IMG/VR virus record: IMGVR_UViG_3300029310_000398
Location: 32,001 to 96,000 of that record
Length of the DNA stretch: 64,000 nt
Direction: 5' to 3' (one strand)
From: a virus
The notes below the pieces were generated by a model, which had not been told where the DNA came from, did not search any database, and saw only the letters and a program-made list of their open reading frames with translations. A program made the translations under genes and the position numbers. Positions 1-64,000 of the stretch are shown here, piece after piece. Within the stretch, counting starts at the first letter, position 1. The number at the start of each line of letters is the position of its first letter.

Positions 1-2
1 AG

Positions 3-194
3 AAAATCACGAAGATGACGCGAATCGAAGCTACGGTACTTGGCAGCCTGATGCCAATTTCCAAAGCGGAGATATGCGCCATTCATCCTGATGTCAGCCC
101 GTCCACCGTGGAGGCTGTGCTTGGACGCATGGTGAAGGAAGGGAGCATTAAACGTATCGGAATGTCCAAGAAGGCACGATATGTAAGAGCCTGA
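3..194 (+). CDS. C-terminal fragment of a winged-helix DNA-binding protein (ORF open at the left edge)
   Basis: Frame 3 is open from base 3 to TGA at 192-194. The translation ...MTRIEATVLGSLMPISKAEICAIHPDVSPSTVEAVLGRMVKEGSIKRIGMSKKARYVRA has a helix-turn-helix plus wing pattern. It is absent from the ORF track because it is truncated or short. Confidence 0.4.
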   Translation, partial: KITKMTRIEATVLGSLMPISKAEICAIHPDVSPSTVEAVLGRMVKEGSIKRIGMSKKARYVRA

Positions 195-229
195 TTAAAG
201 TCTATTAAGACAAGAAAGGAGAAAGCACA

Positions 230-439
230 ATGACAGCCAAGCTGAAAAGTGATGCGCTGAGAGTTGTCAAGAGACTCCGCTGCTACGGCACGGACGCTGA
301 AGACAACTTCGGCTGTGGCGATAAGCGGTGCAAGTACCGAGATGTGGACGGTGCCTGCAACATTAACAGCCTTGAAGCTGATGCTGCCGAAGTGATAGAG
401 AAATTGTTGAAGGAGGTTGAAAAGTTTGAACATCGCTGA
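230..439 (+). CDS. small Cys-rich hypothetical protein (69 aa)
   Basis: ATG is preceded by AAAGGAGAAAG. Plausible composition (CYG..CGDKRC..C). It overlaps the start of the next gene, suggesting translational coupling. Confidence 0.55.
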   Translation: MTAKLKSDALRVVKRLRCYGTDAEDNFGCGDKRCKYRDVDGACNINSLEADAAEVIEKLLKEVEKFEHR

Positions 440-1790
440 TGTGGTGATGAAATCCCGCAATGTCGAATCGTTCAGCAACCTCCTCCCTGCTGCGTCTGTC
501 ACATCAGAGAAAGCAAAGGCGATTGCCAGTCGGAACGGCTATATGGCGCTCTATACAGCCGATGAACTGCGGAAGAAGTTTCATCTGACCGACGACATCA
601 TTGAGAACCTCTACTATGGCTGCGGCTTCACCCCGTTCTATTACTGGGATAAGGATAAGGTCATATTCCCCTGCCACAGTCTCACAATGGCAGCCGACGG
701 CGAGGATAAAACACCTGAAATCCGAGGGGCTGTTGAGCAACTGAAGGAGAAAATTGCTTCAGGCAACTGTAGTTTCATCATCACGGCACTCAACGACCGG
801 ATGCGGATAGAGTATCTGAAGAAGCTCGTTGATGAGGGCTTTGATGGCGCGTACAAACTGTTCTATGATGTCTACCCTTTTTCCGATTACGGATGCTCCG
901 CACTTGGACGGGACGGCATACTGAAGCTCAAGAGCATGAAAACACCGGAACAGATTCAGGCAACGGAGAAGGGGCTCAAGAAGTATCCCGACACCCTGAC
1001 GGTCTACCGTGGCGCCGGCGATGAAAGCGCAAGTCTGGAGGAGGCATTCTCTTGGACGCTGGACCCTGCCGTGGCCGTGTTCTTCGCCACACGCTTCCCG
1101 TCTGACAATGCGAAGGTATTTCGGGCTACAGTCGAAAAAGCCTCTGTCATTGAGTATTTCGAAGGCGTGGAGGCTGAAATTATCGTATCTCCTGATGACA
1201 TCAAGGAGGTTGAAGACTTTCCCCTCTATGGTATCGACTGGCTCAATGAGGCCGTGGATGACGGCGCGATAGATGACTTCTGGCTCTATCAGAGGACTGC
1301 CGACTATGATGCCGTTCCGTTCCAAATGGCAAGCAAACTACACGGAAAGGCTCATGCTGGCCGTGTCCTGTTCATGTGTATGCTGCTGGCATATATGAAG
1401 GGTCTGGACTTGGAAGACAAGGAAATTCTGATTGAGGCTGCACTGTATCACGACACAGGCAGACGTAGCGATTCCGAGGATAATACCCACGGTGGCGAGA
1501 GTGCAAGGATGCTGCAGGAAGCATATCCTGATACGGACCCCATCACACTGTTTCTGATGGAGTATCACTGCCGTCCCGATAAGGAAGGCTATGAGTTCAT
1601 CGAGAAACATTGGTTGGATAAGCAAGATGCACTGCGCGTCAAAACCCTCTTTGATATTTTCAAAGACGCCGATGGTCTTGACCGCGTGCGGCTCGGTAAT
1701 TATGAGTTGGATATGTTCCAGCTTCGTACCGAAGAAGCTCGCAAGCTGCCGCAAATCGCAAAAATAACTGAAGACCAACTGAAATTCTAA
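417..1790 (+). CDS. HD-domain phosphohydrolase fusion protein with a possible ADP-ribosyltransferase-like central region
   Basis: 457-aa ORF. The C-terminal half carries HD signatures (HGKAHAGRV...AALYHDTGR...HGGESA...DADGLDRVR). The central part has YRG (R198), SWT (212-214) and EAE (252-254), which recall R-S-E ART motifs. The start is uncertain: TTG 417 abuts AGGAGG, so in-frame TTG 426 or ATG 447 are alternatives. A hairpin terminator follows. Confidence 0.75.
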   Translation: MKSLNIADVVMKSRNVESFSNLLPAASVTSEKAKAIASRNGYMALYTADELRKKFHLTDDIIENLYYGCGFTPFYYWDKDKVIFPCHSLTMAADGEDKTPEIRGAVEQLKEKIASGNCSFIITALNDRMRIEYLKKLVDEGFDGAYKLFYDVYPFSDYGCSALGRDGILKLKSMKTPEQIQATEKGLKKYPDTLTVYRGAGDESASLEEAFSWTLDPAVAVFFATRFPSDNAKVFRATVEKASVIEYFEGVEAEIIVSPDDIKEVEDFPLYGIDWLNEAVDDGAIDDFWLYQRTADYDAVPFQMASKLHGKAHAGRVLFMCMLLAYMKGLDLEDKEILIEAALYHDTGRRSDSEDNTHGGESARMLQEAYPDTDPITLFLMEYHCRPDKEGYEFIEKHWLDKQDALRVKTLFDIFKDADGLDRVRLGNYELDMFQLRTEEARKLPQIAKITEDQLKF

Positions 1791-1797
1791 ACTGAAA

Positions 1798-1826
1798 GCA
1801 CCTCTCGAAAGAGAGGTGCTTTTTTT
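1798..1826 (+). terminator. intrinsic terminator after the HD-domain gene
   Basis: GCACCTCTC-GAAA-GAGAGGTGC followed by TTTTTTT, 8 nt after the stop codon. Confidence 0.85.
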
Positions 1827-2042
1827 GTTATGTTACTTTCAAGTTGCAACTAACTTGCGACCAAAATACGCAAATACGCAAAGTCGCAACTGGATTTAAC
1901 TAATTGATTTGCAAACTATAGTTTGCACTTAGCTTTCGGTGTTTGTAAATTGCAGAGGTGTGCGGGAAATGAAAATATATGGCATATTGTGGTGAGAACC
2001 AGCGGGAACACAATATGTTGTGGAAAACTGTGTGGAAGAAGT

Positions 2043-2073
2043 GGAAAAGCGGCCCTACCAGATGCAGAGCCGC
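2043..2073 (-). terminator. possible terminator of the minus-strand operon 5393->2080
   Basis: GCGGC...GCCGC hairpin followed by TTTTCC on the minus strand, just past the stop at 2080. The stem is weak. Confidence 0.35.
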
Positions 2074-2079
2074 CTTTGC

Positions 2080-2283
2080 TTATTTTTTGGTTGTGGCGCC
2101 GACGGGGTCGATAAATCGCGTCGCCCACTCCTCCTTGCCGCAGCGAGGACAAGGGCGGTGCCAGTCATACATGAGGTGCCCGTCCACATCCACCTTGTCG
2201 GTCAGCGGAGCTACCTGTCCACAGGCAGTACAGAAGACGATGTAGCGGCGGTCTGCGCCTGCACGCTGCTTGCCGGCGGCCAT
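2080..2283 (-). CDS. small zinc-ribbon protein (67 aa)
   Basis: Two CxxC pairs (CTAC ... CPRC). The start overlaps the stop of the upstream gene (ATGA-type coupling at 2283). Confidence 0.6.
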   Translation of the reverse strand: MAAGKQRAGADRRYIVFCTACGQVAPLTDKVDVDGHLMYDWHRPCPRCGKEEWATRFIDPVGATTKK

Positions 2284-2555
2284 TAAGATGCCTCCTCAAC
2301 AGCGCTGACCAGCGGACGCTCATCCAATATACCGACAACTGTACGCAGAGGCTCAGAACCGCCAAAAGCAGCAACGATGTGCTTCAAAGCACTCTCAGGA
2401 ACGGAGAAGCTGTCCGAGGCACAGATGCCAACGGTCTTACCCTTCTTTGTGTCCACTGTCACGAAATCTCCGGTATGGAGCGCACAACCGTCAGGGACGG
2501 AGAACAGGAAGGTCTGCGGGCATTTGGGGTGCTTGATGATGACGACATTGCTCAT
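2283..2555 (-). CDS. hypothetical protein (90 aa)
   Basis: Tightly packed in the operon, 3 nt after the upstream stop. Balanced amino-acid composition. Confidence 0.6.
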   Translation of the reverse strand: MSNVVIIKHPKCPQTFLFSVPDGCALHTGDFVTVDTKKGKTVGICASDSFSVPESALKHIVAAFGGSEPLRTVVGILDERPLVSAVEEAS

Positions 2556-2558
2556 AAT

Positions 2559-2777
2559 TTAATCCTCCTTATCCAATTCAACGCCGCAATGGATGCAGCG
2601 GTTCAATTTGATGGCACACTCAGGGCAAAGTGTGTCTGCAGGTGTGTTGGAACAGATAATGAACTTGCCGCATTCGAGACAATGGCTTTCAGAAAATGCG
2701 TGAAGAACGATGCGATTGAAGCATTTGGCGCAATGCTTGTATGTCAGCCGTGAGGTTACGGTAGTTGCAGCTTCCAT
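2559..2777 (-). CDS. Cys-rich zinc-finger protein (72 aa)
   Basis: Four CxxC pairs (CAKC, CLEC, CPEC, CIHC). It abuts the stop of the 725-aa gene. Confidence 0.65.
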   Translation of the reverse strand: MEAATTVTSRLTYKHCAKCFNRIVLHAFSESHCLECGKFIICSNTPADTLCPECAIKLNRCIHCGVELDKED

Positions 2778-4955
2778 TTAGGATACCTCCTTCTGGGTGA
2801 ACCAGCTCAAGAATTTCGATACGTTGCGGGAATGGAGACTATGGACATCCTCGGCGAGCTTCCACTCGGACAGGTCTACCATCCAAGAGGGGTGCTCCGC
2901 CGTAAAGCCGGGGCAAGCATGGTCGATGTGCTCTTTTTCGGATGCCTCGCGCTGGCGGATGTGCTGCAGAGCCACGTTCAGGTACTTGATACCATAGGCG
3001 TAATCCACGCACTTACCTCCGATAATCCATCCACCGAGGTTCTTGGTATTGATGGCGTAAGTCAGCCACTCGGAGTTCATAAAAGCGAGATTGATGTATT
3101 CGTCGCGGAATACCTCAAAATTGGAACGGGCGCGTTTCTTGCCCTCGTCATCATACCAACGGCGATTTATGGACTCGCCCTTCTCCACAGACACGAAGAA
3201 ATGCGGCTTAGTCTCCATGACAGTTTCAATGATTTCGGCGTCGTCGCCGAGATTACTGCCATCGCCATATGTGGCATAGCGAATGCCATTAAAGAGATAA
3301 TAGGTACGCTGCTCCGGTGCATCATACTCCACCAGATTGATGGGATAGATGGCGCAGTCAGAAACGGAACAGTCGTGGGTGCGGTTGCGGTCTCCCCTGC
3401 CACGGTCATTCCAGTAAGGCCTATACCTGTATTCTCTCTCCGGAGTCAAAGAAAGGACGGTCAAGATACTATCACCCTTCTTTGCATCAGGCTTGTTGCA
3501 TCGCTCCACGATGTCTACAAAGCTGCCGTATCGGTTGTCGGTCAACCAGCGGTCAGCCATGGAAAACACGACATACTCGGAGGATTTGGAGATTTTGACG
3601 CCAGCCGGAAGAGAAAGGATGTTGGAGCTATCCACCACGCCCTGCAGAATATTGAACAGAAAGATGCGGGATACCATCTCCACGACCATGCTGCGGGCCT
3701 GTGTACGCTCTTCCTTCACACGCTGTTTGCGCTGGTGCTCATCCTCCTGACCGATATATTCCGTATTCACACGGAAATCCTTGGGGTTCACATCCATGAT
3801 GAAATCGTCCGTTACATGAACTTCCTCAGGGTCAGTCCAGCCTATATAGACGTTCTCGCCATTACGAATGACAATACCGATGGTGTTACCGTGATAGATA
3901 TTGTAGCTGTCCAGCATATTGCTCCACGTCTCATGACCAAAGAAGTGCTTGCCAGTCTTGCTGAGGCGAACCAGCGCAACACACTTCTCGCTGGGAGCAA
4001 AGGTATCCAGCGCAACAGGAGACGCTGCGAGAAACTCCTCGAAATACTTCAGCTTGCTTTCTTTCATGTTGTAAATGGAAGCAAGACGCCCCATCTCTTC
4101 ATCGAGAAAACGGAGCTTCTGAAACAGGACGACCGGTTCCTTTTCCGGTGCGTTCCGTCCAGTGCGGATACGGGTAAAGTTGATTGTCTCACCCATGTAG
4201 CAGCGGATAGCATAAATCTGAGATTCCAACAGGTAAATCTGATTGTTCATCATTTCTACCTGTTCCTCCAGAGCCTCGCGTTTGGCGGACAGCTCTGCCA
4301 TCAGTTTGTCCTTTTTCTGCTCCAAGGCTGCCATGGCACGCTCGACCTCTTCCTTGAGGGCGCGAAGTTCTTCGCTGGTGCCATTTCTCGTTGCCTCAAT
4401 ATCGGCCTTGAGCGAGTTCAGCTCCGCCTCACGGTCGGACAGACCTTCACGTACTTGAGAGACAGAAAGAGCCTCAGGCACGGATGCCGGCAGCGTCGAT
4501 GAAGCTCCATGCGTTGCGAGGGCTCGCATCTCGCCCACGGACATTTCGGAATAGTCCTTGACCGGCACATACTCCGCCACCAGAGAGTCCGGCTGGTAGA
4601 GAAAGAATCTGCGGCTGCCGAGACCAACGACCATACCGATGCCCTTATAATTGCTATATACGTTGGCGGGCTGCTCATAGGTCTTGCAGTAGTCGATGAA
4701 CTCAGAAAGGTTCTTGAGATAGTCCTCAATGTGTTTCCGCCACCATCTCTCATTGGTGTCACTATCTCGTGAGAGACTGGACAGGTCCGTAAGCCCCAAA
4801 AAGAGCGTTGCATCGTCTCTGTCATTCTCTCTGATAATGCGAGTTTCTTCCTGTCGGGCCTTTTCAAAGCGCCATTCACGGCTTCTCGCTGCCCACTCAT
4901 TCTTGTACGCCTCGATGTCATTGAAGCGCACCGTCCCCAAAATGGTGTTCTTCAT
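2778..4955 (-). CDS. large coiled-coil protein of unknown function (725 aa)
   Basis: Long uninterrupted ORF. It has a heptad-like segment (EAELNSLKADIEATRNGTSEELRALKEEVERAMAALEQKKDKLMAELSAKREALEEQVEMMNNQIYLLESQ). I recognise no catalytic motif. Confidence 0.85.
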   Translation of the reverse strand: MKNTILGTVRFNDIEAYKNEWAARSREWRFEKARQEETRIIRENDRDDATLFLGLTDLSSLSRDSDTNERWWRKHIEDYLKNLSEFIDYCKTYEQPANVYSNYKGIGMVVGLGSRRFFLYQPDSLVAEYVPVKDYSEMSVGEMRALATHGASSTLPASVPEALSVSQVREGLSDREAELNSLKADIEATRNGTSEELRALKEEVERAMAALEQKKDKLMAELSAKREALEEQVEMMNNQIYLLESQIYAIRCYMGETINFTRIRTGRNAPEKEPVVLFQKLRFLDEEMGRLASIYNMKESKLKYFEEFLAASPVALDTFAPSEKCVALVRLSKTGKHFFGHETWSNMLDSYNIYHGNTIGIVIRNGENVYIGWTDPEEVHVTDDFIMDVNPKDFRVNTEYIGQEDEHQRKQRVKEERTQARSMVVEMVSRIFLFNILQGVVDSSNILSLPAGVKISKSSEYVVFSMADRWLTDNRYGSFVDIVERCNKPDAKKGDSILTVLSLTPEREYRYRPYWNDRGRGDRNRTHDCSVSDCAIYPINLVEYDAPEQRTYYLFNGIRYATYGDGSNLGDDAEIIETVMETKPHFFVSVEKGESINRRWYDDEGKKRARSNFEVFRDEYINLAFMNSEWLTYAINTKNLGGWIIGGKCVDYAYGIKYLNVALQHIRQREASEKEHIDHACPGFTAEHPSWMVDLSEWKLAEDVHSLHSRNVSKFLSWFTQKEVS

Positions 4956-4994
4956 TGTCCTTTCACCTCTTTTTTTGACTACCCTTTTTTGATT

Positions 4995-5393
4995 TTAAGT
5001 TTTGCAGTAGCGGATAAAGTCCTGCGCCGAGAACGGCAGGTTATCGTATCCGCAGTCCTTCAAATAACGGGAAACAACAGCAGAGCTCATACTGATACGT
5101 CCATCACCAGATGCCTTCATATGTTGCAAGCAGATGTCAGCATAACCATCTACCACATCAAGGTGCTCCAGACACCACTTCTCTACGCGGCGTTTGCGGG
5201 CCGCCAGAGACCGCTGTTCGGGATGCGGCATCTTCTTATAGGTGTACGCCTTTGCCGCCTTCTCGCGGCTCGTGTAGCCGAAACCTTGGGCATCATCCAG
5301 TACCGCACCGGTCTTGGGTTGTATGACAATGTAGCGCGGCTCATATTCTGAGGAAAGTTCCCGCGAATATACAACTTTGAAATAGTCTGCCAT
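4995..5393 (-). CDS. hypothetical protein (132 aa), first gene of the operon
   Basis: ATG is preceded by AGGTGA with a 7-nt spacer. The leader contains a copy of the repeated structured element and the palindrome. Confidence 0.65.
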   Translation of the reverse strand: MADYFKVVYSRELSSEYEPRYIVIQPKTGAVLDDAQGFGYTSREKAAKAYTYKKMPHPEQRSLAARKRRVEKWCLEHLDVVDGYADICLQHMKASGDGRISMSSAVVSRYLKDCGYDNLPFSAQDFIRYCKT

Positions 5394-5474
5394 TCATAAG
5401 TCACCTGCCATTCCACCGATTTTTGTACGCTTGCTCATGTTCGGATATTCAACCTTTTGTGCGCTTTGTATGGC

Positions 5475-5540
5475 AAGTTCCTGCTTCTACGACGGAGTTC
5501 GTCTCCGCAGGCGTTAATTCCGGTTGTACCATCCGTACTT
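5475..5540 (-). repeat. structured element, copy A1 (core module only)
   Basis: Minus strand reads AAGTACGGATGGTACAACCGGAATTAACGCCTGCGGAGACGAACTCCGTCGTAGAAGCAGGAACTT. It aligns with copies at 5645-5814, 41733-41956 and 45092-45199. Confidence 0.7.
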
Positions 5541-5544
5541 CTTT

Positions 5545-5567
5545 ATGTGTGCAATCATTGCACACAT
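5545..5567. repeat. palindrome copy 1 (ATGTGTGCAATCATTGCACACAT)
   Basis: Perfect inverted repeat with the same GTGTGCAAT-S-ATTGCACAC core as six other copies. Confidence 0.85.
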
Positions 5568-5644
5568 TTTCCGAAATCCCTTTCTTACGAGGGATAACCA
5601 TGTTATTTTGGTGTCTTATACACCGGCCAATATGCACGCAGTTT

Positions 5645-5814
5645 GGTATACAATCCTGTTATTTCAGAGCCTCATACACCCGACACAGGCATATTCAGTT
5701 CCCTGAAGTGCTGGCACTACCTCTCACATGATTAACCAGCCAACAAAGTCTTCCTGTTTCACCGACGGACATCCATCTCCACAGGCGTAAATTCCGGTTA
5801 TACCGTCCGTACTC
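5645..5814 (-). repeat. structured element, copy A2 (full length), immediately 3' of tRNA-Ser
   Basis: About 85-90% identical to 41733-41956. It contains the core module, a GUGAGAGG-loop hairpin and a GAAAUAAC-loop hairpin. Confidence 0.75.
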
Positions 5815-5821
5815 GTTTTTG

Positions 5822-5909
5822 TGGCGGAGAGAGTGGGATTCGAACCCACGGATGCTTTCACATCGCCGGATTTCAAGACCGGTGCTTTCGACCACTCAGC
5901 CATCTCTCC
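5822..5909 (-). tRNA. tRNA-Ser (anticodon UGA)
   Basis: The minus strand reads GGAGAGATGGCTGAGTGGTCGAAAGCACCGGTCTTGAAATCCGGCGATGTGAAAGCATCCGTGGGTTCGAATCCCACTCTCTCCGCCA. It has a 7-bp acceptor stem, a CTTGAAA anticodon loop, a long variable arm, a GTGGG-TTCGAAT-CCCAC T arm and an encoded CCA. Confidence 0.9.
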
Positions 5910-5951
5910 GTATGACCCGCCGCAGGGAGTGCCTACGGCGGGATATTGTGT

Positions 5952-7388
5952 TTACTCAGCGTCGCCCGAAGAGGTAGCGGTAGACTCAACACTGGAAGTA
6001 GATGCGGGAACTGCGACCTTACCACCGACAAAGCCGGCCAGCAGGCTCCGCAGGTCGATACCCAGACCGTTCAGCATACCGTTGGAAACCTGAGTGGTAG
6101 AAGAAACGATGTCCTCAATCAGCTTTGTGCTGTTACCCTCGCCGTACATGGTGATGGAGTCCACGTTGGAGAGAGGTGCAGCCACGTTCTTGGCGATTTC
6201 GGGCAGTGCGTTCATAATCATCTCGACCACTGCGGCCTCACCATACTTCTTCATGGCCTCAGCCTTACGGTCGATACCCTCCGCTTCGGCCAGAGCCTTG
6301 GCCTTGATAGTCTCGGCTTCTGCGGCACCAACGGCCTTGATACCTTCGGCAATCTGCTCCTGCTCAAAGCGCTTGGCCTCGGCTTCCTGTTTACGGGCGT
6401 ACAGCTCTGCTTCGGCCTTCTTTTCGGCAGCATACTTATCAGCATCCGCCTTCTTGCGGATATCGGCATCAAGCCGACGCTCCTGCAGCGTGATTTCACG
6501 CTCGGCCAGTTCTGCTTCCTTTTCACGCTTCGCAATATCGGCATCGGTAGAAGCAATATCAAGGCTCCGGCGCTGCTTCTGTTCCTCAATTCTATAGGCA
6601 GCATCGGCGGCAGCCTTCTTGATGTCGGAGGTCTCCTTCAGCTCGGCCTGCTTCACAGCCAGCTCGGTCTGCCGAATAGAAATCTGCGTATCGGATGCGA
6701 CCTGAGCCTCGTTCGCCTGACGCGCTGCTTCCGCCTGAGCAATCTGGATATCGCGCTCCGCTTCAGCCTTGGCGATAGAAGCATTTTTCTGGATTTGACT
6801 CATATTATCCTGACCCAGAGCATTGATGAGGCCCTTCTCGTCAGTCACACGCTGGATGTTGCAGGAGATAATCTCGATACCCAACGCATTCATGTCAACC
6901 TGCGCCTTTGACTGGATTTCATCACCGAATTTCTTGCGGTCATTGCAGATTTCCTTGAGCGTTATAGTACCGATAATCTCTCTCATGTTTCCCTGAAGAG
7001 AGTCCGAAATCGCTTGCTCGAAACCACGGGCATCAGTGATGTTTAGGAAGTTCCGCATAGCCAGCTTGATGCCCTCATCATCAGTCCGGACACGGACCTT
7101 GGCGACAGCATCCACGTCAACACCGATAAAGTCCAGTGTGGGGATGTAGCCATCGGATTTGATGTCCACGGAAATCTGACGGACAATCAGCTTATCGACA
7201 CGCTCCAGAAACGGAACGCGGACACCGGCACGGCCAATGAGAATTTTGGGCTTCTTACGAAGACCAGAGATAATATACGCCATATCGGGCGGCGCCTTGA
7301 TGTACCCCAAAATACAGATGATGAGGACCGCAATCACAATAATTGCGGGGACGAGAACAGCTTTGTTCCCAAAAATCAGGTCAAACAT
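5952..7388 (-). CDS. floT: flotillin-like SPFH/band-7 membrane protein
   Basis: N-terminal TM helix, an SPFH region and a long A/E/K-rich repeat segment (AKAEAERDIQIAQAEAARQANEAQ...), typical of bacterial flotillins of the YuaG/FloT type. Confidence 0.85.
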   Translation of the reverse strand: MFDLIFGNKAVLVPAIIVIAVLIICILGYIKAPPDMAYIISGLRKKPKILIGRAGVRVPFLERVDKLIVRQISVDIKSDGYIPTLDFIGVDVDAVAKVRVRTDDEGIKLAMRNFLNITDARGFEQAISDSLQGNMREIIGTITLKEICNDRKKFGDEIQSKAQVDMNALGIEIISCNIQRVTDEKGLINALGQDNMSQIQKNASIAKAEAERDIQIAQAEAARQANEAQVASDTQISIRQTELAVKQAELKETSDIKKAAADAAYRIEEQKQRRSLDIASTDADIAKREKEAELAEREITLQERRLDADIRKKADADKYAAEKKAEAELYARKQEAEAKRFEQEQIAEGIKAVGAAEAETIKAKALAEAEGIDRKAEAMKKYGEAAVVEMIMNALPEIAKNVAAPLSNVDSITMYGEGNSTKLIEDIVSSTTQVSNGMLNGLGIDLRSLLAGFVGGKVAVPASTSSVESTATSSGDAE

Positions 7389-7414
7389 AGTTCTTTCTCC
7401 TTTGTTCTATTTTT

Positions 7415-8203
7415 TTAATTAGCGGAGTATTCCGCGTCCGCCCAGTTTAGGCCGGTGCCGTAATCAATCTTGACACCGGGCTGCACATTATAGCAAAACA
7501 CACAGAACTCAATGGTATCATCTTCCACAGAAAGGGCTTCCATCAAGACACCGTTCGCTACAAGGTTGTCGCCTTCAAAAACGGGAGTCACACGATACAG
7601 AACGTGGTTGTTTGTTTCGTGAACATAATCAGCAATCTCGTTCTCAAACGGCAGCATACCAGTTACATTGAGGTAGCGGGTTCCGGTGATGAGGTTCTTG
7701 ACGTTGGCATTCTCGCCGGTGAGCTGATAGCCCAGAAGGTGACAGCGATTGTAGAGGTACTTGCCATCCACGCAGTCGTATTTGTTCAGGTGCCAGCCTG
7801 ACGGCTTCACTGAACCGATAGACCCGCGCTCCTCCGTAGGCATCAGCTCTTGGCACACATTTGCGTAGGCCGGCCCGCAGCGTCCGAGGTCATCCAAGTC
7901 GGTGAACAGCTCGAAAGGCTCGGTGGTGATGTCGTCCTCGGTGAAGTACGGCACATTACCATTCACGACGGTATACGGCTCTCCGCTGAATGACTCTATG
8001 TCGTCCAGCGAGAACTCCGTCGAATACCCTGTCTGGATACTCTCCTGCGTATCGCTATACGGAGGGTTGGTGTCGGGAGTGGAGGTGTTCGTAAGCTGAG
8101 GAATCAGCTTCGCACCATAGAACACCGCGATTGCTACCAAGAAGGCAAGCAAACCGCGAACGACATTCATATTTGTCTGTTTCTTCTTCGGTTTCTTAGC
8201 CAT
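7415..8203 (-). CDS. secreted DNA/RNA non-specific endonuclease (EndA/DNA-entry nuclease type)
   Basis: N-terminal membrane anchor or signal, then the nuclease core (SIGSVKPSGWH...YNRCHLLGYQLTGENANVKNLITGTRYLN..MLPFE). Confidence 0.8.
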   Translation of the reverse strand: MAKKPKKKQTNMNVVRGLLAFLVAIAVFYGAKLIPQLTNTSTPDTNPPYSDTQESIQTGYSTEFSLDDIESFSGEPYTVVNGNVPYFTEDDITTEPFELFTDLDDLGRCGPAYANVCQELMPTEERGSIGSVKPSGWHLNKYDCVDGKYLYNRCHLLGYQLTGENANVKNLITGTRYLNVTGMLPFENEIADYVHETNNHVLYRVTPVFEGDNLVANGVLMEALSVEDDTIEFCVFCYNVQPGVKIDYGTGLNWADAEYSAN

Positions 8204-8247
8204 GATGCCAAAAATTTCCTTTCTTAAAAGATTGTTTTTACAGTTTG

Positions 8248-8276
8248 ACTATAACACGAACATAAAAAAATGTCAA
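8248..8276 (-). promoter_or_regulatory. sigma-A type promoter of the nuclease gene (TTGACA-17-TATAGT)
   Basis: Minus strand reads TTGACATTTTTTTATGTTCGTGTTATAGT. It is one of three near-identical 26-nt promoter cores (see also 27646 and 46929). Confidence 0.75.
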
Positions 8277-8296
8277 GTCAATGTGAGCCAAATTGC

Positions 8297-8324
8297 TTGA
8301 CAATATGTTCGAATGTGGTAATAT
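8297..8324 (+). promoter_or_regulatory. divergent promoter (TTGACA-16-TAATAT with TGG extension)
   Basis: TTGACAATATGTTCGAATGTGGTAATAT lies upstream of the 8406 operon. Confidence 0.65.
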
Positions 8325-8405
8325 AGAATATGTAATAAGTGCAGGTAATAAGGGCATTTGGGGAATGTTGCCCACAACGTCACCTGCAAGCGGAGGTGCT
8401 TTTTT

Positions 8406-8639
8406 ATGCTTGAAAAACTTGTCAAAATATTTGAAATTGTAAGGGACTGGGTTCTTGCGCTTACGCCTTCGCAAATTGTGAGTCTGCTGGTTCTGATTGC
8501 CGCCCTGTATGTGGCACGTAAGGTCGTCAGGAAGGGACTGTCTATTGCACTGACCATCGTTGCAGTGCTGGCTGGTCTGTATTTCCTCGTACCCAGCATC
8601 TTCTATACAATCATCGGCTGGCTCACCACAATTTTCTAA
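8406..8639 (+). CDS. small membrane protein (77 aa)
   Basis: GGAGGTG RBS 7 nt before ATG 8406, with two hydrophobic helices. I judge the longer track ORF (8358) to be an upstream extension. Confidence 0.55.
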   Translation: MLEKLVKIFEIVRDWVLALTPSQIVSLLVLIAALYVARKVVRKGLSIALTIVAVLAGLYFLVPSIFYTIIGWLTTIF

Positions 8640-8670
8640 ACTTCAACCAACTACTGAAAGGACAATTACT

Positions 8671-9108
8671 ATGAGCAGCTATGAAAAATTTAAGACGGTG
8701 TGGACCGTAGGCAACATCATCGTTATCTACCTCCTCAATGCATTCATTTTGAAGAAGGCGGGGTATCCCATCTGGGCTGGCTTCACGCCGATTTACAACA
8801 TCTTCTGCCTTTTCTATTCCACTTACGGACATACCCGTTACGTATGGCTGATGCTGGTGCCTATCGTCAACATCGTCCTTACCATCGTAACGTGGGTGAA
8901 GTTCGTATCCATGTTTGGTGTGGACTATCAGGGGTTTACCAGCTATCACAGACCGAAAATGGTGTTCTGGATGGCTCTGTTCCCTGCTATCGTCTATGCG
9001 ATTTTGGCTTTTGACCCCACAGAGTACAAAGGCCCCTACCCCGGCCCTGACCCCTTTAAGAAAAATCCTATTCCCGCCGCTGACAACAACGGTGGTGCGA
9101 ATATGTAA
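8671..9108 (+). CDS. small multi-pass membrane protein (DUF5684-like)
   Basis: ATG 8671 follows GAAAGGA. The KKAGYPIWAGFTPIYNIFCLF motif and three hydrophobic helices resemble the DUF5684 family; this family call is from memory. Confidence 0.6.
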   Translation: MSSYEKFKTVWTVGNIIVIYLLNAFILKKAGYPIWAGFTPIYNIFCLFYSTYGHTRYVWLMLVPIVNIVLTIVTWVKFVSMFGVDYQGFTSYHRPKMVFWMALFPAIVYAILAFDPTEYKGPYPGPDPFKKNPIPAADNNGGANM

Positions 9109-9137
9109 AACCACAGAAAGAAAGGAAGTAGATACCC

Positions 9138-10631
9138 GTGGCACGAGATAACACGTGGACTTTCACTGCAGAGGAAGTTGCACAAATCACCAAGTTGCCC
9201 AAGCGTCAGTTCAAGCTGGGCGCCGGCAACATCTGCACCGGATATTTCGATGATGCCAACAGTCGCTTCTATGAGTGCGACGATAACGGTAAGCTGACCG
9301 GACGTGTAGGCAGCGCAAAGAAGCAGACGACCATCGTTGTACCCGCAACCAATGGAGGAGATGACCCGCCCCCTGTTCCCCCTGAAAAGAAGGAACCTCC
9401 CAAGAAAGAGCCCGCAAAGAAGCCTGAACCTCCGAAGCCTGAACCGACACCTCCCCCCTCAGGTACGGCTGACGCTCCCGACTGGCGGGAGCTGAAGCGG
9501 CAGGAGGAGGAACGCCTGAAAGCCGAGAAGCAGCGGGAACGTGAGGAAAAGAAAAAGCGCAAGCCCGTCGTGTCCGCCAGTGATGCTGCTGGAACCAGTA
9601 TGGTGCCTGTAAGCCCGTTCAAGCGGTTTATGAAAAAGGTCGTCCTGCCCATCGTGGCCGTGGTCGCCTGCGGCGCTATTGCTTTCTGTGTATATTCCAT
9701 TCTGGCAAACCGCTCTACGCCCATCGGTTATCAGTACCCCACAGTGCTTCAGCGTTCCGATGGTACGACTGTTACCACGTCTTACGTACACGGCGACAGT
9801 GTTCAGGTCATTCAGGTCACGGACGATGTCCTGCCGGGGACGCAGTTCTCCAAGGACAATCTGGCCGTGGCTACCATTCCCGCTGACGTCTACAACTGTG
9901 CTGTAGCTATCGGCTCCAAGTTGTGCAACGTGGATATGGCGAACACAGTCGTAGGAAAGTATGCCACCGAGTACATCGGCGCAGGTCAAATCCTTCGTAT
10001 CGACCAGTTCAGCGTCAACAGCACTACAGGAGCTTCCGTTGCTGCAAATCCTTGGCTGGCTGAGGATGGCGAGGATGTCCGCGATTACCTGTGGGAAGAT
10101 GATACCAGCTTCCTGATGTTCGGTCGTGAGGCGGTCATCACTATCACCCGCACTGTGGACGATAACAACGCCGCTCTCCGCGAGGAGCTGTATGCAGATG
10201 ACCCCACTATCGAGTACACCATCAGCGAGAAAGACGAGCATAATCGTCGGCATGAGACCATCAAGCTGAACGCTGTTGTCAGTGACCTCTTGAACTCCGA
10301 CGGCACCCTGTTGTATGATGTATACGCCAAGTTGGGTGCTATCCCGCAGGGCGAACTGAGCCAGTATGTGAAGAACCATGTCAGTGTTGCAAAGATGGTT
10401 CCCACCATCGTGCGCTTCCGCATGACAGAGAAGGCTGCCACCGTGTATGATGCAGCAATGGTCACGGGCGCTGATGTGACGCTCACCAGCGGCACAGTAA
10501 CGACCGTGGAGCTGCTGGAGGAACTGGAAGCCAACACTCCCGAACGTGCCGCACAGCTCAACATCTGCCAGTTCGTAGACCGTATCCTCTGCGGAGATAA
10601 CACCGTACAGAACACTGACCCTGTGCAGTAA
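9138..10631 (+). CDS. bitopic membrane protein with a proline/lysine-rich linker and a SAF-like extracellular domain
   Basis: GTG start. PPPVPPEKKEPPKKEPAKKPEPPKPEPTPPP, then an EK-rich segment and a TM helix (VVLPIVAVVACGAIAFCVYSIL). This is followed by VQVIQVTDDVLPGTQFSKDNLAVATIPADV...GKYATEYIGAGQILRIDQF, a CpaB/SAF-like pattern. Confidence 0.75.
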   Translation: MARDNTWTFTAEEVAQITKLPKRQFKLGAGNICTGYFDDANSRFYECDDNGKLTGRVGSAKKQTTIVVPATNGGDDPPPVPPEKKEPPKKEPAKKPEPPKPEPTPPPSGTADAPDWRELKRQEEERLKAEKQREREEKKKRKPVVSASDAAGTSMVPVSPFKRFMKKVVLPIVAVVACGAIAFCVYSILANRSTPIGYQYPTVLQRSDGTTVTTSYVHGDSVQVIQVTDDVLPGTQFSKDNLAVATIPADVYNCAVAIGSKLCNVDMANTVVGKYATEYIGAGQILRIDQFSVNSTTGASVAANPWLAEDGEDVRDYLWEDDTSFLMFGREAVITITRTVDDNNAALREELYADDPTIEYTISEKDEHNRRHETIKLNAVVSDLLNSDGTLLYDVYAKLGAIPQGELSQYVKNHVSVAKMVPTIVRFRMTEKAATVYDAAMVTGADVTLTSGTVTTVELLEELEANTPERAAQLNICQFVDRILCGDNTVQNTDPVQ

Positions 10632-10653
10632 AAGTTTTGAGGAGGACAAAAAC

Positions 10654-11343
10654 ATGAAAAAGTATCTTGTCTTGGTGCTGGCTGCGCTGATGCTGCTGAC
10701 TATCGCCGGCTGCGGAAAGAAGAACGGAGACAATCCCGCTGACGACCCGAAGTACAATCTGGAAAATCCAGAACCTATTCCCGATGGTATGGAGGATACC
10801 AAGGGCTATATCGGTGATGGAAAGTACCGCAACGACGTGAAGCTGACCTGCACCCTGCAGTCTGGCTACGAGGTCACGCTGGGCATGGGCGACAAGGACG
10901 CAGGTTCCAACGCCGTCTACCTGAACCCCACCTGTTCCAACCCCAACGGCGCGGTTTTCTATATCGAAGCCGAGCGCATGATGTTCCCTCAGTATTCTAC
11001 CCCGATGGAACTCGCCACTGTTAAGCTGGCCGACTTCCCCGCCATGGATACCAACAGCATCGTTGCTTTCCAGTGGTATGAAGACATCATGGGTGTGGAT
11101 GCCGTCTATCACGACGTAGATAACTACGGCGTGGCATGGCAGGACTCCAGCCTTGTGGATGGCGACTCCGGTTCTGAAACGCTGACCATCAAGGTCTGCG
11201 ATAAGGTTACTGGCGAAGAGCTGGGAACAGTCGTTGCCCACATCGACTATGATGCTGAGAATGACATCTACTTCCTCGCCGATATGAGCGAGGTCATCGA
11301 AAACGCCGACGGTGCTGTTGACACCACAGTTCCTGCGACATAA
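10654..11343 (+). CDS. lipoprotein
   Basis: Signal peptide with a lipobox (LLTIAGC). Confidence 0.8.
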   Translation: MKKYLVLVLAALMLLTIAGCGKKNGDNPADDPKYNLENPEPIPDGMEDTKGYIGDGKYRNDVKLTCTLQSGYEVTLGMGDKDAGSNAVYLNPTCSNPNGAVFYIEAERMMFPQYSTPMELATVKLADFPAMDTNSIVAFQWYEDIMGVDAVYHDVDNYGVAWQDSSLVDGDSGSETLTIKVCDKVTGEELGTVVAHIDYDAENDIYFLADMSEVIENADGAVDTTVPAT

Positions 11344-11362
11344 AAAAGAAAGGAGAACAAAT

Positions 11363-11815
11363 ATGCCCGCTATTATCAGTGATTCCAAGCAGCAGCAGGC
11401 ACTTCAGCAGGTCATGGATGGCCTGAAAGCTGTTTCCGACATCAATACTATGCTGGATATTGCCGCGAAGGATAACGCCTTTACAGTGTCCGCAAAGAGC
11501 CGCAAGAAGCCCACAATCGTCGTTGATGAACAGGCTGCCACCCGTATTCAGGGCGCTATTAAGGCGTACCGCGATAAGATGGTCAAGAAGATTCGTGATA
11601 CAGCCGACAAACAGCGTATTGCTTTGTCCGATGAGGACGAGGCAATCCTCGACTGGGGCGTTGGTACTTCCGCAGCAGAACCCGTCGAGGACACCGCCGA
11701 GGCTTCCGATGCCGATGAGGACGATACCGCTGACGGCGAATCCGCAGAGGAAATCGCGGAAGCCGATGAACCTACAGGGACTCCCGAAAACGCCAATCCC
11801 TACACACTGTATTAA
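11363..11815 (+). CDS. hypothetical protein with an acidic C-terminus (150 aa)
   Basis: AAAGGAG RBS before ATG 11363. Two terminator hairpins follow. Confidence 0.65.
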   Translation: MPAIISDSKQQQALQQVMDGLKAVSDINTMLDIAAKDNAFTVSAKSRKKPTIVVDEQAATRIQGAIKAYRDKMVKKIRDTADKQRIALSDEDEAILDWGVGTSAAEPVEDTAEASDADEDDTADGESAEEIAEADEPTGTPENANPYTLY

Positions 11816-11826
11816 GCCAAATCGGA

Positions 11827-11858
11827 AGCCCTCGCCTATCGGCGGGGGCTTTTCTTTT
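11827..11858 (+). terminator. intrinsic terminator
   Basis: AGCCCTCGCC-TATC-GGCGGGGGCT followed by TTTCTTTT. Confidence 0.75.
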
Positions 11859-11871
11859 ATATGCTGAAGAA

Positions 11872-11893
11872 AGCCGGCCCTTTAGGGCCGGCT
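11872..11893. terminator. bidirectional terminator hairpin between convergent genes
   Basis: AGCCGGCCC-TTTA-GGGCCGGCT, with T-rich flanks on both strands. Confidence 0.65.
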
Positions 11894-11895
11894 GT

Positions 11896-12432
11896 TTAGT
11901 TATCACGAGAGTTCAGTTCCGCTTTGACTTCCTCGGTATCCTTGGCATCCGCAGGAACGTAAATTTCCTGATAGGCCAGAAGGCGCGTAGCATCTTTGGC
12001 GCGGACGTAGATGGTATATTTGAAGCCGGGGAACAGGTCTTTGTTCTTCCGGTCAGGAAGATTGAACACATGAGCTTCCTGTTCCTCGTCCTCTCCAGTT
12101 ACAAAGATGACTTCCTTGCTGTCACGCGGCCAATTCCGCGACCGCACAGAACGGCACGTAGCCACATGGCAGATGATGTCGCCGTTTTCCCATTCTGTTC
12201 GCAGATGCAGTGCGGTGTAGACCACATATGCTGCCAGCAGAAGAATGGCACAGGCAAAAGGAATCATGGATGCAAAGTGTGTTTTTTGAAGGACGAGGGT
12301 CGCAATCAGAATGACTACAATAGCTCCAGCCATCAACAGGCCTTTGGTCGTCATCTGCTGCAGAGCTGCGGGATAAGGGCGTTCTTCGTCGAGGTGCTCG
12401 TCATAATTGCACACGGAGTTTTTGTCGGACAT
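11896..12432 (-). CDS. membrane protein of unknown function (178 aa)
   Basis: Two TM helices followed by a soluble domain. The start overlaps the stop of the upstream HTH gene. Confidence 0.65.
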   Translation of the reverse strand: MSDKNSVCNYDEHLDEERPYPAALQQMTTKGLLMAGAIVVILIATLVLQKTHFASMIPFACAILLLAAYVVYTALHLRTEWENGDIICHVATCRSVRSRNWPRDSKEVIFVTGEDEEQEAHVFNLPDRKNKDLFPGFKYTIYVRAKDATRLLAYQEIYVPADAKDTEEVKAELNSRDN

Positions 12433-13082
12433 TATGCATCACCTCCAATACGAGACCGCGAGGGTGCGATACGGCGTCCGCGATAGAACAGACGGGTATT
12501 CGCTTCACGACCAGTCACGGAGCCAATGACCAAGGCCATTTCCTCAGGAGTAGCCATTCCATTTGCCATGTTGCAGGATGCAAACGCAACCGCCATCATC
12601 TTCTCCACAGGAACGTCGATAACCGCCGCAACTGCCTTTGCACGGGACTGGGGCATCTCCTTATAGGGGTATGTGGAGAACAAATACTGAGCAAGGCCCT
12701 GCACGCCTGCAAGCTGCTCCAGATAATCCAGCGTGACTCCCTCCTTGTTCAGATAATCCGCAATGAGGGGATATCCTTCGCTGAAATACCATGAGTGAGC
12801 GCCACGAATGTTGTTGCAGAGCATCGTAACATCGGACAGGGAAATTCCAGTTGCCTCCGCAGCAGAGGTGACAGATGAATCTTTGTTGGTGGCAAAGTAA
12901 CTGATGACAGCACGTACCTGCTCCTCATCCAGAACAGGACGGGGATATCGCCTTGCCTTCTCGTTGGGAAAGGGAATTTTCTGCAGGTGCAGATACACCT
13001 GCTGGCGAGAGATGTTGAGATTTTCGGCAATCTCCTGAACAGAGTAGCCGTTCCACCTCATAAGACCTACATAGGTCGCCAT
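12432..13082 (-). CDS. helix-turn-helix DNA-binding protein (216 aa)
   Basis: Begins MATYVGLMRWNGYSVQEIAENLNISRQQVYLHLQKI (sigma-70 region-4/LuxR-like HTH). The 305-aa track ORF extends upstream into low-quality sequence that overlaps the YdjM-like gene. Confidence 0.65.
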   Translation of the reverse strand: MATYVGLMRWNGYSVQEIAENLNISRQQVYLHLQKIPFPNEKARRYPRPVLDEEQVRAVISYFATNKDSSVTSAAEATGISLSDVTMLCNNIRGAHSWYFSEGYPLIADYLNKEGVTLDYLEQLAGVQGLAQYLFSTYPYKEMPQSRAKAVAAVIDVPVEKMMAVAFASCNMANGMATPEEMALVIGSVTGREANTRLFYRGRRIAPSRSRIGGDA

Positions 13083-13131
13083 GCGCTCGCCCCACTGCAC
13101 GTTTTCTGACTTACGTGTATCATTTGTTGAC

Positions 13132-13680
13132 TCACACAAATCTAATCGCCTCCTTGAAAAAATCGCCGGACTCGTAGACAAAACTGACAGTACAGAGAAT
13201 GGCAACACACGCCAAAATGAACGAGAAAGTATGTCCAGATGCACCATCGGTCTTGATGCCGAAAATCCAGAAGCGGTGGGAAATCGGCCAAAGAAGAGGA
13301 ACGCCGGCTTTGTTGAAAAGGTCGAGCAAGATATGAGTTGCTCCACCAATTACAAACGCGAGGATATAGGGCAGCCATTCAATGCCCAGAAACAGCCTCA
13401 GGGCTGCGTACAAGGCCGCCCAAATGAAAGGAGCATGAGTGATACCCCTATGCCCAAAGAGGGCGTTTACGGCAGCGGAGACGGGTTTATTCTTACGCCC
13501 CGCCTTGCTGCACGGAAGGTCGATGTCAGGCGCGAGAGAACCTGCCATGGACAGACCAACCACTCCGAGGGCCGGAAGCAATCCCTCCGGTGCCGGAAGC
13601 TCGAACAGTCCGTTGATTTGTGCCTGCACAAGCAGCAGGCCAGCCGTGTAACCGGCAAAAGTATGGGTTCGCCCGTCCAT
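13132..13680 (-). CDS. YdjM/DUF457-family membrane-bound metal-dependent hydrolase
   Basis: H..AG.......G.L.PD.D ... HRG.THA ... H..LD motifs and several TM helices. GGAGGTG RBS. Confidence 0.75.
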   Translation of the reverse strand: MDGRTHTFAGYTAGLLLVQAQINGLFELPAPEGLLPALGVVGLSMAGSLAPDIDLPCSKAGRKNKPVSAAVNALFGHRGITHAPFIWAALYAALRLFLGIEWLPYILAFVIGGATHILLDLFNKAGVPLLWPISHRFWIFGIKTDGASGHTFSFILACVAILCTVSFVYESGDFFKEAIRFV

Positions 13681-13716
13681 AGTTCACCTCCTATAAAAGT
13701 GGACGGGGTACAGCAC

Positions 13717-13737
13717 AATAACAAGAATCTTGTTATT
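13717..13737. promoter_or_regulatory. operator-like perfect inverted repeat AATAACAAG-AAT-CTTGTTATT
   Basis: A 9+3+9 palindrome in the leader of the YdjM-like gene. A partial second copy (AATAACAAGCATCTTG) lies at about 13758-13773. Confidence 0.5.
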
Positions 13738-13772
13738 CCTATCGAAAATTGCAGAAAAATAACAAGCATCTT

Positions 13773-13784
13773 GAACAAATGTTC
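13773..13784. promoter_or_regulatory. SOS (LexA/DinR, Cheo-box-like) site GAACAAATGTTC
   Basis: Perfect GAAC-N4-GTTC core between the promoter at 13815-13844 and the YdjM-family gene. Confidence 0.45.
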
Positions 13785-13814
13785 TGGCGAATTTTTGTTA
13801 ATTGGAACACTTGT

Positions 13815-13844
13815 ACTATACCACAAAGTATGATAGAATGTCAA
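13815..13844 (-). promoter_or_regulatory. promoter TTGACA-18-TATAGT (TGG-extended)
   Basis: Minus strand reads TTGACATTCTATCATACTTTGTGGTATAGT. Confidence 0.6.
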
Positions 13845-13881
13845 TCACGATATGACGATACCGCATTGATAGGAACGCAGA

Positions 13882-16158
13882 TTACCTACGACCGGAACGC
13901 CGGCCACGAGAGCTGCTGCGCGATGTGCTGCGGCTACCGGAACGGCTGCCGCTGCCAGAACGCGAGGACGTACCTGCAGGCTTGGTATTGTTGAACTGAA
14001 GCGTGAAGTTCGGTCCCCAATCGCTGCGCTGGCTATCATCCATCACGAGGTCTGCGGCGAACGTGCCGCCGTCCTTCTTGGTCAGCTTCGTCTTGTGGAC
14101 GGGCTTGCCGTCGAGAAAGTTCTTGACATCCTTCTCGGTAAAGGTAATGTGCTGGAACAGTGAAGGTTTGGGCTTCTTCCAGATGGTAAACTTACAACCG
14201 TTCTTCCAGTTGGAGCAACCGAAGCCAATCTTTCCTTCGATGATGTTCCCGCCACAGCGGGGACACACACCAATCGGTGTATAGCCCTTTCGAGTAGGGA
14301 TAATGCTGGGGTCAACTTTCGGATGCGGCTGCTGCAAGAAATCCTTGAGCATAGCGAGAACGTTCTGTTCCAGCTTTTCCGGTGTTGCCTTCCCCTCATG
14401 TATCTCTTCCTGAATGACCCACCACAAAGCGGTAAGGTCAGGACCACGAAGAGCGTCAGGGAGAATGCGATACAGCTCGCGTCCGAGAGGTGTCGAGATA
14501 AGGGACTTCCCTTTCTCCTGTAAGAAACCTCTGGAGATAAGTCCGGAGATTATCTGGTCGCGGGTAGCACTGGTTCCAATGGCGCCGTTATTTTCCTCCA
14601 CGTCAGCATCCTTCTTGAGAAGCGTGCTTTTGATGAAAGGGTCGGTCACATATTTGGCGATACGGCTCATGTCCTTTGCCAATGTGTACTGGGTATAGCG
14701 AGGAGGCGGATTGGTCTCCTTCTCCAAAACCTGAGCATCGGAAACAAAGGCGTCGTAGCTGCCGGCAGGTATCATACTCAATGCCGTAGGTGTATCAACA
14801 CCCTCGCGCATCATCACCAGATAACCGGGCTTCAGGACGCCAGTGCTGGAAGCCTCCAATGTGGCGCCGTCCGGCAGGGGAACGGCCAGCTTTGTAGTTT
14901 CCTTCTCGGCAGGCGGGAAAAACTGGATAAGGTAATACTTGCAGATTGCAAGATATACGTTCCGTTCCCTCTCTGTCATCTTATTGAGGTCGAGGCTCAC
15001 ATTCTGGGGGATGATACCGAAATGGGCTTCAATTTTGGAGTCATCAAAGCAGCGGCCCTTCGTCTTGAAATCCATGCCTTGAATGGGATTGAAGTTGCCC
15101 TTCCCTACCGTGTTGATGTTTGCGATGACAGTACGGGACGTGGCAGGTGCTTCCGCGAAGTAGTTTTCGGGGAGGTAGCGCACCTGAGTACGGTTGTAGG
15201 TAATGGCGTTATAGTTATCACGCAAGGACTGTGTGATTTCCATTGTGTCATCCAGCTTATAGCCAAAATTCTTCAGGCAGTAGCCCTGCAGCTCCAGCAT
15301 ATCGAATGGCAGAGGCGGCTGCTCCTTGGAGACCTTCTTCGTGATGGTCGCTCCGGAGAACTGCTTTCCCGCAACCATCGCAGCCTTGCTCTCTGCGTAA
15401 GGCTTATCCAAGATAAGCCCGTCGGTCAGATGAGGGTCATCCTTCTTCGGCTTGTACTTTGCTTCAATGACTTTACCCGCAACGGAGGTGTTTGCCATGA
15501 CTTCATAGTATTTCGTCTTTACGTGGTTCTCAATGAGCTTATCACGCTCTACCACGAGCCCCAGCGTCGGGGACTGCACACGGCCAACCGTCAGCGAAGC
15601 ATTATTGACCAAAGAATAATAGCGGCTCATATTGACGCCAACCATCAGGTCCGCAACGCTGCGGGCATAGGCAGACCACCCCATGTTCTCAAAGGAACGG
15701 TTATCTTTGAGGTTATTGAGCGCACGCTGCAACGCAGGGATAGAAGTGTCGCCTGTCGCCAGACGGTAGACAGGCCCACGATAGTGATGCCAGCGAAGCA
15801 GTTCATCAATAAGGAGCTGTCCCTCTTCGTCAGGGTCGCCGGCGTGTATAACACAGCTACACTGTTTTAGCAGCTCGCCAATGCGGGTAACGCGCTCATT
15901 GGGGTTCACTCCCCTTCCATTGTATTCTTTGATTTTGGTCTGCCAGTTAGGAAAGTAAATGGGCAGTGCAGACAAATCCCATTTCCCCAGAGTGGTATCG
16001 TAATCTTCAGGTTCTTTCAAAGACAAAAGGTGGCCCTGAGAACACACAATGACGTAATCACCTTTTACGGTCGCTCCACGGTCAGAACGTGCCGTGCCGG
16101 GGATAGCTTGAGCAATCAAATCTCCAAGCTGTTTTTTCTCAGCAAGTATTAGTTTAAT
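13882..16158 (-). CDS. topB: DNA topoisomerase III (type IA) with C-terminal zinc ribbons and an Arg/Ser-rich tail
   Basis: TOPRIM N-terminus IKLILAEKKQLGDLIAQAI, HAGDPDEEG, type-IA core, CPRCGG..CSNWKNGC zinc ribbons, and the tail SSRSGSGSRSGSRSTSRSSSRGRRSGRR. The conserved N-terminus lies upstream of the first ATG (16119), so I extend the CDS to an in-frame ATT at 16158. Confidence 0.9.
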   Translation of the reverse strand: MKLILAEKKQLGDLIAQAIPGTARSDRGATVKGDYVIVCSQGHLLSLKEPEDYDTTLGKWDLSALPIYFPNWQTKIKEYNGRGVNPNERVTRIGELLKQCSCVIHAGDPDEEGQLLIDELLRWHHYRGPVYRLATGDTSIPALQRALNNLKDNRSFENMGWSAYARSVADLMVGVNMSRYYSLVNNASLTVGRVQSPTLGLVVERDKLIENHVKTKYYEVMANTSVAGKVIEAKYKPKKDDPHLTDGLILDKPYAESKAAMVAGKQFSGATITKKVSKEQPPLPFDMLELQGYCLKNFGYKLDDTMEITQSLRDNYNAITYNRTQVRYLPENYFAEAPATSRTVIANINTVGKGNFNPIQGMDFKTKGRCFDDSKIEAHFGIIPQNVSLDLNKMTERERNVYLAICKYYLIQFFPPAEKETTKLAVPLPDGATLEASSTGVLKPGYLVMMREGVDTPTALSMIPAGSYDAFVSDAQVLEKETNPPPRYTQYTLAKDMSRIAKYVTDPFIKSTLLKKDADVEENNGAIGTSATRDQIISGLISRGFLQEKGKSLISTPLGRELYRILPDALRGPDLTALWWVIQEEIHEGKATPEKLEQNVLAMLKDFLQQPHPKVDPSIIPTRKGYTPIGVCPRCGGNIIEGKIGFGCSNWKNGCKFTIWKKPKPSLFQHITFTEKDVKNFLDGKPVHKTKLTKKDGGTFAADLVMDDSQRSDWGPNFTLQFNNTKPAGTSSRSGSGSRSGSRSTSRSSSRGRRSGRR

Positions 16159-16223
16159 GTGGAAACACGACCTTTCCTTGGAAATGATGAAATCTGTCGT
16201 TTTTTATTCCCGTTTATAACTCT

Positions 16224-16252
16224 ATACTATCATGTGTATAAAATTTTGTCAA
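16224..16252 (-). promoter_or_regulatory. promoter of topB (TTGACAAAAT...-17-TAGTAT)
   Basis: Minus strand reads TTGACAAAATTTTATACACATGATAGTAT. A member of the TTGACAAAAT promoter family. Confidence 0.7.
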
Positions 16253-16536
16253 GTTCGCAAAGAGGTGATGTCTATATCTTGTATGTGGAAGGTGAACATG
16301 ATAGAAGGACAAATTGGAAGTATTTGGAAACATTAGAATTGTAACCTTTCTGCGTAAAACTTTGTGAAAATCGGACAAAATTAACTGTTTTCAGCAGTAT
16401 ATTCTGCTATAGATTGCTTTCGCAATAAGACACATTGCACAAAATAATTTCACAATTATCCGTCAAAATGACGGTAAATTTTGCACAAAAGAGCATGAAA
16501 ACCGCAAAATCAACGAACGCTTAATACAGGAGCCCC

Positions 16537-16565
16537 TTGACATTTTCCTACATCTGTGCTACACT
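16537..16565 (+). promoter_or_regulatory. promoter TTGACA-17-TACACT
   Basis: TTGACATTTTCCTACATCTGTGCTACACT, about 325 nt upstream of the 16890 gene. Confidence 0.6.
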
Positions 16566-16889
16566 CAAGCCGTAATCTAAACGATGCTGGTGGGGAAGTA
16601 CCACTGCCCCGAAACTGGTCGAGTTTAGGTTCAATAAAGTGAAACACATAAGTGCTGGTAGAGACCTGTCAAAGTCCATCTGCCGCAAAAAGCACTCACT
16701 ATCTCTTTTGCGGCTAAGGATTTAATCAAGGGGATATCAGCGCTATTTTTTGTGCTTCATTTCCGGTTTCTCTCTCCCTACGAAAGATTGAAACCGAGTT
16801 CGAATGCCAGTGGAATTGGCATCGTTTATATGGCAGAAAGGTATAAAACAAGCGCTCAGGTTTACAGGAAAAGAGGAGGTCGGTAACAT

Positions 16890-17459
16890 ATGGCGGCGCA
16901 GCACGGCAGCACTAACAAGCATGGAAGCAGCAACAAAAAAGGCCCCACCGAAGGGGGCAAAATCGACGACCTAATTGAAGATTTCCTCAAATATTTGAGG
17001 TGCGAAGACAACGAAGTAGTTCGCAAATCAGTAGAGAAAGCGGTGCAGGACCCTCTCTCCCTGATGGACATGATGATAAGCGTCATGGAATTTATGGGAG
17101 ACGACCCCGACACAGCAAAACACCTTCTCGACATGGCAGAGCTCCGGCTCGCCACGTTGGTGAAAAATGCGGAAATATACGGTGTCATTGCCAAGCATGA
17201 GCTCACCCCTGAAGAAAAATGCCTTAATCACGCATTCACAGCCAGACAGGTTCTCTCGATGTGGCGCTACAGGAAGGAGCACCTCATCATCACGCCGATT
17301 GACCGCATTTACACCTGCATGGAGGACTTCATCACCGATGTGGCGAACGATAACGACTTCTCCCGTCAGAAGGCCAGTGCGGTCATTCAACAGAACGAGG
17401 CTGGTTACTATCAGTTCGTCGAGGGCATCGGACTTATCGTTTACGCCAAGGACGACTAA
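16890..17459 (+). CDS. hypothetical protein (189 aa)
   Basis: GAGGAGG RBS 10 nt before the ATG, with a terminator hairpin downstream. Confidence 0.65.
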   Translation: MAAQHGSTNKHGSSNKKGPTEGGKIDDLIEDFLKYLRCEDNEVVRKSVEKAVQDPLSLMDMMISVMEFMGDDPDTAKHLLDMAELRLATLVKNAEIYGVIAKHELTPEEKCLNHAFTARQVLSMWRYRKEHLIITPIDRIYTCMEDFITDVANDNDFSRQKASAVIQQNEAGYYQFVEGIGLIVYAKDD

Positions 17460-17544
17460 TCGGCGACTTAACCTTACCGACAACTTAATATAGGAACGCA
17501 CAAAGATTGCGGTTATGATTATTATAATACATGATATAATTTAA

Positions 17545-17581
17545 GGAGAGCAACCCGACTATGGATTGCTCTCCTTTTTTC
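17545..17581. terminator. bidirectional terminator between convergent genes
   Basis: GGAGAGCAA-12 nt-TTGCTCTCC followed by TTTTTTT. There is an A-run on the other side. Confidence 0.75.
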
Positions 17582-19099
17582 TTATTCAGTTTTATCGTTC
17601 CCTCCGTCCGGCTTTTGTCGCAAACGCAAAACACGCCGGATGAATGGGCGGACGTATGTCTCGTCAGGTGCAAGGGAGTAGCCCAGCGCCTCCGCGTACT
17701 CCACCGCTTCGCGGGAGGGGGTTCTCCCCTCACCTACCTTACGGATAAAGCCCTGAATGGCTCTGGGAGCCTCCTCATAGGCTTCGTCGCCCTTGCGGGT
17801 GTATCCACCCTTCCCTGTCGCTTCCGCGCCGTCGTAGACGTTCCTGAGGCGTCCTCCGCGACCGTAGTAGCTTATGGAAACATCATCAAACTTCCGGATA
17901 CCCTTATCATCGAGGGACAGGTACTTGATATGGTCGCTTAGGTGCGCCAGCAGCTCTGGACCTTTGCGCGTTACGGCACAGGCGTAGAGTGTCAGGATGA
18001 GCCTCTCGAAGTTTCCGTAAATGACTCTATCTTCCGAATCGAGGAAAATCGAAAAGAAGAACCCAGTCTTGGTATCATAGTACCCACTCAAGTCTCCCTC
18101 GCAGGTGTCCAGACGGTAAAGCATATAGATGGAATCACCGTATAGAGTTTCCTTGAGCAAGACCTTTCGGATGATGTCTTTATCGCTTGTGAACTCGAAT
18201 ACAGCACCGTTTGCAGGGAGCGTCGAGCTTCGTTTCGTTCGCAGCAGTTCATGCATCTCATCAGGCAGCATCGGAGGCAGCGCAACAATAGAAAAGAACT
18301 TATTTGCGATGGCAGAAAAGCGGTTCTGCGGGAGTATGTCAAAGGTGTACTCATTGATGAGCGCCGCCATACTTGCAATCTGGTTGGAGAAGATTCTATC
18401 CACCTGCGTGTAGAGTTCTAAATCATCTGTGTTTTGGATATAGTCATATCCCCACTTACCGTAGATTTCCTTGATTTGAGCATTCAGTTCCAATGGGGAA
18501 CGGATTTTCCCGTCGAGATGACGACGCTCCAGTTCAAAGGATGGTTTGTCCAAGAAGGGGTAGGTATCTTCCATAACCAGTAGTTCACCGGTTGTTTTCA
18601 TACCGCAGACGACCTTGGTCAAATCGAACTTGTCAGGGCGCAGGTATTCCGTCTGTTGCAGGAGGATACTGAAGTAACAGTACACCACATCAATATTGAT
18701 GTTCGATTGATTCTCTTCCTTTGCGGTAAAGAGGAGCCGAGATGCGGCCATGAGGAAATCAAAGAACAAGGCGTACTCGGATTCCTTCTTGATTTTGTGA
18801 GCCGTAGCATTGAAGAAGCTGTGCAGTCCCTTGATAAATTTGTCGGGATTGGCGCCGGCCAGCTCTACCTGAGACTCGTATAGCCGAGAAAACGCCTTGC
18901 CCTCGATGTCACTGCAGAAGAAATACAACGACGATGACAACTCCGAGAACGGAATATTTTGCAATGTACTCACAGTGACGACCGCAGTATTCATAGTCCT
19001 CCGCTGCAATAGGTTTGCCGGTCCATAACCGTCACCGTATTTCCGGTCGAACCAGTTGCGCCACTTTTTTACGAGGGTGTAATCTGCATCCATTGCCAT
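17582..19099 (-). CDS. hypothetical protein (505 aa), second gene of the AT-rich cassette
   Basis: Long ORF with lower GC than the flanks. I recognise no motif. The C-terminus is basic (GFIRKVGEGRTPSREAVEYAEALGYSLAPDETYVRPFIRRV). Confidence 0.8.
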   Translation of the reverse strand: MAMDADYTLVKKWRNWFDRKYGDGYGPANLLQRRTMNTAVVTVSTLQNIPFSELSSSLYFFCSDIEGKAFSRLYESQVELAGANPDKFIKGLHSFFNATAHKIKKESEYALFFDFLMAASRLLFTAKEENQSNINIDVVYCYFSILLQQTEYLRPDKFDLTKVVCGMKTTGELLVMEDTYPFLDKPSFELERRHLDGKIRSPLELNAQIKEIYGKWGYDYIQNTDDLELYTQVDRIFSNQIASMAALINEYTFDILPQNRFSAIANKFFSIVALPPMLPDEMHELLRTKRSSTLPANGAVFEFTSDKDIIRKVLLKETLYGDSIYMLYRLDTCEGDLSGYYDTKTGFFFSIFLDSEDRVIYGNFERLILTLYACAVTRKGPELLAHLSDHIKYLSLDDKGIRKFDDVSISYYGRGGRLRNVYDGAEATGKGGYTRKGDEAYEEAPRAIQGFIRKVGEGRTPSREAVEYAEALGYSLAPDETYVRPFIRRVLRLRQKPDGGNDKTE

Positions 19100-19135
19100 T
19101 TCCGTCTACACTCCTTTTGCTTTACGTCGTTCTTT

Positions 19136-19846
19136 TTATTTTACCCCATTAAAAGGAAAATTTCCACACGTTTCTTTTTCATATAACCGTTTTCTTATTT
19201 TGTCAGTTATTCCAGTGGAAATCAAAACGCTATTCATTCTTTGCATTTCTTTGTATAATTCAGGTTTTGCGGCATTACAGTGACCAATAGGAAAGAGCAC
19301 AATATTACCCGTACAACAATTACCCTTAATATTCTTGAGCGCCGTTGTTGTACGTATATCATCCCATGCAGAAATTATGAACAAACGATATGCACTTATA
19401 AAGCGAGCCACAATTAAGGAATCTTTCGTTCCTACTTGCAGATTAAGCAAAGGCATTGCCATCAGTTCATATTGTTCCAATAAGTCAACTTTGTGTTTTA
19501 GCGCAGTATTCATAAGCCAAGGGTCATCTTCAAAGTCTAAGAAACAATAATTATTAAAAATATTTACTAATGTCTGATATTCAAGGAGCCCTTCTGTATA
19601 TGACCCAATAGCATCTACAAACTCCTCAATACAAAAAGATGCATCCTGAACACATTGTAACAATCCTACTAAATCTCTTTTATATTGAATTGCCGTGCTT
19701 TCACGTATCTGCTTACGTGTTTCTATTAAGGAGAAATAAGCAATAACAAGCGAAATCATCGCAACAATGGGTGTAGCCAAATCAGCAATTAAACATATTT
19801 GCTCATAAGTAAAAAATGGCAACATGATTGGCACATACAAAAGCAT
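19136..19846 (-). CDS. hypothetical membrane-anchored protein (236 aa), first gene of the AT-rich cassette
   Basis: Markedly AT-rich coding sequence. Two N-terminal hydrophobic helices (MLLYVPIMLPFF..., LATPIVAMISLVIAYFSLI). Confidence 0.7.
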   Translation of the reverse strand: MLLYVPIMLPFFTYEQICLIADLATPIVAMISLVIAYFSLIETRKQIRESTAIQYKRDLVGLLQCVQDASFCIEEFVDAIGSYTEGLLEYQTLVNIFNNYCFLDFEDDPWLMNTALKHKVDLLEQYELMAMPLLNLQVGTKDSLIVARFISAYRLFIISAWDDIRTTTALKNIKGNCCTGNIVLFPIGHCNAAKPELYKEMQRMNSVLISTGITDKIRKRLYEKETCGNFPFNGVK

Positions 19847-19864
19847 ATAGAGTCATCCTTTCTA

Positions 19865-19910
19865 TAAAATTATAATAGGAGCATGAGCACTTTTTACAGG
19901 CTCATGCTCC
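19865..19910 (-). terminator. hairpin separating the upstream membrane-protein gene from the AT-rich cassette
   Basis: GGAGCATGAGC-11 nt-GCTCATGCTCC, with only a moderately T-rich tail on the minus strand. Confidence 0.5.
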
Positions 19911-19965
19911 CGTTATAGACCTTCTCTTTTTAGTAGTTACGAATAAGCAAGGATACGGCCTAAAC

Positions 19966-20346
19966 CTACTCGGCATCATCCTCTTTGCGCCGGAAGTCTG
20001 AATTGGGCTGATTTGCTTCATCCTTAGCCCTATTATTGCTTTTCTTAAAAGCAATAATCCCACAGACCAATCCTCCGATAGCGAAGATAGGCATAAGCAC
20101 TCCGAGGGCACCGATAATACAACAGCCAACACCTACGCTGCTGAGGATAATAACAGTCTTGTTGTTAGCCTTAATGCCGCGTACCAAACCGATAATAGAA
20201 AATACGGCACCTACGCAAAGAATAAGGTAGAAAATGATTGCCACTACAATGAGTCCACCAGTCAATGCAAGCAATGTGTCAGTAGGAAAAGACTGAACAC
20301 CATTGACAATAACATCGCTTCCATTCCCACCATAAGGAAAATCCAT
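19966..20346 (-). CDS. small multi-pass membrane protein (126 aa)
   Basis: I take the start at MDFPYGGNG (ATG 20346). Three or four G/I/V-rich helices. The longer track ORF would run through the terminator of the adhesin gene. Confidence 0.55.
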   Translation of the reverse strand: MDFPYGGNGSDVIVNGVQSFPTDTLLALTGGLIVVAIIFYLILCVGAVFSIIGLVRGIKANNKTVIILSSVGVGCCIIGALGVLMPIFAIGGLVCGIIAFKKSNNRAKDEANQPNSDFRRKEDDAE

Positions 20347-20384
20347 AGTTTTACTCTCTTTCCGGGGAGGTCCACTCCCCTGCT

Positions 20385-20432
20385 TTTTATTTTTGTAAAA
20401 ACAGGGGCGCAGGCACAAGGTCTGCGCCCCTG
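20385..20432 (-). terminator. intrinsic terminator of adhesin gene 1
   Basis: 11-bp stem CAGGGGCGCAG/CTGCGCCCCTG followed by TTTTTAC on the minus strand. Confidence 0.8.
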
Positions 20433-20468
20433 AATTCACTTTTGAGTGATGCTCAGGCGGGGTTATGC

Positions 20469-23400
20469 TTACTCGGCGAACTGCTCCTTCTTGCGACGGA
20501 ACATGAACATCGCCGTAGCGCAGCAAGCGATGGCACTGAACGTACCCAGCATAGCCCACAGGCCGATGCCTTCATCGCCGGTCTGGACGCTATCGCGGAA
20601 GTACACCGTCTGAGCGCCGTCCATCAGGTCGTTGTGCGTTGCAATGACATTGCCGGCTTCGGCCTTGCCTTCGTACAGTGTCTCGAACACAACGATGGCG
20701 TGGTCCTTCAGCTTGGATGCGTCGAACTTGAACGTAACGTTCACAGCGCCATTGGCGGACTTGGGAGTGAAGGTGGTGGAGGCGGTAATCAGGTTGCCGT
20801 TGTTGTCCTTCAGGGCAACGCCGGTATCCTTATCCATCAGCGTACCAACCAGCACGTAGGTCTTACCCACGGTCAGGCCGGTGTAGTTGACAGTATCCAC
20901 GATTTTCACGTTCTTGCCAGCCACGGAGTTCTTCTTGTCCTTGCCGTCGAAGGTGGCAGTCGTAGAGATGCTCGGACCGGAATAGGTCGGGATGCGCTTG
21001 ATAGTCACGGTCTGGTCAACATCGTTGATGTCGGTGTGAGTAGCGACCGTAGTGCCATTGCGGGTCAGAGTCTCGAACACGACCAGTGTCTTGCCGCCCA
21101 GAATGGACGCATCGAACACGAAGCTCACATCCACAGTACCGTCAGAAGACTTAGCCTCAAATTCGGTAGTAGCGGTGATTTCCTTGTTGTTGCGGCCCAG
21201 AACGGGCTTGCCGGTAGCTTTGTCCATCAGAGTGCCGGTCACGGTATACTTATTACCAGCAATCAGGCCCTTGTAGGACACGGTATCAATCAGCTCAACC
21301 TTGCTGTAGGCCCAGAATTCCTTCTTGCCATCAGCAGCGTTCTTGGCAGAGGTCTTGATTTCGGGATTATTGACGGTCACGGTCTGGTCAGCATCATTGA
21401 TGTCGGCGTGGACAGCGATTTCAATATCCTTGTACTGCAGGGACTCGAACACGACGATGGACTCGCCACGCAGCAGAGAAGCGTCGAGGACGAAGATGAC
21501 GTCCACGGTGCCCTTGGAAGCCTCGGCGGTGAAGGTGGTGGAAGCGGTAATTTCCTTACCGTCCTTATCCTTCAGAGGCTCGTTGGTGGCCTTGTTCATC
21601 AGCTTACCGGAGACAGTGTACTTCTCACCGACAATCAGGCCGGAGTAAGACACGGTATCCTTGATTTCAGCGCGAGCTTCGGGGTCAAGAGTCTTGCCGT
21701 TGGTGGCGTTGTTCACGGCCTTGGTGCCGATTTCTGGAACGCCGATGGTAACGGTCTGGCCCTCATCGTTGATGTCCTCATGGCTCACAAACACGGGCTT
21801 ATCGGAGTCACCGGGAACAATCTCGTTGCCCAGATACACACGCTCGAATACCACCAGAGACTTGCCGGCCAGCTCAGTGGCATTGAAGACGAACTTCACG
21901 TCCACAGTGCCAGTAGCCTGCTCAGGAGTGAACACCTTGTAGGCGGTAATGGGCTCGCCCTTGGCATCGGTGACGGGCTTGCCGGTTGCCTTATCCATCA
22001 GAGTACCGATAGCAATGAACTCCTTACCCACAGGCATATTCTCATAGGAGATGGTATCAACCAGAATCACATCGTCCAGAGGCATAAATTCCTTGCCGCC
22101 GGCGGAGTTCTTCGCGGTAGTACCAATCTTGGGATTCAGGACGGTCACGGTCTGGTCAACATCGTTGATGTCGGCATGAGTCGCAACGACCTTCTCACCA
22201 CGCTTCAGGTCCTCGAAAGCAACGAGGGACTCGCCGCCCAGCAGAGAAGCATCGAAGGTGAACTCCAGCTCCACATAGCCGGTAAAGTCAGCCTCGGCCT
22301 TGAAGGTCTTGGAAGCAGTGATGCGGTTGCCCTGAGCATCCAGCAGAGGCTCACCGGTGGACTTGACCACCAGATAGCCCTCGACCGTATAGGTCTTGTT
22401 GGGGATGACATCAGTGCATTCCACCTTATCAATGATAGTGACGGAGGTGGAGGGAATGATTTCCTTGTTGCCGTCCTTATCGGTGGCAGTGGTCTTGACC
22501 TTGGGGGTCACGGCCTCATCCTCAGCGACGATGCTCACGGTCACAAGACCGGTCTCAGCGTCCAGAGAGATGGTGTCGGGAGTGACATCAAAGCGGATGG
22601 GAGTGTCCATCAGCTCGTAGCCCTTGGGGGCCTTGGTCTCGACCAGATGATAGCCCTCGCCATAAGGCAGGACCAGAGGAGTCACAAAGTAACCCTCGTC
22701 ATTGGTCACGAATGTATCAATATACTTGACAGTGGGATAAGTGACCTTCTGAGACACCTTGTTGCCATCGGGGTCATAAATCTGGAATTCAGCGCCGCCC
22801 CAAGGAATGACTTCGCCATCGAACTCATCGACCTTCACAACGCGCAGATACGCAGTGATGGGGCCGTTGTTGACAGCCAAATCATGATGGTCACGGTCAA
22901 CTTCGCCAACCAGAACGGTGAACTCAGGCGCGAGCCCCGCACCCTTATCCCCGGCCTTGGTCTGATGCACCACATAGGTGCCGTAGGGCAGCTCGATGGA
23001 CTTGCCGCTGTAACCCAAGACGTTGGTCGTCAGGATACCGCGCTCGTCATCCTTAGCGTTCTCGTAAGAGCCGGCGGACTGCAGCCAATACTTGAACTCT
23101 GCACCGCCCTCGAACTTAGCGGGACCGGAGGTGCCGTCGGAGATGAACTTGGTGATGGCGAAGGTGCCGCGATTGATGACCTCGACAGAGGTAATCTGGG
23201 GAGCAACGTTGTGTTCGATACGGTAGTTCTCCGGCTCGGCGCCGACGCGATACACGCCCTCATCAATCTGATAGCCAGTGGGCGCCTTGATTTCACGGAT
23301 GGTGTAATCATAGCCGCAGATGTACTCGTCAGTGGTGAGCTTGCCATCGCTGCCGATAACGTACTCCTTCACCAGCTCGTCACCCTTATACAGACCGTAC

Positions 23401-26099
23401 ACAGCACCCTCAAAGACACCATCACCGCGAGGGATGTTGCCAGTCTCAGCGTCCGTCTTCTCCACAGTGACCTTCCACTTCTTCAGTACGTTGCTCACAG
23501 CCGTATCGGTCGTCTTCTGGTACTCGACCACAAGACCTTCCTGAACAGCGGGGATGACGTACTTCACAGCGGTATCGACCTCTTCCAGCGTGTAGTTGTT
23601 GCCAATCAGGACGTCCTTGAAGATGGCGACGCCGTCAGCGTTGGTGGTAGCGGTCATGTCCACAGCATCGCCGGAAATGGCCGTGCCGTACAGACGGAAG
23701 GTAATACCCTCGACCAGACCATCCTCGGAGGTCTTAGTCACGCGCAGGTCGCCGCGCTTGAGCTTGTTGTAGACTTCCACATCAGTGGTGTTGCCCAGCG
23801 TCACCTTGACACCAGCCTTCACCTCAGGAACAAGGTACTTCGCAGCGGTGTTGACTTCCTCAACGCTGTAATTGTTACCAATCAGAACGTTATTGAAAGT
23901 AGCGATACCGTTTGCGTCAGTAACAGCGGTCATGTCAACGGTCTCACCGTTGATGGCCGTACCGTACAGCCGGAACGTGATACCGGCGGTCTTACCGTCC
24001 TCAGAGGTCTTCTTGACCTCAACGGCACCGCGAGCCAGCTTGTTCTCGAACTGCAGGTTGGTCGTCTTGTTCAGAGAAATGGTCACACCCTCCTGAATGG
24101 CGGGAACGACATATCTCTCAGCGGTGTTGATTTCCTGCACGGTGTAGTTGTTACCGATAAGGATATCCTTAAACAGAATCACACCGTTCTCATCGGTGGT
24201 AGCCGTCTCGTTGACAGCCGCACCGGAGATGGAAGTACCGGACAGGCGGAAAGTCATACCGGACACGAAGCCATCTTCGGAAGTCTTCGTGATTTTCAGA
24301 TTACCGCGAGCCAGCTTATTCTCGAACTTGGCTTCAGTGGCGGCGTTGTACTCAACGACAACACCAGCCTGAACTTCAGGAACCACATACTTTGCAGCGG
24401 TATTGATTTCCTCAAGTTTGTAGTTCTTACCAATGGGAACGTTGTTGAAAGTGGCAACGCCGTTCGCATCGGTAGTAGCAGTCATGTTCACGGACGTACC
24501 GGCAGCGGAAGTGCCGGACAGCCGGAAGGTATGACCGGCAACCTGACCATCCTCAGACATCTTCGTAATCTTGACAGTGCCCTTCTTCAGAACGTTGTTG
24601 AAGCTCACTGTTTTGACGTCTCCGATTGCGATGGTCACAGTCTGAGATGTCGTCGGAATGTAGTTTTCCGACGTCTTCTCTGTCACAGTGTACGTACCGG
24701 GCTGCAGGTCAGCAATGGTGATTTTGCCGTTGGCAGCAGTTGCCACGGTTTTGCTGAAACCGTTGGGACCGGTCACGGTGAAGCTCACGCCGCCAACCTT
24801 GCTATCCTCAGAGGTCTTGGCAATGGTCAGGTCTCCGGTGGTCTTCGTGACCTTTGCTCTGACGTAAGCCGTAACAGGGTCAGGCCAACCATTCAGAGCA
24901 ACGCAGTCCTGCTTGCCTCCGCCAGCGACAAGAACATAGGCGTTGACGCTATCGGGGTCAATCACATTACCCTCGGAAGGATTGGAGGCGATACCATCCA
25001 GCATACTCTTCGCTGCCTCGGCTGTGGCGTTGATTGTCAGATTGTAACCGCTTTGGATTGTTTCCACCCCGGCCAGATTGAACGTAAAGTCTTCGAAGTT
25101 CGGAAGAACTCTGTTTGAGTCGTACTCTGTTGCTGTCCACTTAGAGCCATCCCACTCAAGTTCAATATCTTTTCTGAAATCTGTGGGACGGTAAACAGCA
25201 AAGCTGGGGATTTCAGCGTGCTGGTTAATCATGCTCCAAATGTAATCGTGAGCAGCCTTGATATAAGGTGCAACTTCAGGGTCATAAGCATGACCGGGAC
25301 CCACAAACAGGTCACTCAAGTCTGAGTAAGGGCCAACAATCTCCCAAATTACTTCCTGAGTAGCGCACCATGCATACGTGCCATTGCCGGCATAAGACAG
25401 AAGTGTTCTATCATCCACACCACCATATCCGTAGGCAAGAGCAAGACGGACATCATCGCTACCCCAAAAAGTATTTGCATCAACAGAAGTGCCACTACCG
25501 GGAGCTCCCTTGTGAGGTTCGATACAATAAGCGGGCTGGCCGTTGAAATATTTTACAACAGCGCTTGTATACGGCTCAAATGTTGACAGCCACGTACTGT
25601 TGTAACTCATATCGTCACCGGTCGTAATGGTTCCGGAGGAACGAGCGGGTGCTCTCATGGCACTGATAGCTCTGGGTGCGTTCTGCGCTGACCCGTAAAG
25701 GACGGAAACGCTCACAGGCGTATCTTCTCCAGCGTAGGGGTCCTGAAGCCCCTCCTCCGTCACGGACGTTTTGACAGACTCATCCTTACCAGCCCCGGAT
25801 TTATCTTCACCCAGAGCAGCCTGCCCATTTTCGGAGGAGCTTTCTTTATCCTCAATGACGGGAGAATCAGACTTCTCACTGTCATCAGGATTCTTTGTGT
25901 CTTCTGTGGCGTTATAAACCAAATCGCCATCGCCAGAATCAGTCTTCCCGACCTCCACAGGGTCAGAAACACTTCCGATAACGACCGAATTACTGCCGCC
26001 ATCCGCATCCGCTGCATACACGGATGTCGGGAGCAATCCGACCACCATCACCAGCGTCAGCAACATAGCTACTACGCCACGCAGCTTCTTGTGTTTCAT
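20469..26099 (-). CDS. giant sortase-anchored adhesin (1876 aa): thioester domain + Cna-B/SpaA repeats + Thr-Gln ester-bond (VaFE) repeats
   Basis: Signal peptide MKHKKLRGVVAMLLTLVMVVGLLPTSVYA. Thioester motifs AYCIEP and CATQEVIW (TQxxIW). About 8 Cna-B-like repeats (G.L.ITKTSEDG...F.L.GT...GNNY.L.E). Five repeats ending LVVFE...H.DI.D..QTV (HxDxxDxxQ). C-terminal VQTGD + hydrophobic helix + RRKKEQ. Confidence 0.95.
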   Translation of the reverse strand: MKHKKLRGVVAMLLTLVMVVGLLPTSVYAADADGGSNSVVIGSVSDPVEVGKTDSGDGDLVYNATEDTKNPDDSEKSDSPVIEDKESSSENGQAALGEDKSGAGKDESVKTSVTEEGLQDPYAGEDTPVSVSVLYGSAQNAPRAISAMRAPARSSGTITTGDDMSYNSTWLSTFEPYTSAVVKYFNGQPAYCIEPHKGAPGSGTSVDANTFWGSDDVRLALAYGYGGVDDRTLLSYAGNGTYAWCATQEVIWEIVGPYSDLSDLFVGPGHAYDPEVAPYIKAAHDYIWSMINQHAEIPSFAVYRPTDFRKDIELEWDGSKWTATEYDSNRVLPNFEDFTFNLAGVETIQSGYNLTINATAEAAKSMLDGIASNPSEGNVIDPDSVNAYVLVAGGGKQDCVALNGWPDPVTAYVRAKVTKTTGDLTIAKTSEDSKVGGVSFTVTGPNGFSKTVATAANGKITIADLQPGTYTVTEKTSENYIPTTSQTVTIAIGDVKTVSFNNVLKKGTVKITKMSEDGQVAGHTFRLSGTSAAGTSVNMTATTDANGVATFNNVPIGKNYKLEEINTAAKYVVPEVQAGVVVEYNAATEAKFENKLARGNLKITKTSEDGFVSGMTFRLSGTSISGAAVNETATTDENGVILFKDILIGNNYTVQEINTAERYVVPAIQEGVTISLNKTTNLQFENKLARGAVEVKKTSEDGKTAGITFRLYGTAINGETVDMTAVTDANGIATFNNVLIGNNYSVEEVNTAAKYLVPEVKAGVKVTLGNTTDVEVYNKLKRGDLRVTKTSEDGLVEGITFRLYGTAISGDAVDMTATTNADGVAIFKDVLIGNNYTLEEVDTAVKYVIPAVQEGLVVEYQKTTDTAVSNVLKKWKVTVEKTDAETGNIPRGDGVFEGAVYGLYKGDELVKEYVIGSDGKLTTDEYICGYDYTIREIKAPTGYQIDEGVYRVGAEPENYRIEHNVAPQITSVEVINRGTFAITKFISDGTSGPAKFEGGAEFKYWLQSAGSYENAKDDERGILTTNVLGYSGKSIELPYGTYVVHQTKAGDKGAGLAPEFTVLVGEVDRDHHDLAVNNGPITAYLRVVKVDEFDGEVIPWGGAEFQIYDPDGNKVSQKVTYPTVKYIDTFVTNDEGYFVTPLVLPYGEGYHLVETKAPKGYELMDTPIRFDVTPDTISLDAETGLVTVSIVAEDEAVTPKVKTTATDKDGNKEIIPSTSVTIIDKVECTDVIPNKTYTVEGYLVVKSTGEPLLDAQGNRITASKTFKAEADFTGYVELEFTFDASLLGGESLVAFEDLKRGEKVVATHADINDVDQTVTVLNPKIGTTAKNSAGGKEFMPLDDVILVDTISYENMPVGKEFIAIGTLMDKATGKPVTDAKGEPITAYKVFTPEQATGTVDVKFVFNATELAGKSLVVFERVYLGNEIVPGDSDKPVFVSHEDINDEGQTVTIGVPEIGTKAVNNATNGKTLDPEARAEIKDTVSYSGLIVGEKYTVSGKLMNKATNEPLKDKDGKEITASTTFTAEASKGTVDVIFVLDASLLRGESIVVFESLQYKDIEIAVHADINDADQTVTVNNPEIKTSAKNAADGKKEFWAYSKVELIDTVSYKGLIAGNKYTVTGTLMDKATGKPVLGRNNKEITATTEFEAKSSDGTVDVSFVFDASILGGKTLVVFETLTRNGTTVATHTDINDVDQTVTIKRIPTYSGPSISTTATFDGKDKKNSVAGKNVKIVDTVNYTGLTVGKTYVLVGTLMDKDTGVALKDNNGNLITASTTFTPKSANGAVNVTFKFDASKLKDHAIVVFETLYEGKAEAGNVIATHNDLMDGAQTVYFRDSVQTGDEGIGLWAMLGTFSAIACCATAMFMFRRKKEQFAE
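20600..22510 (-). repeat. tandem coding repeats (5 VaFE/ester-bond Ig-like modules), approximate bounds
   Basis: Periodic module of about 120-130 aa, DTV.Y.GL..G..YTV.G.LMDK.TG.P....G..ITA...F......G.VDV.F.FDA..L.G..LVVFE. Confidence 0.7.
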
Positions 26100-26224
26100 G
26101 GTTTTTGAAATCTCCTTTCAAAAAGTTTTGAAGATTAACCGGCCTTCCTACCTTTACATGAATATGATATTTTGCCAAGTTCGAGATGTGAAAAAGGTAG
26201 GAGACCGACGCTCTCCATAATCCC

Positions 26225-26252
26225 ATAGTAGCATATTCGATTATATTGTCAA
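26225..26252 (-). promoter_or_regulatory. promoter of adhesin gene 1 (TTGACA-16-TACTAT)
   Basis: Minus strand reads TTGACAATATAATCGAATATGCTACTAT. The conserved box AAAATTTGCAGCT lies 9 nt upstream of the -35. Confidence 0.6.
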
Positions 26253-26300
26253 CACATCTGAAGCTGCAAATTTTTTGATGTTTTATAAAGAGTTCAAAGC

Positions 26301-26332
26301 AAAAAAAAGCAGCGGCATCGCCGCTGCTTTTC
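26301..26332. terminator. bidirectional terminator downstream of the lipoprotein gene
   Basis: AAAAAAAA-GCAGCGGC-ATC-GCCGCTGC-TTTTC. Confidence 0.8.
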
Positions 26333-26351
26333 TAAATTTAATTGAAACTTG

Positions 26352-27533
26352 TTACGCTGCGTAGTAAACGAAAATCTCGTGGTATCCAGCAGAGGCATTC
26401 CAACGAACCACGCAGTTGACGGCGGAAGCGCAACCCTCAGGGACTTCATCAACAGGACTCCAACGCCCAAGGCGGATGGCAGTTTCCTTAACATAATCCA
26501 CCTTCTGCTTAATTGCAGACTCAACCCATTCCTGATTCCAACAAGACTCAGGACAATCGCGCTCCAAGTAAATGGGAGGGAAATAGCTTCTGCTGCCATC
26601 CCAAATCTCAAAACCTACGCTTTCCGCGTAAGCATTTCCAGCAGCCATAGCTGCGGAACAGTCGATATCAGCCTTGGTGGGCTTGGTGGGCTCGGTGGGA
26701 GTAGTAGAACCACCACCAGTGGAACCGCTGTTGTCGTCAGAGGGCTTGCTGGGAGTAGTGCTGCCACCGTTGTTGCCGGTGTTACCGGTGTTACCGCCGG
26801 AGGGCTGGTCAGGCGTGGTAGTCTGCTTGTTGTTCTGGTAGTAGGCCCAAGCCTCGTCAGCAGTACGACCGCCGGCTGCCTTCTTGGAACCCGCGCCCCA
26901 CTGACCGTCAGCGGTCACGCCATACCAACGCTGCAGCTCCTTCACCTGAGCAGTAGTCAGGCTGCCGTTGTCATAGCTGGGAGTAGAGGGCTTCTGAGAG
27001 GGAGTCTCCGTCTTGGTGTCATTCTTGGTATCGCTCTTGTTGTCAGACTTGTTATCCGTCTTCGTGTCGGTCTTTGTGTCCGTCTTGGAGGTATCCTGCT
27101 TATTGTCAGCGGGCTTCTTCTCATCCTTCTTGGACTCGTCAACCTTGGTCTCGGTCTTCTTGTCGTCGGCCTTGACCTCATCCTTGGCATCGGTCTTATC
27201 CTCGGTCTTCTGAGCATCATCGACCTTGGGTTCCTCCGCCTTCTCATCTGCCACGTTTCCGGACTGCTCGACATAAGCGGTGATATCCTCCGCCTTGACG
27301 ACCACATTGCCATCCGCATCCAGCACATTGCCGTCCGCATCCAGCGTGAAGTCGGTCACTGCCTTGCCGTCCTTGTCCACCAGAACCTTTTCGCCGGTCT
27401 CAGTCGTCTGCACGTAGCATCCGATTTCCTCGCCGGTCTTGGTTTCCTCGCTGGCCTTGTTACCACAGGCCACCAAACTCATGGTCATCACCAGAGCCAG
27501 CAGCAGGGCCATAAAATTCTTCATCTTTTTCAT
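26352..27533 (-). CDS. lipoprotein with a low-complexity K/D/T-rich linker and a peptidoglycan-binding-like domain
   Basis: MKKMKNFMALLLALVMTMSLVACG lipobox. Linker KTDTKTDTKTDNKSDNKSDTKNDTK. LTTAQVKELQRWYGVTADGQWG resembles PG_binding_1. I chose the start at 27533 for RBS spacing; 27539 is also possible. Confidence 0.8.
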   Translation of the reverse strand: MKKMKNFMALLLALVMTMSLVACGNKASEETKTGEEIGCYVQTTETGEKVLVDKDGKAVTDFTLDADGNVLDADGNVVVKAEDITAYVEQSGNVADEKAEEPKVDDAQKTEDKTDAKDEVKADDKKTETKVDESKKDEKKPADNKQDTSKTDTKTDTKTDNKSDNKSDTKNDTKTETPSQKPSTPSYDNGSLTTAQVKELQRWYGVTADGQWGAGSKKAAGGRTADEAWAYYQNNKQTTTPDQPSGGNTGNTGNNGGSTTPSKPSDDNSGSTGGGSTTPTEPTKPTKADIDCSAAMAAGNAYAESVGFEIWDGSRSYFPPIYLERDCPESCWNQEWVESAIKQKVDYVKETAIRLGRWSPVDEVPEGCASAVNCVVRWNASAGYHEIFVYYAA

Positions 27534-27645
27534 TGTCATAGTTCCTTTCTTAAAATTCAAAATTTGCTCAGGGAATGTATTCAAATAAATGACCAGTGCG
27601 CGAGGATTTGTTCTGTGGAAACTTGACATTATTTTTGATGTGCTG

Positions 27646-27674
27646 ACTATAACACGAATATAAAAAAATGTCAA
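27646..27674 (-). promoter_or_regulatory. promoter of the lipoprotein gene (TTGACA-17-TATAGT)
   Basis: Identical at 25/26 positions to the promoter cores at 8254-8279 and 46935-46960. Confidence 0.75.
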
Positions 27675-27808
27675 GTCTCGATTTTGTAAAAATATGAATC
27701 CGAGGTGCAAAAAGCACAAGGTCTTGTGTTCCAAAAAATCTGAAACCCTTGATGTAGCAACAGCTTCAGCAGTCCACTGCCCTCCAAATTTCTCCTGAAA
27801 ATTTTTTG

Positions 27809-27840
27809 CAAAAAAATTGAGCCGGAGGTTTTCTCCGGCC
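27809..27840 (-). terminator. intrinsic terminator of adhesin gene 2
   Basis: GCCGGAG-5 nt-CTCCGGC, followed on the minus strand by TCAATTTTTTT. Confidence 0.7.
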
Positions 27841-27880
27841 CAATTTTGGGTTTCTATGAGGTTTGCTGACCCCATTTAAG

Positions 27881-30800
27881 TTATTTGTTCTTCTTGCGCT
27901 TGATGGTGGACACGACAACAACCACAACTACCGCACCCAGAGCAATCGCTCCGATTGCGATGTAGATGCCGATTCCGCTATCGCCGGTCTTGGGAGAAAC
28001 GGTGACAGTCACAGTTTGACCAGCATCATTGATATCGGTATGACTCAGGTACAGAGTGCCAGCCACGTCCTTACCGACGTACATCTCCTCAAATACGACA
28101 ATCTTCGCACCCTTGATGTTCCCCGCGTTAAAGGAGAACTTCATATCAACGGAGCCATCGGAGGTCTTCGGGGTAAATGTCAGCGTGGAGGTCACTTCCC
28201 TATCGTTCGTGTCGCGGAGCGCCACGCCCGTCTGAGAATCCATCAACTTACCAACCAGCGTGTAGGTCTGGCCGACAGTCAGACCGGAGTAGCTCACGGT
28301 ATCCACAATCACAAGGCGAGAGGCATAGCCGCTGGACTTTGCGCCATTGGCAAATGTTGCCGTCGTGCTCATGGTAGGACCGCTGCGATAATGGATACGG
28401 TCAACGGTCACGGTCTGCTCCTCATCCGTGATGTCGGCGTGAGCAGCGATACTCATGTTGTCGTAGAAGAGTTCCTCGTAGACGACAAGGGTCTTCCCTG
28501 CCACGGAACGAGCGCTGAAGATGAAGGATACGGTCGTTGTGCTATCAGCCTTTTCAGGAGTAAAGGTCGCTGTTGCGGTCAAAGGCTTATTGTCCTTGTC
28601 CATTACGGCCTTACCCTCGAACTTGTCGCCAGTCTTCACCTTCTCCATCAGAGTACCGACCAGTGTGTACTCATGGCCGGGAATGAGACCTGTGTAGGTC
28701 ACAGTATCGACCAGTTCGGCCTTTTCATACGGTGAGAAAGTCTTCTTTCCGGTGGAGGCATTGGAAGCAGATGTCTTGACAGACGGGTTTGTGAAGGTAA
28801 CGGTCTGAGCAGCATCCTCCAAGTCCTCGTGAGTTGTCAGTGCGGTTTCATCGCCCTCATTATAGAAGAGGTACTCGAAAACAACGACATCCTTACCTGC
28901 AAGGGCTTTACCATCGAACTCGAATACCACACCGACGGAACCGGAAAGCGCATCGGGAGTAAAGGATGTAGATGCTGTGACAGGATTGCCGTCCTTATCA
29001 TTCACTGCCTCGCCAGATGCCTTATCCATCAGCTTTCCGACAAGCGTATACTTGTGGGCAGCGGAGAGATGGTCATACTTCACGGTATCGACCAAAACAA
29101 CCTTTTCTGCAGGGTCGAACAGCTTTCCGCCATCGGCCTTGTTGGTCGCAGTAGTACCAACAATAATGGGAGCCTTGACGTCAACAGACTGGTCTTCGTC
29201 ATTGATATCCTTGTGAGATGCAACAACAGAATTACCATAGTACAGGTTCTCAAAAACGACCAGCGTACGTCCAAAGAAAGTACGTGCGTCGAACTTGAAC
29301 TCAACAACCACGGAACCACTCTCCGCCTCAGGCGTAAAGGTGGCCTCTGCGGTGATGGTCTTCCCTTCTGTGTTCTCTACGGGCTTGCCGGTTGCCTTAT
29401 CCATCAGAGTACCGACAACCTTGTACGTATGCCCGACGATGAGGCCTTCGTAGGTCACGGTATCCTTCAGTACGACATCAGCAGTAGGCTCAAACACCTT
29501 CGTGCTATCAGCGGCGTTCTCAGCGGAGGTCTTGATGGAAGACTTCACCACGGTCACGGTCTGGTCAGCATCCTCAATATCCTTATGAGCCGCAACAGGG
29601 TTCTTATCGTCGGCATTAAAGAACAGCTCTTCAAATACCACGATGTCACGTCCCTTTACGGAGGAGGCGTCAAACTCGATTGCAGCGACGACCGAGCCGG
29701 CAGTGCTCTCCGGAGCGAACTGCATCTCCGCAACAACAGGTACACCGTTGTTCAGCACAGGCTCACCGGTGGTCTTGTCAACCAAGCTGCTTCTCAGCGT
29801 GTAGGTGTGACCGGTAGACAGGTGGCGATACACCACGGTATCGTTGATGATAGAGGTTTCAGAGGCATCAATGAGCTTGCCCTCATCAACTGCGCTCACC
29901 GCGATAGTTCGCATAATTTCAGGGTTATGGACCGTGGTGGTTTGCTCCTCATCATTGATATCCTCGTGAGATGCAATGACAGTCCCGTTAAACAGGAGCT
30001 TCTCAAATGCCACGATAGTCTTACCGTACAGTTCGGTTGCAGCAAAGGTAAACTCGACATCGACCGTACCGCAGGCAGCTTCGGGGACGAACTCGACGGA
30101 AGCAGTTACGATGTTTCCATCAATATCCTTGATGGCTTTCCCAGTTTCCTCATCCATCAGGGTTCCGGTCACGGTGTACTTGTGTCCCACAATAAGGTTG
30201 TTGTAGAACACAGTATCCTTCAGCGTGACCGTGGTATCCGGCTCAAACACCTTACCGTTATCCCCTTTGTTCACGGCAACAGTCTGTACTTCAGGGTTCG
30301 TCACAGAGACGGTCTGGCTGCCATCGTCGATATCCTTATGGACTGCAACAGGTTCCGTATCATCGGCATTGAAGTAGATTTCCTCGAATACGACGATGTC
30401 CTTTCCCTTCATGAAAGAAGCATTGAAAGTGAACTGCATATCCACAGAGCCACTTGTTGCCGAAGGCGTGAAGGTCTGTTCGAATACAACCTCTGCTCCG
30501 CCGTTCTTGATAGGTTCACCAGTCTCCTTGTTCATCAACGTACCATGCAACGTGTATTCGTGGCCGGTGGAGAGATGCTCATAGGCGACAGTATCAGTAA
30601 TTTTTACGTTTGCTGCGGGGTCGATGAACTTACCGCCATCAAGTGTTCCAACTGCTGTCGTACCAGTGATATTGGGGTTATGGACCTGCACGGTCTGACC
30701 CTTATCATTGATATTTTCGTGAGAGGCAATCTCGGTATCGTTGTAGAAAATCTTCTCAAATACCACGAGGTCTTTGCCGAACAGCCCGGTAGCAGCAAAG

Positions 30801-33800
30801 GTGAACTCAACATCAATGCTGCCGCTGGCATCCTTTGCCTTGAAGGTCTTCTCAACTGTAATCGCATCACCATTTGCATCGACCACAGGCTTACCGGTTG
30901 CCTTATCCATCAGCGTTCCGGAAACCTTATATGTATGACCGTCAATCAGGCCAGTGAAGGAAACAGTATCCAGAATAGTGACCTTCTTTTCAGGTTCAAG
31001 CATTTTGCTGCCATCAGCCTTATTGGAAGCTGTGGTCTTAACAGTGGGTTTCGCTACCGTTACAGTCTGCCCTTCATCGTCAAGGTCTTTGTGGGATGCA
31101 ACCGCAACAGACTGCTGCTCGTAGAACAGTTCCTCGAAAACTACGATGTCCTTACCCTGCATACCCGTTGCATCGAAAGTAAACTCCATGTCGATGCTGC
31201 CGTATGCCTTCTTTGCGGTGAAGGATTTCTCAACGACAATAGGCATTCCGTTCAGCAGAACAGGCTCACCAGAAGTCTGATAAACCAGTGTCCCACGCAG
31301 CTTATAGTCATGCTTTGCTGACAGGTGTTCATACTTAACAGTATCGCGGATTACGACGTTTCCGGCTGCATCAATGAATTTTCCGCCGCCCTCGCCGTTC
31401 TCTGCGGTTGTATCAGACAGTTCAGGCATATAGAACGTTGCAGACTGGTCAACATCATTGATGTCTTCATGCTTGGCGATGATATTTCCATCATAGAAAA
31501 CAGTCTCAAACGCCACGACCGTCTTCCCAAACAGCGCTGAGGAGTCAAACGTAAAGTAGACATCAACAGAACCGTCGGAAGATGTGGGTACAAAAATCGT
31601 CTTGCCAGTGATTTCACCGTTTCCGCCAACCAGCACACGGCCAGTAGCCTTATCCATCAGGCGGCCTTCAGCAACATAGGTATGGCCGGGGATGAGATTA
31701 TGGTAGTTCACGGTATCGACAAGAACAGTAGCCAAGGAAGAGACGAAGAACTGGTTCTTGTCAGGGCTTGCGTTCATCGTCGTACCAATGCTGGGCTCGG
31801 TGACAATCACGGTCTGCGCTTCATCACGGAGGTCAGTGTGCTTTGCACAAGGCTCTGTATCATCTTCATTGAAGAATAGTTCCTCAAAGACCACAACACT
31901 CTTGCCTGCGAGCTGAGAGGCATTCAAAGTGAATGTCATATCCACGGAGCCAAAAGTCCGCTTCGGTGTAAACTTGATAGATACAACCGTGTTGGGCAGT
32001 TCTTCACCAGTTTCACCATTCATCAGTCGTCCCACCAGCGTATACTCGTGGTCAGGTGTCACATGGGAATAGGTAACGGTATCAGTGATGGAAACCTTCT
32101 TGGCTGCATCGACCAAATTGTTGCCGCCATCAGTGTTCTCAGCGCTCGTTGAGATGCTGGGCGTATTGATTTTCACGGTCTGGTTATCATCCTCAAAGTC
32201 CTTATGCTCGGCGATAATCGTACCGTTGAAAGCCAATTCCTCAAACACGACCAAGGACTGACCATAGAGCTGCGAAGCATCGAAGGTAAACTCGACTTTG
32301 ACTTTTCCGTTCACACTGCGGGCTGTAAAGGTCGTGCTGCCTGTTACGGGAGTTCCATTAGAATTCAGCACAGGAGCGCCAGTCTGCTTATTCATCAGCG
32401 TACCGGACACGGTATATTCATGTCCCTTACTCAGACCTGAATACGTCACGGTATCAATCAGTTTCACAGAACTCTTGGGGTCGAAGAACTTGGAATTGCC
32501 CTCTGCGTTCTTTGCGCTGGTCTTGATTTCCGGAGTATTAAAGGTCAAAGACTGCTTCAGGTCGTTAATGTCAGTGTGTTTGCCTGCAGGAATCTCCTCG
32601 TTTTTATTGAAGTACAGATACTCAAACACCACGAGGGTCTTCCCCGCCATATTGCTGGCATCAAAGGTAAACTCTACATTCACAGTCCCAGCAACACGCT
32701 CAGGTGTGAACGTGGTCTTGCCGGTAATCTCATTACCCTTCGCATCGAGCAGAGCCTTGCCGGTATCCTTGTCCATCAGCTTACCGATGATGGTGTACTC
32801 ATGGTCGGGAGTCAGATGGCGGTAATTCACGGTATCCACGATATGAGTCCCCTTAGCGGGGTCAATCAGGTTGGTATTGCCATCATCGTTCAGGGCCTTA
32901 GTGCTCAACTCAGGAGCGAAGAAAATGGCTTCCTGCTTCTCGTCCGTAAGGTCTTTGTGCTCGGCGATAATGGTGTTGTGATAGTACAGAGACTCAAAGG
33001 CGATAACGCTCTGGCCGTACAGAATAGATGCATTCAGCGTGAAGGTCACGTCAACGCTGCCATCCTTACTGGTCGGAACGAACTCAGTCTCGCCAGCCAC
33101 CAATTTACCGTTGCCGTCACGGATGACATCGCCGGTATCCTTGGAAACGAGGTTGCCCATCACTTTATACGTGTGACCGGGCACGAGGTCGGTATAGGTC
33201 ACGGTATCCGTGATAGTGATTTCGTTCAGGGGCTCAAAGTAGTTGTTCAGAGAGATGCTTTCGTTGATGGTCGTATGAATCGAAGGGGTATTCACAGCGA
33301 CAGTCTGGCCTTCATCATTGATGTCCTTATGGACAGCGCAAGGAGTCGTGTCAGAAGCGCGGAAATAAAGTTCCTCGTAGACGACCAGAGAATCACCGTC
33401 AAGCCCAGAAGCATCAAAGGTAAATATCATCTCGGTGCTGCCCTTAGAGGCGGTAGGCGTAAACGTGTTCGTCACGGTTACGGTACGCCCGCCAGAAACC
33501 ACAGGCTCACCGGTGCGCTTATTCATCACCGTACCAGTGATGGTGTACTCCTGACCGATGGTAAGGTGCTCGTATGCAATCGTATCCTTGATGACAACAT
33601 TCTTTGCAGGGTCAACGGACTTTCCAGTACCCTCACCGTCAATAGCGGTAGTGCCGATTTCGGGGTTATATACCTTCACGGTCTGGTTGGCATCTGCATC
33701 ATCTTCGTGAACCGTCAGCACCGTACCACGGTAGGACAGCTTCTCAAAGATAACCAGCGTATGCCCATACAACTCGGAAGCATCAAAGATGAACTCGACA

Positions 33801-36800
33801 TCTACTGTACCGGTCTTTGCCGTAGGCGTAAACGTCGTTGTGCCAGTAATGTCATTGCCGGCAGTATCTTTCAGAAACTCGCCCGTAGTTTTATCAAAGA
33901 CCTTGCCAGTCAGCAGATAGGTATGTCCCTCAACTACCTTCTCATAAGAGACAGTATCCTTGATTTTTACGCTGTACTGCGCCTCAAGGAACTTCGTTCC
34001 GTCGGCAGCATTCACTGCGTTGGTGGTAATCTCAGGAGCCTCGACCGTCACGGTCTGGTCAGCATCGTCAATGTCCTCATGCGTCGCAACAGGCACTTCT
34101 GCGCTGATAGCAACATGGTAGAGTTTCTCGAAAGCAACGAGCTGGACGCCGGCAATCTCAGTGGCGTCGAAGGTAAAGACCACATCCACCGTACCTGAAG
34201 TGGTGGACGGCGTAAAGGTTGTCTCGCCAACAATGAAATTACCATTGTCATCCTTTGCGGGCTGCTGTGTGTCCTTATCCATCATCTGCCCGCTCAGTAC
34301 ATATTTATGGCCGGGTGTCAGGTGCTTATAGGATACGGTATCAACGACAGAAACGCCAACAGAGGGGTCAACTACCTTCACGTTGCCATCGGGGTTATTT
34401 GCAGAGGTCTTGATTTCAGGGGCGTAGAAAGCTACGGTCTGGTCGGCATCCGCAATGTCCTTATGGCTTGCCACCTCGACACCATCACGATGCAGCGTAT
34501 CGAAAACAACAACAGCATCGCCGGCAATCAGAGAAGCATCAAAGGTAAAGGTCAGCTCCGTGGAACCATTGAAGTTGTCACCTGCAACAAATGTGTTTGT
34601 TGCAGTAATGCGCTTGCCGCTGCCATCCAGCAAAGGTTCACCTGTAGACTTCAGCACAAGATATCCATTCACGGTGTAGGTCTTGCCGGGGATTACATCC
34701 GTGCAGGATACTGTATCCTTGATAGTCACAGATGTCAGGGGCTCCATAGTCTTCTCCCCAGCAGCTCCCTTTGCCACGGTCTTGATTTCCGGTGTCACAG
34801 GACTATCCTTTGCCGTAACCACGATGACTTTCTTATCACCTTCCATCGTAGTGTTCTCTGCGTCAACATTGAACTCGATGGGAGTGGAATCCAGCTTGTA
34901 GCCCTTGGGCGCCGTTACCTCGACCAGCGTATAGCCTCGACCAAACGGCAGCTCCTCAGGAGTAATCAGCTTACCTTCGGCATCGGTCTTAAATGTAGAG
35001 ACAGTTGAAAGGCCATTCTTGAGAGAAACCAGATTTCCGTCGGGGTCGTAGATTTGGAACTCCGCACCACTGTAAGGAATCAGGGTGTTATCCATCGCAT
35101 CGAGCTTGACAATGCGAACAGAAGCATAGTAAGGACGGTCGTTCAAAACATAGAAGTATGTCTTACCGTTCTCGGAAATAGTGACCTCGAAACCATGGAG
35201 CATATCAGCGCTCTCAAAGTCCTTCGTCTGGTCAATGATGTATGTACCGTAAGGCAGAGCCTTGGTGGTAGCATACCCGTCCTCTCCAACAACGATATGG
35301 TCTCGGTCGGTGGTCTTCGCGTTGGCGTAACTGCCAGCAGCCTTCAGGTAGACGTCGAACTCGGCTCCAACTTCGGGAGTCACCTTTCCGGTCGGGAGAG
35401 CTTCCTCAAGGCCGGTAGCTCCCACATCGGAGTGCTTGAAAATCTTGATGTAGCCCTTGATGACTCGCTCGGTAACGCCCAAATCGGGAGCCGCATTGAT
35501 TTCGATAACGTAGTTCTTCGCCTCGGCACCGACGTGATACACACTGTCGTCCAGCAGATAGCCAACGGAAGGGACGATTTCCTTGATGGTCCAATTATCA
35601 CCACAGATGTAAACGTCCGTAGTGAACTTGCCATTGGCATCAGTGGTGTACTGCTTCACCAGCTCATCACCGTCATACAAACCGTAAACGGCACCTTTCA
35701 GCGTGGCATTACCCTGTGCTGTAGTCGTCTCATTATCACGCTTTGTGACGGTCACAGACCACTTCTTCAGCACGTTGTGGATAGATGCGGTCGTGGTCTT
35801 ATCCAGCTTTACGTCGATGCCATCCTTGACAGCGGGAATGACGTAGCGGGCGGCGGTATCAACTTCTTCCAAAGAGTAGTTATAACCGACCAGTACGTTC
35901 TCAAAGGTCGCCACGCCAGCAGCATTGGTCACGGCGGTCATATCAACGGCCTGTCCCTGTGCGGAAGTTCCCGTCAGACGGAACTTGATGCCCTCAACGA
36001 TACCATCTTCAGAGGTCTTGGTGACGCTTACTGTACCACGGGCCAGCTTATTATACACGTTGGCATTTGTGGTTTTATTCAGAGTGACCACGATACCGGA
36101 AACGACATCGGGCACAATGTATTTCTCAGCAGTGCCGACCTCCTGAATGGTATAGTTCTCACCAATCAGGACGTCAGAGAAGGTCGCAATACCCTTGGCG
36201 TTTGTAGTGGCGGTCATGTCCACTGTGTCGCCGTTACCAGCCGTGCCGGTCAAGCGGAACTTGATGCCGGACACCAAACCGTCTTCAGCAGTCTTGGTGA
36301 CTGTGACAGTACCACGAGCCAGCTTGTTGTAGACGGCGGCATCAGTAGTCTTACCCACAGTAATGGTGATACCATTCTGTGCTGCAGGAACCACATAGCG
36401 GGCAGCCGTGCCAACCTCAGTCAGCACATAGCTGTTGCCAACCAGCACATCCTTAAACTCGGCAATACCCTGTGCATTGGTGGTCGCATCCAGAGAAACT
36501 TTCGCACCGGAGGTTGATGTGCCTTCCAGATGGAACTTCACACCGGAAACCAAACCATCCTCGGAGGTCTTGGTGACACGGAGATTACCACGAGCAAGGT
36601 CGTTACGGAACGACAGCTTGGTCGTATCGTTGACCTTTACAGTCACGCCAGCCTGAACCGCAGGAACCACATAGCGAGCCGGAGTGTTGGCTTCCTGAAC
36701 CGTATACTTCGAACCGATAGGCACGTTGGAGAAGGTCGCAACACCCTTGGCATCCGTCTTAGCTGTCATGCTAACGGTCGTTCCCGCATCGGAAGTGCCG

Positions 36801-39247
36801 GTCAGAGTGAATGTGAGGTTACTCACAACACTATCTTCGGAGGTCTTCGTCACCTGAACAGCTCCAACCTTGAGCTTATTCTGGATAGACACCGAAGTCT
36901 TATTGTTGATGTTTACGGTAACATTAACAGGGTTGACCACCTGATAGTATGCCGGTGTATTGACCTCGGACACAGTATAGCTTCCGATAAGAACATTGGA
37001 GAAGGTTGCAATACCTGAGGCGTTGGTTGTCGCGTACAGGTCAACGGCAGTACCATCAACGGAAGTACCCTGCAGGCGGAAACGCACGTTGGCGATTTTA
37101 CCATCTTCGGAAGCCTTTGTTACCTGCACGGAGCCGCGTGCCAGCTTGTTGCTGACAGTTGCCTGTGTGGTGTTGTTATACTTTACAGTGACGTTCTGTG
37201 CGGACACAGGAGCATACTGTTTACCAGTATTTACCTCGGTCAGCGTATATGTACCGATAAGCACATTTGAGAACGTAGCTACACCGCTGGCATTGGTGGT
37301 AGCTGTCAGATTTACAGCCTGACCGGAAGTGGATGTGCCCTTCAGATTAAACTGAACTCCGCTTACTTTTCCATCTTCGGAGGTCTTTGTGACAGTCACG
37401 TTGCCGCGAGCCAATTTATTTTCGAATGTTTTGCTTACAGACGTATTAGGCGTCGAAAGCGCGAACGTCTGGCTGACAGGGGCTACATATCTTCCGGGCG
37501 TATTTACCTCGGAAAGAACATAGTTGGAACCCAAGGGGACATTGGAGAACGTAGCCTTGCCGTTCGCATCTGTGGTCGCAGACAGATTTACAGCATCTCC
37601 CGCGTAAGATGTTCCCGTCAGTGTAAAAGTGAACCCTTGCAGAACTCCATCTTCCGATGTCTTCGTTACCTGCACGGTACACCGAGACACTTTGTTCTGG
37701 AAGGAGACACTCGCCGTGCCTCCAATCGTAACTGTCGCAGTCTGAACCCGATTCACAGCGTAGTATCCTAACGGCGAAGATTCTGTAATCGTGTAAGTTC
37801 CGGGCTGCAGGTCTGTAATGCTGATTTTGCCGGATGCATTTGTCTTAAAGAGCCGGTTATATCCGTTCGGCCCAGTTACAGTAAAGCTGACGTTAGAAAT
37901 GTTTTTCCCATTTTCAGACGTCTTTGTGATGTCCAAATTACCGGTTGTTTGCGTCACCTTCGCCCGCACATAACAAGTAACGGGGTCAGGCCAACCGTTC
38001 AAAGCAACACAATGCTGCTTGCTTCCTCCCGCAACGAGAAGGTAAGCATTGATGCTGTCGGGGTCAATCACGTTACCATAAGACACATATGAAGCATATC
38101 CATTCAGCAAACTCTTTGCCGCTTCTGATGTTGCTGTTATTGTCAGATTGTATCCAACCTTACTCGTCGACAAACCAGCCAACCCAAATGTGAAATTGTC
38201 AAAATTCGGCAGAACCCTGTTTGAATCATACTTAGTTGCTGTCCACACTGAACCATTCCACGCAAGTTCAATATCTTTTCTGAAATCTGTGGGACGGTAG
38301 ACAGCAAAACTCGGAATCTCTGCCTGCTGGTTAATCTTCTCCCAGATATAATCATGTGCTGCCTTGATAGGTTCAGCAACCTCCGGGTCATAAGCATGAC
38401 CGGGACCCACAAACAGGTCGCTCAGGTCGCTGTAGCCGCCAACGATTTCCCAGATAACCTCCTGCGTAGCACACCACGCATAGGTGCCGTTGCCAGCATA
38501 CCAGAGCAACGTCGAGTCATCTGCGCCACCCCAGCCATAGGCAAGCGCAAGGCGAACTCTATCATCCCCCCAATAGCTGCTGGCATCGACGGAGGTGCCA
38601 GAGCCGGGTGCGCCCTTGTGAGGCTCAATACAGTAAGCTGGCTGTCCATTGAAGAATTTCTCAACAGCACTGGAATAGGGGGCAAACTCGGCCATCCACT
38701 TCCTGTTATAACCCATATCGAGGCCGGTCGTAATAGTTCCCGATGCGCGAGCGGGAGCCCTCCTCGGACCAGAAGAGTTTTGCGGCGAGCCATACAAAGG
38801 CGTAACGCTCACGGGAGTATCTTCACCGGCATAGGGGTCCGAAAGACCTTCTTCATCATCAAAACTCTCACCATCAGGGTTAGATATTTCCAATGAGGAT
38901 TCCGAGTCTGGAGAACTATTGTCCTTCACCTCATCGGGAGACTTACTATCATCCGCTGTACTGTCGCTGCCATCTTGAGAGGATTCCTCGCCACTTCCGA
39001 CAGCATCTTCCGTGTTTCCTTCGCCTTTTTCGTCAGGCACTCCGATAGATACTGTATCTTCTGCCGATGCACCATCACCCCCTTCCACCATACCGACATC
39101 AGCAATTATCTCATTGCCGATGTCGTCCACACCAGTAATCTCCTCCCCCGCAGCAAATGCAGACGTAGGGAGCGTACCGGTCATCATCACAAGCACCAGC
39201 AGCATCGCAACGATACTGCGAAGTTTCTTGAAACGACTAATCTTCAC
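27881..39247 (-). CDS. giant sortase-anchored adhesin (about 3788 aa), paralog of 20469-26099
   Basis: Same architecture as gene 1: signal peptide (M)KISRFKKLRSIVAMLLVLVMMTGTLPTSAFA, AYCIEP / CATQEVIW thioester motifs, about a dozen Cna-B-like repeats and 18 repeats ending (V/A)FE...H.D..D..Q. C-terminal SPKTGD + hydrophobic helix + KRKKNK. I prefer the GTG start at 39247 (GAGGAG 9 nt upstream); the track ATG is at 39307. Confidence 0.95.
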   Translation of the reverse strand: MKISRFKKLRSIVAMLLVLVMMTGTLPTSAFAAGEEITGVDDIGNEIIADVGMVEGGDGASAEDTVSIGVPDEKGEGNTEDAVGSGEESSQDGSDSTADDSKSPDEVKDNSSPDSESSLEISNPDGESFDDEEGLSDPYAGEDTPVSVTPLYGSPQNSSGPRRAPARASGTITTGLDMGYNRKWMAEFAPYSSAVEKFFNGQPAYCIEPHKGAPGSGTSVDASSYWGDDRVRLALAYGWGGADDSTLLWYAGNGTYAWCATQEVIWEIVGGYSDLSDLFVGPGHAYDPEVAEPIKAAHDYIWEKINQQAEIPSFAVYRPTDFRKDIELAWNGSVWTATKYDSNRVLPNFDNFTFGLAGLSTSKVGYNLTITATSEAAKSLLNGYASYVSYGNVIDPDSINAYLLVAGGSKQHCVALNGWPDPVTCYVRAKVTQTTGNLDITKTSENGKNISNVSFTVTGPNGYNRLFKTNASGKISITDLQPGTYTITESSPLGYYAVNRVQTATVTIGGTASVSFQNKVSRCTVQVTKTSEDGVLQGFTFTLTGTSYAGDAVNLSATTDANGKATFSNVPLGSNYVLSEVNTPGRYVAPVSQTFALSTPNTSVSKTFENKLARGNVTVTKTSEDGKVSGVQFNLKGTSTSGQAVNLTATTNASGVATFSNVLIGTYTLTEVNTGKQYAPVSAQNVTVKYNNTTQATVSNKLARGSVQVTKASEDGKIANVRFRLQGTSVDGTAVDLYATTNASGIATFSNVLIGSYTVSEVNTPAYYQVVNPVNVTVNINNKTSVSIQNKLKVGAVQVTKTSEDSVVSNLTFTLTGTSDAGTTVSMTAKTDAKGVATFSNVPIGSKYTVQEANTPARYVVPAVQAGVTVKVNDTTKLSFRNDLARGNLRVTKTSEDGLVSGVKFHLEGTSTSGAKVSLDATTNAQGIAEFKDVLVGNSYVLTEVGTAARYVVPAAQNGITITVGKTTDAAVYNKLARGTVTVTKTAEDGLVSGIKFRLTGTAGNGDTVDMTATTNAKGIATFSDVLIGENYTIQEVGTAEKYIVPDVVSGIVVTLNKTTNANVYNKLARGTVSVTKTSEDGIVEGIKFRLTGTSAQGQAVDMTAVTNAAGVATFENVLVGYNYSLEEVDTAARYVIPAVKDGIDVKLDKTTTASIHNVLKKWSVTVTKRDNETTTAQGNATLKGAVYGLYDGDELVKQYTTDANGKFTTDVYICGDNWTIKEIVPSVGYLLDDSVYHVGAEAKNYVIEINAAPDLGVTERVIKGYIKIFKHSDVGATGLEEALPTGKVTPEVGAEFDVYLKAAGSYANAKTTDRDHIVVGEDGYATTKALPYGTYIIDQTKDFESADMLHGFEVTISENGKTYFYVLNDRPYYASVRIVKLDAMDNTLIPYSGAEFQIYDPDGNLVSLKNGLSTVSTFKTDAEGKLITPEELPFGRGYTLVEVTAPKGYKLDSTPIEFNVDAENTTMEGDKKVIVVTAKDSPVTPEIKTVAKGAAGEKTMEPLTSVTIKDTVSCTDVIPGKTYTVNGYLVLKSTGEPLLDGSGKRITATNTFVAGDNFNGSTELTFTFDASLIAGDAVVVFDTLHRDGVEVASHKDIADADQTVAFYAPEIKTSANNPDGNVKVVDPSVGVSVVDTVSYKHLTPGHKYVLSGQMMDKDTQQPAKDDNGNFIVGETTFTPSTTSGTVDVVFTFDATEIAGVQLVAFEKLYHVAISAEVPVATHEDIDDADQTVTVEAPEITTNAVNAADGTKFLEAQYSVKIKDTVSYEKVVEGHTYLLTGKVFDKTTGEFLKDTAGNDITGTTTFTPTAKTGTVDVEFIFDASELYGHTLVIFEKLSYRGTVLTVHEDDADANQTVKVYNPEIGTTAIDGEGTGKSVDPAKNVVIKDTIAYEHLTIGQEYTITGTVMNKRTGEPVVSGGRTVTVTNTFTPTASKGSTEMIFTFDASGLDGDSLVVYEELYFRASDTTPCAVHKDINDEGQTVAVNTPSIHTTINESISLNNYFEPLNEITITDTVTYTDLVPGHTYKVMGNLVSKDTGDVIRDGNGKLVAGETEFVPTSKDGSVDVTFTLNASILYGQSVIAFESLYYHNTIIAEHKDLTDEKQEAIFFAPELSTKALNDDGNTNLIDPAKGTHIVDTVNYRHLTPDHEYTIIGKLMDKDTGKALLDAKGNEITGKTTFTPERVAGTVNVEFTFDASNMAGKTLVVFEYLYFNKNEEIPAGKHTDINDLKQSLTFNTPEIKTSAKNAEGNSKFFDPKSSVKLIDTVTYSGLSKGHEYTVSGTLMNKQTGAPVLNSNGTPVTGSTTFTARSVNGKVKVEFTFDASQLYGQSLVVFEELAFNGTIIAEHKDFEDDNQTVKINTPSISTSAENTDGGNNLVDAAKKVSITDTVTYSHVTPDHEYTLVGRLMNGETGEELPNTVVSIKFTPKRTFGSVDMTFTLNASQLAGKSVVVFEELFFNEDDTEPCAKHTDLRDEAQTVIVTEPSIGTTMNASPDKNQFFVSSLATVLVDTVNYHNLIPGHTYVAEGRLMDKATGRVLVGGNGEITGKTIFVPTSSDGSVDVYFTFDSSALFGKTVVAFETVFYDGNIIAKHEDINDVDQSATFYMPELSDTTAENGEGGGKFIDAAGNVVIRDTVKYEHLSAKHDYKLRGTLVYQTSGEPVLLNGMPIVVEKSFTAKKAYGSIDMEFTFDATGMQGKDIVVFEELFYEQQSVAVASHKDLDDEGQTVTVAKPTVKTTASNKADGSKMLEPEKKVTILDTVSFTGLIDGHTYKVSGTLMDKATGKPVVDANGDAITVEKTFKAKDASGSIDVEFTFAATGLFGKDLVVFEKIFYNDTEIASHENINDKGQTVQVHNPNITGTTAVGTLDGGKFIDPAANVKITDTVAYEHLSTGHEYTLHGTLMNKETGEPIKNGGAEVVFEQTFTPSATSGSVDMQFTFNASFMKGKDIVVFEEIYFNADDTEPVAVHKDIDDGSQTVSVTNPEVQTVAVNKGDNGKVFEPDTTVTLKDTVFYNNLIVGHKYTVTGTLMDEETGKAIKDIDGNIVTASVEFVPEAACGTVDVEFTFAATELYGKTIVAFEKLLFNGTVIASHEDINDEEQTTTVHNPEIMRTIAVSAVDEGKLIDASETSIINDTVVYRHLSTGHTYTLRSSLVDKTTGEPVLNNGVPVVAEMQFAPESTAGSVVAAIEFDASSVKGRDIVVFEELFFNADDKNPVAAHKDIEDADQTVTVVKSSIKTSAENAADSTKVFEPTADVVLKDTVTYEGLIVGHTYKVVGTLMDKATGKPVENTEGKTITAEATFTPEAESGSVVVEFKFDARTFFGRTLVVFENLYYGNSVVASHKDINDEDQSVDVKAPIIVGTTATNKADGGKLFDPAEKVVLVDTVKYDHLSAAHKYTLVGKLMDKASGEAVNDKDGNPVTASTSFTPDALSGSVGVVFEFDGKALAGKDVVVFEYLFYNEGDETALTTHEDLEDAAQTVTFTNPSVKTSASNASTGKKTFSPYEKAELVDTVTYTGLIPGHEYTLVGTLMEKVKTGDKFEGKAVMDKDNKPLTATATFTPEKADSTTTVSFIFSARSVAGKTLVVYEELFYDNMSIAAHADITDEEQTVTVDRIHYRSGPTMSTTATFANGAKSSGYASRLVIVDTVSYSGLTVGQTYTLVGKLMDSQTGVALRDTNDREVTSTLTFTPKTSDGSVDMKFSFNAGNIKGAKIVVFEEMYVGKDVAGTLYLSHTDINDAGQTVTVTVSPKTGDSGIGIYIAIGAIALGAVVVVVVVSTIKRKKNK
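28000..34800 (-). repeat. tandem coding repeats (18 VaFE/ester-bond modules), approximate bounds
   Basis: Eighteen occurrences of the HxDxxDxxQ-type motif at a period of about 125-130 aa. Confidence 0.7.
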
Positions 39248-39354
39248 AATTTCCAGCTCCTCTCGCAAAGTATTTCTTTCGTCCACGTGCCCGTATTTTG
39301 CCCTCAAAGTCGCTACAGGACAACGGATACGACGGACGAGTGTCTACATTTTCT

Positions 39355-39382
39355 ACACTACCAAAATCCGATATTTTGTCAA
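39355..39382 (-). promoter_or_regulatory. promoter of adhesin gene 2 (TTGACAAAATAT...TGGTAGTGT)
   Basis: Minus strand reads TTGACAAAATATCGGATTTTGGTAGTGT. The AAAATTTGCAGCT box lies 9 nt upstream of the -35. Confidence 0.65.
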
Positions 39383-39467
39383 CTACTTGGGAGCTGCAAA
39401 TTTTCAGCGCTGCGTTAGTCTTCGCAATTCTAAGCGCACATACGTTCTGAACATTGCACAAAAAAAG

Positions 39468-39494
39468 AAAGTGTGCAATCATTGCACACTTTCT
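39468..39494. repeat. palindrome copy 2 (GAAAGTGTGCAATCATTGCACACTTTC), downstream of parB
   Basis: Perfect inverted repeat with A/T flanks. It could act as a bidirectional terminator. An extra half-site CATTGCACA lies 7 nt upstream. Confidence 0.85.
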
Positions 39495-39528
39495 TTACTC
39501 TGTTTTCGGTTATATTTAAGGCAGGAAT

Positions 39529-40797
39529 TTACTCGCCAATCATGGCATCATAGAGCGTTTCGGCCAGAGCCATCAGCAGCTCCTTGTTTCCAGAGCGAAC
39601 GACCTCATTGAGCCGCTGGCGGACCTCATTCTCGTTTCCACCGAGAATCTCAGGTTCATCGAAAACAAAGGTGACTCGAACGCCCTTGCTGGGTGCGGTC
39701 TTAGCTTTACCATCAATGGTAGCCCAAGACAGGCGCTCCTGCGGCCTCACAACGGCAGGCTGAGTAGCGGCTGCGGTATCATCCGCAACGGCATCAGGAG
39801 CGTTTGTAGAGCCCTCCTCGACCTCTGTATCAGGATAGTCGTACCCTACGGTTTCCACGGGGCCAGCATCGTGTGAGGCATCGTGAGAACCACCGCCAGA
39901 AGGTTCGTAGCCTTCGGGATAGCCACCGGAAGACAGCTCGTTGTCACGCACCTCATCAGGCACGGGCTCAGACGCCTGAGGCCTATCCTCAGTGGAAGCT
40001 GCAGGCATCTCCATGGGACGCCCCTCGTAGGTGTAGCGGATAGCCTTGGCATCAACCTCGTTCAGCGTCATGATGGTGTCGGCAGCCATCTTGTCCGCAA
40101 CCTCAGCCTGCTGTTCATCTGTCAGGAAAGAGAGCTGATAGGCCGCCGTGACCGTCATACGCCCCGCATCACAGAGAGACAGCACAGCATCGGAGCAGTC
40201 GTTCAGCTTGATATACATATCCAGCATACGGGCAGAGATACCAAACCTCTTGCACGCCACCTCGCTGGCACGGCCCAATACGGGGTCGTCAGCACTGTCG
40301 TTGGTACGCCGGCCCAGCTTGATGTTCTGCTCCGTCTTGACCGTATCCGTCCACAGCTTAAAAGACCTCGCCTTCTCGGACGGCAGCCACTCAGGACGCT
40401 GGATATTTGTCTCCACCATGATTTTACTTGCGGTCAGATTGTCAATATTGGTGACAAGGCAAGGCACTTCACGGAGCCCCGCATCAGTGCTTGCACTGAA
40501 CCGACGGTGTCCAGCGATGATTTCAAAATCGCCGGCAATGGTCGGATGCGGACGCACAATGAGGGGCACGGTAACGCCGCTGTTGCGGATGCTGTCAACC
40601 ATAGAGTCGTAGTCGCTATTCTTGACCACGAGGAAGGTATGCCCCTCGAACGGATGCAGCTTATTCAGCGCAATGTCCTGCACACGCCGGTCATCGACGC
40701 GCATGGCATCCATAGGGTTGTTGCCGAGCAGGGCGTCCAGCCCGTTGCCCTTGATAGCCGCATTCGCGGCCAGCTTATCTTTCAGCGAATTTGCCAT
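39529..40797 (-). CDS. parB: ParB/Spo0J-family partition protein with a long acidic C-terminal extension
   Basis: ParB N-terminal domain (LHPFEGHTFLV...SIRNSGVTVPLIVRPH...FEIIAGHRRFSA). Overlaps parA by 16 nt. Confidence 0.85.
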   Translation of the reverse strand: MANSLKDKLAANAAIKGNGLDALLGNNPMDAMRVDDRRVQDIALNKLHPFEGHTFLVVKNSDYDSMVDSIRNSGVTVPLIVRPHPTIAGDFEIIAGHRRFSASTDAGLREVPCLVTNIDNLTASKIMVETNIQRPEWLPSEKARSFKLWTDTVKTEQNIKLGRRTNDSADDPVLGRASEVACKRFGISARMLDMYIKLNDCSDAVLSLCDAGRMTVTAAYQLSFLTDEQQAEVADKMAADTIMTLNEVDAKAIRYTYEGRPMEMPAASTEDRPQASEPVPDEVRDNELSSGGYPEGYEPSGGGSHDASHDAGPVETVGYDYPDTEVEEGSTNAPDAVADDTAAATQPAVVRPQERLSWATIDGKAKTAPSKGVRVTFVFDEPEILGGNENEVRQRLNEVVRSGNKELLMALAETLYDAMIGE

Positions 40798-41570
40798 TTC
40801 GAAATGACCTCCTTTGCAACGTCCATATAGAGCTCACCGACACGACTTCCCTTCTTGGCTACACAGGTGCGATGCTCGGTCGGTGCGTCGGATACTTCCT
40901 TGAGGTAGGGAATCATTGTCTCCAGTACCACGCCATCGCCCAGCGCTTCCGTCAGGTCATCCCGCGTAGTCTTCACGTTGCTGCGCCGCGTATCCGCACG
41001 GTTGATGAGGATACCGTCGATGGTCAGCTTGGGGTTCAGAGACTTCTGAATGCTGTCGATGGTACTCAGCAGGTCTGCCAAACCGTTGACAGCATATTCC
41101 TCAGCCTCCACAGGAATGATGATACTGTCCGCAGCAGTCAGAGCATTGGATGTCAGCAGGTCGAGGCTGCCCTTGCAGTCGATAATGCAGACGTCATAGT
41201 CACACTGGCTGCCAACGGCAGAGAGCGCTTTTGCCAGCACACGGTTTCCGTCAGCTACATTCGCCAGAATGGTCGGCGCAGAGGAGAGTGCAGGAGACGC
41301 AGGGATGAAGTCCACCTGCTCCTTTTCGTTGTGCCGAATAAACGAACTCAGGTTGATGGGCATATTGTATGCCGTGAAGTAAATGAGTTCATTGGTCGTA
41401 GTGGGAGTATTGTCTTGCACGAAGCCCAGCGTGTCGGAAAGATTCCGCTGTGGGTCGATGTCTGCCAGCAGCACTTTCTGCCCAAGCCGAGCCAGTGCCG
41501 CGCCCAAGTTCACAGCGGTGGTGGTCTTTCCTACTCCGCCTTTTTGGTTACATACTGCTACGATTCTCAT
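40782..41570 (-). CDS. parA: ParA/Soj-family partition ATPase
   Basis: Deviant Walker A MRIVAVCNQKGGVGKTTTAVNLG, 262 aa. Confidence 0.95.
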   Translation of the reverse strand: MRIVAVCNQKGGVGKTTTAVNLGAALARLGQKVLLADIDPQRNLSDTLGFVQDNTPTTTNELIYFTAYNMPINLSSFIRHNEKEQVDFIPASPALSSAPTILANVADGNRVLAKALSAVGSQCDYDVCIIDCKGSLDLLTSNALTAADSIIIPVEAEEYAVNGLADLLSTIDSIQKSLNPKLTIDGILINRADTRRSNVKTTRDDLTEALGDGVVLETMIPYLKEVSDAPTEHRTCVAKKGSRVGELYMDVAKEVISKWQIR

Positions 41571-41606
41571 ATCGTTTTCATCCTTTCAGGTGTTTTTCTG
41601 TCTCCG

Positions 41607-41633
41607 AAAAGTGTGCAATGATTGCACACTTTT
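41607..41633. repeat. palindrome copy 3 (AAAAGTGTGCAATGATTGCACACTTTT), in the parA leader
   Basis: Perfect 27-nt palindrome, followed by further T residues. Confidence 0.85.
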
Positions 41634-41732
41634 TTTTGCTTGATTTAGGAATGTGTTGACTCCTCCTACCCCTCAAGGAGTGGGCTTGCGGCGGGAAAAG
41701 TTAAATTATTTTGTCATTCAGATAATCCGTAA

Positions 41733-41956
41733 GGTATACAACCCTGTTATTTCAGGGCCCTATATACCTGTAAGAACCCAAGATTTTGGTATACAACCCT
41801 GTTATTTCAGGGCCTTATATACCCGACACAGGCATATTCAGTTCCCCAAAGCGCTGGCGTCACCTCTCACGTAATTACCAGCTAACAGAGTCTTCCTGCT
41901 TCCATGATGACCGTGCATCTCCACAGGCGTAAATTCCGGTTATACCGTCCGTACTC
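41733..41956 (-). repeat. structured element, copy B (full length with a duplicated GAAAUAAC hairpin), upstream of parA
   Basis: Core GAGTACGGACGGTATAACCGGAATTTACGCCTGTGGAGATGCACGGTCATCATGGAAGCAGGAAGAC, a GCTGG...ACGTGAGAGG...CCAGC hairpin, and 2x GGTATA..CCCTGAAATAACAGGG..TATACC. Confidence 0.75.
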
Positions 41957-41971
41957 AGTTTTGGTTTCTTG

Positions 41972-42000
41972 GAAAAGTGTGCAATGATTGCACACTTTTC
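41972..42000. repeat. palindrome copy 4 (GAAAAGTGTGCAATGATTGCACACTTTTC), abutting the stop of the vWA gene
   Basis: Perfect 29-nt palindrome. Confidence 0.85.
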
Positions 42001-44925
42001 TTACTCAGCGTCCTTCTTACGACGGCCAATCACAGGAGCCACCAGCAGCGCAGCGATGGAGACACCGGCCACAGCGAACACATACAGCCACCCGAAGGAA
42101 GTGTCACCCGTCTGAGGCGCATGAGGAACAGTCTCAGGGGAAGGCGTGCTGGGAGTGGTGTCATAATAGTAGTGACCGCCGCTGGGCTTATTTTCAGGCT
42201 TGGTATCAGGCTTATCTTCCGGCTTGTCCTCAGGCTTATCTTCGGGCTTGGTGATAGGCTTATCATCCTCATTCTTACCATCATCGCCGGGATTTTCAGG
42301 TTCCGCAGGGCGGTTGTAGCGGAGAATGATTTTATTCTCGCCACCCTCGGCAATCACGATAACCTCATAGTTGGCGGAAGTGAAGGTGTACGTACCATCC
42401 TTGAACGTGGTGTTCTTGGTAATGCCAGCAGCCCCGATGATGTCGCCAATATCGGCCTCAAGGATTTCCTCCGTCTGACCGTCCAGCTTACCATCGGTGT
42501 AATACTCATGGACAACCGTGAACTTTGTAGGGGCCTCGGTGTCTGTAGTACGGTCGTAGCGCAGAACCATGACGTTCTCAGCACCATCGACAACGACCAT
42601 CTTTGCGGGAGTGGCAGAGGTAAAAGAGTATGCTTTCTTGTTGTAGGCAGTCATCTTAAAAATGCTCTCGGAGTCAACTTCAGTATTCTCTTCAGCGGAC
42701 TGAGCCACGACAGCGACACCATCCATCTCACCATTGGTGTAATACTCATGCCGGATGGTATAAGGAACCATTGCGGGAACAACATCAACCGTGCGGTCAT
42801 AGCGAACAACGATAGTATTATCGCCATCAACAGTCAGGGTAACGGAAGTGGGCGTGCAGGAGGTGAAGCCGTATGTCTCTTCGTTGTAGGTGGTGCAGCG
42901 GGTCACGCTGTCAGCGTCCAGCACAGTACCCTCGGCGCCGGCAGACTCAACTACTGTCTCGCCATCGAGTTCGTTGTTGGTATAATACTCATGCTTGATG
43001 GTGTAGTTCACCTCAACAGGAGTGACCTCAACAGTGCGGTCATAGCGCAGGACGATAGTATTTTCCTGACCATAATCCAGCGTCAGCTCAGAGGGAGTGC
43101 AGCCGGTATACTCATACTCGCCATCCTGATAGTTCAGAACCTTGACAATGGCATCCTCGGATACCACATATCCGGAAGCGTTTTCCTCTTCGATAGTGGT
43201 AGCGCCATCAAATACATCATTTGTGTAGTATTCGTGCCGAATAGTGTAAACAATGTTGATGTTCACAGGAGGCATAGGAGGCGTGGGAGGAGTCTCGACA
43301 ACACGGTCGTAACGCAGCGTCATGGTTGCGCCCTCAGACACAATCATGACAGAGGGGTCAGCAGAAGTATACCCGTAGGTTTCATCGTTGTATTCGGTAA
43401 TCTTATCCAACGTGAAACTGTCAATCTCAGTACCTTCCTCGGCAGTCTGTGTAACAGTGATGGAGCCGTCCAGTTCACCATTGGTGTAATACTCATGCTT
43501 GATGTTATAGGAAACCTCGACAGGCTCAACGTAGGGCAGATAGCCGCGCACAGTGGGAATATCGAAAGCAATGGTCTTCTCCACGCCGCCGAAGGTATAG
43601 GTCAACACAGCAGAGGGGTTGACATCATAGGCCTTTCCTTCTACGAAACCTTCCTTGTCAGTCTGGAGAGTAATGGGATAGGTTACGGTATAGGAACGAG
43701 TTCCCTTCTCCTCATCTACAGTAGGAGTCACTGCGGTGACGTTCCACGTCAAACCATCGGAAGTCTTTGCGATACCGAAAGCCTCCAACTCAGACACGGA
43801 ACCAAGCTGGATGTAGCTGCCCATGGGTGCCACGACCGTACCGGCGTTGGTGGTCGTCACAATGGAATTGCCGATACTCTTGAACAGGTCGCTCAGTTCG
43901 TTCATGTCCTGCGTAGACAGGTAGTGGTCTGCGTCGGTCGCAACAGCCTTCATGGTGTCCTCGGCATTCTGCTTGCTGGTCTGCTCATTCTTGCCATAGC
44001 CATCCAGAAACACGGTGAAAATCTCAAAACCGGAATCCTTGGCAGCCTGCGCCTGAACGATAGCGGGCTGGCCGTTATCTGCATAGACCTTGTTAGTCAG
44101 AGTTGTGCGCTCATCATGCTCGCAGGTGACATCCAGAGAAGCATAGTGGTTGTCCTGCGTGTACTCGAAGTCGGAACCACTGCCAACGATGGAATTACGG
44201 TCGAAGCTGGTAACGAGGTTGCTGGCAGTGCCGCTGGACTTATTCCAGTTGTGGCGCCGGCCAGACTCGGTGCAGCCAGACCAATCAGCCGTACCGGTCA
44301 GACGATAGCTGTACGTGGGCATACCATCAGAGAACAGGACGATGACCTTCTGTGCAGAGCTCTTATCGGCAGCAAATACCTGCTGGGCAGCATAAATACC
44401 GGCCTGCACATTGGTGCCACCATCATAGATATCACTTACAGCAGTCGTCGCCGTGGTAACAGCCTCAGAGACCTTAGCCGTGTCGTTGGTCAGCCAACAG
44501 TGACTCCAGTATTTCGTACCAAAACTCACAACGGAGACCTGATTGCCGGCAGCAATGCCGTCTTTATCGAGGATGCCGGAGACAAACTCGTTCACAGCAG
44601 CTCTGGTATTAGTGCGCCGGTCGCCATCCATACTATTGGAGCGGTCGATGCACAGCACGATATGAACGGGCTTCACGGGCTCCAGTTCGACCAAATCGGA
44701 AGTAGTGACAGTCATCGTCACATCAAAGTCATTGCCAGTGGTGTGCGCTGCAGTCTCATGGACAGTAACCATACCGTCCGTGGACTTCATCAGGATACCC
44801 TGCTTCACAACCTCACCATCACGCACAGTGCTGGCGGCGTATGCCTTAATACCCACGCAGCTCAGGAGAACGCAGAGGAGTAAAAAGGCAGAGAGAATAC
44901 GCTTAAAGTTCGTAATCGTCTTCAT
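42001..44925 (-). CDS. sortase-anchored surface protein with an N-terminal vWA domain and six ~85-aa repeats
   Basis: Signal peptide. MIDAS DRSNSMDG (DxSxS). Repeats (V.Y.I.HEYYTNG..DG...V......G). P/K/E-rich stalk (PEDKPEDKPEDKPDTKPENKP). C-terminal APQTGD + helix + RRKKD. Confidence 0.9.
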   Translation of the reverse strand: MKTITNFKRILSAFLLLCVLLSCVGIKAYAASTVRDGEVVKQGILMKSTDGMVTVHETAAHTTGNDFDVTMTVTTSDLVELEPVKPVHIVLCIDRSNSMDGDRRTNTRAAVNEFVSGILDKDGIAAGNQVSVVSFGTKYWSHCWLTNDTAKVSEAVTTATTAVSDIYDGGTNVQAGIYAAQQVFAADKSSAQKVIVLFSDGMPTYSYRLTGTADWSGCTESGRRHNWNKSSGTASNLVTSFDRNSIVGSGSDFEYTQDNHYASLDVTCEHDERTTLTNKVYADNGQPAIVQAQAAKDSGFEIFTVFLDGYGKNEQTSKQNAEDTMKAVATDADHYLSTQDMNELSDLFKSIGNSIVTTTNAGTVVAPMGSYIQLGSVSELEAFGIAKTSDGLTWNVTAVTPTVDEEKGTRSYTVTYPITLQTDKEGFVEGKAYDVNPSAVLTYTFGGVEKTIAFDIPTVRGYLPYVEPVEVSYNIKHEYYTNGELDGSITVTQTAEEGTEIDSFTLDKITEYNDETYGYTSADPSVMIVSEGATMTLRYDRVVETPPTPPMPPVNINIVYTIRHEYYTNDVFDGATTIEEENASGYVVSEDAIVKVLNYQDGEYEYTGCTPSELTLDYGQENTIVLRYDRTVEVTPVEVNYTIKHEYYTNNELDGETVVESAGAEGTVLDADSVTRCTTYNEETYGFTSCTPTSVTLTVDGDNTIVVRYDRTVDVVPAMVPYTIRHEYYTNGEMDGVAVVAQSAEENTEVDSESIFKMTAYNKKAYSFTSATPAKMVVVDGAENVMVLRYDRTTDTEAPTKFTVVHEYYTDGKLDGQTEEILEADIGDIIGAAGITKNTTFKDGTYTFTSANYEVIVIAEGGENKIILRYNRPAEPENPGDDGKNEDDKPITKPEDKPEDKPEDKPDTKPENKPSGGHYYYDTTPSTPSPETVPHAPQTGDTSFGWLYVFAVAGVSIAALLVAPVIGRRKKDAE

Positions 44926-44966
44926 AATTCTTTTGTCCTTTCAAGTTTGAAAAAGTATGCCACCCT

Positions 44967-44991
44967 AAAGTGTGCAATGATTGCACACTTT
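44967..44991. repeat. palindrome copy 5 (AAAGTGTGCAATGATTGCACACTTT), in the leader of the vWA gene
   Basis: Perfect inverted repeat 42 nt upstream of the start codon. Confidence 0.85.
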
Positions 44992-45091
44992 TCAATTCGC
45001 CTCTCTTAGAGACTACCCCTTTTGCGTCTCGATAGGCGGTTCATAAAAATTTGCTCCCGCCTTATGGAAATGGTACAGTCACCGCTTCTTC

Positions 45092-45199
45092 AATCCGAAG
45101 CTATCTCTCACATAGAGTTCGGAATACACGGCAATTTCCTGCTTCAATGACGAACATCCGTCTCCACAGGCGTAAATTCCGGTCATACCATCCGTACTT
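45092..45199 (-). repeat. structured element, copy C (core + GUGAGAGA hairpin)
   Basis: AAGTACGGATGGTATGACCGGAATTTACGCCTGTGGAGACGGATGTTCGTCATTGAAGCAGGAAATT plus TCCGAA..ATGTGAGAGA..TTCGGA. The stems covary relative to copies A2 and B. Confidence 0.7.
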
Positions 45200-45213
45200 A
45201 AAATCGCTCTCTG

Positions 45214-45242
45214 GAAAAGTGTGCAATCATTGCACACTTTTC
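45214..45242. repeat. palindrome copy 6 (GAAAAGTGTGCAATCATTGCACACTTTTC)
   Basis: Perfect 29-nt palindrome. Confidence 0.85.
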
Positions 45243-45244
45243 GT

Positions 45245-45418
45245 TTACCCCCAGAACCCAACCTGACTGTAGTAGAAGAAGTCTCTCATAAGCTGGTTTC
45301 GGTTTGCGGGAGTGTCGGGCATCGTGTAACCGTCGCGGTAGTTACAAAGGAACAGCTCACCGTCCTCGACGCCGCACATGATGCCGACATGGTCATCTCT
45401 TGCGAAGATTGTTACCAA
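45245..45418 (-). CDS. possible small ORF (57 aa, TTG start)
   Basis: AGGAGG 8 nt upstream of the TTG. Translation MVTIFARDDHVGIMCGVEDGELFLCNYRDGYTMPDTPANRNQLMRDFFYYSQVGFWG. Not in the track, and it is antisense to track ORF 45221-45421. Confidence 0.4.
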   Translation of the reverse strand: MVTIFARDDHVGIMCGVEDGELFLCNYRDGYTMPDTPANRNQLMRDFFYYSQVGFWG

Positions 45419-45442
45419 TAACGTGTCCTCCTTTCTTCTTGG

Positions 45443-45904
45443 TTAAGCGTTGCTGTAGGCGGTCTGCACCACCACAGGCTCCGCAGGAACTTCAGGCGCC
45501 ATATTGTTTTCGACCCATTTATCATGAGACTCCATGACAGGGCCTGTGATAGTCAACCCCTGCGGCCACATCGGGTACTTGCGGTCCTTGTCAGGAATAC
45601 CACGGACGATAAGCGCAGGATTCACAGCGAACTCCCAGCCCTCCTTATCCTTGCGTACCACATAGATAAAGCCGTATTTCTGCAGGGCGGTAATCCACGA
45701 GGTAACGCTGCGGAGTTTTCCGCCAGTCGCCTCACACAGCGCATCGCGCCGACAGTATACGATATTCTCGTCGTTCATTTGTCCGGCGAGGTACATCACA
45801 ATCGTCCATGCACCCTTGGACTGAAGCGTCAGTGCGACGATTTGCTCGATATAGTAGTTGTTGATGGAATATGCGGTCTTAGATTTATCACACATTTCGC
45901 TCAC
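45443..45904 (-). CDS. winged-helix DNA-binding protein (153 aa), possible replication/maintenance factor
   Basis: LRSVTSWITALQKYGFIYVVRKDKEGWEFAVNP has a wHTH recognition-helix plus wing pattern, paralogous to modules in the upstream gene. Confidence 0.65.
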   Translation of the reverse strand: MSEMCDKSKTAYSINNYYIEQIVALTLQSKGAWTIVMYLAGQMNDENIVYCRRDALCEATGGKLRSVTSWITALQKYGFIYVVRKDKEGWEFAVNPALIVRGIPDKDRKYPMWPQGLTITGPVMESHDKWVENNMAPEVPAEPVVVQTAYSNA

Positions 45905-45908
45905 CCCC

Positions 45909-46922
45909 TCAGGACGTCTTTTCTTCTTGTTCTTCCTGCTCCGCCTGCCGAAGCACTTGGTTTTTCCAAATGGCGGAGGGAATTTTCTGTTTCTTCAGCG
46001 GGACGCCCCCAAACATGACGTCTGCATATGGGCCAGTGATGCCGATATCCGGTGGGAATGCACTCCGTTTCAAGCCGGAATACGTTCCTCGCCAGAAAAT
46101 ACGGTGGTTCACGGCGTATGTACCAGCCCCTCCCCTGCCGCCACGCCTCAACGTTACGACATATCCGTATTTTTTCAAATCGCTCATGGCACTGCAGAGC
46201 ATCCGATATCCGATACCCGTTTCCTTCTCGATTTCAGAGTAGGAACAGGTAATGGCGTTGTATTTATCCATGTGTTCTACGAGATATAGCAGCGTGGCCG
46301 TGGCAGACGGGTTTTCCATTGTCAGCCCACACAGGTGTCCAATAAAATTGTCATTCATCTGAAAGAACTTACTGAATGGACAATGTGCCCTGCTGCTGAC
46401 GACCACTTCCTCAGGGGTTCCATTCTTGAAGACCTCCTGCATAACCGCCGCCTGCATCTCTTTGGCCTGCTCGTCAAGGGAGATAACTACATTTGCCTTG
46501 AGCTGGCAGTAGTATTTCCCATTACCCCACGAATGCCATGTGATGTCGCCGTTCAGCACGTATATCGTGCCGTAGCCAGAGCGAAGAGTCATGAGCCAGC
46601 CGCCATTTCGAAGCTCTGCGATGCAACTGTAAATCGTCCGTGTCGTCATCTTCAGGCAGTCGGCGAGAACTCTCGCCGAGCATATGCAAGCATTCTCACC
46701 TCCCGCATTCGCTCTCAACGCCAGATATGTCACGAACGCACTGGGAGAGTTGTGCGCCAGCGCTGAAAGCTCCGCACTTTTCTCCTCGTTTATCTGCGTC
46801 CATGCGTAGTACACAGGAGCTTCTGTGCGGGACGGACCAGCGACAGCGCGAGGGTCTTCCCTGTTCTCTGTGCCGTTCAAATTGTCATAAGTCACGCTTA
46901 ATCCCTCCTGTTTCTTAATCAC
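45909..46922 (-). CDS. double winged-helix protein (337 aa), possible replication initiator
   Basis: Two wHTH-like modules (TRTIYSCIAELRNGGWLMTLRSG... and YRMLCSAMSDLKKYGYVVTLRRGG...). A strong promoter and an AT-rich region lie upstream. Confidence 0.7.
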   Translation of the reverse strand: MIKKQEGLSVTYDNLNGTENREDPRAVAGPSRTEAPVYYAWTQINEEKSAELSALAHNSPSAFVTYLALRANAGGENACICSARVLADCLKMTTRTIYSCIAELRNGGWLMTLRSGYGTIYVLNGDITWHSWGNGKYYCQLKANVVISLDEQAKEMQAAVMQEVFKNGTPEEVVVSSRAHCPFSKFFQMNDNFIGHLCGLTMENPSATATLLYLVEHMDKYNAITCSYSEIEKETGIGYRMLCSAMSDLKKYGYVVTLRRGGRGGAGTYAVNHRIFWRGTYSGLKRSAFPPDIGITGPYADVMFGGVPLKKQKIPSAIWKNQVLRQAEQEEQEEKTS

Positions 46923-46928
46923 AACGTT

Positions 46929-46957
46929 ATACTAACACGAACATAAAAAAATGTCAA
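46929..46957 (-). promoter_or_regulatory. promoter of the Rep-like operon (TTGACA-17-TAGTAT)
   Basis: The core at 46935-46960 is identical to 8254-8279. Confidence 0.75.
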
Positions 46958-47427
46958 GTCTATATTGGCAAAAATCAGATATTTTGGCAAGTATTTTCAT
47001 GTTAAATTTGAAAAGTGTCGTTCAGTTTCATATTGGTGTGCAGTGACGCCGCAGGATAAAAGGGACAGGCACAGACAACACCTCCTACGCCTGTAAAACA
47101 CACCCGTTTTTATCATGAACCGACTTCTCAGGTCAATATGAAATTTGAGTACATGATAAAATTTTCCGAAAAATCCGGAAACCGTTGTGCCACAACGGAT
47201 TGCTGGATTGGAAAAAATTGGCTCTCTCTATATATATTTACCTTATCTAAAATAAAAGCACTAACTTTTTGTGCGTTTTCAGCGTTCGGAAATGCGGTTT
47301 TGCAGGCTCAGGCAGGGGACGATGAGCAGGGGTTTTCCGGTCGAACGGGAGGCCTCTGCGAAGCTGCGGGAGCTTCGCTCCCGTGCCTGAAAAAAACGAA
47401 AACAGGAAATTTTCCTCGCAAGAGGCA

Positions 47428-47455
47428 TTGACAAAATATCGCCTTGTGGTAGTAT
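47428..47455 (+). promoter_or_regulatory. promoter TTGACAAAATAT...TGGTAGTAT
   Basis: TTGACAAAATATCGCCTTGTGGTAGTAT. A TTGACAAAATAT family member. Confidence 0.7.
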
Positions 47456-47486
47456 AGAACTATAATTACGAAGCTATCATTACGAT

Positions 47487-47509
47487 GGAGCAAAAGCTCC
47501 TGTTTTTTT
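47487..47509 (+). terminator. leader terminator 1 (GGAGC-AAAA-GCTCC-TGTTTTTTT)
   Basis: Short hairpin plus a T7 run, about 30 nt downstream of the predicted transcription start. Confidence 0.6.
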
Positions 47510-47528
47510 AAGACACCATACGTATTCA

Positions 47529-47564
47529 AGAGACCATCATCCATGTCGATGATGGTCTCTTTTT
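47529..47564 (+). terminator. leader terminator 2 (13-bp stem AGAGACCATCATC/GATGATGGTCTCT + TTTT)
   Basis: Perfect 13-bp stem, 6-nt loop and T-run, located 80 nt before the start codon at 47643. Confidence 0.7.
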
Positions 47565-47642
47565 GGATATATGTCCCATGCTAAATTTTTGGAAAGTCTT
47601 GTAAGTCCATTGCGGCAAAGACGAGAAAGGAGAAACACCCCT

Positions 47643-48716
47643 ATGAACAACGGCTATTATTCCCAGCAACAGCCCCAGCAGTATCCGCAGCAGCAGATGT
47701 ACCAACAGCCTGCTCCTCAGTCGATGTATCAGCAGCCTCAGCAGCAGATGCCTATGCAGCAGCCGCAGTATGCGCCTCCTGCACAGCCGCAGATGCGTGG
47801 GCCCAACGATATTATCGTCCGAGCGGATGCCAGTAAGCGCATTTTGGATTTCCGTAATGCGCTGGTTCCCGCAAATCCCGCAGACTATGCCATGCTGCAT
47901 GGTGCCGGTGGCGCAAAGCACGCCGCCCGCTCCGGCATCAAGGTCGTCATCTGTGATTACAGCGGCGGTACTGGCAACGGCAAGAGCATCAGCGTGGCCG
48001 CAAATGCAAGCCCCGACCTCTTCCCTGTTCTGGCGGATGTCGCACTGTCCAATATGGGCCAGTACGGTATTTCTCCGAGAGATGGGATTTGGTCCAAGCT
48101 GTTCGGTCGGTTCCGTGAACAGGGTGCTGTGTTCGGTGCCTTCTACGCACTGGTGCAGAAACTGGAGAACACCTTCGGTTCTACCGCCAATGGACGCATC
48201 GCACCGATGGCGCCTCCGTACTACGGAGAGCTGGCCGGTTCCTTCGGTCAGGCCCGTGTTTCCATGGAGGCCTGTGCCGCACAGAGCCAGCAGGCTGCGG
48301 AACTGTCCCCTGTTCCCTTTACGCGGGACTTCCAGCACACGCAGACCCGTGTCAACACCAGAGCGCGTTCCCGCGATGGGTTCGTACCTGTGTCTCTGCT
48401 GACTATCACGCGGCAGGGTTACGTGAAGGGTGAGAAGCGGCGTCTTCCGTGGACGGTGAAAATCACCAACTTTGAAGCCCGTCCCAGTGGTCAGGGCAAC
48501 GGCACCACGGCCTACGATGCCGGTTCCATGCGTAACAAGCAGGAATGTTTCATTCAGATTTCCGATGATGATATGTTCCGCTGCTGCCGTCGTGTAACAC
48601 GGTTCGTGGAGGTTTGGGAAATCGCCACCGGCGTTTCCCTCGTATCCAACGGACTGGCTACCCGTGAGCAGGCCCGCGAAGACTATCGCCGTCAGAAAAA
48701 CGAGAATCGCTGCTGA
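47643..48716 (+). CDS. hypothetical protein with a Q/P-rich N-terminus (357 aa)
   Basis: AAAGGAG RBS before ATG 47643. N-terminus NNGYYSQQQPQQYPQQQMYQQPAPQSMYQQPQQQMPMQQPQYAPPAQPQ. The antisense 798-aa ORF is rejected. Confidence 0.7.
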   Translation: MNNGYYSQQQPQQYPQQQMYQQPAPQSMYQQPQQQMPMQQPQYAPPAQPQMRGPNDIIVRADASKRILDFRNALVPANPADYAMLHGAGGAKHAARSGIKVVICDYSGGTGNGKSISVAANASPDLFPVLADVALSNMGQYGISPRDGIWSKLFGRFREQGAVFGAFYALVQKLENTFGSTANGRIAPMAPPYYGELAGSFGQARVSMEACAAQSQQAAELSPVPFTRDFQHTQTRVNTRARSRDGFVPVSLLTITRQGYVKGEKRRLPWTVKITNFEARPSGQGNGTTAYDAGSMRNKQECFIQISDDDMFRCCRRVTRFVEVWEIATGVSLVSNGLATREQAREDYRRQKNENRC

Positions 48717-48749
48717 TGCAGCCCCTGAAAAAGAAAGGAGAAAACGAAC

Positions 48750-49679
48750 ATGAACAACACTGAGGTTTTCATCAATGCCCGTAAGTGCAGCTACGACCCG
48801 ATGCAGGACCTTATCGACGTCACCTATGACAATGATAAGCACTCCGCCTATCTGCAGGTTCCCCACCGGCTCATCTGGTTCGCCACGTACTGCGCCGAGA
48901 ACGGCTTGAACGGTTACGTGGACGACGGTGATGTGAAGTACATCCCTGAGCTGGCTCTGATGCAGGCTACCGCATCTGTATTCATCAACGGCAACATGGT
49001 GGGACGTTCCACTGCTGGCTGTGCTATCACTGCCGGCGACTACGACTCCATCAACAATGCCATCCAGACTGCCGCAACCCGCGCCAAGGGCCGCGCCCTT
49101 GCCAATGCTGGTTTCGGCACGCCTCCCACGATGGACGGCGGCAATGCCGCCGAGGACGGGAACAACTACCCCTGTGACGGTGGTATTCCCTTCCAGTACC
49201 CGCAGATGGTCGTGAGTAATGGGCAGGTCGTCCAGAATCCTGTGATGCCGCCTGTCAATCCGATGCCGTATGCCGGTAATCCTGCACCTGCGCCCAATCC
49301 GGCACCAACTCAGGCTCCGCCTGCTTCGTCCTTCCCCTTTGGACAGCAGCAGATGCAGATGCCTCAGCCGGCGCCGCAGCAGCAGCAGCCTCCTATGACC
49401 TATCCTCAGCAGCCCGCACCTCAGTCTCCTATGACGGCTCCCGTTCAGCGACAGGCTCCGGTACAGCAGCCTATCGGCGTCGCCGGTATGACGCTGGAGC
49501 AGGCAAAGGCCTTCGTCATTCCTTCCGGAAAGATGAAGGGTAAGGTGATGGGTGAACTGGATATCGACATGGTCAAGTGGTACGCCGAGAAGTGCAAGGC
49601 CATCAACAACCCCAACTTGATTGTTGCGGCCAAGCTGGTCTTGGAAGAGAAGGCGCGGATGCTGCAGATGATTCCCTAA
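48750..49679 (+). CDS. hypothetical protein with a Rad52/Sak-like single-strand annealing motif (309 aa)
   Basis: AIQTAATRAKGRALANAGFG resembles the conserved (S/T)DA.KRA...FG(I/L)G signature of Rad52-family SSAPs. The middle is P/Q-rich. The family call is tentative. Confidence 0.7.
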   Translation: MNNTEVFINARKCSYDPMQDLIDVTYDNDKHSAYLQVPHRLIWFATYCAENGLNGYVDDGDVKYIPELALMQATASVFINGNMVGRSTAGCAITAGDYDSINNAIQTAATRAKGRALANAGFGTPPTMDGGNAAEDGNNYPCDGGIPFQYPQMVVSNGQVVQNPVMPPVNPMPYAGNPAPAPNPAPTQAPPASSFPFGQQQMQMPQPAPQQQQPPMTYPQQPAPQSPMTAPVQRQAPVQQPIGVAGMTLEQAKAFVIPSGKMKGKVMGELDIDMVKWYAEKCKAINNPNLIVAAKLVLEEKARMLQMIP

Positions 49680-49700
49680 ACCTCTTTTGGGGCACGGAGC

Positions 49701-49729
49701 GAAAAGTGTGCAATGATTGCACACTTTTC
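49701..49729. repeat. palindrome copy 7 (GAAAAGTGTGCAATGATTGCACACTTTTC), between the Rad52-like and primase genes
   Basis: Perfect 29-nt palindrome, and the only copy in the plus-strand operon. Confidence 0.85.
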
Positions 49730-49776
49730 CTCCTCCCCACGGATACATGAAAATTTGCAAGAAAGGAGAAAAAAAT

Positions 49777-51225
49777 ATGGGCTTTTCTAACGACGTCCGC
49801 ATTACGTCCCTCGATGTTGCACGAGCGCTTGGTTTCCGTGAAGAGAAGAAAAGTGGCGGAAACTGGCGGAACTTCTGTTGTCCCTTCTGTGGTGACACGA
49901 AGTATCGGCTCGGCTGCAACATTGAGAAAGGCGGATATAAGTGCTTTCACTGTGGCGCAAAGGGTACTCCGCTGAGTCTCTATGCGAGAGCAGTAAAAGG
50001 CGTTTCTGTGGACTCTCTGGATGATGAAAAGACACACGAGCTCATCAAAGAGATGACCGCCCGCTGTGGCAACGGCACTATTCCCACTGAAATTGAGACA
50101 AAGCAGTTTCAGTTTGAGGAGATTCCCATTGCTCCCAGCAGTGTGTTGGACAAAACATACAGTACGCTTCTGTCGCTGTCATGGTTGAGTCTTACCAAAG
50201 AGCACCGTGACAATCTGGTAAAGCGAGGGTTAAGTGATGCTGAAATCCAGAGAAACGGATATGCCAGCTTCACTGTGAAGACGTCGGAGCGAATTGCTGT
50301 GAAGGCAAAGAACGCCAATAAGCGGTTCAATGAGCTTAAAGGCGCTATTTTCTCCTACAGCCGTATGAAGCAGAAAAATTCTGCTTCTGTTATCTCCGGT
50401 ATGGTTCTTGCTTCCGCCCTTCTGAAACGCGGCTGCACCCTTCAGGGTGTGCCGGGGTTCTACAAGGTGAAGGGAACATGGATTCTGAACCTGCCGGAAG
50501 GTATGCTCATCCCCACCAGAAACAGCGGCGGCCAAATCGTCGGAATTCAGGTACGGCGTGACGGGAACACCAATCCCCGCTACCTTACCGTTTCCGCCAA
50601 CCGGCTGCCCTGCGGTGTGACTACCGGCATCAGCAGAGCCCACTTTCCTCTCGGAAATGCTCCGCTGAACAGGGGTACGACCGTCTACCTGACGGAAGGA
50701 CCCCTCAAGGCCGACGTCGCGCTGGCACTTCTGGGTGATAGAAAAGCTGCGTTTATCGCAATTCAAGGAGTAACGAATACCAAGATGCTTGATGAGAGCA
50801 TATTCCCCGCACTCAAGAAACGGGGCATCACTCGCATTGTGAATGCGTTGGATATGGATAAGATGACCAATCCGGGCGTTATCATGGCGTGCAGCTCGCT
50901 CAAGCAGTTGGCAAAGAAACATGGCATCAACATGGAGATGCTTTGTTGGGATGCGGAATACGCAAAGGAGAAGGAACAGGAATTGGCAGCTCTCTGTGAG
51001 CAGCATGAGCTTGGTCTTCCCTCGGAGCGGAATGTCTTTAAGCGAATCGGGGCAATGGCTCTGGCTCTGCACAAGAAGGGCATCCGTCACAGTATTACCA
51101 TCCTCCCCAACGGGAAAACAAAGAAATCCTATTGGGATGATGCCGAAAAGGGAATTGACGACCATCTCCTCGCTGAGAGGAAGAGAAGCTCGGAGAAGGT
51201 TGTCGCACAGGAGAAGGGAGCGTAA
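49777..51225 (+). CDS. DNA primase (CHC2-like zinc finger + TOPRIM)
   Basis: CCPFCGDTKYRLGCNIEKGGYKCFHCG zinc finger. TOPRIM-like VYLTEGPLKADVA and NALDMDK. AAAGGAG RBS. Confidence 0.8.
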   Translation: MGFSNDVRITSLDVARALGFREEKKSGGNWRNFCCPFCGDTKYRLGCNIEKGGYKCFHCGAKGTPLSLYARAVKGVSVDSLDDEKTHELIKEMTARCGNGTIPTEIETKQFQFEEIPIAPSSVLDKTYSTLLSLSWLSLTKEHRDNLVKRGLSDAEIQRNGYASFTVKTSERIAVKAKNANKRFNELKGAIFSYSRMKQKNSASVISGMVLASALLKRGCTLQGVPGFYKVKGTWILNLPEGMLIPTRNSGGQIVGIQVRRDGNTNPRYLTVSANRLPCGVTTGISRAHFPLGNAPLNRGTTVYLTEGPLKADVALALLGDRKAAFIAIQGVTNTKMLDESIFPALKKRGITRIVNALDMDKMTNPGVIMACSSLKQLAKKHGINMEMLCWDAEYAKEKEQELAALCEQHELGLPSERNVFKRIGAMALALHKKGIRHSITILPNGKTKKSYWDDAEKGIDDHLLAERKRSSEKVVAQEKGA

Positions 51226-51331
51226 GCTCCCCTCCCCTGTTTTCCCCGGTCTGTGGGGCTGATACAAGTATTTTTGCTTTACACAAAAATACCTGTATTA
51301 GCATCACAGGAATTTTGTCGCGTCCAAGGAC

Positions 51332-51359
51332 TTGACAAAATATCCAATTTTGGTAGGGT
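51332..51359 (+). promoter_or_regulatory. promoter TTGACAAAATAT...TGGTAGGGT of the T4SS operon
   Basis: TTGACAAAATATCCAATTTTGGTAGGGT. The -10 is weaker than in the other family members. Confidence 0.55.
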
Positions 51360-51478
51360 TGAATTAGAGAGTGAAAAATATGGAACGGTGGTCAATGTTT
51401 TTCAGTTCTCTGACGCACTTCCATGAAGTGTGATGCTGAGAAATCTCCCCCTTTTTTTTGAAAGGAGCGTGTACGTAC

Positions 51479-51874
51479 ATGGACAAGTATCTGACTCTGC
51501 CGGCAGACGCAGGTAACAAGAAGTGGGTACGTATTGCGACGACTGTGCTCCTCGTAGCACTGATGATGGTTATGATGACCATTACGTGTTTCGCTACCGG
51601 AGGTAGTACGTCTGATGCCATTGTGAATGGCGTTAAGACTGGCACCAAGGCAATTTACACCATCATCACCGCAATCGTTGCGCCTCTGGCCGCCATCGTC
51701 CTCAGTGCCACCGCACTGAAGGCGCTGATTGGCGACGCGAGAGACATCGAAGCGATGAAGAAGAAGGTTTTCCTTATCGTCATCGTTGTCGCTGTCATCT
51801 GGCTGGCACCCCTGATTATCGAGCAGGTCGGCGGCTGGTTCTCCAGCAGCAACACCGGAAGCGTATTCGGTTAA
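51479..51874 (+). CDS. VirB2/TrbC-like small membrane protein (pilin-like, Maff2-type)
   Basis: Signal-like N-terminus followed by two hydrophobic helices. First gene of the T4SS cluster, with a terminator hairpin after it. Confidence 0.65.
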   Translation: MDKYLTLPADAGNKKWVRIATTVLLVALMMVMMTITCFATGGSTSDAIVNGVKTGTKAIYTIITAIVAPLAAIVLSATALKALIGDARDIEAMKKKVFLIVIVVAVIWLAPLIIEQVGGWFSSSNTGSVFG

Positions 51875-51948
51875 TTCCGAGAACGCTTAAATCAACAAGA
51901 GGCGCTCCCCGCTGAAGCGCACCACCGGCGCAAGGAGAGCGTGACGTA

Positions 51949-51983
51949 AGCGAGGGCACCCACTTCGGTGTCCTCGCTTTTTT
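51949..51983 (+). terminator. attenuating terminator after the first pilin-like gene
   Basis: AGCGAGGGCACC...GGTGTCCTCGCT followed by TTTTTT. Confidence 0.7.
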
Positions 51984-52013
51984 AGTTAATCCCAAAACAA
52001 AGGAGGAATCAAT

Positions 52014-52394
52014 ATGCACGAAACAAAGGCTCCTGTGCTGCAGGAGCAGTCTGTTCGCGCAGTTGTCGCCTGTGTTCTCCTGTGTTTTCTGTTTTTCTTT
52101 CTCGTGACGCCTGCTTATGCGGCACCCGATGCGGGTATTGCCAATTCGTTCGGGCCTATCTACAGTGTCATGTTCAAAACAGTAACACCGTTGGCTACAC
52201 TGGCGCTCTGCTTTGCAGCTATGCGCGTTCTGACACATGACCCGCAGAATGTCCGTATTTACGCAGCGGCCAAACGTGCTGTCTTGGTTATTGTAGTCGC
52301 GTATGCAGCGTTCTGTATGCTGCCGTTGGTGGCATCTCTGTTCAATGACCTGTTTAAGTCCTTGGCATGGGACCCCAACAGCCCCGGCCAGTAG
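52014..52394 (+). CDS. second VirB2/TrbC-like small membrane protein
   Basis: Signal peptide ending PAYA, then two hydrophobic helices. AAGGAGG RBS. Confidence 0.65.
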   Translation: MHETKAPVLQEQSVRAVVACVLLCFLFFFLVTPAYAAPDAGIANSFGPIYSVMFKTVTPLATLALCFAAMRVLTHDPQNVRIYAAAKRAVLVIVVAYAAFCMLPLVASLFNDLFKSLAWDPNSPGQ

Positions 52395-52412
52395 AGGAGG
52401 TGTCGGTAAAGT

Positions 52413-54647
52413 ATGATTGAACTTATCCTCGCAACACTCAACAATATCATCGCCCATATTCTGAACTTTGTCATTTCATGGTGGGGCGATGAGATGGAAC
52501 TCAGCATGGAATCGCTGCTTGATAAAATCCCGTATCTTGCAACAGGGTACAGTATTTTTCAGGCTATGGCGCTGGCATTTGCCATTGTCATCGCTGCCTT
52601 TTCCATCTACAGCATTTTCCTTTCTGCCGGCGAATCACGCACAAGTCCGGTGCGAGTTCTTGTCATGACTGGTGTGTCCATCGGCATGATTTACTTCGGC
52701 AACTACATTGCCATGATGCTGATTGATTTCATCAAGAAGCCTTACGATGCGTTCTGGGATACAAGTATCGCTGGCGGTGGCACAAGTGCGACAGTACAGG
52801 GCGTCCTTATTGACGTAGGTTCCCTTCTCGTCGGCGGCGGCCCCGGCAATTTTACGCTGTTGACCGGCGTTATCAAAACCGCTGCCGTGTTCATCCTGAC
52901 AGTAGCAATCACAGTGGCGCTGTTCAAGCTCTATGTAGAGCTGTTTGAACGGTATCTGATGGTGGGTATCACTGTCTATGCCTTTGCTCCCCTCGCCTAC
53001 GCAACGATTGCCTCTGACCAAACCATCCACATCTTCAAACGCTGGTTCAGTATGTTCATCGGCCAGCTTATCCTGATGTGCCTGTCTGTGTGGTCTCTGA
53101 AGCTCATTCTTTCCGGCTTTGCCAGTATGGATAACCTTGCACAGTGTTTCCTTGTGTTGGCTGCGTGCCATATCGCGCAGCGGCTCGACACTTACCTTGC
53201 CCAGCTTGGGTTGAACGTCGTCACTACAGGTGGCAACCTGCTGGATGAAGCTGTCGGTACTGGCGCCGCTATCGCTGGTCTTGCTAAGTCTGCTACGAAT
53301 GCTTGGACTGGCGGCAAGGGCAACAACTCCAAGGCTATCCTTGGCGAAAACTACGGAAAGGAAGGCAGATGGGGCGGCCTCGGTGGTGCTTGGTCTCAGT
53401 TCAACCGTGCCCGTAAGGGTGGTGCTACTGTCTCCGACTCCATGAAAGCTGCTGTTGCCGGCTTTACGACCAGTGCCGCAGCGCGAAATCAGGAAATCAA
53501 GAACGCTGCCCAGCAGCGCGAACAGGCCGAACGTAAGGCTACTCAGAATACCAACGGCGCACGAAACGCAGCACGCGACCGTACCCAGCGGTATCCGGCC
53601 CCCAAGGACCAGAACGAGAAGTTTACGCCCGCATTTCAGCAGATGGCAGCGGAAGCTCACCGCGCACCTGCCGCATTTGCCGCGCAGAACCTGCGTAACG
53701 AGGGCTCCGGACGCTTCAACGTCACGCCTGAGGGCACTGCTGGTCTGAATGATACTGCTATGCGTGCCGGCCTGAGCTACAACACTCCGAACGGCGATAA
53801 TCCTCGGAACATGACCGGCTCCCTCAAGACGCCTATGGCTTCTGTTACCGGACCCGATGCTTCCGTAAAGGACTTTATGGCGAAGAACTACAGCCTGCCT
53901 GTTACGCAGGGAGCACAGCAGGCAAACCACGCGATGCAGGCAGTCTACCGCGATGCGACAGACGCCATGCGCGAAACGGCACACGAAAGTTCTCCCTCCA
54001 TGGCGGCTGGTATTCTGGCACACCCCAATTACAACCTTGCTGGCAACGATGAGGTTGGCGGCGAGCTGATGCAGAAGGCCTTCGGTCCTGCTCTCGGCCA
54101 CGAGGAAGGTAAGTTCAGTAACGTTACGGCTGTTACCGACGGCAATGATAACGGCGCACGTCACATCTATGCGGTCCATACCGACATGAACGGTGTTGAG
54201 CGCGGGTATGAGGTCATGGACGAGACTGGCTACTTCCATGCCGACGATAATATGCGGGCGAGTATGCAGGAAATCCAGACCGAAGATGGCGCTCGCTTCT
54301 TTGCTCACGAGGTGCCCGTTGATGAAGTCCGCGAGGTCAATCAGCAGACGATTACCCACATTGCGTCTGACGAGCATACCGTTTCCATTCAGGATTCTCC
54401 TGAAAACGTCGCTAATTACGGGCCTATCCACGTAAACGACGATGATGAGGGCGACTTCGAGCCCGTCGATGGTGGTACATCTGACAGTGGGCCTGCCAAT
54501 AGTGGTTCTGCTGATACTCCCGATGCTTCCCCTGATGACAACCCCAGCAAGAAGCGTCCCGCCCCTGAGGAAGAACCTATCCTCGGAGAAAATCAGCGGG
54601 AAAAGCGGGAACGGACCAAGAAAAAGTGGGACCCTGACCGCGACTAA
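52413..54647 (+). CDS. VirB6/TrbL-like polytopic membrane protein with a long disordered C-terminal half
   Basis: About 6-7 TM helices in the first ~300 aa. The remainder is low-complexity (A/N/G/Q-rich) with an acidic end. Confidence 0.75.
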   Translation: MIELILATLNNIIAHILNFVISWWGDEMELSMESLLDKIPYLATGYSIFQAMALAFAIVIAAFSIYSIFLSAGESRTSPVRVLVMTGVSIGMIYFGNYIAMMLIDFIKKPYDAFWDTSIAGGGTSATVQGVLIDVGSLLVGGGPGNFTLLTGVIKTAAVFILTVAITVALFKLYVELFERYLMVGITVYAFAPLAYATIASDQTIHIFKRWFSMFIGQLILMCLSVWSLKLILSGFASMDNLAQCFLVLAACHIAQRLDTYLAQLGLNVVTTGGNLLDEAVGTGAAIAGLAKSATNAWTGGKGNNSKAILGENYGKEGRWGGLGGAWSQFNRARKGGATVSDSMKAAVAGFTTSAAARNQEIKNAAQQREQAERKATQNTNGARNAARDRTQRYPAPKDQNEKFTPAFQQMAAEAHRAPAAFAAQNLRNEGSGRFNVTPEGTAGLNDTAMRAGLSYNTPNGDNPRNMTGSLKTPMASVTGPDASVKDFMAKNYSLPVTQGAQQANHAMQAVYRDATDAMRETAHESSPSMAAGILAHPNYNLAGNDEVGGELMQKAFGPALGHEEGKFSNVTAVTDGNDNGARHIYAVHTDMNGVERGYEVMDETGYFHADDNMRASMQEIQTEDGARFFAHEVPVDEVREVNQQTITHIASDEHTVSIQDSPENVANYGPIHVNDDDEGDFEPVDGGTSDSGPANSGSADTPDASPDDNPSKKRPAPEEEPILGENQREKRERTKKKWDPDRD

Positions 54648-54748
54648 GAGCAACCTTATTTCATAGAAACAAGACCCGCGAGGTGAAGGCATATAAAGCC
54701 TCGCTTCGCGGGCCTTTCTCACATTTTCAATGAAAGGAGTGTGATGAT

Positions 54749-55972
54749 ATGGCAACTAAGAATGGTGAGACCAATCTCGGTGAAGTTAGCCGCGAAACCG
54801 CGCAAACTGCATCTGATGCTGTAAAGTCTGCAAAAGCCGTCAGTAAAATCGCTGCAAATGCTGCCAGTGGTAATGCTGCAGGAGCAGTTGTGGAAGGTGT
54901 TAAAGCTGCCCCTGAACTGCTTCGCACGGCGGCACGGCTCATTGTTGCAATGTTGGCCGTGACGCTTATCCTTACCTACGCCTTCCCTGCTTCCATCTAT
55001 GAAGCAACATCCGCATTTTTTGAAGCTGTGCAAGAACGCGAGGACGAGTACATCTACTCTGGCGGTGGTGACGTACAGGTAAAAACATTCCTGTATTACA
55101 TCTCTCTTGGTCCTCTCCGCGATGCTCTGAAAGAAGCGGCAAGCAGTATTTGGAGTGCTATCACATCGCAAGCAGACAGTTCGGATGTGATAACAGCGGA
55201 TGGGCAACAGGAAGTAGGCGTCATGGAAAATCAAGACGATTTGCGAGATACATCGCTAAACTGTATCCTCGCCTGTAGTCAGAAAATCAAAGTACGTGCC
55301 GAAGAGCTGGAGGATATCGTTACCGATATGCACGATGCCATCGACAGTTACTTCTCTGCAGCGTACGCAGGCACCTACGACCGATGGGACGGTACGACCG
55401 TCGCCCTTCAGGTAGAGCCGATGTCCTATTACAACGCCCTGCAGCTTCTCAGTGTCTACTCCACCACGAAGACCGGCGACAACGAACCCCTCAAGGTTTC
55501 CGGTTTCATGCGGTGGCTGGGGTACTACGACAGCGCCCACACGGACACGGTTTCCTTCGACCTCGGCAAGAGTGGCATCATCGGGTCGGTCAACTCGTGG
55601 TGCGGCACATTCGTACCTCAGTACCTGACGGAACAGGTCTCTTTTGAGCGCAACAACTATGGCGACGATGGCATCAAAACCGACCTTTCTGACTATAGTT
55701 GTGCGCTTATTGACCTGATGCTGGTTATTGATACACCTGACTTTTCTACTATCCCTGCTGAGTACGGAACCGATGTTATCGTCACTGGGGTAGACGAGGA
55801 GACAGGCGAGGACATTACTGAGGAAATCGTGACAGCAACAGTCACAGTGCCCATTCAGATTCGCGTCCGCAATATTACGGAACTGAGCAATATCATCGGT
55901 TTCTGGGGCGGAAATCTGGACGGTGACGGCAAGACAACCGGTGAGTCTGAGATGGGCAACATCTTCTGGTAA
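54749..55972 (+). CDS. conjugation-cluster membrane protein of unknown function (407 aa)
   Basis: AAAGGAG RBS, an A-rich N-terminus, one TM helix (LIVAMLAVTLILTYAF) and a large extracytoplasmic domain. Confidence 0.7.
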   Translation: MATKNGETNLGEVSRETAQTASDAVKSAKAVSKIAANAASGNAAGAVVEGVKAAPELLRTAARLIVAMLAVTLILTYAFPASIYEATSAFFEAVQEREDEYIYSGGGDVQVKTFLYYISLGPLRDALKEAASSIWSAITSQADSSDVITADGQQEVGVMENQDDLRDTSLNCILACSQKIKVRAEELEDIVTDMHDAIDSYFSAAYAGTYDRWDGTTVALQVEPMSYYNALQLLSVYSTTKTGDNEPLKVSGFMRWLGYYDSAHTDTVSFDLGKSGIIGSVNSWCGTFVPQYLTEQVSFERNNYGDDGIKTDLSDYSCALIDLMLVIDTPDFSTIPAEYGTDVIVTGVDEETGEDITEEIVTATVTVPIQIRVRNITELSNIIGFWGGNLDGDGKTTGESEMGNIFW

Positions 55973-55987
55973 AAGGAGGCAAGTCTT

Positions 55988-57364
55988 ATGAATAAAAGTG
56001 TATTCAAGTCTATCATTTGTCTCCTGCTTGCTTTCGTGATGCTTGTCAGTACGGTAGTCACAGCTTTCGCAGATGTCATCATCGAAAACTGCTACACGGC
56101 AGACAATACAGAGCTTCTTCAGGAATACGCCGATGCGTATGGCTGGGATATGGCTAAGATGATGGCAAAGAGCTGGTCGGACAATGACGAGGAATATGAG
56201 CGTCAGGTCGGCGGACAACGCGAGTACCTATCAGACTGCTTCAGCGGCACAGACGACTTTCTCATGAGTGAGACGGAGTTCGACGAAAACGGCAATATCA
56301 TTCTTGCTGGCAATAAAGATGCAACGATAAAGTTTCTGGAAGACCATGATATTCCTCTCGACAGTATCAATAGTGGCAGCCTGATTTACGGCTCTGGCGG
56401 CCAGAATATTGTGGCTGTTGCATTGGCAGAAGTTGGACGTGCCGACTCTGTCGAGCAGCCCCCGCACTCCAATAGCGTCAAGTATAACAAGTGGTATTAT
56501 GGACGAGATGAGCGTGGTGCTTGGTGCGTCGTTTTCATCATGTGGTGCGCTGCACAGGCTGGATGCTCTGATGTTTTTCCTCGCACAGCCAATACAGATG
56601 CGCTTGGTAACGGCATGGTAAGAAAGGGCTACAAGTATTTTCACATCAAGGATTGTACGCCATTCGGAGGCACAGCCTACACCCCTGTGCCGGGCGATAT
56701 TATGCTGTATTCAAAAAATGGAATGATAAGCGGTTCAACACACGTTGGACTCGTTGTTGCTGTTGACAGCAATACCATTACGACAGTTGAGGGCAACACA
56801 ACAGGTTACGGGCAAGTTCCGAACGAAGGTGTAGCAAAAATTACATATGACATCACGAGGTTGAACAATCGTGATGACGCCGCAAATGCCCTGATTTTCC
56901 ATGTGAACTATCCTCTTTCCGCGATGGAAGATGGCAGTGATTTGACCACCTATGTAAAGGGAGCGCTGGGTATCAACAATGCGGCGCTCTGCGGCGTACT
57001 GGTAAGTATGATGGACGAGTCTGGCGGCGACGCCAAACGCGAAAATGCTTCGACCGGAGCGTACGGACTGTTCCAGTGGTCTGGTGACAGACTGGAAGCC
57101 TTCAACTCTTGGTGTATGGAGAATGGCTTCGCCTACGACACGGCCACAACGCAAATCAAGTATCTTGCATACGACCTGCAGACGAATTACCCGCGAATCT
57201 GGGATACCATCCGAAGTGTTCCAAACACAAAAGATGGTGCCTACACTGCGGCATCCTCATTTGCCTATTACTGCGACAGCGTAAAGGCTAAACCGTCATT
57301 GGTCGTGCAGCGAGCCAAGAACGCTCGTGATGTCTACTGGCCGCGCTACGAAAATGCTGAGTGA
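55988..57364 (+). CDS. T4SS cell-wall hydrolase: CHAP/NlpC-P60 domain + lysozyme-like domain
   Basis: Signal anchor. Catalytic Cys context RGAWCVVFIMWCAAQAG and His context GDIMLYSKNGMISGSTHVGLVV. C-terminal GAYGLFQWSGDRL resembles phage-tail-lysozyme or transglycosylase-like domains. Confidence 0.85.
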   Translation: MNKSVFKSIICLLLAFVMLVSTVVTAFADVIIENCYTADNTELLQEYADAYGWDMAKMMAKSWSDNDEEYERQVGGQREYLSDCFSGTDDFLMSETEFDENGNIILAGNKDATIKFLEDHDIPLDSINSGSLIYGSGGQNIVAVALAEVGRADSVEQPPHSNSVKYNKWYYGRDERGAWCVVFIMWCAAQAGCSDVFPRTANTDALGNGMVRKGYKYFHIKDCTPFGGTAYTPVPGDIMLYSKNGMISGSTHVGLVVAVDSNTITTVEGNTTGYGQVPNEGVAKITYDITRLNNRDDAANALIFHVNYPLSAMEDGSDLTTYVKGALGINNAALCGVLVSMMDESGGDAKRENASTGAYGLFQWSGDRLEAFNSWCMENGFAYDTATTQIKYLAYDLQTNYPRIWDTIRSVPNTKDGAYTAASSFAYYCDSVKAKPSLVVQRAKNARDVYWPRYENAE

Positions 57365-57379
57365 GGAGGTGTGTGACAC

Positions 57380-60133
57380 GTGAAACATAAAAAGAAGCAG
57401 GAACTCAAGAAGTGGCTGCTTCGTATTGGCCTCGGTGAACTCATTTTCTCCTTTTATTTTGCAGGTATGTTGAACACCCTTTACAGCGCAAACGGAGCGA
57501 CCTTCTCCCCTATCGGCATTATCAAATGCATGGCGGAGAAGGGCTTCCCTACCGGTGTATTCTTCGTCATTTTCCTGATTCTCGCCGTTGTAACCGCCTT
57601 TGTTTTTCTGAATGTCTGGGGTAACGAAGATGGTTCTGACCCGCTTGGGCGTAAGTTCACCAACGCCATGGAGCGTCAGGTCTACGGCGACTCACACTTC
57701 GAAGAACCGGAAGAATACGAGGATATGGCAGTTATCCAATCCCCGCAGAAATCCTATGGTACAATCCTCGGAATGCTGGACCAAACGGGCAAATACCTCA
57801 TCAACCTACGCCACGATGACTCTCGAACGAACCATCACATCATGTGCGTTGGTGCTTCCGGTTCCGGTAAGACTTTCACGTTTGCGAAGGACTACTGCCT
57901 CCAGACTATCCGGCGAAAAGAGTCCATCGTTGTCACGGACCCCGATGGTGGTCTGACACGTGATATGGCAACGTCATTTATGAACGCCGGCTATTGTGTC
58001 CGTATCTTGAACCTCAAGGATTTGAGCCTTTCTGATGGCTGGGACTGTTTGAAGTCTGTGCGTAACGGCAAGATGATTGAGACAACGGCTCAGATGTTTT
58101 CGCATATCGTTATCTCCAATATCATGGATGCCAAAACGCAGAGTATCTACAAGGACGGACCTAAATCTCTGTTGACAGCACTCATTCTGCGCTGTCTCAT
58201 CTGCAAAGATGTGGCGGAGGAAGATAAGAATATCCGCACGGTCTACAACTACTTGATGCACGACGATGCTGCAGAGTTTCTCGATGCCATGTTTGACGAC
58301 CAGAAGATTCCTGTCGATGAAAAGGCGTGTCTGCGTCCCTATCAGGCCGCTAAATCCGCTTCCGCAAACCTGTGGGGCAACCTCGTTACAAACCTGACCA
58401 TCGGCTTGAACCTGCTGCAGAGTGAACAGGTCTGCAACCTGTTGACCACCGACGATATTGACCTTCTCCTGCCGGGGCAGCGGCCTTGTGCGTATTTCTG
58501 TCAGTTCCCCGATAGCCATGATACATTCAAGTTCATCGTTGCTCTGTTCTTCTCCATGCTGTTCATCAATCTGGTGGACTTTGCGGATAGTCAGGACGAT
58601 GGTAAGCTCCCCGTCCCCGTCAATTTTCTGATGGACGAGTGTGCTTCTATCGGTATCATCCCCGACTTTGACCGCAAGCTGGCTACTATCCGTAAGCGTG
58701 ATATGGCAGTCGCAATGATTTGGCAGAACGTCGGTCAGGTGTATCTGAACTACGGCGACAGGTGGGAAACCATCATAAGTAACTGCGATACATTCCTGTC
58801 TCTCGGCGTCAACGACTCCCAAACTGCCGACATGATTACGAAACGCATCGGTGACACCACCGTTCGTGTTGAAACACAGCAGCACGAGGGTATCGAGAAC
58901 AGCATCATGGGAGCGCTGAACAAATACTCCACTGGTGAAGGCCGACGTTCCCTGCTGAGTTACGATGAAGTTTTCAAAATCAATCGTGACGAATGTATCA
59001 TTATCTTCAAGGGTCATAACCCTGTCCACGCCTACAAGCATCCTCATACTCTGCATCCCGATGCCAAGAATATGGCGAAGTGGTTTATCCGCGATAAGAC
59101 TCCTATCGAAGAAAAAGAACAGCGGAAAAAGGAGCGCATTGAAGAGAAGATGCAGCTCGCGGCATACGAGCGTGAGCATCCGTTCAAAGACATCGACCGT
59201 TCCTACAAGGGTAAATTTGGCTCTGCGTGGAGTGACTTTGACGATGAAGAGAACGGCACATCCACCCGCCAGCGGATTGCTGACGCATGGAATGTTGTCC
59301 GCACCAAGTCAGCTATGTTGCGGGATGAACTTGACTATCGCGTAAGTAAAATCAAAGATAGGTCCAAGTCAAATGACCGGTCTCGAAAGTCCGATGAGCG
59401 TGCCCGCCGCATCAAGCGCCAGCGCCGTGCCATGAGCTATGAGGAACAGGATTGGTGGCCTGATGAGCGCATCCCGCATGGTAGCGGATACGAACAGTGG
59501 AATACCTCTCAGGCAGAGGACGATGCCGTGGAACTGGACGGCGAGTTCGTTGCACCGCCCGAAGAGCCTGCGGATGTCATTGAGTGGGAAACGGCTCCTG
59601 CTGCTCCTGAGTCGCCTCCTACGCCTGCCGAGACACCTCCGAATGACGAGATGCCTCCCGCCGAGGAAACGCCACGTCCGGCACCTGAGAAGCCAAAGCA
59701 GAAGCCTCAGCCTGAACTGACGCCCCGCGAGGAGCATCACCTTCCACAGCGCGAAACGAAACCGGACAAAGCCAAGGACGGTGCTGCCCGTGCGTATGCT
59801 CAGGGTGCTCCGAGAGGCAATCTCAATCTCGGTTCAGCCCCCAGAGCAAATATGCCGAATATGCAGAATCGCCCCAACAGCAATCCTCGGAATCAGCAGG
59901 GCAATAAGAACGCCGGCGGGCAAGGCACAGGATTTGCAGGGTTCCAGCAAGGCGGAAAACCTGTTCAGGATAACAAAAAGAAAACTGAACAGGCGGAACG
60001 TACTCAGCCTGTCCGACGTCCACCTCCTGAGAAGCCCTTCCCTACTATGGGCAACTCTTCACTGGAAGCTCTTTCCAAGGGAAGCGATAAAAACAAGAAA
60101 AAACAGTCTGTGTGCCCGCCCAGCAAAAACTGA
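57380..60133 (+). CDS. virD4: type IV coupling protein (VirD4/TraG family) with a ~300-aa disordered C-terminal tail
   Basis: GTG start after GAGGAGG. Two N-terminal TM helices. Walker A MCVGASGSGKTFTF. Walker B-like NFLMDECASIG. The tail is rich in P/E/K/R/Q/N. Confidence 0.9.
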   Translation: MKHKKKQELKKWLLRIGLGELIFSFYFAGMLNTLYSANGATFSPIGIIKCMAEKGFPTGVFFVIFLILAVVTAFVFLNVWGNEDGSDPLGRKFTNAMERQVYGDSHFEEPEEYEDMAVIQSPQKSYGTILGMLDQTGKYLINLRHDDSRTNHHIMCVGASGSGKTFTFAKDYCLQTIRRKESIVVTDPDGGLTRDMATSFMNAGYCVRILNLKDLSLSDGWDCLKSVRNGKMIETTAQMFSHIVISNIMDAKTQSIYKDGPKSLLTALILRCLICKDVAEEDKNIRTVYNYLMHDDAAEFLDAMFDDQKIPVDEKACLRPYQAAKSASANLWGNLVTNLTIGLNLLQSEQVCNLLTTDDIDLLLPGQRPCAYFCQFPDSHDTFKFIVALFFSMLFINLVDFADSQDDGKLPVPVNFLMDECASIGIIPDFDRKLATIRKRDMAVAMIWQNVGQVYLNYGDRWETIISNCDTFLSLGVNDSQTADMITKRIGDTTVRVETQQHEGIENSIMGALNKYSTGEGRRSLLSYDEVFKINRDECIIIFKGHNPVHAYKHPHTLHPDAKNMAKWFIRDKTPIEEKEQRKKERIEEKMQLAAYEREHPFKDIDRSYKGKFGSAWSDFDDEENGTSTRQRIADAWNVVRTKSAMLRDELDYRVSKIKDRSKSNDRSRKSDERARRIKRQRRAMSYEEQDWWPDERIPHGSGYEQWNTSQAEDDAVELDGEFVAPPEEPADVIEWETAPAAPESPPTPAETPPNDEMPPAEETPRPAPEKPKQKPQPELTPREEHHLPQRETKPDKAKDGAARAYAQGAPRGNLNLGSAPRANMPNMQNRPNSNPRNQQGNKNAGGQGTGFAGFQQGGKPVQDNKKKTEQAERTQPVRRPPPEKPFPTMGNSSLEALSKGSDKNKKKQSVCPPSKN

Positions 60134-60203
60134 GGATTCATCAAGGTTTCCGTCGTGCATAGAGGTGTCTGTGCGCGGCGGAAATTTTGTTGTTCTCATG
60201 TAA

Positions 60204-60231
60204 TTGACAAAATATTGTTTTTTAGTAGTAT
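60204..60231 (+). promoter_or_regulatory. promoter TTGACAAAATAT...TAGTAGTAT
   Basis: TTGACAAAATATTGTTTTTTAGTAGTAT lies inside the transfer region, upstream of the S1-like gene. Confidence 0.65.
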
Positions 60232-60265
60232 AGAAATTAGAGACAGGCAACTTTACTTTACAAGT

Positions 60266-60283
60266 GGCCGAAATTCGGCTTTT
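60266..60283 (+). terminator. short leader hairpin + T-run (GGCCGAA-A-TTCGGCT-TTTG)
   Basis: Lies between the 60204 promoter and the 60329 start codon. A weak terminator. Confidence 0.35.
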
Positions 60284-60328
60284 GCCGGTGAAATTGCCCT
60301 CTAATACTGACGAAAGGAGAACAAGAAA

Positions 60329-61474
60329 ATGGCTACGAAGAAAAAGACCGAAGACGCGGTCGTTGCCAACGAAAATGTGGAGAAGCCCGCTTCCAAGGCA
60401 ATCTATTCCGCGAACCGTAAGGCCCATCATGCGACCAGCTCCGACGCAAAAATTGACGAAGTTATCGCCAACACCGGAAGCCGCTCTGCTGCTATCCGCG
60501 ATGCACGCCAGCGCAGCGCCGAGCGTGAGCGTGAACAGGCAATCCGCGCCAAGAAGATGACGGATTGGATGGCTATGAAAGCCACATTCAAGATGGGACG
60601 GTCGCTGAATGGCGTCGTCATTGCGACACAGAGCCGAGCTCTGCGCTCTGGCGGTTCCATTGTTTTCGCTGTTGCAACCTGCGAAAACACCGACTTTCAG
60701 GCTCTCATTCCGTTCCATGAGTTCTACCGCGAGGACCCCATCCAGCCGGATGATGGTGCCAAGGGTTCGCTGGAACGGCGGCAGGAACAGATGTTGGCAA
60801 AGCACATGGGTGCGCCCATCTCCTTTGTCATCACGGACCTCGATACGCGGACTGATGCGAACGGAAACACCACCTACGGCGTCATTGCCTCACGCCGGCA
60901 GGCCCTTGCAAAGCAGGACCAGCGCACCTTCGCAAGTGACCCTCCCTACATCGTAGAGGGTATGGTCACGGCGGCGACTATCCTCTCTGTGAGCCAGCAG
61001 GGATTGCTGGTGAATCTGGGCGGCGTTGACGTGCGGATGAGCAAGCGTGAGGTTTCCAACCGCTATATGCGGACGATGGATGATACCGACCGCCTGACTG
61101 GTAAGCCCTTCTACAGTGTCGGCGACAAGCTGGATGTGAAGGTCATGAAGGTCATTGAGCGTGAGGACGGGCTCCATGATTTGCAGTTGAGCGGTGCTCA
61201 TGCCGAGCTGCAGAACATCATTGATTTCGGCCCGCCCACAGAGCCGGGGACGACCACCATCGCTACCCTGACCCGCATCTTCCCCAGCAAGACAGATAAG
61301 TCCAAGGCGACCATCTACGCCTATAGTGACAGCTTCAATCTGCCCATCGTCATTTCCCGTTTCAGTCCGACTATGATTCGCAAGCGGATGGTTCCGGGCG
61401 ATACAATTCTGGTGCAGATTATCGCCTATCACGAGAACGGCTTTGCCTTTGCGCTGTGTAAGGGCCTCATGTAA
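60329..61474 (+). CDS. protein with S1/OB-fold-like repeats (381 aa)
   Basis: Segments such as GRSLNGVVIATQ...GGSIVFAV..., VEGMVTAATILSVSQQGLLVNLGGVDVRMSKREV and SVGDKLDVKVMKVIEREDG match the S1 pattern (G..v.G.V......G..V.l....g.l...e......G..v.vkV). Confidence 0.65.
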   Translation: MATKKKTEDAVVANENVEKPASKAIYSANRKAHHATSSDAKIDEVIANTGSRSAAIRDARQRSAEREREQAIRAKKMTDWMAMKATFKMGRSLNGVVIATQSRALRSGGSIVFAVATCENTDFQALIPFHEFYREDPIQPDDGAKGSLERRQEQMLAKHMGAPISFVITDLDTRTDANGNTTYGVIASRRQALAKQDQRTFASDPPYIVEGMVTAATILSVSQQGLLVNLGGVDVRMSKREVSNRYMRTMDDTDRLTGKPFYSVGDKLDVKVMKVIEREDGLHDLQLSGAHAELQNIIDFGPPTEPGTTTIATLTRIFPSKTDKSKATIYAYSDSFNLPIVISRFSPTMIRKRMVPGDTILVQIIAYHENGFAFALCKGLM

Positions 61475-61586
61475 CACGTGTTTCCAGCCCTGTGTATCTC
61501 TTTGAGATGCACCCACAGAACTGCAAAGAAAGGAGCTTATGGGGGTGTGTGCAGCCTGTTGCCGCACATACCCCCGATACAAAATC

Positions 61587-62537
61587 ATGAACGAAAACGA
61601 ACGCAGAACGATTTACAACATTCCCATCAATTATCAGGGCGAGAGTCGCGCAATTCGAGGAATGTTTAAGATGCGCTTCTTTGTGGAAGGTCTCGCCCTT
61701 GCCATCATTACTTTCATTGCTACAATGAAACCCTTTGGGCAAATCACGGATATGCCCCTTCGTATCACAGTGACCCTACTCGTTTGCATGGGTCCGTTTC
61801 TTTTCGGAACTATCGGTATTGGCGGTGAGCCTATTACCGTTGCCATAGCTGGCTTAGTGAAGTGGCTCAGGAGTCGCAAGGTCATGCTGTATAACAGTAA
61901 TGCGAGAGCCACCACCCGCGCTCAGGGCGATATTTTTGTGGAGCGCGAGGCGAATCGTAAGACCATCGACGACGTAACAGAGTCCGTGAAACGGAAGCTC
62001 ATGCGTAAGCCCACTACCGTCTATAAAGAGGGTGAAAACTTCGAGTTCGTCCAGAACGAATATCTCGATGATGTCTATGAACCAGACCACAACGCGGCCA
62101 TCATTGTCGGTTCCATCGACCTCGACAACGACGATGACGATGATGACTTCACGGATGAGACCGAAGATTCCGGTATCGAGGTCAATGATGAGTCTATGCC
62201 CATTGTTGTTATGGAAGGCAGCATCATCTTTGAAAAGGCAGAGAGTGACCACGATGATGACGCTTCTGAACACCATGTGGATGCCGACTTTGATTGGTTG
62301 ACACCTGACGAAAGCGAAGCCGAGGACGATGAAGAAATCGTCACAGATGCCCCTCAGCGCTCGTCTGGCGTTTCCTTTGATGATGTCGAGCCCATTCACT
62401 CCGAGCCCGTCGCAAGCGCTCAGAGCGCAGCTATCGGGCCGGACGGCCAGCCTGCAACGCCCGCCAAAAAGAAGCGGCGGCGGAAGAAGAAAAAGAACCC
62501 AAATCCTGAACAGAAGGAGGACAGCAACAATGGCTAA
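61587..62537 (+). CDS. PrgI/VirB3-like membrane protein with a very acidic C-terminal tail
   Basis: MNENERRTIYNIPINYQGESRAIRGMFKMRFFVEG followed by two TM helices. Located directly before and overlapping the VirB4 gene. The start is uncertain; ATG 61539 and GTG 61545 are alternatives. Confidence 0.6.
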   Translation: MNENERRTIYNIPINYQGESRAIRGMFKMRFFVEGLALAIITFIATMKPFGQITDMPLRITVTLLVCMGPFLFGTIGIGGEPITVAIAGLVKWLRSRKVMLYNSNARATTRAQGDIFVEREANRKTIDDVTESVKRKLMRKPTTVYKEGENFEFVQNEYLDDVYEPDHNAAIIVGSIDLDNDDDDDDFTDETEDSGIEVNDESMPIVVMEGSIIFEKAESDHDDDASEHHVDADFDWLTPDESEAEDDEEIVTDAPQRSSGVSFDDVEPIHSEPVASAQSAAIGPDGQPATPAKKKRRRKKKKNPNPEQKEDSNNG

Positions 62538-64000
62538 GAAGCTCAAGCAAATCGTCAGTACGCAGGCTTTTTCTCCTGTTTCTGATGTCAAGGGCGGCAT
62601 CGTTATCACACGCGATGGACGTTATGTGAAAATCCTTGAGTTCTCCTCCATCAACTTCTCGCTGCTTTCCACTTCAGACCAAGAAGGCGTCACAGACAGC
62701 TACGGCGCAGCGTTGAAAAACTTTCCCAATAATACGCAAATCAAAATCGTGTCCAAGCGTGCCGACGTCGAAGAATACCTTCGCAAGTTGGCTTCAGACC
62801 AGCGGAAAGAGACAAACGAAAAGTGCCGCCAGCTCCAGTATGAGCAGATGCAGCTTATTGAGATGGCTGGTGCAACGCAGGGCGTTGCACGTCGGTTCTT
62901 CGTTATTTTCTCCTTTGAACCTGACGCCGGCTCGAAGAAGAACCCGTCGTTTGACCAGATTCGCTGGTCACTGATGCAGCAGGCAGAAAACATCTCTCGG
63001 AGCCTTCTTTCCTGCGGCAACACGCTGATAAGCAACGACTCCGACGAGTGGGTACAGTCAGTGCTTTATCTCATCTTTTCCCGCAGCAAAAGCGAGACCA
63101 TGACACTCCAAAAGCGCAAGGCAGACGTCCTTGCGAACTACGCAGACACCTACTTCACAGAGATGGAAGATATGGACGAGGACTCCCTTGTTATCCCCGT
63201 CAACGACCTGATTGCTCCTGAGTACATCGACCCCAGCATCTCCCCTACCAGCATCCGCATTGATGGTCTCTACTATATGTTCTGCTACTTACCCTCTGAG
63301 GCATATCCCACGAGGGCTTACAGCGGATGGATGCAGTTGCTTATCAATCTGTTTGCCGGTGTTGACCTCGACATCTACATCAAGAAAGAAAATACAGAGG
63401 TCATGTCACGGTATCTGCAGAACTTCCTCCGCATCAACGATGGTCGTCTGTATGCGGCACGAGATACGGATATCGGCTATGAAGGAATGGCTGAGGCCAG
63501 CACCTCAGGCCGATATTTGAAGCAGGGACTTGCAAGCGGCGACGAGTTCTGCTGGCTTTCAACCCTGCTAACTATCACAGCACATTCCGAGAAGGAACTC
63601 CAGTGGAAGTGGAAGGAAATCCGTGCGCTGTGTGTCCAAAATGACATGGTCATCAAGCAGTATAAGTTCCATCAGATTGATGGTCTGCTTTCCACTCTGC
63701 CGGTCTGCCGGATGCCCGATGACCTTTACAAAAAGACTCGTCGTAATTGCCTTGCATCCGACCTTGCTGCCGGTTATCCCTTCTGTTCCTTCGAGCTTTA
63801 CGACAAGGGCGGCATCATGCTGGGTGAGAACTCCAGCAATCAATCCTTGGTGTTCATCAACCCCTTTGACCGTAACATCTACGTCAACGGAAACATGGTG
63901 TGGGTTGGAACTTCAGGCGCCGGTAAGACCTTCGCCGCGATGACGATGGCGCTCCGCCTTCGCTATCAGAACACGCAGACGTTCACCATTGCCCCGTACA
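62530..64000 (+). CDS. virB4: VirB4-family T4SS ATPase, N-terminal ~490 aa (runs off the right edge)
   Basis: Open frame from ATG 62530 to the end of the window. Walker A WVGTSGAGKTFAAM lies near the end. Overlaps the previous stop by 8 nt. Not in the ORF track because there is no stop codon. Confidence 0.9.
   Translation, partial: MAKKLKQIVSTQAFSPVSDVKGGIVITRDGRYVKILEFSSINFSLLSTSDQEGVTDSYGAALKNFPNNTQIKIVSKRADVEEYLRKLASDQRKETNEKCRQLQYEQMQLIEMAGATQGVARRFFVIFSFEPDAGSKKNPSFDQIRWSLMQQAENISRSLLSCGNTLISNDSDEWVQSVLYLIFSRSKSETMTLQKRKADVLANYADTYFTEMEDMDEDSLVIPVNDLIAPEYIDPSISPTSIRIDGLYYMFCYLPSEAYPTRAYSGWMQLLINLFAGVDLDIYIKKENTEVMSRYLQNFLRINDGRLYAARDTDIGYEGMAEASTSGRYLKQGLASGDEFCWLSTLLTITAHSEKELQWKWKEIRALCVQNDMVIKQYKFHQIDGLLSTLPVCRMPDDLYKKTRRNCLASDLAAGYPFCSFELYDKGGIMLGENSSNQSLVFINPFDRNIYVNGNMVWVGTSGAGKTFAAMTMALRLRYQNTQTFTIAPY

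Follow-up and report, generated by a model that had tools for sequence, protein, structure and literature searches.

P1, a palindrome repeated at gene boundaries of gut mobile elements, and its possible kinship with REP-like repeats

Introduction

What is the role of a palindrome that stands seven times between the genes of one replicon? The question was raised by a stretch of 64,000 nucleotides, referred to here as the window (positions 32,001 to 96,000 of the IMG/VR virus record IMGVR_UViG_3300029310_000398), which belongs to a family of Firmicutes-type conjugative plasmids of 120-190 kb. The original prediction, made from the sequence of the window, took the palindrome for an operator of a dimeric DNA-binding protein, a partition-type site for ParB or a small mobile palindromic unit, and proposed that the motif be counted genome-wide and in related elements. 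Here we name the palindrome P1. The repeat itself is real. It is not an ordinary terminator, and it is not clearly the site of the plasmid's ParB either. A REP-like hairpin that is propagated by copying and punctuates transcripts is the reading that we tentatively prefer.

Copies of P1 and their placement in the window

The consensus of P1, derived from the seven copies in the window, is a palindrome of 27-29 bp, (G)AAAA-GTGTGCAAT-S-ATTGCACAC-TTTT(C). When up to three mismatches to AAGTGTGCAATSATTGCACACTT were allowed, exactly seven matches were found in the window, at 5545, 39469, 41609, 41975, 44968, 45217 and 49704. None of 100 dinucleotide-preserving shuffles of the window contained any match, and the chance expectation is zero. 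Six of the seven copies of AAGTGTGCAATSATTGCACACTT are exact, the exception being the one at 5545 with a symmetric double change (ATGTG...CACAT). The core of 19 nt is constant across all seven copies save for the central G or C, and A-run and T-run flanks accompany every copy except that at 5545, both as originally described. The palindrome extents also agree with those given before, apart from the copy at 39464-39496, which is now longer (33 nt). On the plus strand of the window the centre base is G in four copies and C in three, and the first six copies lie among minus-strand genes. The P1 copies and the features to which they are related below are as follows.

5545-5567, no strand: P1 copy, symmetric flank variant ATGTGTGCAATCATTGCACACAT; the M1-D module lies on one side and M2/M1-A on the other, and tRNA-Ser is upstream in the minus-strand sense
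39464-39496, no strand: P1 copy, perfect palindrome of 33 nt, 35 nt past the parB stop
41607-41633, no strand: P1 copy at the downstream boundary of the B element; the ATG of parA (41570, minus strand) comes 36 nt later
41972-42000, no strand: P1 copy, directly adjoining the stop codon of the gene for the VWA tip pilin (42001-44925, minus strand), with M1-B about 20 nt later
44967-44991, no strand: P1 copy at the downstream boundary of the C element; the ATG of the pilin gene (44925) comes 42 nt later
45214-45242, no strand: P1 copy, downstream of the wHTH/RepL-like genes and 2 nt past the stop of an inferred minus-strand ORF of 58 aa (read from the sequence), with M1-C about 20 nt later
49701-49729, no strand: P1 copy with plus-strand genes on both sides, 22 nt past a stop (49679) and 47 nt before a primase-like ATG (49777)
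39529-40797: ParB gene
45443-46922: two wHTH/RepL-like proteins
41893-41955, minus strand: M1 module (B copy), corresponding to the conserved 5' portion of the structured RNA that comes after P1
5478-5540, 5745-5815 and 45138-45200: other M1 copies
5822-5909, minus strand: tRNA-Ser(TGA), upstream of M1-A in the place held by P1 at other M1 copies
41733-41825, minus strand: M2, two tandem hairpin units within the B element, immediately upstream of parA
about 5645-5680: third M2 unit

The placement of P1 is strictly at gene boundaries. All seven copies are intergenic in a window of which ORFs cover approximately 90%. In the syntenic relative L049 every P1 copy also lies between genes, and the boundary calls given here rest on the external gene calls for that relative. 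Two antisense ORFs that ran over P1 copies, a product of greedy ORF picking, were rejected as mis-calls in favour of the external calls. Where P1 separates co-directional genes in the window, it is found 0-35 nt past stops and 36-47 nt ahead of starts. As consensus sigma-70-like promoters are found only at the divergent head (46929-46957 and 47428-47455), and P1 stands between co-directional genes, the copies are located inside transcription units.

Distribution of P1 among mobile elements

Each plasmid of the family carries 8-9 copies of P1, and on the one contig that was mapped six of nine copies are found within approximately 10 kb around rep/parAB. The 23-mer of P1 also occurs in an unrelated family of ICE-like elements and in Mu-like phages of Bacteroidota and their satellites, where two units in tandem, 21 bp apart, occupy a divergent promoter region. 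Human-gut metagenomes contain it in abundance as well. Exact matching against 185,579 species genomes returned 27 stretches, with at most four per contig and all in mobile-element contexts. The loci compared (27 genome, 20 viral and more than 119 metagenome loci) represent three unrelated context groups, in which the palindrome is the only common sequence and neither neighbouring DNA nor protein is shared; most of the non-plasmid copies were retrieved with patterns demanding exact arms, which introduces an ascertainment bias. The idea of a small mobile palindromic unit fits much of this evidence, namely the presence of P1 in unrelated plasmids, ICE-like elements and phages, and the centres that are uniform across a lineage (see below).

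When the ORFs lying no more than 3.5 kb from the site in 52 context groups were clustered all against all, no protein family spanned the three unrelated groups. The two largest clusters obtained were artefactual ORFs translated across repeated DNA. Megablast of positions 39300-47000 against plasmid and phage collections gave no match to near-identical DNA, and 15-mers of the palindrome were absent from the papers searched. Among the genome, viral and metagenome matches there were no repeat-spacer (CRISPR-like) arrays of P1, only the tandem copies 21 bp apart. At the Rfam gathering thresholds only the tRNA was matched, and sensitive Rfam scans of 41560-42020 and five loci gave nothing significant for P1. 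The 3' hairpin consensus of the Rfam motif TD-2 (RF03162) of Treponema denticola, GAAAAGUGUGC...GCACACUUUUC, is nearly that of the P1 arms and flanks; this match covers the hairpin alone and lacks significance (18 bits, with a gathering threshold of 48.7; E = 4.2), the rest of TD-2 being absent. TD-2 itself is an uncharacterised multi-copy motif (PMC1950547).

Related ICEs harbour sister palindromes, P2 with 11-12 copies in 15 kb and P3 with 10 copies in 21 kb. In L052, a relative without a repeat family, unique hairpins are found at the same boundaries. P2 and P3 are almost absent from IMG/VR, and therefore the wide spread of P1 is not general to such families.

Variation and joint evolution of the copies

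In independently retrieved relatives the arms and the A/T flanks of P1 are constant, and changes are almost confined to the three central bases, which vary by lineage. No compensatory change was seen in the arms across clades with 71-100% ParB identity, whose members were retrieved through ParB and not through the motif. In the 71% ParB clade all P1 copies carry the same asymmetric centre, AT-S-GT, in both orientations (two and two). Similarly, both units of each phage pair have a common centre, and the mismatches of the second unit recur across phage groups that have no alignable intergenic DNA around the pair. The copies within a lineage evolve together. The centre base flips between G and C in near-identical plasmids, a signature of hairpin-loop inversion. 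The variation fits a triloop, as the changes fall almost only on the three positions that form a minimal loop.

P1 sits at mosaic junctions. Twelve loci with one common upstream gene have at least four unrelated continuations, which start no more than about 6 nt from the palindrome. The 71% ParB clade lacks the C element but retains both P1 copies, approximately 50 nt apart.

The P1 hairpin and the M1 RNA

The RNA hairpins predicted for P1 in the window have 10-17 paired bases, free energies of -13 to -25 kcal/mol and z-scores of -4 to -7.5, so the stems of 8-12 bp expected originally were an underestimate. Pairing of the flanks beyond A4/T4 has a mean extension of 4.6, compared to 3.8 in a permutation control, a value reached by one of 2000 shuffles. 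Flank covariation was dropped as a strong sign of a selected longer stem, as the control attributes it mostly to the conserved A4/T4 consensus.

M1 is a structured RNA in the gene sense, with conserved G.U pairs and compensatory changes, and in most plasmid copies it starts 39-55 nt from the start of P1. The slot upstream of M1 is occupied by P1 in 13 of 26 units, by the 3' end of tRNA-Ser in five and by another GC-rich hairpin in two; a tRNA or a different hairpin can thus take the place of P1. This resembles tRNA punctuation and the RNase III sites of T7, in which tRNAs or hairpins between genes set and stabilise RNA ends. The T7 sites, however, are approximately 60 nt long with internal loops, whereas the P1 stem, of 13-17 bp, is short for classical RNase III.

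P1 as a possible REP-like repeat

The REP/BIME sequences of Proteobacteria, associated with RAYT, are like P1 short hairpin-forming palindromes, extragenic and located at gene boundaries within operons. In them too the sequence is specific to the family, sub-families have imperfections in common and tandem clusters occur now and then, and their effects are exerted both at the RNA level (3'-end protection, attenuation) and at the DNA level. P1 likewise is an extragenic hairpin palindrome that is repeated within a replicon and has sub-families. It differs from REP/BIME in being a perfect rather than an imperfect palindrome, in residing on mobile elements instead of chromosomes, in crossing phyla and in being found also in the divergent promoter regions of phages. 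There is no conserved head of the GTAG type in the P1 consensus, and no associated RAYT gene was seen.

With due reservation, we consider P1 to be a repeated extragenic palindrome of the REP kind that may have become specialised to mobile elements. Its unit of 27-29 bp would copy itself, or be copied, between gene boundaries and between elements. Inside long co-directional units it would form a very stable hairpin of 13-17 bp in the polycistronic RNA and act as punctuation: the hairpin may partly attenuate or pause read-through, and it would leave a protected 3' end on the upstream message and a defined, protected 5' end on the downstream segment, be it mRNA or M1 RNA. It might also insulate the cis-acting M1 and M2 modules. 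Both the RNA-level effect and the copying mechanism are what we infer for P1.

The exact conservation of the arms suggests that a trans-acting factor reads P1 as well; this might be an enzyme of the transposase type, a DNA-binding protein or a nuclease. The search for a mobilising enzyme, RAYT-like or other, gave no candidate, and Pfam scans of 30 window proteins (from 64 kb of an element of 174-191 kb) gave no Y1 transposase. Neither was a clean pair of filled and empty P1 sites found. The mobility of P1 is read from its distribution alone, because no mobilising enzyme and no insertion pair were recovered.

Some observations run against the REP-like reading. Elements carry up to about nine copies of P1, compared to hundreds per chromosome in REP families, and the 27 stretches in the species genomes are far from the high chromosomal copy number of REP-style repeats. 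The tandem pairs of the phages point to a reading of the sequence and are left unexplained by a pure RNA-structure role. The arms lack compensatory change across the ParB clades, the flank pairing is mostly A4/T4 consensus, and the clustering around rep/parAB is not predicted by general punctuation.

P1 as a possible dispersed protein-binding site

The main alternative is that P1 is a dispersed double-stranded binding site of a dimeric, sequence-specific protein, with half-sites GTGTGCA/TGCACAC, A-tract flanks and a free centre of 3-5 bp. Such a site would nucleate a partition or silencing complex, or block transcription at gene boundaries. Precedents are known. In cluster A mycobacteriophages (stoperators), among the C1 operators of phage P1 and among the intergenic palindromes conserved in cluster O mycobacteriophages, many near-identical short sites in short gaps between genes are spread over the whole genome and lie inside transcription units. 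Stoperators differ from P1 in being asymmetric 13-mers in fixed orientation to transcription and bound by a known repressor, whereas P1 is symmetric and shared between unrelated elements, and its asymmetric variants occur in both orientations. Dispersed KorB sites, such as the 12 copies of OB in RK2 (TTTAGC-S-GCTAAA), and the IncC sites described next share with P1 a perfect inverted repeat, of odd or even length, in which the core does not vary and the symmetric flanks are semi-conserved. In OB, as in P1, the base at the centre is G or C.

The IncC plasmid R55 has 14 scattered, mostly intergenic inverted repeats of 22 bp with an invariant core; one is located between the parA promoter and the RBS, and all are bound by a ParB with a KorB domain (PMC10954446). 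SGI1, which is unrelated, has two copies of the IncC site and thereby hijacks the R55-type system (PMC10954446), and in the same way other elements might carry P1 to exploit or mimic the system of the plasmid. P1 resembles R55 parS and RK2 OB in having approximately 10 mostly intergenic copies on a plasmid of about 60-180 kb, and in one copy that would lie between the parA promoter and the RBS. It differs from them in its length of 27-29 bp, in the lineage-wide asymmetric centres, in that no ParB is linked to it outside the plasmid family and in the lack of conservation of its parA-proximal copy.

In the plasmid itself, ParB or one of the wHTH/RepL-like proteins might be the binder. The ParB of the window has a canonical N-terminal domain with a GHRR box, P1 copies flank the parAB operon on each side, and all plasmid relatives with a ParB at least 71% identical carry P1 or a P1-like variant. 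Nevertheless, the suggestion of a partition site was weakened. A ParB-profile search of the non-plasmid P1 loci (L001-L047 and metagenome loci of 846 kb) gave no match, and ParB was dropped as a general partner of P1. The parA-proximal copy (41607-41633) is absent in the 71% ParB clade, where an ordinary promoter, TG-TATAAT, stands instead. The M2 tandem repeat is found directly upstream of parA in all clades with a varying number of units. From its arrangement M2 is the likelier candidate for a centromere (or an iteron), being the more conventional of the two.

Other features of P1 agree with binding by a dimer more generally. The arms are constant and the centre is variable; the phage pairs are spaced by two helical turns in divergent promoter regions, which favours an operator, and their second unit keeps its imperfections across groups with unalignable surroundings. 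The clustering near rep/parAB is of the same kind. In 50 contexts gene starts leave the site in 23, mostly 20-60 nt away, and gene ends face it in 24; some contexts have a canonical terminator immediately next to the palindrome, by which termination is already provided. Against this, no protein family is common to the three context groups within 3.5 kb, and a co-resident helper is unlikely for plasmids of Firmicutes type and phages of Bacteroidota type. Many copies lie within operons right after stops and far from promoters, and a lineage-wide asymmetric change of the centre is not expected from co-evolution with a symmetric dimer. The isolated half-sites CATTGCACA that had been noted are present, at 16433-16441 and at 39452-39460 (one base from the position first given), yet two extra sites against 0.92 expected are not significant, and they were discarded as evidence of binding. 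On balance, a binding site of this kind is possible, if doubtful.

P1 as a possible undescribed cis-element shared across phyla, and the significance of the repeat

It has also to be considered, as an unlikely case, that P1 is an undescribed cross-phylum cis-element of gut mobile elements, either an autonomous mini-palindrome that an unrecognised enzyme propagates or the target of a conserved factor. It would then delimit RNA boundaries and modules open to exchange, whether in plasmids, in ICE-like elements or in phages, and on the plasmids P1 would form a unit with the multi-copy structured RNA M1.

If P1 is propagated by copying or read by a shared factor, it is a common sequence that links gut plasmids, ICE-like elements and phages of two phyla, and it would bear on the exchange of modules and on the subdivision of long conjugation and maintenance operons. 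If it is only a shared hairpin, it cautions that dispersed identical palindromes near parAB need not be parS. The arms, GTGTGCAA / TTGCACAC, provide a simple tag for the abundant, uncharacterised conjugative plasmids of 120-190 kb of gut Clostridia. In addition, work on P1 draws attention to two further unannotated repeats of these plasmids, the M1 structured RNA and the M2 hairpin arrays.

Improbable readings: recombination site, terminator and promoter

P1 could be a crossover or boundary site of site-specific or short-homology recombination that defines exchangeable cassettes, modelled on the pdif/Xer modules of Acinetobacter plasmids or on the boundary sequences of lambdoid phages. A recombinase would act on the arms, and the centre would have to match that of the partner site, being uniform within a lineage and different between lineages. 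Indeed, the centres are uniform within lineages, and P1 is found on both sides of the B element, the C element, the pilin gene and parAB. The content between conserved pairs varies, as in the loss of the C element and the number of M2 units, and mosaic junctions coincide with the edge of the palindrome. Core sites of the lambda-Int type have an overlap region of 7 bp, which an odd-length dyad would fit. However, any element that belongs to a gene should give junctions at the 3' end of that gene, and a near-symmetric centre makes a site without direction. No recombinase was consistently linked to P1 and no reciprocal recombinant pair was found. The arms AAAAGTGTGCA are by inspection unlike the XerC/XerD arms of the dif consensus, and P1 is not an 11-6-11 site with dif-like arms of the pdif/Xer type, although modules flanked by P1 exist. 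We hold a role of P1 in recombination to be improbable.

That the copies are simply efficient bidirectional intrinsic terminators, alike through recent duplication, we hold to be very improbable. The layout of A-tract, hairpin and T-tract fits, class II contexts are flanked by AAAAATAAA...TTTATTTTTT, and the sister family P3 is skewed to convergent regions (four of five, against none of five divergent regions), mostly 5-18 nt past stop codons. The copy at 39464-39496 has a long T-tract on the coding (minus) strand that is kept in the 75% and 71% ParB clades, and it is the sole copy in the window that looks like a true bidirectional terminator. By the usual criterion, a stable stem-loop with a U-rich tract (about six or more U in 8 nt) on the transcribed strand, P1 provides the stem-loop; the U-tract is lacking in most copies and present in 39464-39496. 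Only two of the seven copies pass a terminator scan, which bears out the earlier view that these are not independent ordinary terminators. In 15 of 30 independent contexts the T-rich tail is absent on both sides, and where a single gene end adjoins P1 the T-richer side was downstream once and upstream 10 times, with 10 ties. Furthermore, copies lie 15-47 nt before the starts of co-directional genes that need expression, canonical terminators already adjoin P1 in some contexts, and the sequence is identical across phyla and conserved in arrays of divergent regions.

Least credible is a compact symmetric bidirectional promoter driving the gene 20-60 nt downstream: the centre TGTGC-AATSATT-GCACA can be read as a TRTG-extended -10 hexamer (AATSAT) on both strands with an offset of one base, a two-strand arrangement known from symmetric divergent promoters, the site has an adjacent gene start in the 23 of 50 contexts mentioned above, the phage site lies between divergent operons, and some contexts have a terminator just upstream of P1 and an RBS about 5 nt downstream with no space for another promoter, but the hexamer is without the -12 T, antisense transcripts running into the upstream gene would be a waste, a perfect palindrome of 27-29 bp is not required for a promoter, no -35 enrichment is seen at the proper distance (score 2.6, background 2.4), and Bacteroidota use TAnnTTTG promoters, motifs of which occur beside the phage arrays and not inside them.

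The palindrome in the window

The boundary palindrome P1 is real and highly non-random. When up to three mismatches were allowed, a search of the window for AAGTGTGCAATSATTGCACACTT returned exactly seven sites (5545, 39469, 41609, 41975, 44968, 45217 and 49704), of which six are exact matches and the one at 5545 carries a symmetric double change (ATGTG...CACAT); 100 dinucleotide-preserving shuffles gave no match. The original prediction of seven palindromes at gene boundaries was accurate, apart from its isolated half-sites: such copies of CATTGCACA are present, but their number (two extra matches, 0.92 expected) is not significant. The palindrome has no earlier description in the searchable literature.

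Perfect palindromy extends over 23-33 nt across the copies, the consensus with flanks is (G)AAAA-GTGTGCAAT-S-ATTGCACAC-TTTT(C), and each copy is predicted to fold as RNA with 10-17 paired bases and a 3-nt loop (-13 to -25 kcal/mol). By the external gene calls of L049, a syntenic relative, all copies are intergenic, in a window with ORF coverage of approximately 90%, and they lie 0-35 nt past stop codons and 36-47 nt ahead of the next start codon. The coding content of 45245-45421 is ambiguous: a 58-aa minus-strand ORF with a strong RBS stops 2 nt before the palindrome, and the public gene call in a relative is a 66-aa ORF on the opposite strand starting inside it. The 3' hairpin consensus of Rfam RF03162 (TD-2, uncharacterised, Treponema denticola) resembles the arms and flanks of the copy at 41972-42000 at a non-significant E of 4.2.

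The conjugative element and its family

The window (G+C approximately 51%) is a Gram-positive-type conjugative element encoding a type IV coupling protein, a CHAP/lysozyme hydrolase, a primase-like protein, a topoisomerase, ParA, ParB, two wHTH/RepL-like proteins and a VWA tip pilin.

Features of the window
5478-5540, minus-strand sense, M1 unit (structured RNA module)
5745-5815, minus-strand sense, M1 unit
41893-41955, minus-strand sense, M1 unit
45138-45200, minus-strand sense, M1 unit
5822-5909, minus, tRNA-Ser(TGA) with encoded CCA, followed after 8 nt by an M1 unit
~5645-5680, M2 unit (36-nt hairpin)
41733-41770 and 41788-41825, M2 units in tandem upstream of parA
20469-26099, minus, giant ORF of 1876 aa with tandem repeat units
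27881-39307, minus, giant ORF of 3808 aa with tandem repeat units
46929-46957, minus, near-consensus TG-extended sigma-70-like promoter, divergent region
47428-47455, plus, near-consensus TG-extended sigma-70-like promoter, divergent region

The two giant ORFs, with tandem repeat units of approximately 375 and 276 nt, look like surface adhesins with repeat domains; relatives encode SpaA/TQ-domain proteins at this position. Good sigma-70-like promoters of the window are found only at the back-to-back pair, from which two long co-directional gene arrays diverge with palindromes at gene boundaries within them, and the pair probably heads both punctuated arrays.

Retrieval by ParB and by motif placed the window in a family of IMG/VR contigs of 119-191 kb, two of which (IMGVR_UViG_3300045988 contigs _183830 and _183936) encode ParB proteins 99% and 96% identical to that of the window and carry 8-9 exact copies of P1 each. 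Of the nine copies in _183830, six fall within approximately 10 kb of sequence surrounding rep and parAB, and in L037, a locus from _183936, the copies are spaced as in the window.

A proposed boundary hairpin beside a structured RNA

All functional statements on P1 made here are inferences from sequence, and no single hypothesis covers all of the evidence. Our tentative proposal is that P1 is a REP-like, copy-propagated boundary hairpin that punctuates polycistronic transcripts. Such a hairpin would attenuate read-through, and would define and protect RNA ends, among them those of M1 and of the parAB, pilin and primase-like messages. The invariant arms and the conserved tandem arrays of phages (below) suggest that the sequence itself is read by some factor.

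M1, probably the structured element of the original prediction, is, as modelled, a structured RNA of gene-sense orientation that is highly conserved and present in multiple copies. Almost all of its 32 predicted pairs are kept, with compensatory changes (one pair varies between UA, CG, UG and AU) and a conserved GTGAGAG loop, and several conserved G.U pairs become C.A mismatches if the other strand is read; it matched no Rfam family. M1 heads parAB, the pilin gene and a 132-aa gene, extended units reach approximately 170 nt (e.g., 41790-41955 and 5645-5815), and the start-to-start distance from P1 to M1 is 39-55 nt in most plasmid copies. Among 26 non-redundant units the slot upstream of M1 is occupied by P1 in 13, by the 3' end of a tRNA-Ser in five and by a different GC-rich hairpin in two; the junction of tRNA and M1 is found again in at least four further loci of plasmids. 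Sharing of this slot argues that P1 is transcribed into RNA and is there interchangeable with other RNA structures.

Copying is suggested by the centre of the palindrome. Centre variants are uniform within each lineage, and the centre base is flipped between G and C in near-identical plasmids (G at 41975 of the window and C at 1917 of L037; L048 and L049 at 5734; L006 and L007), a pattern expected of hairpin-loop inversion or re-copying in either orientation and rare by point mutation. Mobility of P1 is likewise inferred, from its distribution. Pairing of the flanks extends for 4.6 positions on average vs. 3.8 when permuted, a modest excess reached in one of 2000 shuffles; strong flank covariation was rejected by this permutation control, the complementarity being mostly the A4/T4 consensus.

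ParB homologs were also used as queries, which avoids the ascertainment bias of motif retrieval. Variation in the relatives so retrieved is almost confined to the three positions required for a minimal loop. The clade with 75% ParB identity to the window (L048/L049) has P1 at every orthologous boundary, and its copy after parB, AAAAAAGAAAT-GTGTGCAGTCGTTGCACAC-ATTTCTTTTTT, keeps the 18-nt arms with loop-adjacent changes and a symmetric flank change. Members of the 71% clade (L057-L060) retain arms and A/T flanks and have AT-S-GT as an asymmetric centre in every copy, found in either orientation with respect to transcription; the copy past the pilin gene is decaying, and the one upstream of parA is missing, with a TG-TATAAT promoter in its place.

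Distribution outside the plasmid family

A scan for the exact pattern in one genome per species (185,579 species) gave 27 stretches, at most four per contig, all in gut metagenome-assembled genomes. Compared as DNA, all that these loci have in common with the window is the palindrome, except for one locus of partial homology and one small ORF; as protein they have essentially nothing in common with it. A small ORF (15-194, plus, as carried in window 1-194) is approximately 70% identical to ORFs of L001, L003 and L008 situated at 135-400 nt from copies of the palindrome; no other protein link was found to their unrelated ICE-like family, in which a large serine recombinase and three tyrosine recombinases were found. 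When the centre was allowed to vary, at least 119 human-gut metagenome loci were obtained, with centres among the matches listed of ATSAT (57 sites), ATGGT (55), ACSGT (9) and ACGAT (2).

The 23-mer also occurs in phages and satellites whose large terminase is nearest to those of Bacteroides and Flavobacterium phages. Here the unit is a tandem pair 21 bp apart (A-run, perfect unit, TT, imperfect unit sTATGcAA-YSR-TTGCACAc, T-run), located in the divergent region between the prohead-protease and terminase genes and adjoined by Bacteroidota-type TAnnTTTG promoter motifs. In L040, a Bacteroidota phage or satellite, a c4-2 antisense RNA (RF02944, 57.6 bits, 1910-1994) lies approximately 150 nt from the array, which suggests an immunity or late-control region. 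Non-plasmid copies were mostly retrieved by exact-arm patterns and each element is represented by parts only; within 3.5 kb of the site no protein family is common to the plasmid, ICE-like and phage contexts.

Alternative readings

A dispersed operator or parS-like protein site is a possible, if doubtful, explanation. Copies are concentrated around parAB, invariant arms flank a centre free to vary, and the imperfection of the second phage unit, 21 bp from the first, is identical across groups. Dispersed ParB sites have a documented precedent in the IncC plasmid R55, where a KorB-domain ParB binds 14 scattered inverted repeats of 22 bp that share an invariant core, one of them between the parA promoter and RBS, and SGI1 hijacks partition with two copies of the repeat (PMC10954446). 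However, all copies of one lineage share the same asymmetric centre, unexpected for a symmetric dimer co-evolving with its sites, and plasmids and phages have hosts of different phyla. That ParB specifically is the reader seems improbable. The ParB encoded in the window is normal in its N-terminal ParB domain, which includes a GHRR box, and divergent in the rest, but a ParB profile found no homolog in any of the non-plasmid loci, among them 846 kb from metagenomes, and the parA-proximal copy is not conserved. Directly upstream of parA all ParB clades have 2-3 tandem copies of M2 (GGTATAnnnnCCCnGAAATAACAGGGTTGTATACC), in variable number, with larger arrays elsewhere on the plasmids (13 copies in L045, nine in L033, eight in L028 and L044); M2 is a candidate centromere or iteron array, and a more conventional centromere candidate than P1.

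We consider it equally improbable that P1 is a recombination or cassette-boundary site. At 12 loci one common upstream gene is followed by at least four unrelated continuations starting within approximately 6 nt of the palindrome, but such junctions would be expected of any element belonging to a gene's 3' end.

Plain terminators are a still less probable reading and leave the family as a whole unexplained. A stem-plus-T-tract scan was passed by only two of the seven window copies, 15 of 30 independent contexts have a T-rich tail on neither side, and of the sites at which exactly one long ORF ends beside P1, one has more T downstream, 10 have more upstream and 10 are tied. P1 is adjoined by gene starts, most of them 20-60 nt off, as often as by gene ends (23 vs. 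24 of 50 contexts), and in two context classes a canonical GC-rich terminator directly adjoins it. The exception is the copy after parB, whose long T-tract is conserved in all clades and which very probably terminates the parAB unit. Least probable is a symmetric bidirectional promoter, for which TGTGC-AATSATT-GCACA offers a possible geometry as a TRTG-extended -10 on either strand but the -35 test gave no support.

Different palindromes in related ICEs

The ICEs L050/L051 and L053, whose genes run integrase-ParA-ParB-Toprim and whose ParB is 39-40% identical to that of the window, carry entirely different perfect odd-length palindromes at about one copy per 1.5-2 kb. P2 of L050/L051, GGTGGAACC-S-GGTTCCACC, occurs 11-12 times in 15 kb, once inside parB. 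P3 of L053, GAGGCTCCC-N-GGGAGCCTC, occurs 10 times in 21 kb, mostly 5-18 nt past stop codons, and occupies none of five divergent and four of five convergent regions. No repeated palindrome was found in L052, L054 and L055; the genes of L052 are followed by three unique, differing hairpins. P2 and P3 are nearly absent from IMG/VR, and the wide spread is therefore special to P1.

What the first reader, a model, noticed from the sequence alone, without database searches (positions are those of the whole stretch)
41733..41956. Four-copy structured minus-strand element with compensatory base changes in leaders of parA, the vWA adhesin gene and an accessory operon
There are four copies: 5475-5540, 5645-5814, 41733-41956 and 45092-45199. 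They share a core that reads on the minus strand as GTACGGAYGGTAYRACCGGAATTWACGCCTGYGGAGA-hairpin-GAARCAGGAA.

Three helices change in a compensatory way between copies:
1. The outer stem CCTGY/RCAGG is T-A in A2, T.G in B and C, and C-G in A1.
2. The inner hairpin is GATGG/CCGTC (A2), GATG/CATC (B), GACGG/TCGTC (C) and GACG/CGTC (A1).
3. The following hairpin keeps its loop AYGUGAGAG, but its stem is GCTGG/CCAGC in A2 and B versus TCCGAA/TTCGGA in C.

The G.T pairs are tolerated only when the minus strand is read. That is also the coding strand of the flanking genes.

The full copies add one or two GGTATA..CCCTG-AAATAA-CAGGG..TATACC hairpins. Three of the four copies lie between two copies of the palindromic hairpin (A2 has tRNA-Ser on its 5' side) and upstream of a gene start. 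This layout would suit a cis-acting leader RNA (riboregulator, processive antitermination element, protein-binding RNA) or a folded single-strand DNA signal of the transferred strand. I could not match it to any RNA family I know.
Basis: seen in the sequence. Interest (0 to 1): 0.8.

Follow-up and report, generated by a model that had tools for sequence, protein, structure and literature searches.

The report
TnpB guide-RNA scaffold with mini-CRISPR arrays
The four-copy element is the folded scaffold of a guide RNA for a small, probably nuclease-dead TnpB protein carried by gut conjugative plasmids, and in two copies it leads straight into a short CRISPR-like array whose spacers in related plasmids match rival mobile elements.

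Summary

The element is not an orphan leader RNA. Its core, CCUGUGGAGA-hairpin-GAAGCAGGAA, is the kink-turn core of RAGATH-18 (RF03064), the guide-RNA scaffold of IS607-type TnpB nucleases. Here the long stem is cut down to 12-14 nt, so Rfam's model does not detect the window copies.

The "GGTATA..TATACC hairpins" are 36-nt direct repeats of CRISPR-like mini-arrays. In about 160 homologous arrays from metagenomes:
- The modal spacer length is 30 nt.
- Arrays that share their far-end spacers differ next to the scaffold.
- 19 of 101 spacers match other integrase-bearing mobile elements, with a 5'-(T)G flank.

In 14 fetched stretches of related plasmids, a 352-aa TnpB homologue sits just upstream of one scaffold-array unit. 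Its RuvC-I Asp is replaced by Ser and its zinc finger is deleted. One such contig is 98-99% identical to the window over 13 kb. The window itself lacks the gene.

Best reading: a TnpB-derived, CRISPR-like silencing system that acts between mobile elements. It is a new variant of a known kind. Transcription, processing, protein binding and silencing are inferred, not shown.

The parts
41824..41956 (-). Copy B scaffold (131 nt from GTACGG at 41954). It contains the 5' flank with degenerate P1, the mini RAGATH-18 k-turn module (CCUGU-GGAGA-P3-GAAGCAGG), the predicted anti-repeat CUCUGUU, the P5 hairpin with the GUGAGAG loop, and GGGGAACUGAAUAUGCCUGUG.
41733..41823 (-). Copy B mini-array: repeat 1 at 41788-41823, a 19-nt spacer at 41769-41787, and repeat 2 at 41733-41768. 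The repeat is GGTATATARGGCCCTGAAATAACAGGGTTGTATACC.
41713..41732 (-). Sequence after the last repeat of array B (TTACGGATTATCTGAATGAC), in the position of a terminal guide. In a related plasmid (L019) a further repeat follows 29 nt of the same sequence.
5681..5814 (-). Copy A2 scaffold (132 nt from GTACGG at 5812). It starts 10 nt after the 3' end of tRNA-Ser.
5589..5680 (-). Copy A2 mini-array: repeat 1 at 5645-5680, a 20-nt spacer at 5625-5644, and a degenerate repeat 2 at about 5589-5624.
5477..5540 (-). Copy A1: the 5' flank and the mini RAGATH-18 module only. It has no P5 hairpin and no repeats. It lies upstream of ORF 4995-5393 (MADYFKVVYS...).
45072..45199 (-). Copy C, with a single-guide-type architecture. 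Module 1 is at 45136-45199. The proposed P4 strands are UUGCCGU and GCGGUGA, enclosing a P5 hairpin with the GUGAGAG loop. The tail CUGUACC is at 45072-45078. There are no repeats. It lies upstream of the VWA adhesin gene.
   Evidence: the P4 pairing is read from the sequence
5822..5909 (-). tRNA-Ser(UGA), directly upstream of copy A2. The same tRNA-scaffold junction occurs in many related loci, so processing of the tRNA could define the 5' end of the scaffold RNA (inferred).
41977..41995 (.). One of seven copies of the 19-bp palindrome GTGTGCAATSATTGCACAC. The others start at 5547, 39471, 41611, 44970, 45219 and 49706. They bracket the scaffold-array units here and in related plasmids. The role is unknown: a processing or stability hairpin, a weak terminator, or an operator.

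Best explanation
The element is the scaffold part of a guide RNA of the TnpB omegaRNA/reRNA kind (RAGATH-18 class). It is encoded on the minus strand of a large conjugative plasmid.

The scaffold folds into four parts:
- a 5' hairpin (P1);
- a kink-turn module, CCUGY-G-GA-GAYG / CRUC-GNN-GA-A-RCAGG, which is RAGATH-18 with its long stem trimmed to 12-14 nt;
- a hairpin with a conserved GUGAGAG loop;
- a short segment, CUCUGUU, that can pair with AACAGGG in the repeat that follows.

In copies B and A2 the position where a TnpB guide would begin is occupied by an array of 36-nt repeats and variable spacers. This gives a CRISPR-like array whose 'leader' is the scaffold itself.

The partner protein is a 352-aa TnpB homologue encoded elsewhere on this plasmid family. 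Its RuvC-I aspartate is replaced and its zinc finger is deleted.

The proposed function is as follows. The protein is loaded with scaffold plus spacer and binds DNA that matches the spacer and carries a 5'-(T)G flank. It then silences genes of rival integrative elements rather than cutting them.

Shown here:
- homology of the scaffold to TnpB guide scaffolds;
- genomic linkage to tnpB and to the modified tnpB;
- array geometry, and the pattern of shared and differing spacers;
- spacer matches with a flanking motif.

Inferred:
- transcription and processing;
- the anti-repeat pairing;
- protein binding;
- lack of nuclease activity;
- silencing;
- how spacers are acquired.
For: 1. Relation to RAGATH-18.
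- A divergent homologue (L178) scores 77.3 bits against RF03064 RAGATH-18. The Rfam consensus cCUguGGAG...GaUGAAgcAGgAA is the window's P2/k-turn.
- The window sequence fits the crystallised RAGATH-18 k-turn: -1b:-1n C:G, tandem G.A pairs, 3b:3n A:G, 4b:4n G:U (PMC8191799).

2. What RAGATH-18 is. It is the core of the reRNA of IS607 TnpB: a 37-nt 5' flank, a 73-nt motif, a 64-nt 3' flank, then a guide of about 20 nt, with TAM AGGAG or GAGGG (PMC11061315). In the window the scaffold is 131-132 nt and the first repeat starts at a fixed 129-135 nt in 80 homologous arrays.

3. Link to tnpB genes.
- Divergent array-less copies lie 3-18 nt after canonical tnpB ORFs.
- In 14 fetched stretches of the plasmid family, and again in L196, a 352-aa TnpB homologue ends 50-60 nt upstream of a scaffold-array unit.
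- That protein matches ISDra2 TnpB at E 5e-51, the Pfam families OrfB_IS605 and HTH_OrfB_IS605, and the PADLOC Cas12f and Cas12u4 models.
- It is 38-41% identical to the canonical TnpBs found next to array-less copies.
- It has GISLG in place of GIDLG, and the 28-residue zinc-finger segment is deleted.

4. Arrays.
- There are 161 arrays with 493 repeats and 126 unique spacers, of which 71 are exactly 30 nt.
- Arrays that share their distal spacers differ next to the scaffold.

5. Targets.
- 19 of 101 spacers have matches (4 or fewer mismatches) in loci that carry no arrays. Position -1 is G in 17 of 19 and position -2 is T in 12 of 19. The 3' flank shows no signal.
- Target loci share no nucleotide similarity with array loci. 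They encode a tyrosine integrase, an xis-like gene and Dam.
- Repeats end in ..CC, so the array itself lacks the flank motif.

6. Origin of the repeat. The nearest canonical relative's guide RNA ends in ..GGUGAGAGCAGUGUAUACAAUGUACC, which resembles the repeat.

7. Same replicon. The window is 98-99% identical over 13 kb to an IMG/VR contig that also carries the modified tnpB.
Against: - The window itself encodes no TnpB homologue, so the link to the protein rests on near-identical relatives.
- Rfam's RAGATH-18 model gives no hit on the window copies, even in a 251-nt search.
- The two window arrays have only short spacers (19 and 20 nt), and no match was found for them.
- About a quarter of unique spacers (25 of 126) are 7-20 nt rather than 30.
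- No cas1- or cas2-like gene was seen among 106 ORF cluster representatives (150 aa or longer) from 718 kb of array-bearing loci. That listing shows only the top 25 families and omits short ORFs. The pattern of spacer differences therefore has no identified machinery.
- A RuvC-III-like remnant (KHDEALAQ) aligns with DRDENAA, so a rearranged active site cannot be excluded.
- The anti-repeat helix varies only on one side. It is compatible with pairing but not proven by covariation.
- No promoter-like site lies next to any copy.
- There are no expression data.
Confidence: 0.75

Rival explanations
1. Cis-acting leader RNA. The element acts on its own transcript: by processive antitermination through the flanking hairpins, by controlling mRNA stability, or by binding the TnpB-like protein to regulate the downstream gene. 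It would not supply guides.
For: - All copies lie in intergenic regions, co-oriented with the genes and upstream of start codons.
- They are bracketed by the palindromic hairpin.
- No separate promoter is visible.
- Copies A1 and C have no repeats.
- In L003 and L164 an array-less copy lies about 40 nt upstream of the modified tnpB start codon, which would suit autoregulation.
Against: - The scaffold is homologous to TnpB guide scaffolds.
- The arrays carry spacers that match foreign elements with a flank motif. A purely cis role does not explain this.
- There is no similarity to any antitermination RNA in Rfam.
Confidence: 0.1
2. Decayed right ends of IS607-type insertion sequences. The copies would be non-functional remnants of guide-RNA genes left by old insertions, and the repeats would be an unrelated local duplication.
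For: - RAGATH-18 normally marks the right end of IS607 elements (PMC11061315).
- The window has no tnpB or tnpA next to any copy.
- P1 is degenerate in the window copies.
Against: - More than 100 copies in the plasmid family keep 98% of predicted pairs, with compensatory changes.
- The distance from scaffold to first repeat is fixed at 129-135 nt in 80 arrays.
- Arrays sharing distal spacers differ next to the scaffold, and the matches to other elements carry a flank motif.
- A dedicated TnpB homologue is conserved beside one unit.
Confidence: 0.07
3. Orphan CRISPR mini-arrays that use a host-encoded Cas system. The conserved 130 nt would be an ordinary CRISPR leader, and the TnpB homologue would be an unrelated neighbour.
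For: - The 36-nt repeat with 30-nt spacers is the geometry of several host CRISPR types.
- Mini-arrays without cas genes on mobile elements are known (PMC6858448, listed).
- No adaptation genes were found on the plasmid fragments.
Against: - The repeat pattern is absent from one genome each of 185,579 species; the single hit is a likely chance match.
- The 'leader' is a TnpB guide scaffold.
- The flank motif lies on the 5' side, as it does for TnpB and Cas12.
- The repeat resembles the 3' end of a canonical relative's guide RNA.
Confidence: 0.05
4. A folded single-strand DNA signal of the transferred strand, such as a single-strand promoter or origin. This was one of the first reader's options.
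For: - The window is a conjugative element: it encodes a coupling protein, a CHAP/lysozyme protein and a topoisomerase.
- All copies share one strand.
Against: - Frequent G.U pairs and a kink-turn motif point to RNA.
- Homologues lie in phage-like and chromosomal IS contexts after tnpB genes.
- Nothing links the copies to an origin of transfer.
Confidence: 0.02

Closest known systems
RAGATH-18 RNA (Rfam RF03064), the reRNA scaffold of IS607-family TnpB nucleases (Ren et al. 2024, PMC11061315)
   Same: - Same kink-turn core: CCUGUGGAGA ... GNN-GAAGCAGGAA.
- A conserved 5' flank of about 30-37 nt and a 3' flank of about 65 nt.
- Variable targeting sequence at the 3' side.
- The target flank lies on the 5' side and ends in G.
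- Found mainly in human-gut Firmicutes.
- Canonical homologues lie directly after tnpB genes.
   Different: - The long stem of RAGATH-18 (about 45 nt, with the E-loop) is reduced to a 12-14-nt hairpin, so the Rfam model gives no hit.
- There is no adjacent tnpB or tnpA in the window.
- Many copies are dispersed over one plasmid.
- The guide position holds a repeat-spacer array instead of one fixed guide.
- The flank motif is (T)G rather than AGGAG or GAGGG.
- The partner protein lacks the RuvC-I Asp and the zinc finger.
Type V CRISPR-Cas variants derived from TnpB: Cas12f, and the V-U groups of Altae-Tran et al. 2023 (PMC10691335)
   Same: - A TnpB-family effector with an array downstream of its gene.
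- No adaptation genes nearby.
- Often plasmid-borne.
- Some groups have altered catalytic sites.
- Arrays are thought to arise by duplication of omegaRNA segments.
- The protein matches the PADLOC Cas12f and Cas12u4 models.
   Different: - At 352 aa the protein is smaller than described Cas12 effectors.
- Each array carries its own full scaffold as its 'leader'.
- Individual contigs carry several such units (seven or more core matches on each of two contigs of 174 and 190 kb), interleaved with ordinary operons.
- I could not check whether this lineage is one of the listed V-U groups, because the supplement was not read.
TldR, TnpB-like nuclease-dead repressors (Wiegand et al.; bioRxiv 10.1101/2023.11.30.569447, listed; described as in bioRxiv 10.64898/2026.09.22.753285)
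   Same: - A small TnpB derivative with a damaged RuvC site.
- Guide-directed DNA binding that blocks transcription is the expected mode of action.
- Encoded on mobile elements.
   Different: - Known TldR clades (fliC-, csrA- and oppF-associated) use one fixed guide against a host promoter.
- Here the guides come as arrays that differ between related plasmids, and they match other mobile elements.
Plasmid-borne interference without cleavage (Cas12m, type IV CRISPR) and virus-borne mini-CRISPR arrays
   Same: - Mobile elements use guide RNAs against competing mobile elements.
- Arrays are short and adaptation genes are absent (PMC7038947 and PMC6858448, listed; Cas12m as described in PMC10691335).
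   Different: - The effector family and the RNA architecture differ.
- The effector here is TnpB-sized, and the scaffold is embedded in every array.

Membership tests
RAGATH-18 (Rfam RF03064) | Score at or above the Rfam gathering threshold (44.9 bits) against the covariance model | tested here: not met
   No RAGATH-18 hit on the window at the gathering threshold, at E<=10 over 41400-45500, or in a 251-nt search around copy B. Homologue L178 scores 77.3 bits.
RAGATH-18 (Rfam RF03064) | Kink-turn with -1b:-1n C:G, tandem G.A/A.G pairs, 3b:3n A:G and 4b:4n G:U, closed by CCUG/CAGG | tested here: met
   All four window copies read CCUGY-G-GA-GAYG / CRUC-GNN-GA-A-RCAGG. This fits the crystallised oligonucleotide GUCUAUGAAGGCUGGAGAC and Table 1 of PMC8191799. 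The 4b:4n pair is U.G in B and C, U-A in A2 and C-G in A1.
RAGATH-18 (Rfam RF03064) | Long distal stem with conserved internal loops (AGUAG / AAAA) above the kink-turn | tested here: not met
   The hairpin above the k-turn is only 12-14 nt in the window copies. It is 42-43 nt in the copies that Rfam recognises.
TnpB omegaRNA/reRNA (guide RNA of IS200/IS605/IS607 TnpB) | Encoded immediately downstream of a tnpB gene | tested here: inconclusive
   Not met in the window: tblastn finds no TnpB. Met for canonical homologues, 3-18 nt after tnpB. Met for one unit per plasmid in 14 fetched stretches of related plasmids and in L196. One of those contigs is 98-99% identical to the window over 13 kb.
TnpB omegaRNA/reRNA (guide RNA of IS200/IS605/IS607 TnpB) | Conserved scaffold with a sharp boundary to a variable 3' targeting sequence, and a target-adjacent motif 5' of the target | tested here: met
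   The distance from scaffold to repeat is fixed at 129-135 nt. Spacers follow the tail ..UUGUAUACC. In 19 matches, -1 is G in 17 and -2 is T in 12, with no 3' signal.
TnpB omegaRNA/reRNA (guide RNA of IS200/IS605/IS607 TnpB) | The RNA is bound by the TnpB protein and directs it to DNA | not testable with these tools
   This needs co-purification, RIP-seq or binding assays.
CRISPR array (type V-like) | Direct repeats of constant length separated by unique spacers of near-constant length | tested here: met
   The repeat is 36 nt. There are 126 unique spacers, 71 of exactly 30 nt and 90 of 29-32 nt; minor classes are 7-25 nt. The window arrays have 2 repeats each, with spacers of 19 and 20 nt.
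CRISPR array (type V-like) | Spacers match foreign genetic elements next to a conserved flanking motif | tested here: met
   19 of 101 spacers match integrase-bearing elements that have no similarity to the array loci, with a 5' (T)G flank. No match was found for the window's own two spacers.
CRISPR array (type V-like) | New spacers are added at the leader-proximal end | tested here: inconclusive
   Arrays that share distal spacers (cgtgaggcacgaaaa plus ccatatgacg...) differ at the scaffold-proximal end (L009, L023, L042, L047, L049, L196). This is compatible with polar addition, but recombination and deletion were not excluded.
CRISPR array (type V-like) | Associated adaptation genes (cas1, cas2) | tested here: not met
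   No Cas1 or Cas2 family appears among the top-listed matches for 106 ORF cluster representatives (150 aa or longer) from 718 kb of array loci. The only Cas models hit are Cas12f and Cas12u4. ORFs under 150 aa and unsampled parts of the plasmids were not covered.
TldR (TnpB-like nuclease-dead repressor) | TnpB fold with a disrupted RuvC catalytic site | tested here: inconclusive
   The RuvC-I Asp is replaced by Ser in all three protein clusters, and the zinc-finger segment is deleted. The RuvC-II Glu is kept, and a RuvC-III-like Asp may be kept. Activity was not tested.
TldR (TnpB-like nuclease-dead repressor) | A single guide complementary to a promoter of a nearby host gene | tested here: not met
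   Guides occur as arrays at many loci and match other mobile elements. Some cover the ribosome-binding site and ATG of target genes, for example the xis-like gene in L057.

The most novel reading that the evidence does not exclude
A TnpB-based system that behaves like an adaptive CRISPR system. A 352-aa, probably nuclease-inactive TnpB would be served by several dispersed mini-arrays per plasmid. Each array is fused to its own omegaRNA scaffold and gains 30-nt spacers next to that scaffold, with no cas1/cas2 nearby. The plasmids would use it to silence rival integrative elements, including the rivals' own guide-RNA genes. It would be a living intermediate between a single-guide omegaRNA and a tracrRNA-plus-CRISPR-array system.
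Probability: 0.45. Interest if true: 0.85.

Novelty: new variant of a known kind. Interest (0 to 1): 0.75.

Why it matters
CRISPR-Cas12 systems are thought to have arisen many times from TnpB and its single-guide omegaRNA. Forms that show how one fixed guide becomes an array are scarce.

In this system the full omegaRNA scaffold is still attached to each array, and the repeat still resembles the 3' end of a relative's omegaRNA. The protein is of TnpB size. That makes the transition directly testable.

It would also show conjugative plasmids of gut Firmicutes using several guide loci each against integrative elements. This is a form of warfare between mobile elements that annotation pipelines miss: Rfam sees nothing in the window, and the repeat is absent from 185,579 reference genomes.

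A 352-aa programmable DNA-binding protein with natural multiplexed guides would also interest tool builders.

Tried and rejected
- Dedicated-polymerase (T7-like) promoter. I considered this because of the long conserved core upstream of genes. I dropped it because the inner stem varies in length (12-60 nt), the helices covary, and some copies start 10 nt after a tRNA.
- Sigma-70 promoter or intrinsic terminator. Scans around the copies found no promoter-like site, and only one palindrome (on the plus strand) passed the terminator rule.
- PLSDB plasmids. A distant search with copy B and its flanks found nothing.
- Reference genomes. The scan with the repeat pattern gave one hit, in a Chlorobiota MAG, which is likely chance. 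No host taxon and no host CRISPR locus were found.
- PADLOC on ten unannotated window ORFs found no cas or defence gene. tblastn with TnpBs found nothing in the window.
- Sequences after the last repeats, tested as guides. The only matches outside arrays were a homologous downstream gene and one weak 16/17 hit.
- Enrichment of targets at start codons. A crude ORF test was inconclusive. Only two individual cases (s1, s20) visibly cover a ribosome-binding site plus ATG.
- Window spacers (19-20 nt). They have no match in any fetched sequence.
- Literature searches for a described TnpB-plus-array plasmid system found general precedents only.
Full report
**1. The observation**

All four are on the minus strand, at 5502-5538, 5776-5812, 41918-41954 and 45161-45197, and none is expected in shuffled sequence. 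Profile searches built from homologues find exactly these four copies and nothing else above noise.

The 19-bp palindrome GTGTGCAATSATTGCACAC occurs seven times. It brackets three of the copies. The fourth copy follows tRNA-Ser(UGA) by 10 nt.

Most genes in the window are on the minus strand up to about 52 kb. The gene content is that of a large conjugative element:
- ParA and ParB, and RepL-like proteins;
- a VWA/tip-pilin-like adhesin;
- two giant thioester/TQ-domain adhesins;
- a topoisomerase;
- a coupling protein and a CHAP/lysozyme protein.

**2. Homologues**

Three pattern scans of public contigs were run.
- Two scans of IMG/VR retrieved 75 stretches from large contigs of 30-190 kb, many with several copies each.
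- The repeat pattern is absent from one genome each of 185,579 species, apart from one likely chance hit.

The window is 98-99% identical over 13 kb to IMG/VR contig 3300045988_183830.

**3. Structure**

Across 30 diverse copies, with the interior of the variable stem removed, 92.9% of cells form standard pairs. Slid controls give 27-45%. Seven pairs change on both sides. The covariation score is 0.357 against 0.132+-0.015 in shuffles, and 0 of 500 shuffles reach it.

Three helices are supported.
- P1 is a 5-6-bp hairpin with a 3-nt loop. Examples are GGUAG-GAA-CUAUC, GGUCG-GAG-CGACC and GGGCG-GAC-UGCCC.
- P2 is CCUGY/RCAGG.
- P3 closes with GA../..UC. Its interior varies from 12 to about 60 nt.

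In the 65 plasmid-family copies a further hairpin with the loop GUGAGAG covaries: CG 25, UA 19, UG 14 at one pair.

Single-sequence folding favours the minus strand: -52.5 against -34.0 kcal/mol.

The P1 helix is degenerate in the window copies, with A.A and C.A mismatches.

**4. What family it belongs to**

Rfam finds only the tRNA in the window. One divergent homologue, L178, scores 77.3 bits against RAGATH-18 (RF03064). The matched stretch is exactly P2 and P3.

The window sequence CCUGY-G-GA-GAYG / CRUC-GNN-GA-A-RCAGG fits the RAGATH-18 kink-turn that has been crystallised, with -1b:-1n C:G, 3b:3n A:G and 4b:4n G:U (PMC8191799).

Ren et al. (PMC11061315) showed what RAGATH-18 does:
- It is the core of the guide RNA (reRNA) of IS607-family TnpB nucleases.
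- The reRNA is a 37-nt 5' flank, the 73-nt motif, a 64-nt 3' flank and then a guide of about 20 nt.
- The target-adjacent motif is AGGAG or GAGGG.

Consistent with this, the divergent array-less copies in my set lie 3-18 nt after canonical tnpB ORFs that end in ..HDRDINAAINIL. The window copies are therefore a miniaturised form of this scaffold. They have a 31-nt 5' flank, a 35-nt kink-turn module and a 3' flank of about 65 nt.

**5. The 'hairpins' are array repeats**

In the plasmid family the scaffold is followed at a fixed distance (129-135 nt in 80 arrays) by direct copies of a 36-nt repeat. The repeat reads GGTATACACCACCCAGAAATAACAGGGTTGTATACC or GGTGTATAAGGCCCTGAAATAACAGGGTTGTATACC. There are 1 to 7 copies per array, separated by variable spacers.

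Over all fetched loci there are 161 arrays, 493 repeats and 126 unique spacers. Of the unique spacers, 71 are exactly 30 nt.

Arrays that share their two distal spacers differ in the spacers next to the scaffold (L009, L023, L042, L047, L049, L196). Distal repeats are degenerate.

The window holds two such arrays, each with two repeats and one short spacer: 41733-41823 and about 5589-5680. Copies A1 and C have no repeats.

**6. Spacers have targets**

A first search against phage records found two spacers from two different arrays. Each matches 29 of 30 nt inside one small xis-like gene of MT835962.1.

Against all fetched loci, 19 of 101 unique spacers of 24 nt or more have full-length matches with four or fewer mismatches. 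None of these matches lies next to a repeat.
- The base 5' of the match is G in 17 of 19.
- The base before it is T in 12 of 19.
- The 3' side shows no signal.

The target loci share no nucleotide similarity with the array loci. They encode a tyrosine integrase, the xis-like gene and a Dam methylase.

Three spacers (s66-s68) are antisense to the target element's own mini RAGATH-18 gene. Spacers s1 and s20 cover a ribosome-binding site plus ATG.

The repeat ends in ..CC, so the array's own DNA lacks the flank motif. A flank on the 5' side, with the spacer identical to the non-target strand, is the TnpB/Cas12 arrangement.

**7. The partner protein**

In 14 fetched stretches of the plasmid family, an ORF of about 352 aa (MATTFQAFKYRIYPTDEQ...) ends 50-60 nt upstream of one scaffold-array unit.

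*Family assignment.*
- It matches ISDra2 TnpB at E 5e-51 over residues 6-322.
- It carries OrfB_IS605 and HTH_OrfB_IS605, but only the first 24 residues of the zinc-ribbon domain.
- It matches the PADLOC Cas12f and Cas12u4 models.
- It is 38-41% identical to the canonical TnpBs found next to array-less copies.

*Catalytic site, from alignment with close relatives that have the full domain set.*
- RuvC-I reads GISLG instead of GIDLG.
- The RuvC-II Glu is kept.
- The 28-residue zinc-finger segment is deleted.
- A remnant, KHDEALAQ, sits opposite DRDENAA.

I infer loss of nuclease activity. A rearranged active site is not excluded.

*Distribution.* The clade consists of three clusters at 98, 88 and 75% identity, with 147, 370 and 1 member sequences. 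All come from metagenome assemblies and none carries a name. The 75% variant has the same palindrome-scaffold-array downstream.

*Presence in this window.* The window does not encode the protein. Contig 183830, which is 98-99% identical to the window over 13 kb, does (L004).

No cas1- or cas2-like gene appears among 106 ORF cluster representatives from 718 kb of array loci. The limits of that listing are given above.

**8. How scaffold and repeats may fit together (inferred)**

RNAalifold pairs the scaffold segment CUCUGUU, which lies right after the kink-turn module, with AACAGGG in the 3' half of the first repeat. It also pairs UGAAUA..CC with the 5' arm of that repeat. In the first of these helices 96% of cells are paired, with variation on one side only.

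The canonical array-less copies have a simple covarying hairpin at the same place, followed by UAGUUCAC and then the variable flank. Examples of that hairpin are:
- CCCGCGAC-UUCA-GUCGUGGG;
- CCCAUCGAGC-UUUA-GCUCGUGGG;
- CCGCUGAC-UUUA-GUCAGAGG.

Window copy C has UUGCCGU ... GCGGUGA followed by CUGUACC. This pairing is read from the sequence.

The plasmid repeat thus looks like the 3' strand and tail of the last omegaRNA helix, repeated in series. The guide RNA of the nearest canonical relative ends in ..GGUGAGAGCAGUGUAUACAAUGUACC, which supports that origin. This matches the route proposed for the birth of type V arrays by duplication of omegaRNA segments (PMC10691335).

**9. Verdict**

The element is real. 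It is a structured RNA read on the minus strand, and a member of the wider RAGATH-18/TnpB guide-scaffold kind, in a form that Rfam's model does not detect.

In this plasmid family it serves as the built-in scaffold and leader of CRISPR-like mini-arrays, for a small TnpB derivative that is probably inactive as a nuclease.

The function proposed is guide-directed silencing of rival integrative elements. It rests on homology, linkage, array behaviour and spacer matches. It does not rest on expression or biochemical data.

The two array-less copies in the window may be single-guide forms or cis-acting protein-binding sites; this is open.

I found no description of this particular system in the papers searched. 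Related V-U groups listed in PMC10691335 could include it.

Noticed in passing
window 5547-5565, 39471-39489, 41611-41629, 41977-41995, 44970-44988, 45219-45237, 49706-49724: A perfectly conserved 19-bp palindrome, GTGTGCAATSATTGCACAC, with A-rich and T-rich flanks. It occurs 7 times here and also directly upstream of most scaffolds in related plasmids. Its sequence conservation suggests a protein-binding site or a processing hairpin rather than an ordinary terminator. Only one copy passes the terminator rule, and on the plus strand.
   Followed up: partly
window 5822-5909 (-); L072 11035-11575 and the same region in L008, L009, L015, L035, L051, L139: The plasmid carries tRNA genes. tRNA-Ser(UGA) ends 10 nt before scaffold A2, and the same junction recurs in many related loci. 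A cluster of tRNA-Glu, Thr, Thr and Gly lies upstream of the modified tnpB gene.
   Followed up: partly
window 41716-41732 (-) and 12747-12763 (-): The sequence after the last repeat of array B (TTACGGATTATCTGAAT) matches 15 of 17 nt (TTGCGGATTATCTGAAC) inside the HTH-protein ORF 12432-13349 of the same window, and at the homologous site in L053. About 7e-4 such matches are expected by chance. The 5' flank is CTCA, not TG. It could be a self-directed regulatory guide or a coincidence.
   Followed up: no
L003 about 1168 (+); L164 about 13955 (-): An array-less copy of the scaffold's 5' module lies about 40 nt upstream of the start codon of the modified tnpB gene itself. This would suit autoregulation by the protein binding its own mRNA leader.
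   Followed up: no
L082, L083, L086, L087, L099, L114, L125, L147, L186 and others (e.g. L083 11235-11349): The targeted integrative elements carry their own mini RAGATH-18 RNAs, often two in tandem, followed by a strong terminator-like hairpin and with no tnpB ORF ending within 150 nt upstream. Three plasmid spacers (s66-s68) are antisense to this RNA gene.
   Followed up: partly
L197 4001-5350: The nearest TnpB relative with the full domain set (51% identical in alignment A6, 384 aa) sits in a phage-like context, next to lysis genes and NrdD. Its guide RNA already has a short kink-turn module and a GGUGAGAG motif, but a different 5' flank.
   Followed up: partly
arrays in L001-L195: Spacer lengths are bimodal. 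Most are 29-32 nt, but a minority of 14-20 nt sits mainly at the distal, older end of arrays, and both window spacers are of this kind. These short spacers are close to the guide length of TnpB.
   Followed up: no
array-bearing loci, alignment A4: One ORF cluster among the plasmid-family loci matches Pfam RRXRR (PF14239) at E 1e-49. To my knowledge this family covers IscB-like RNA-guided nucleases. I did not identify which locus carries it.
   Followed up: no
window 27881-39307 (-) and 20469-26099 (-): Two giant surface proteins of 3808 and 1876 aa, with a thioester domain, up to 18 TQ ester-bond domains and SpaA-type domains. These are typical adhesins of Gram-positive conjugative elements.
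   Followed up: no
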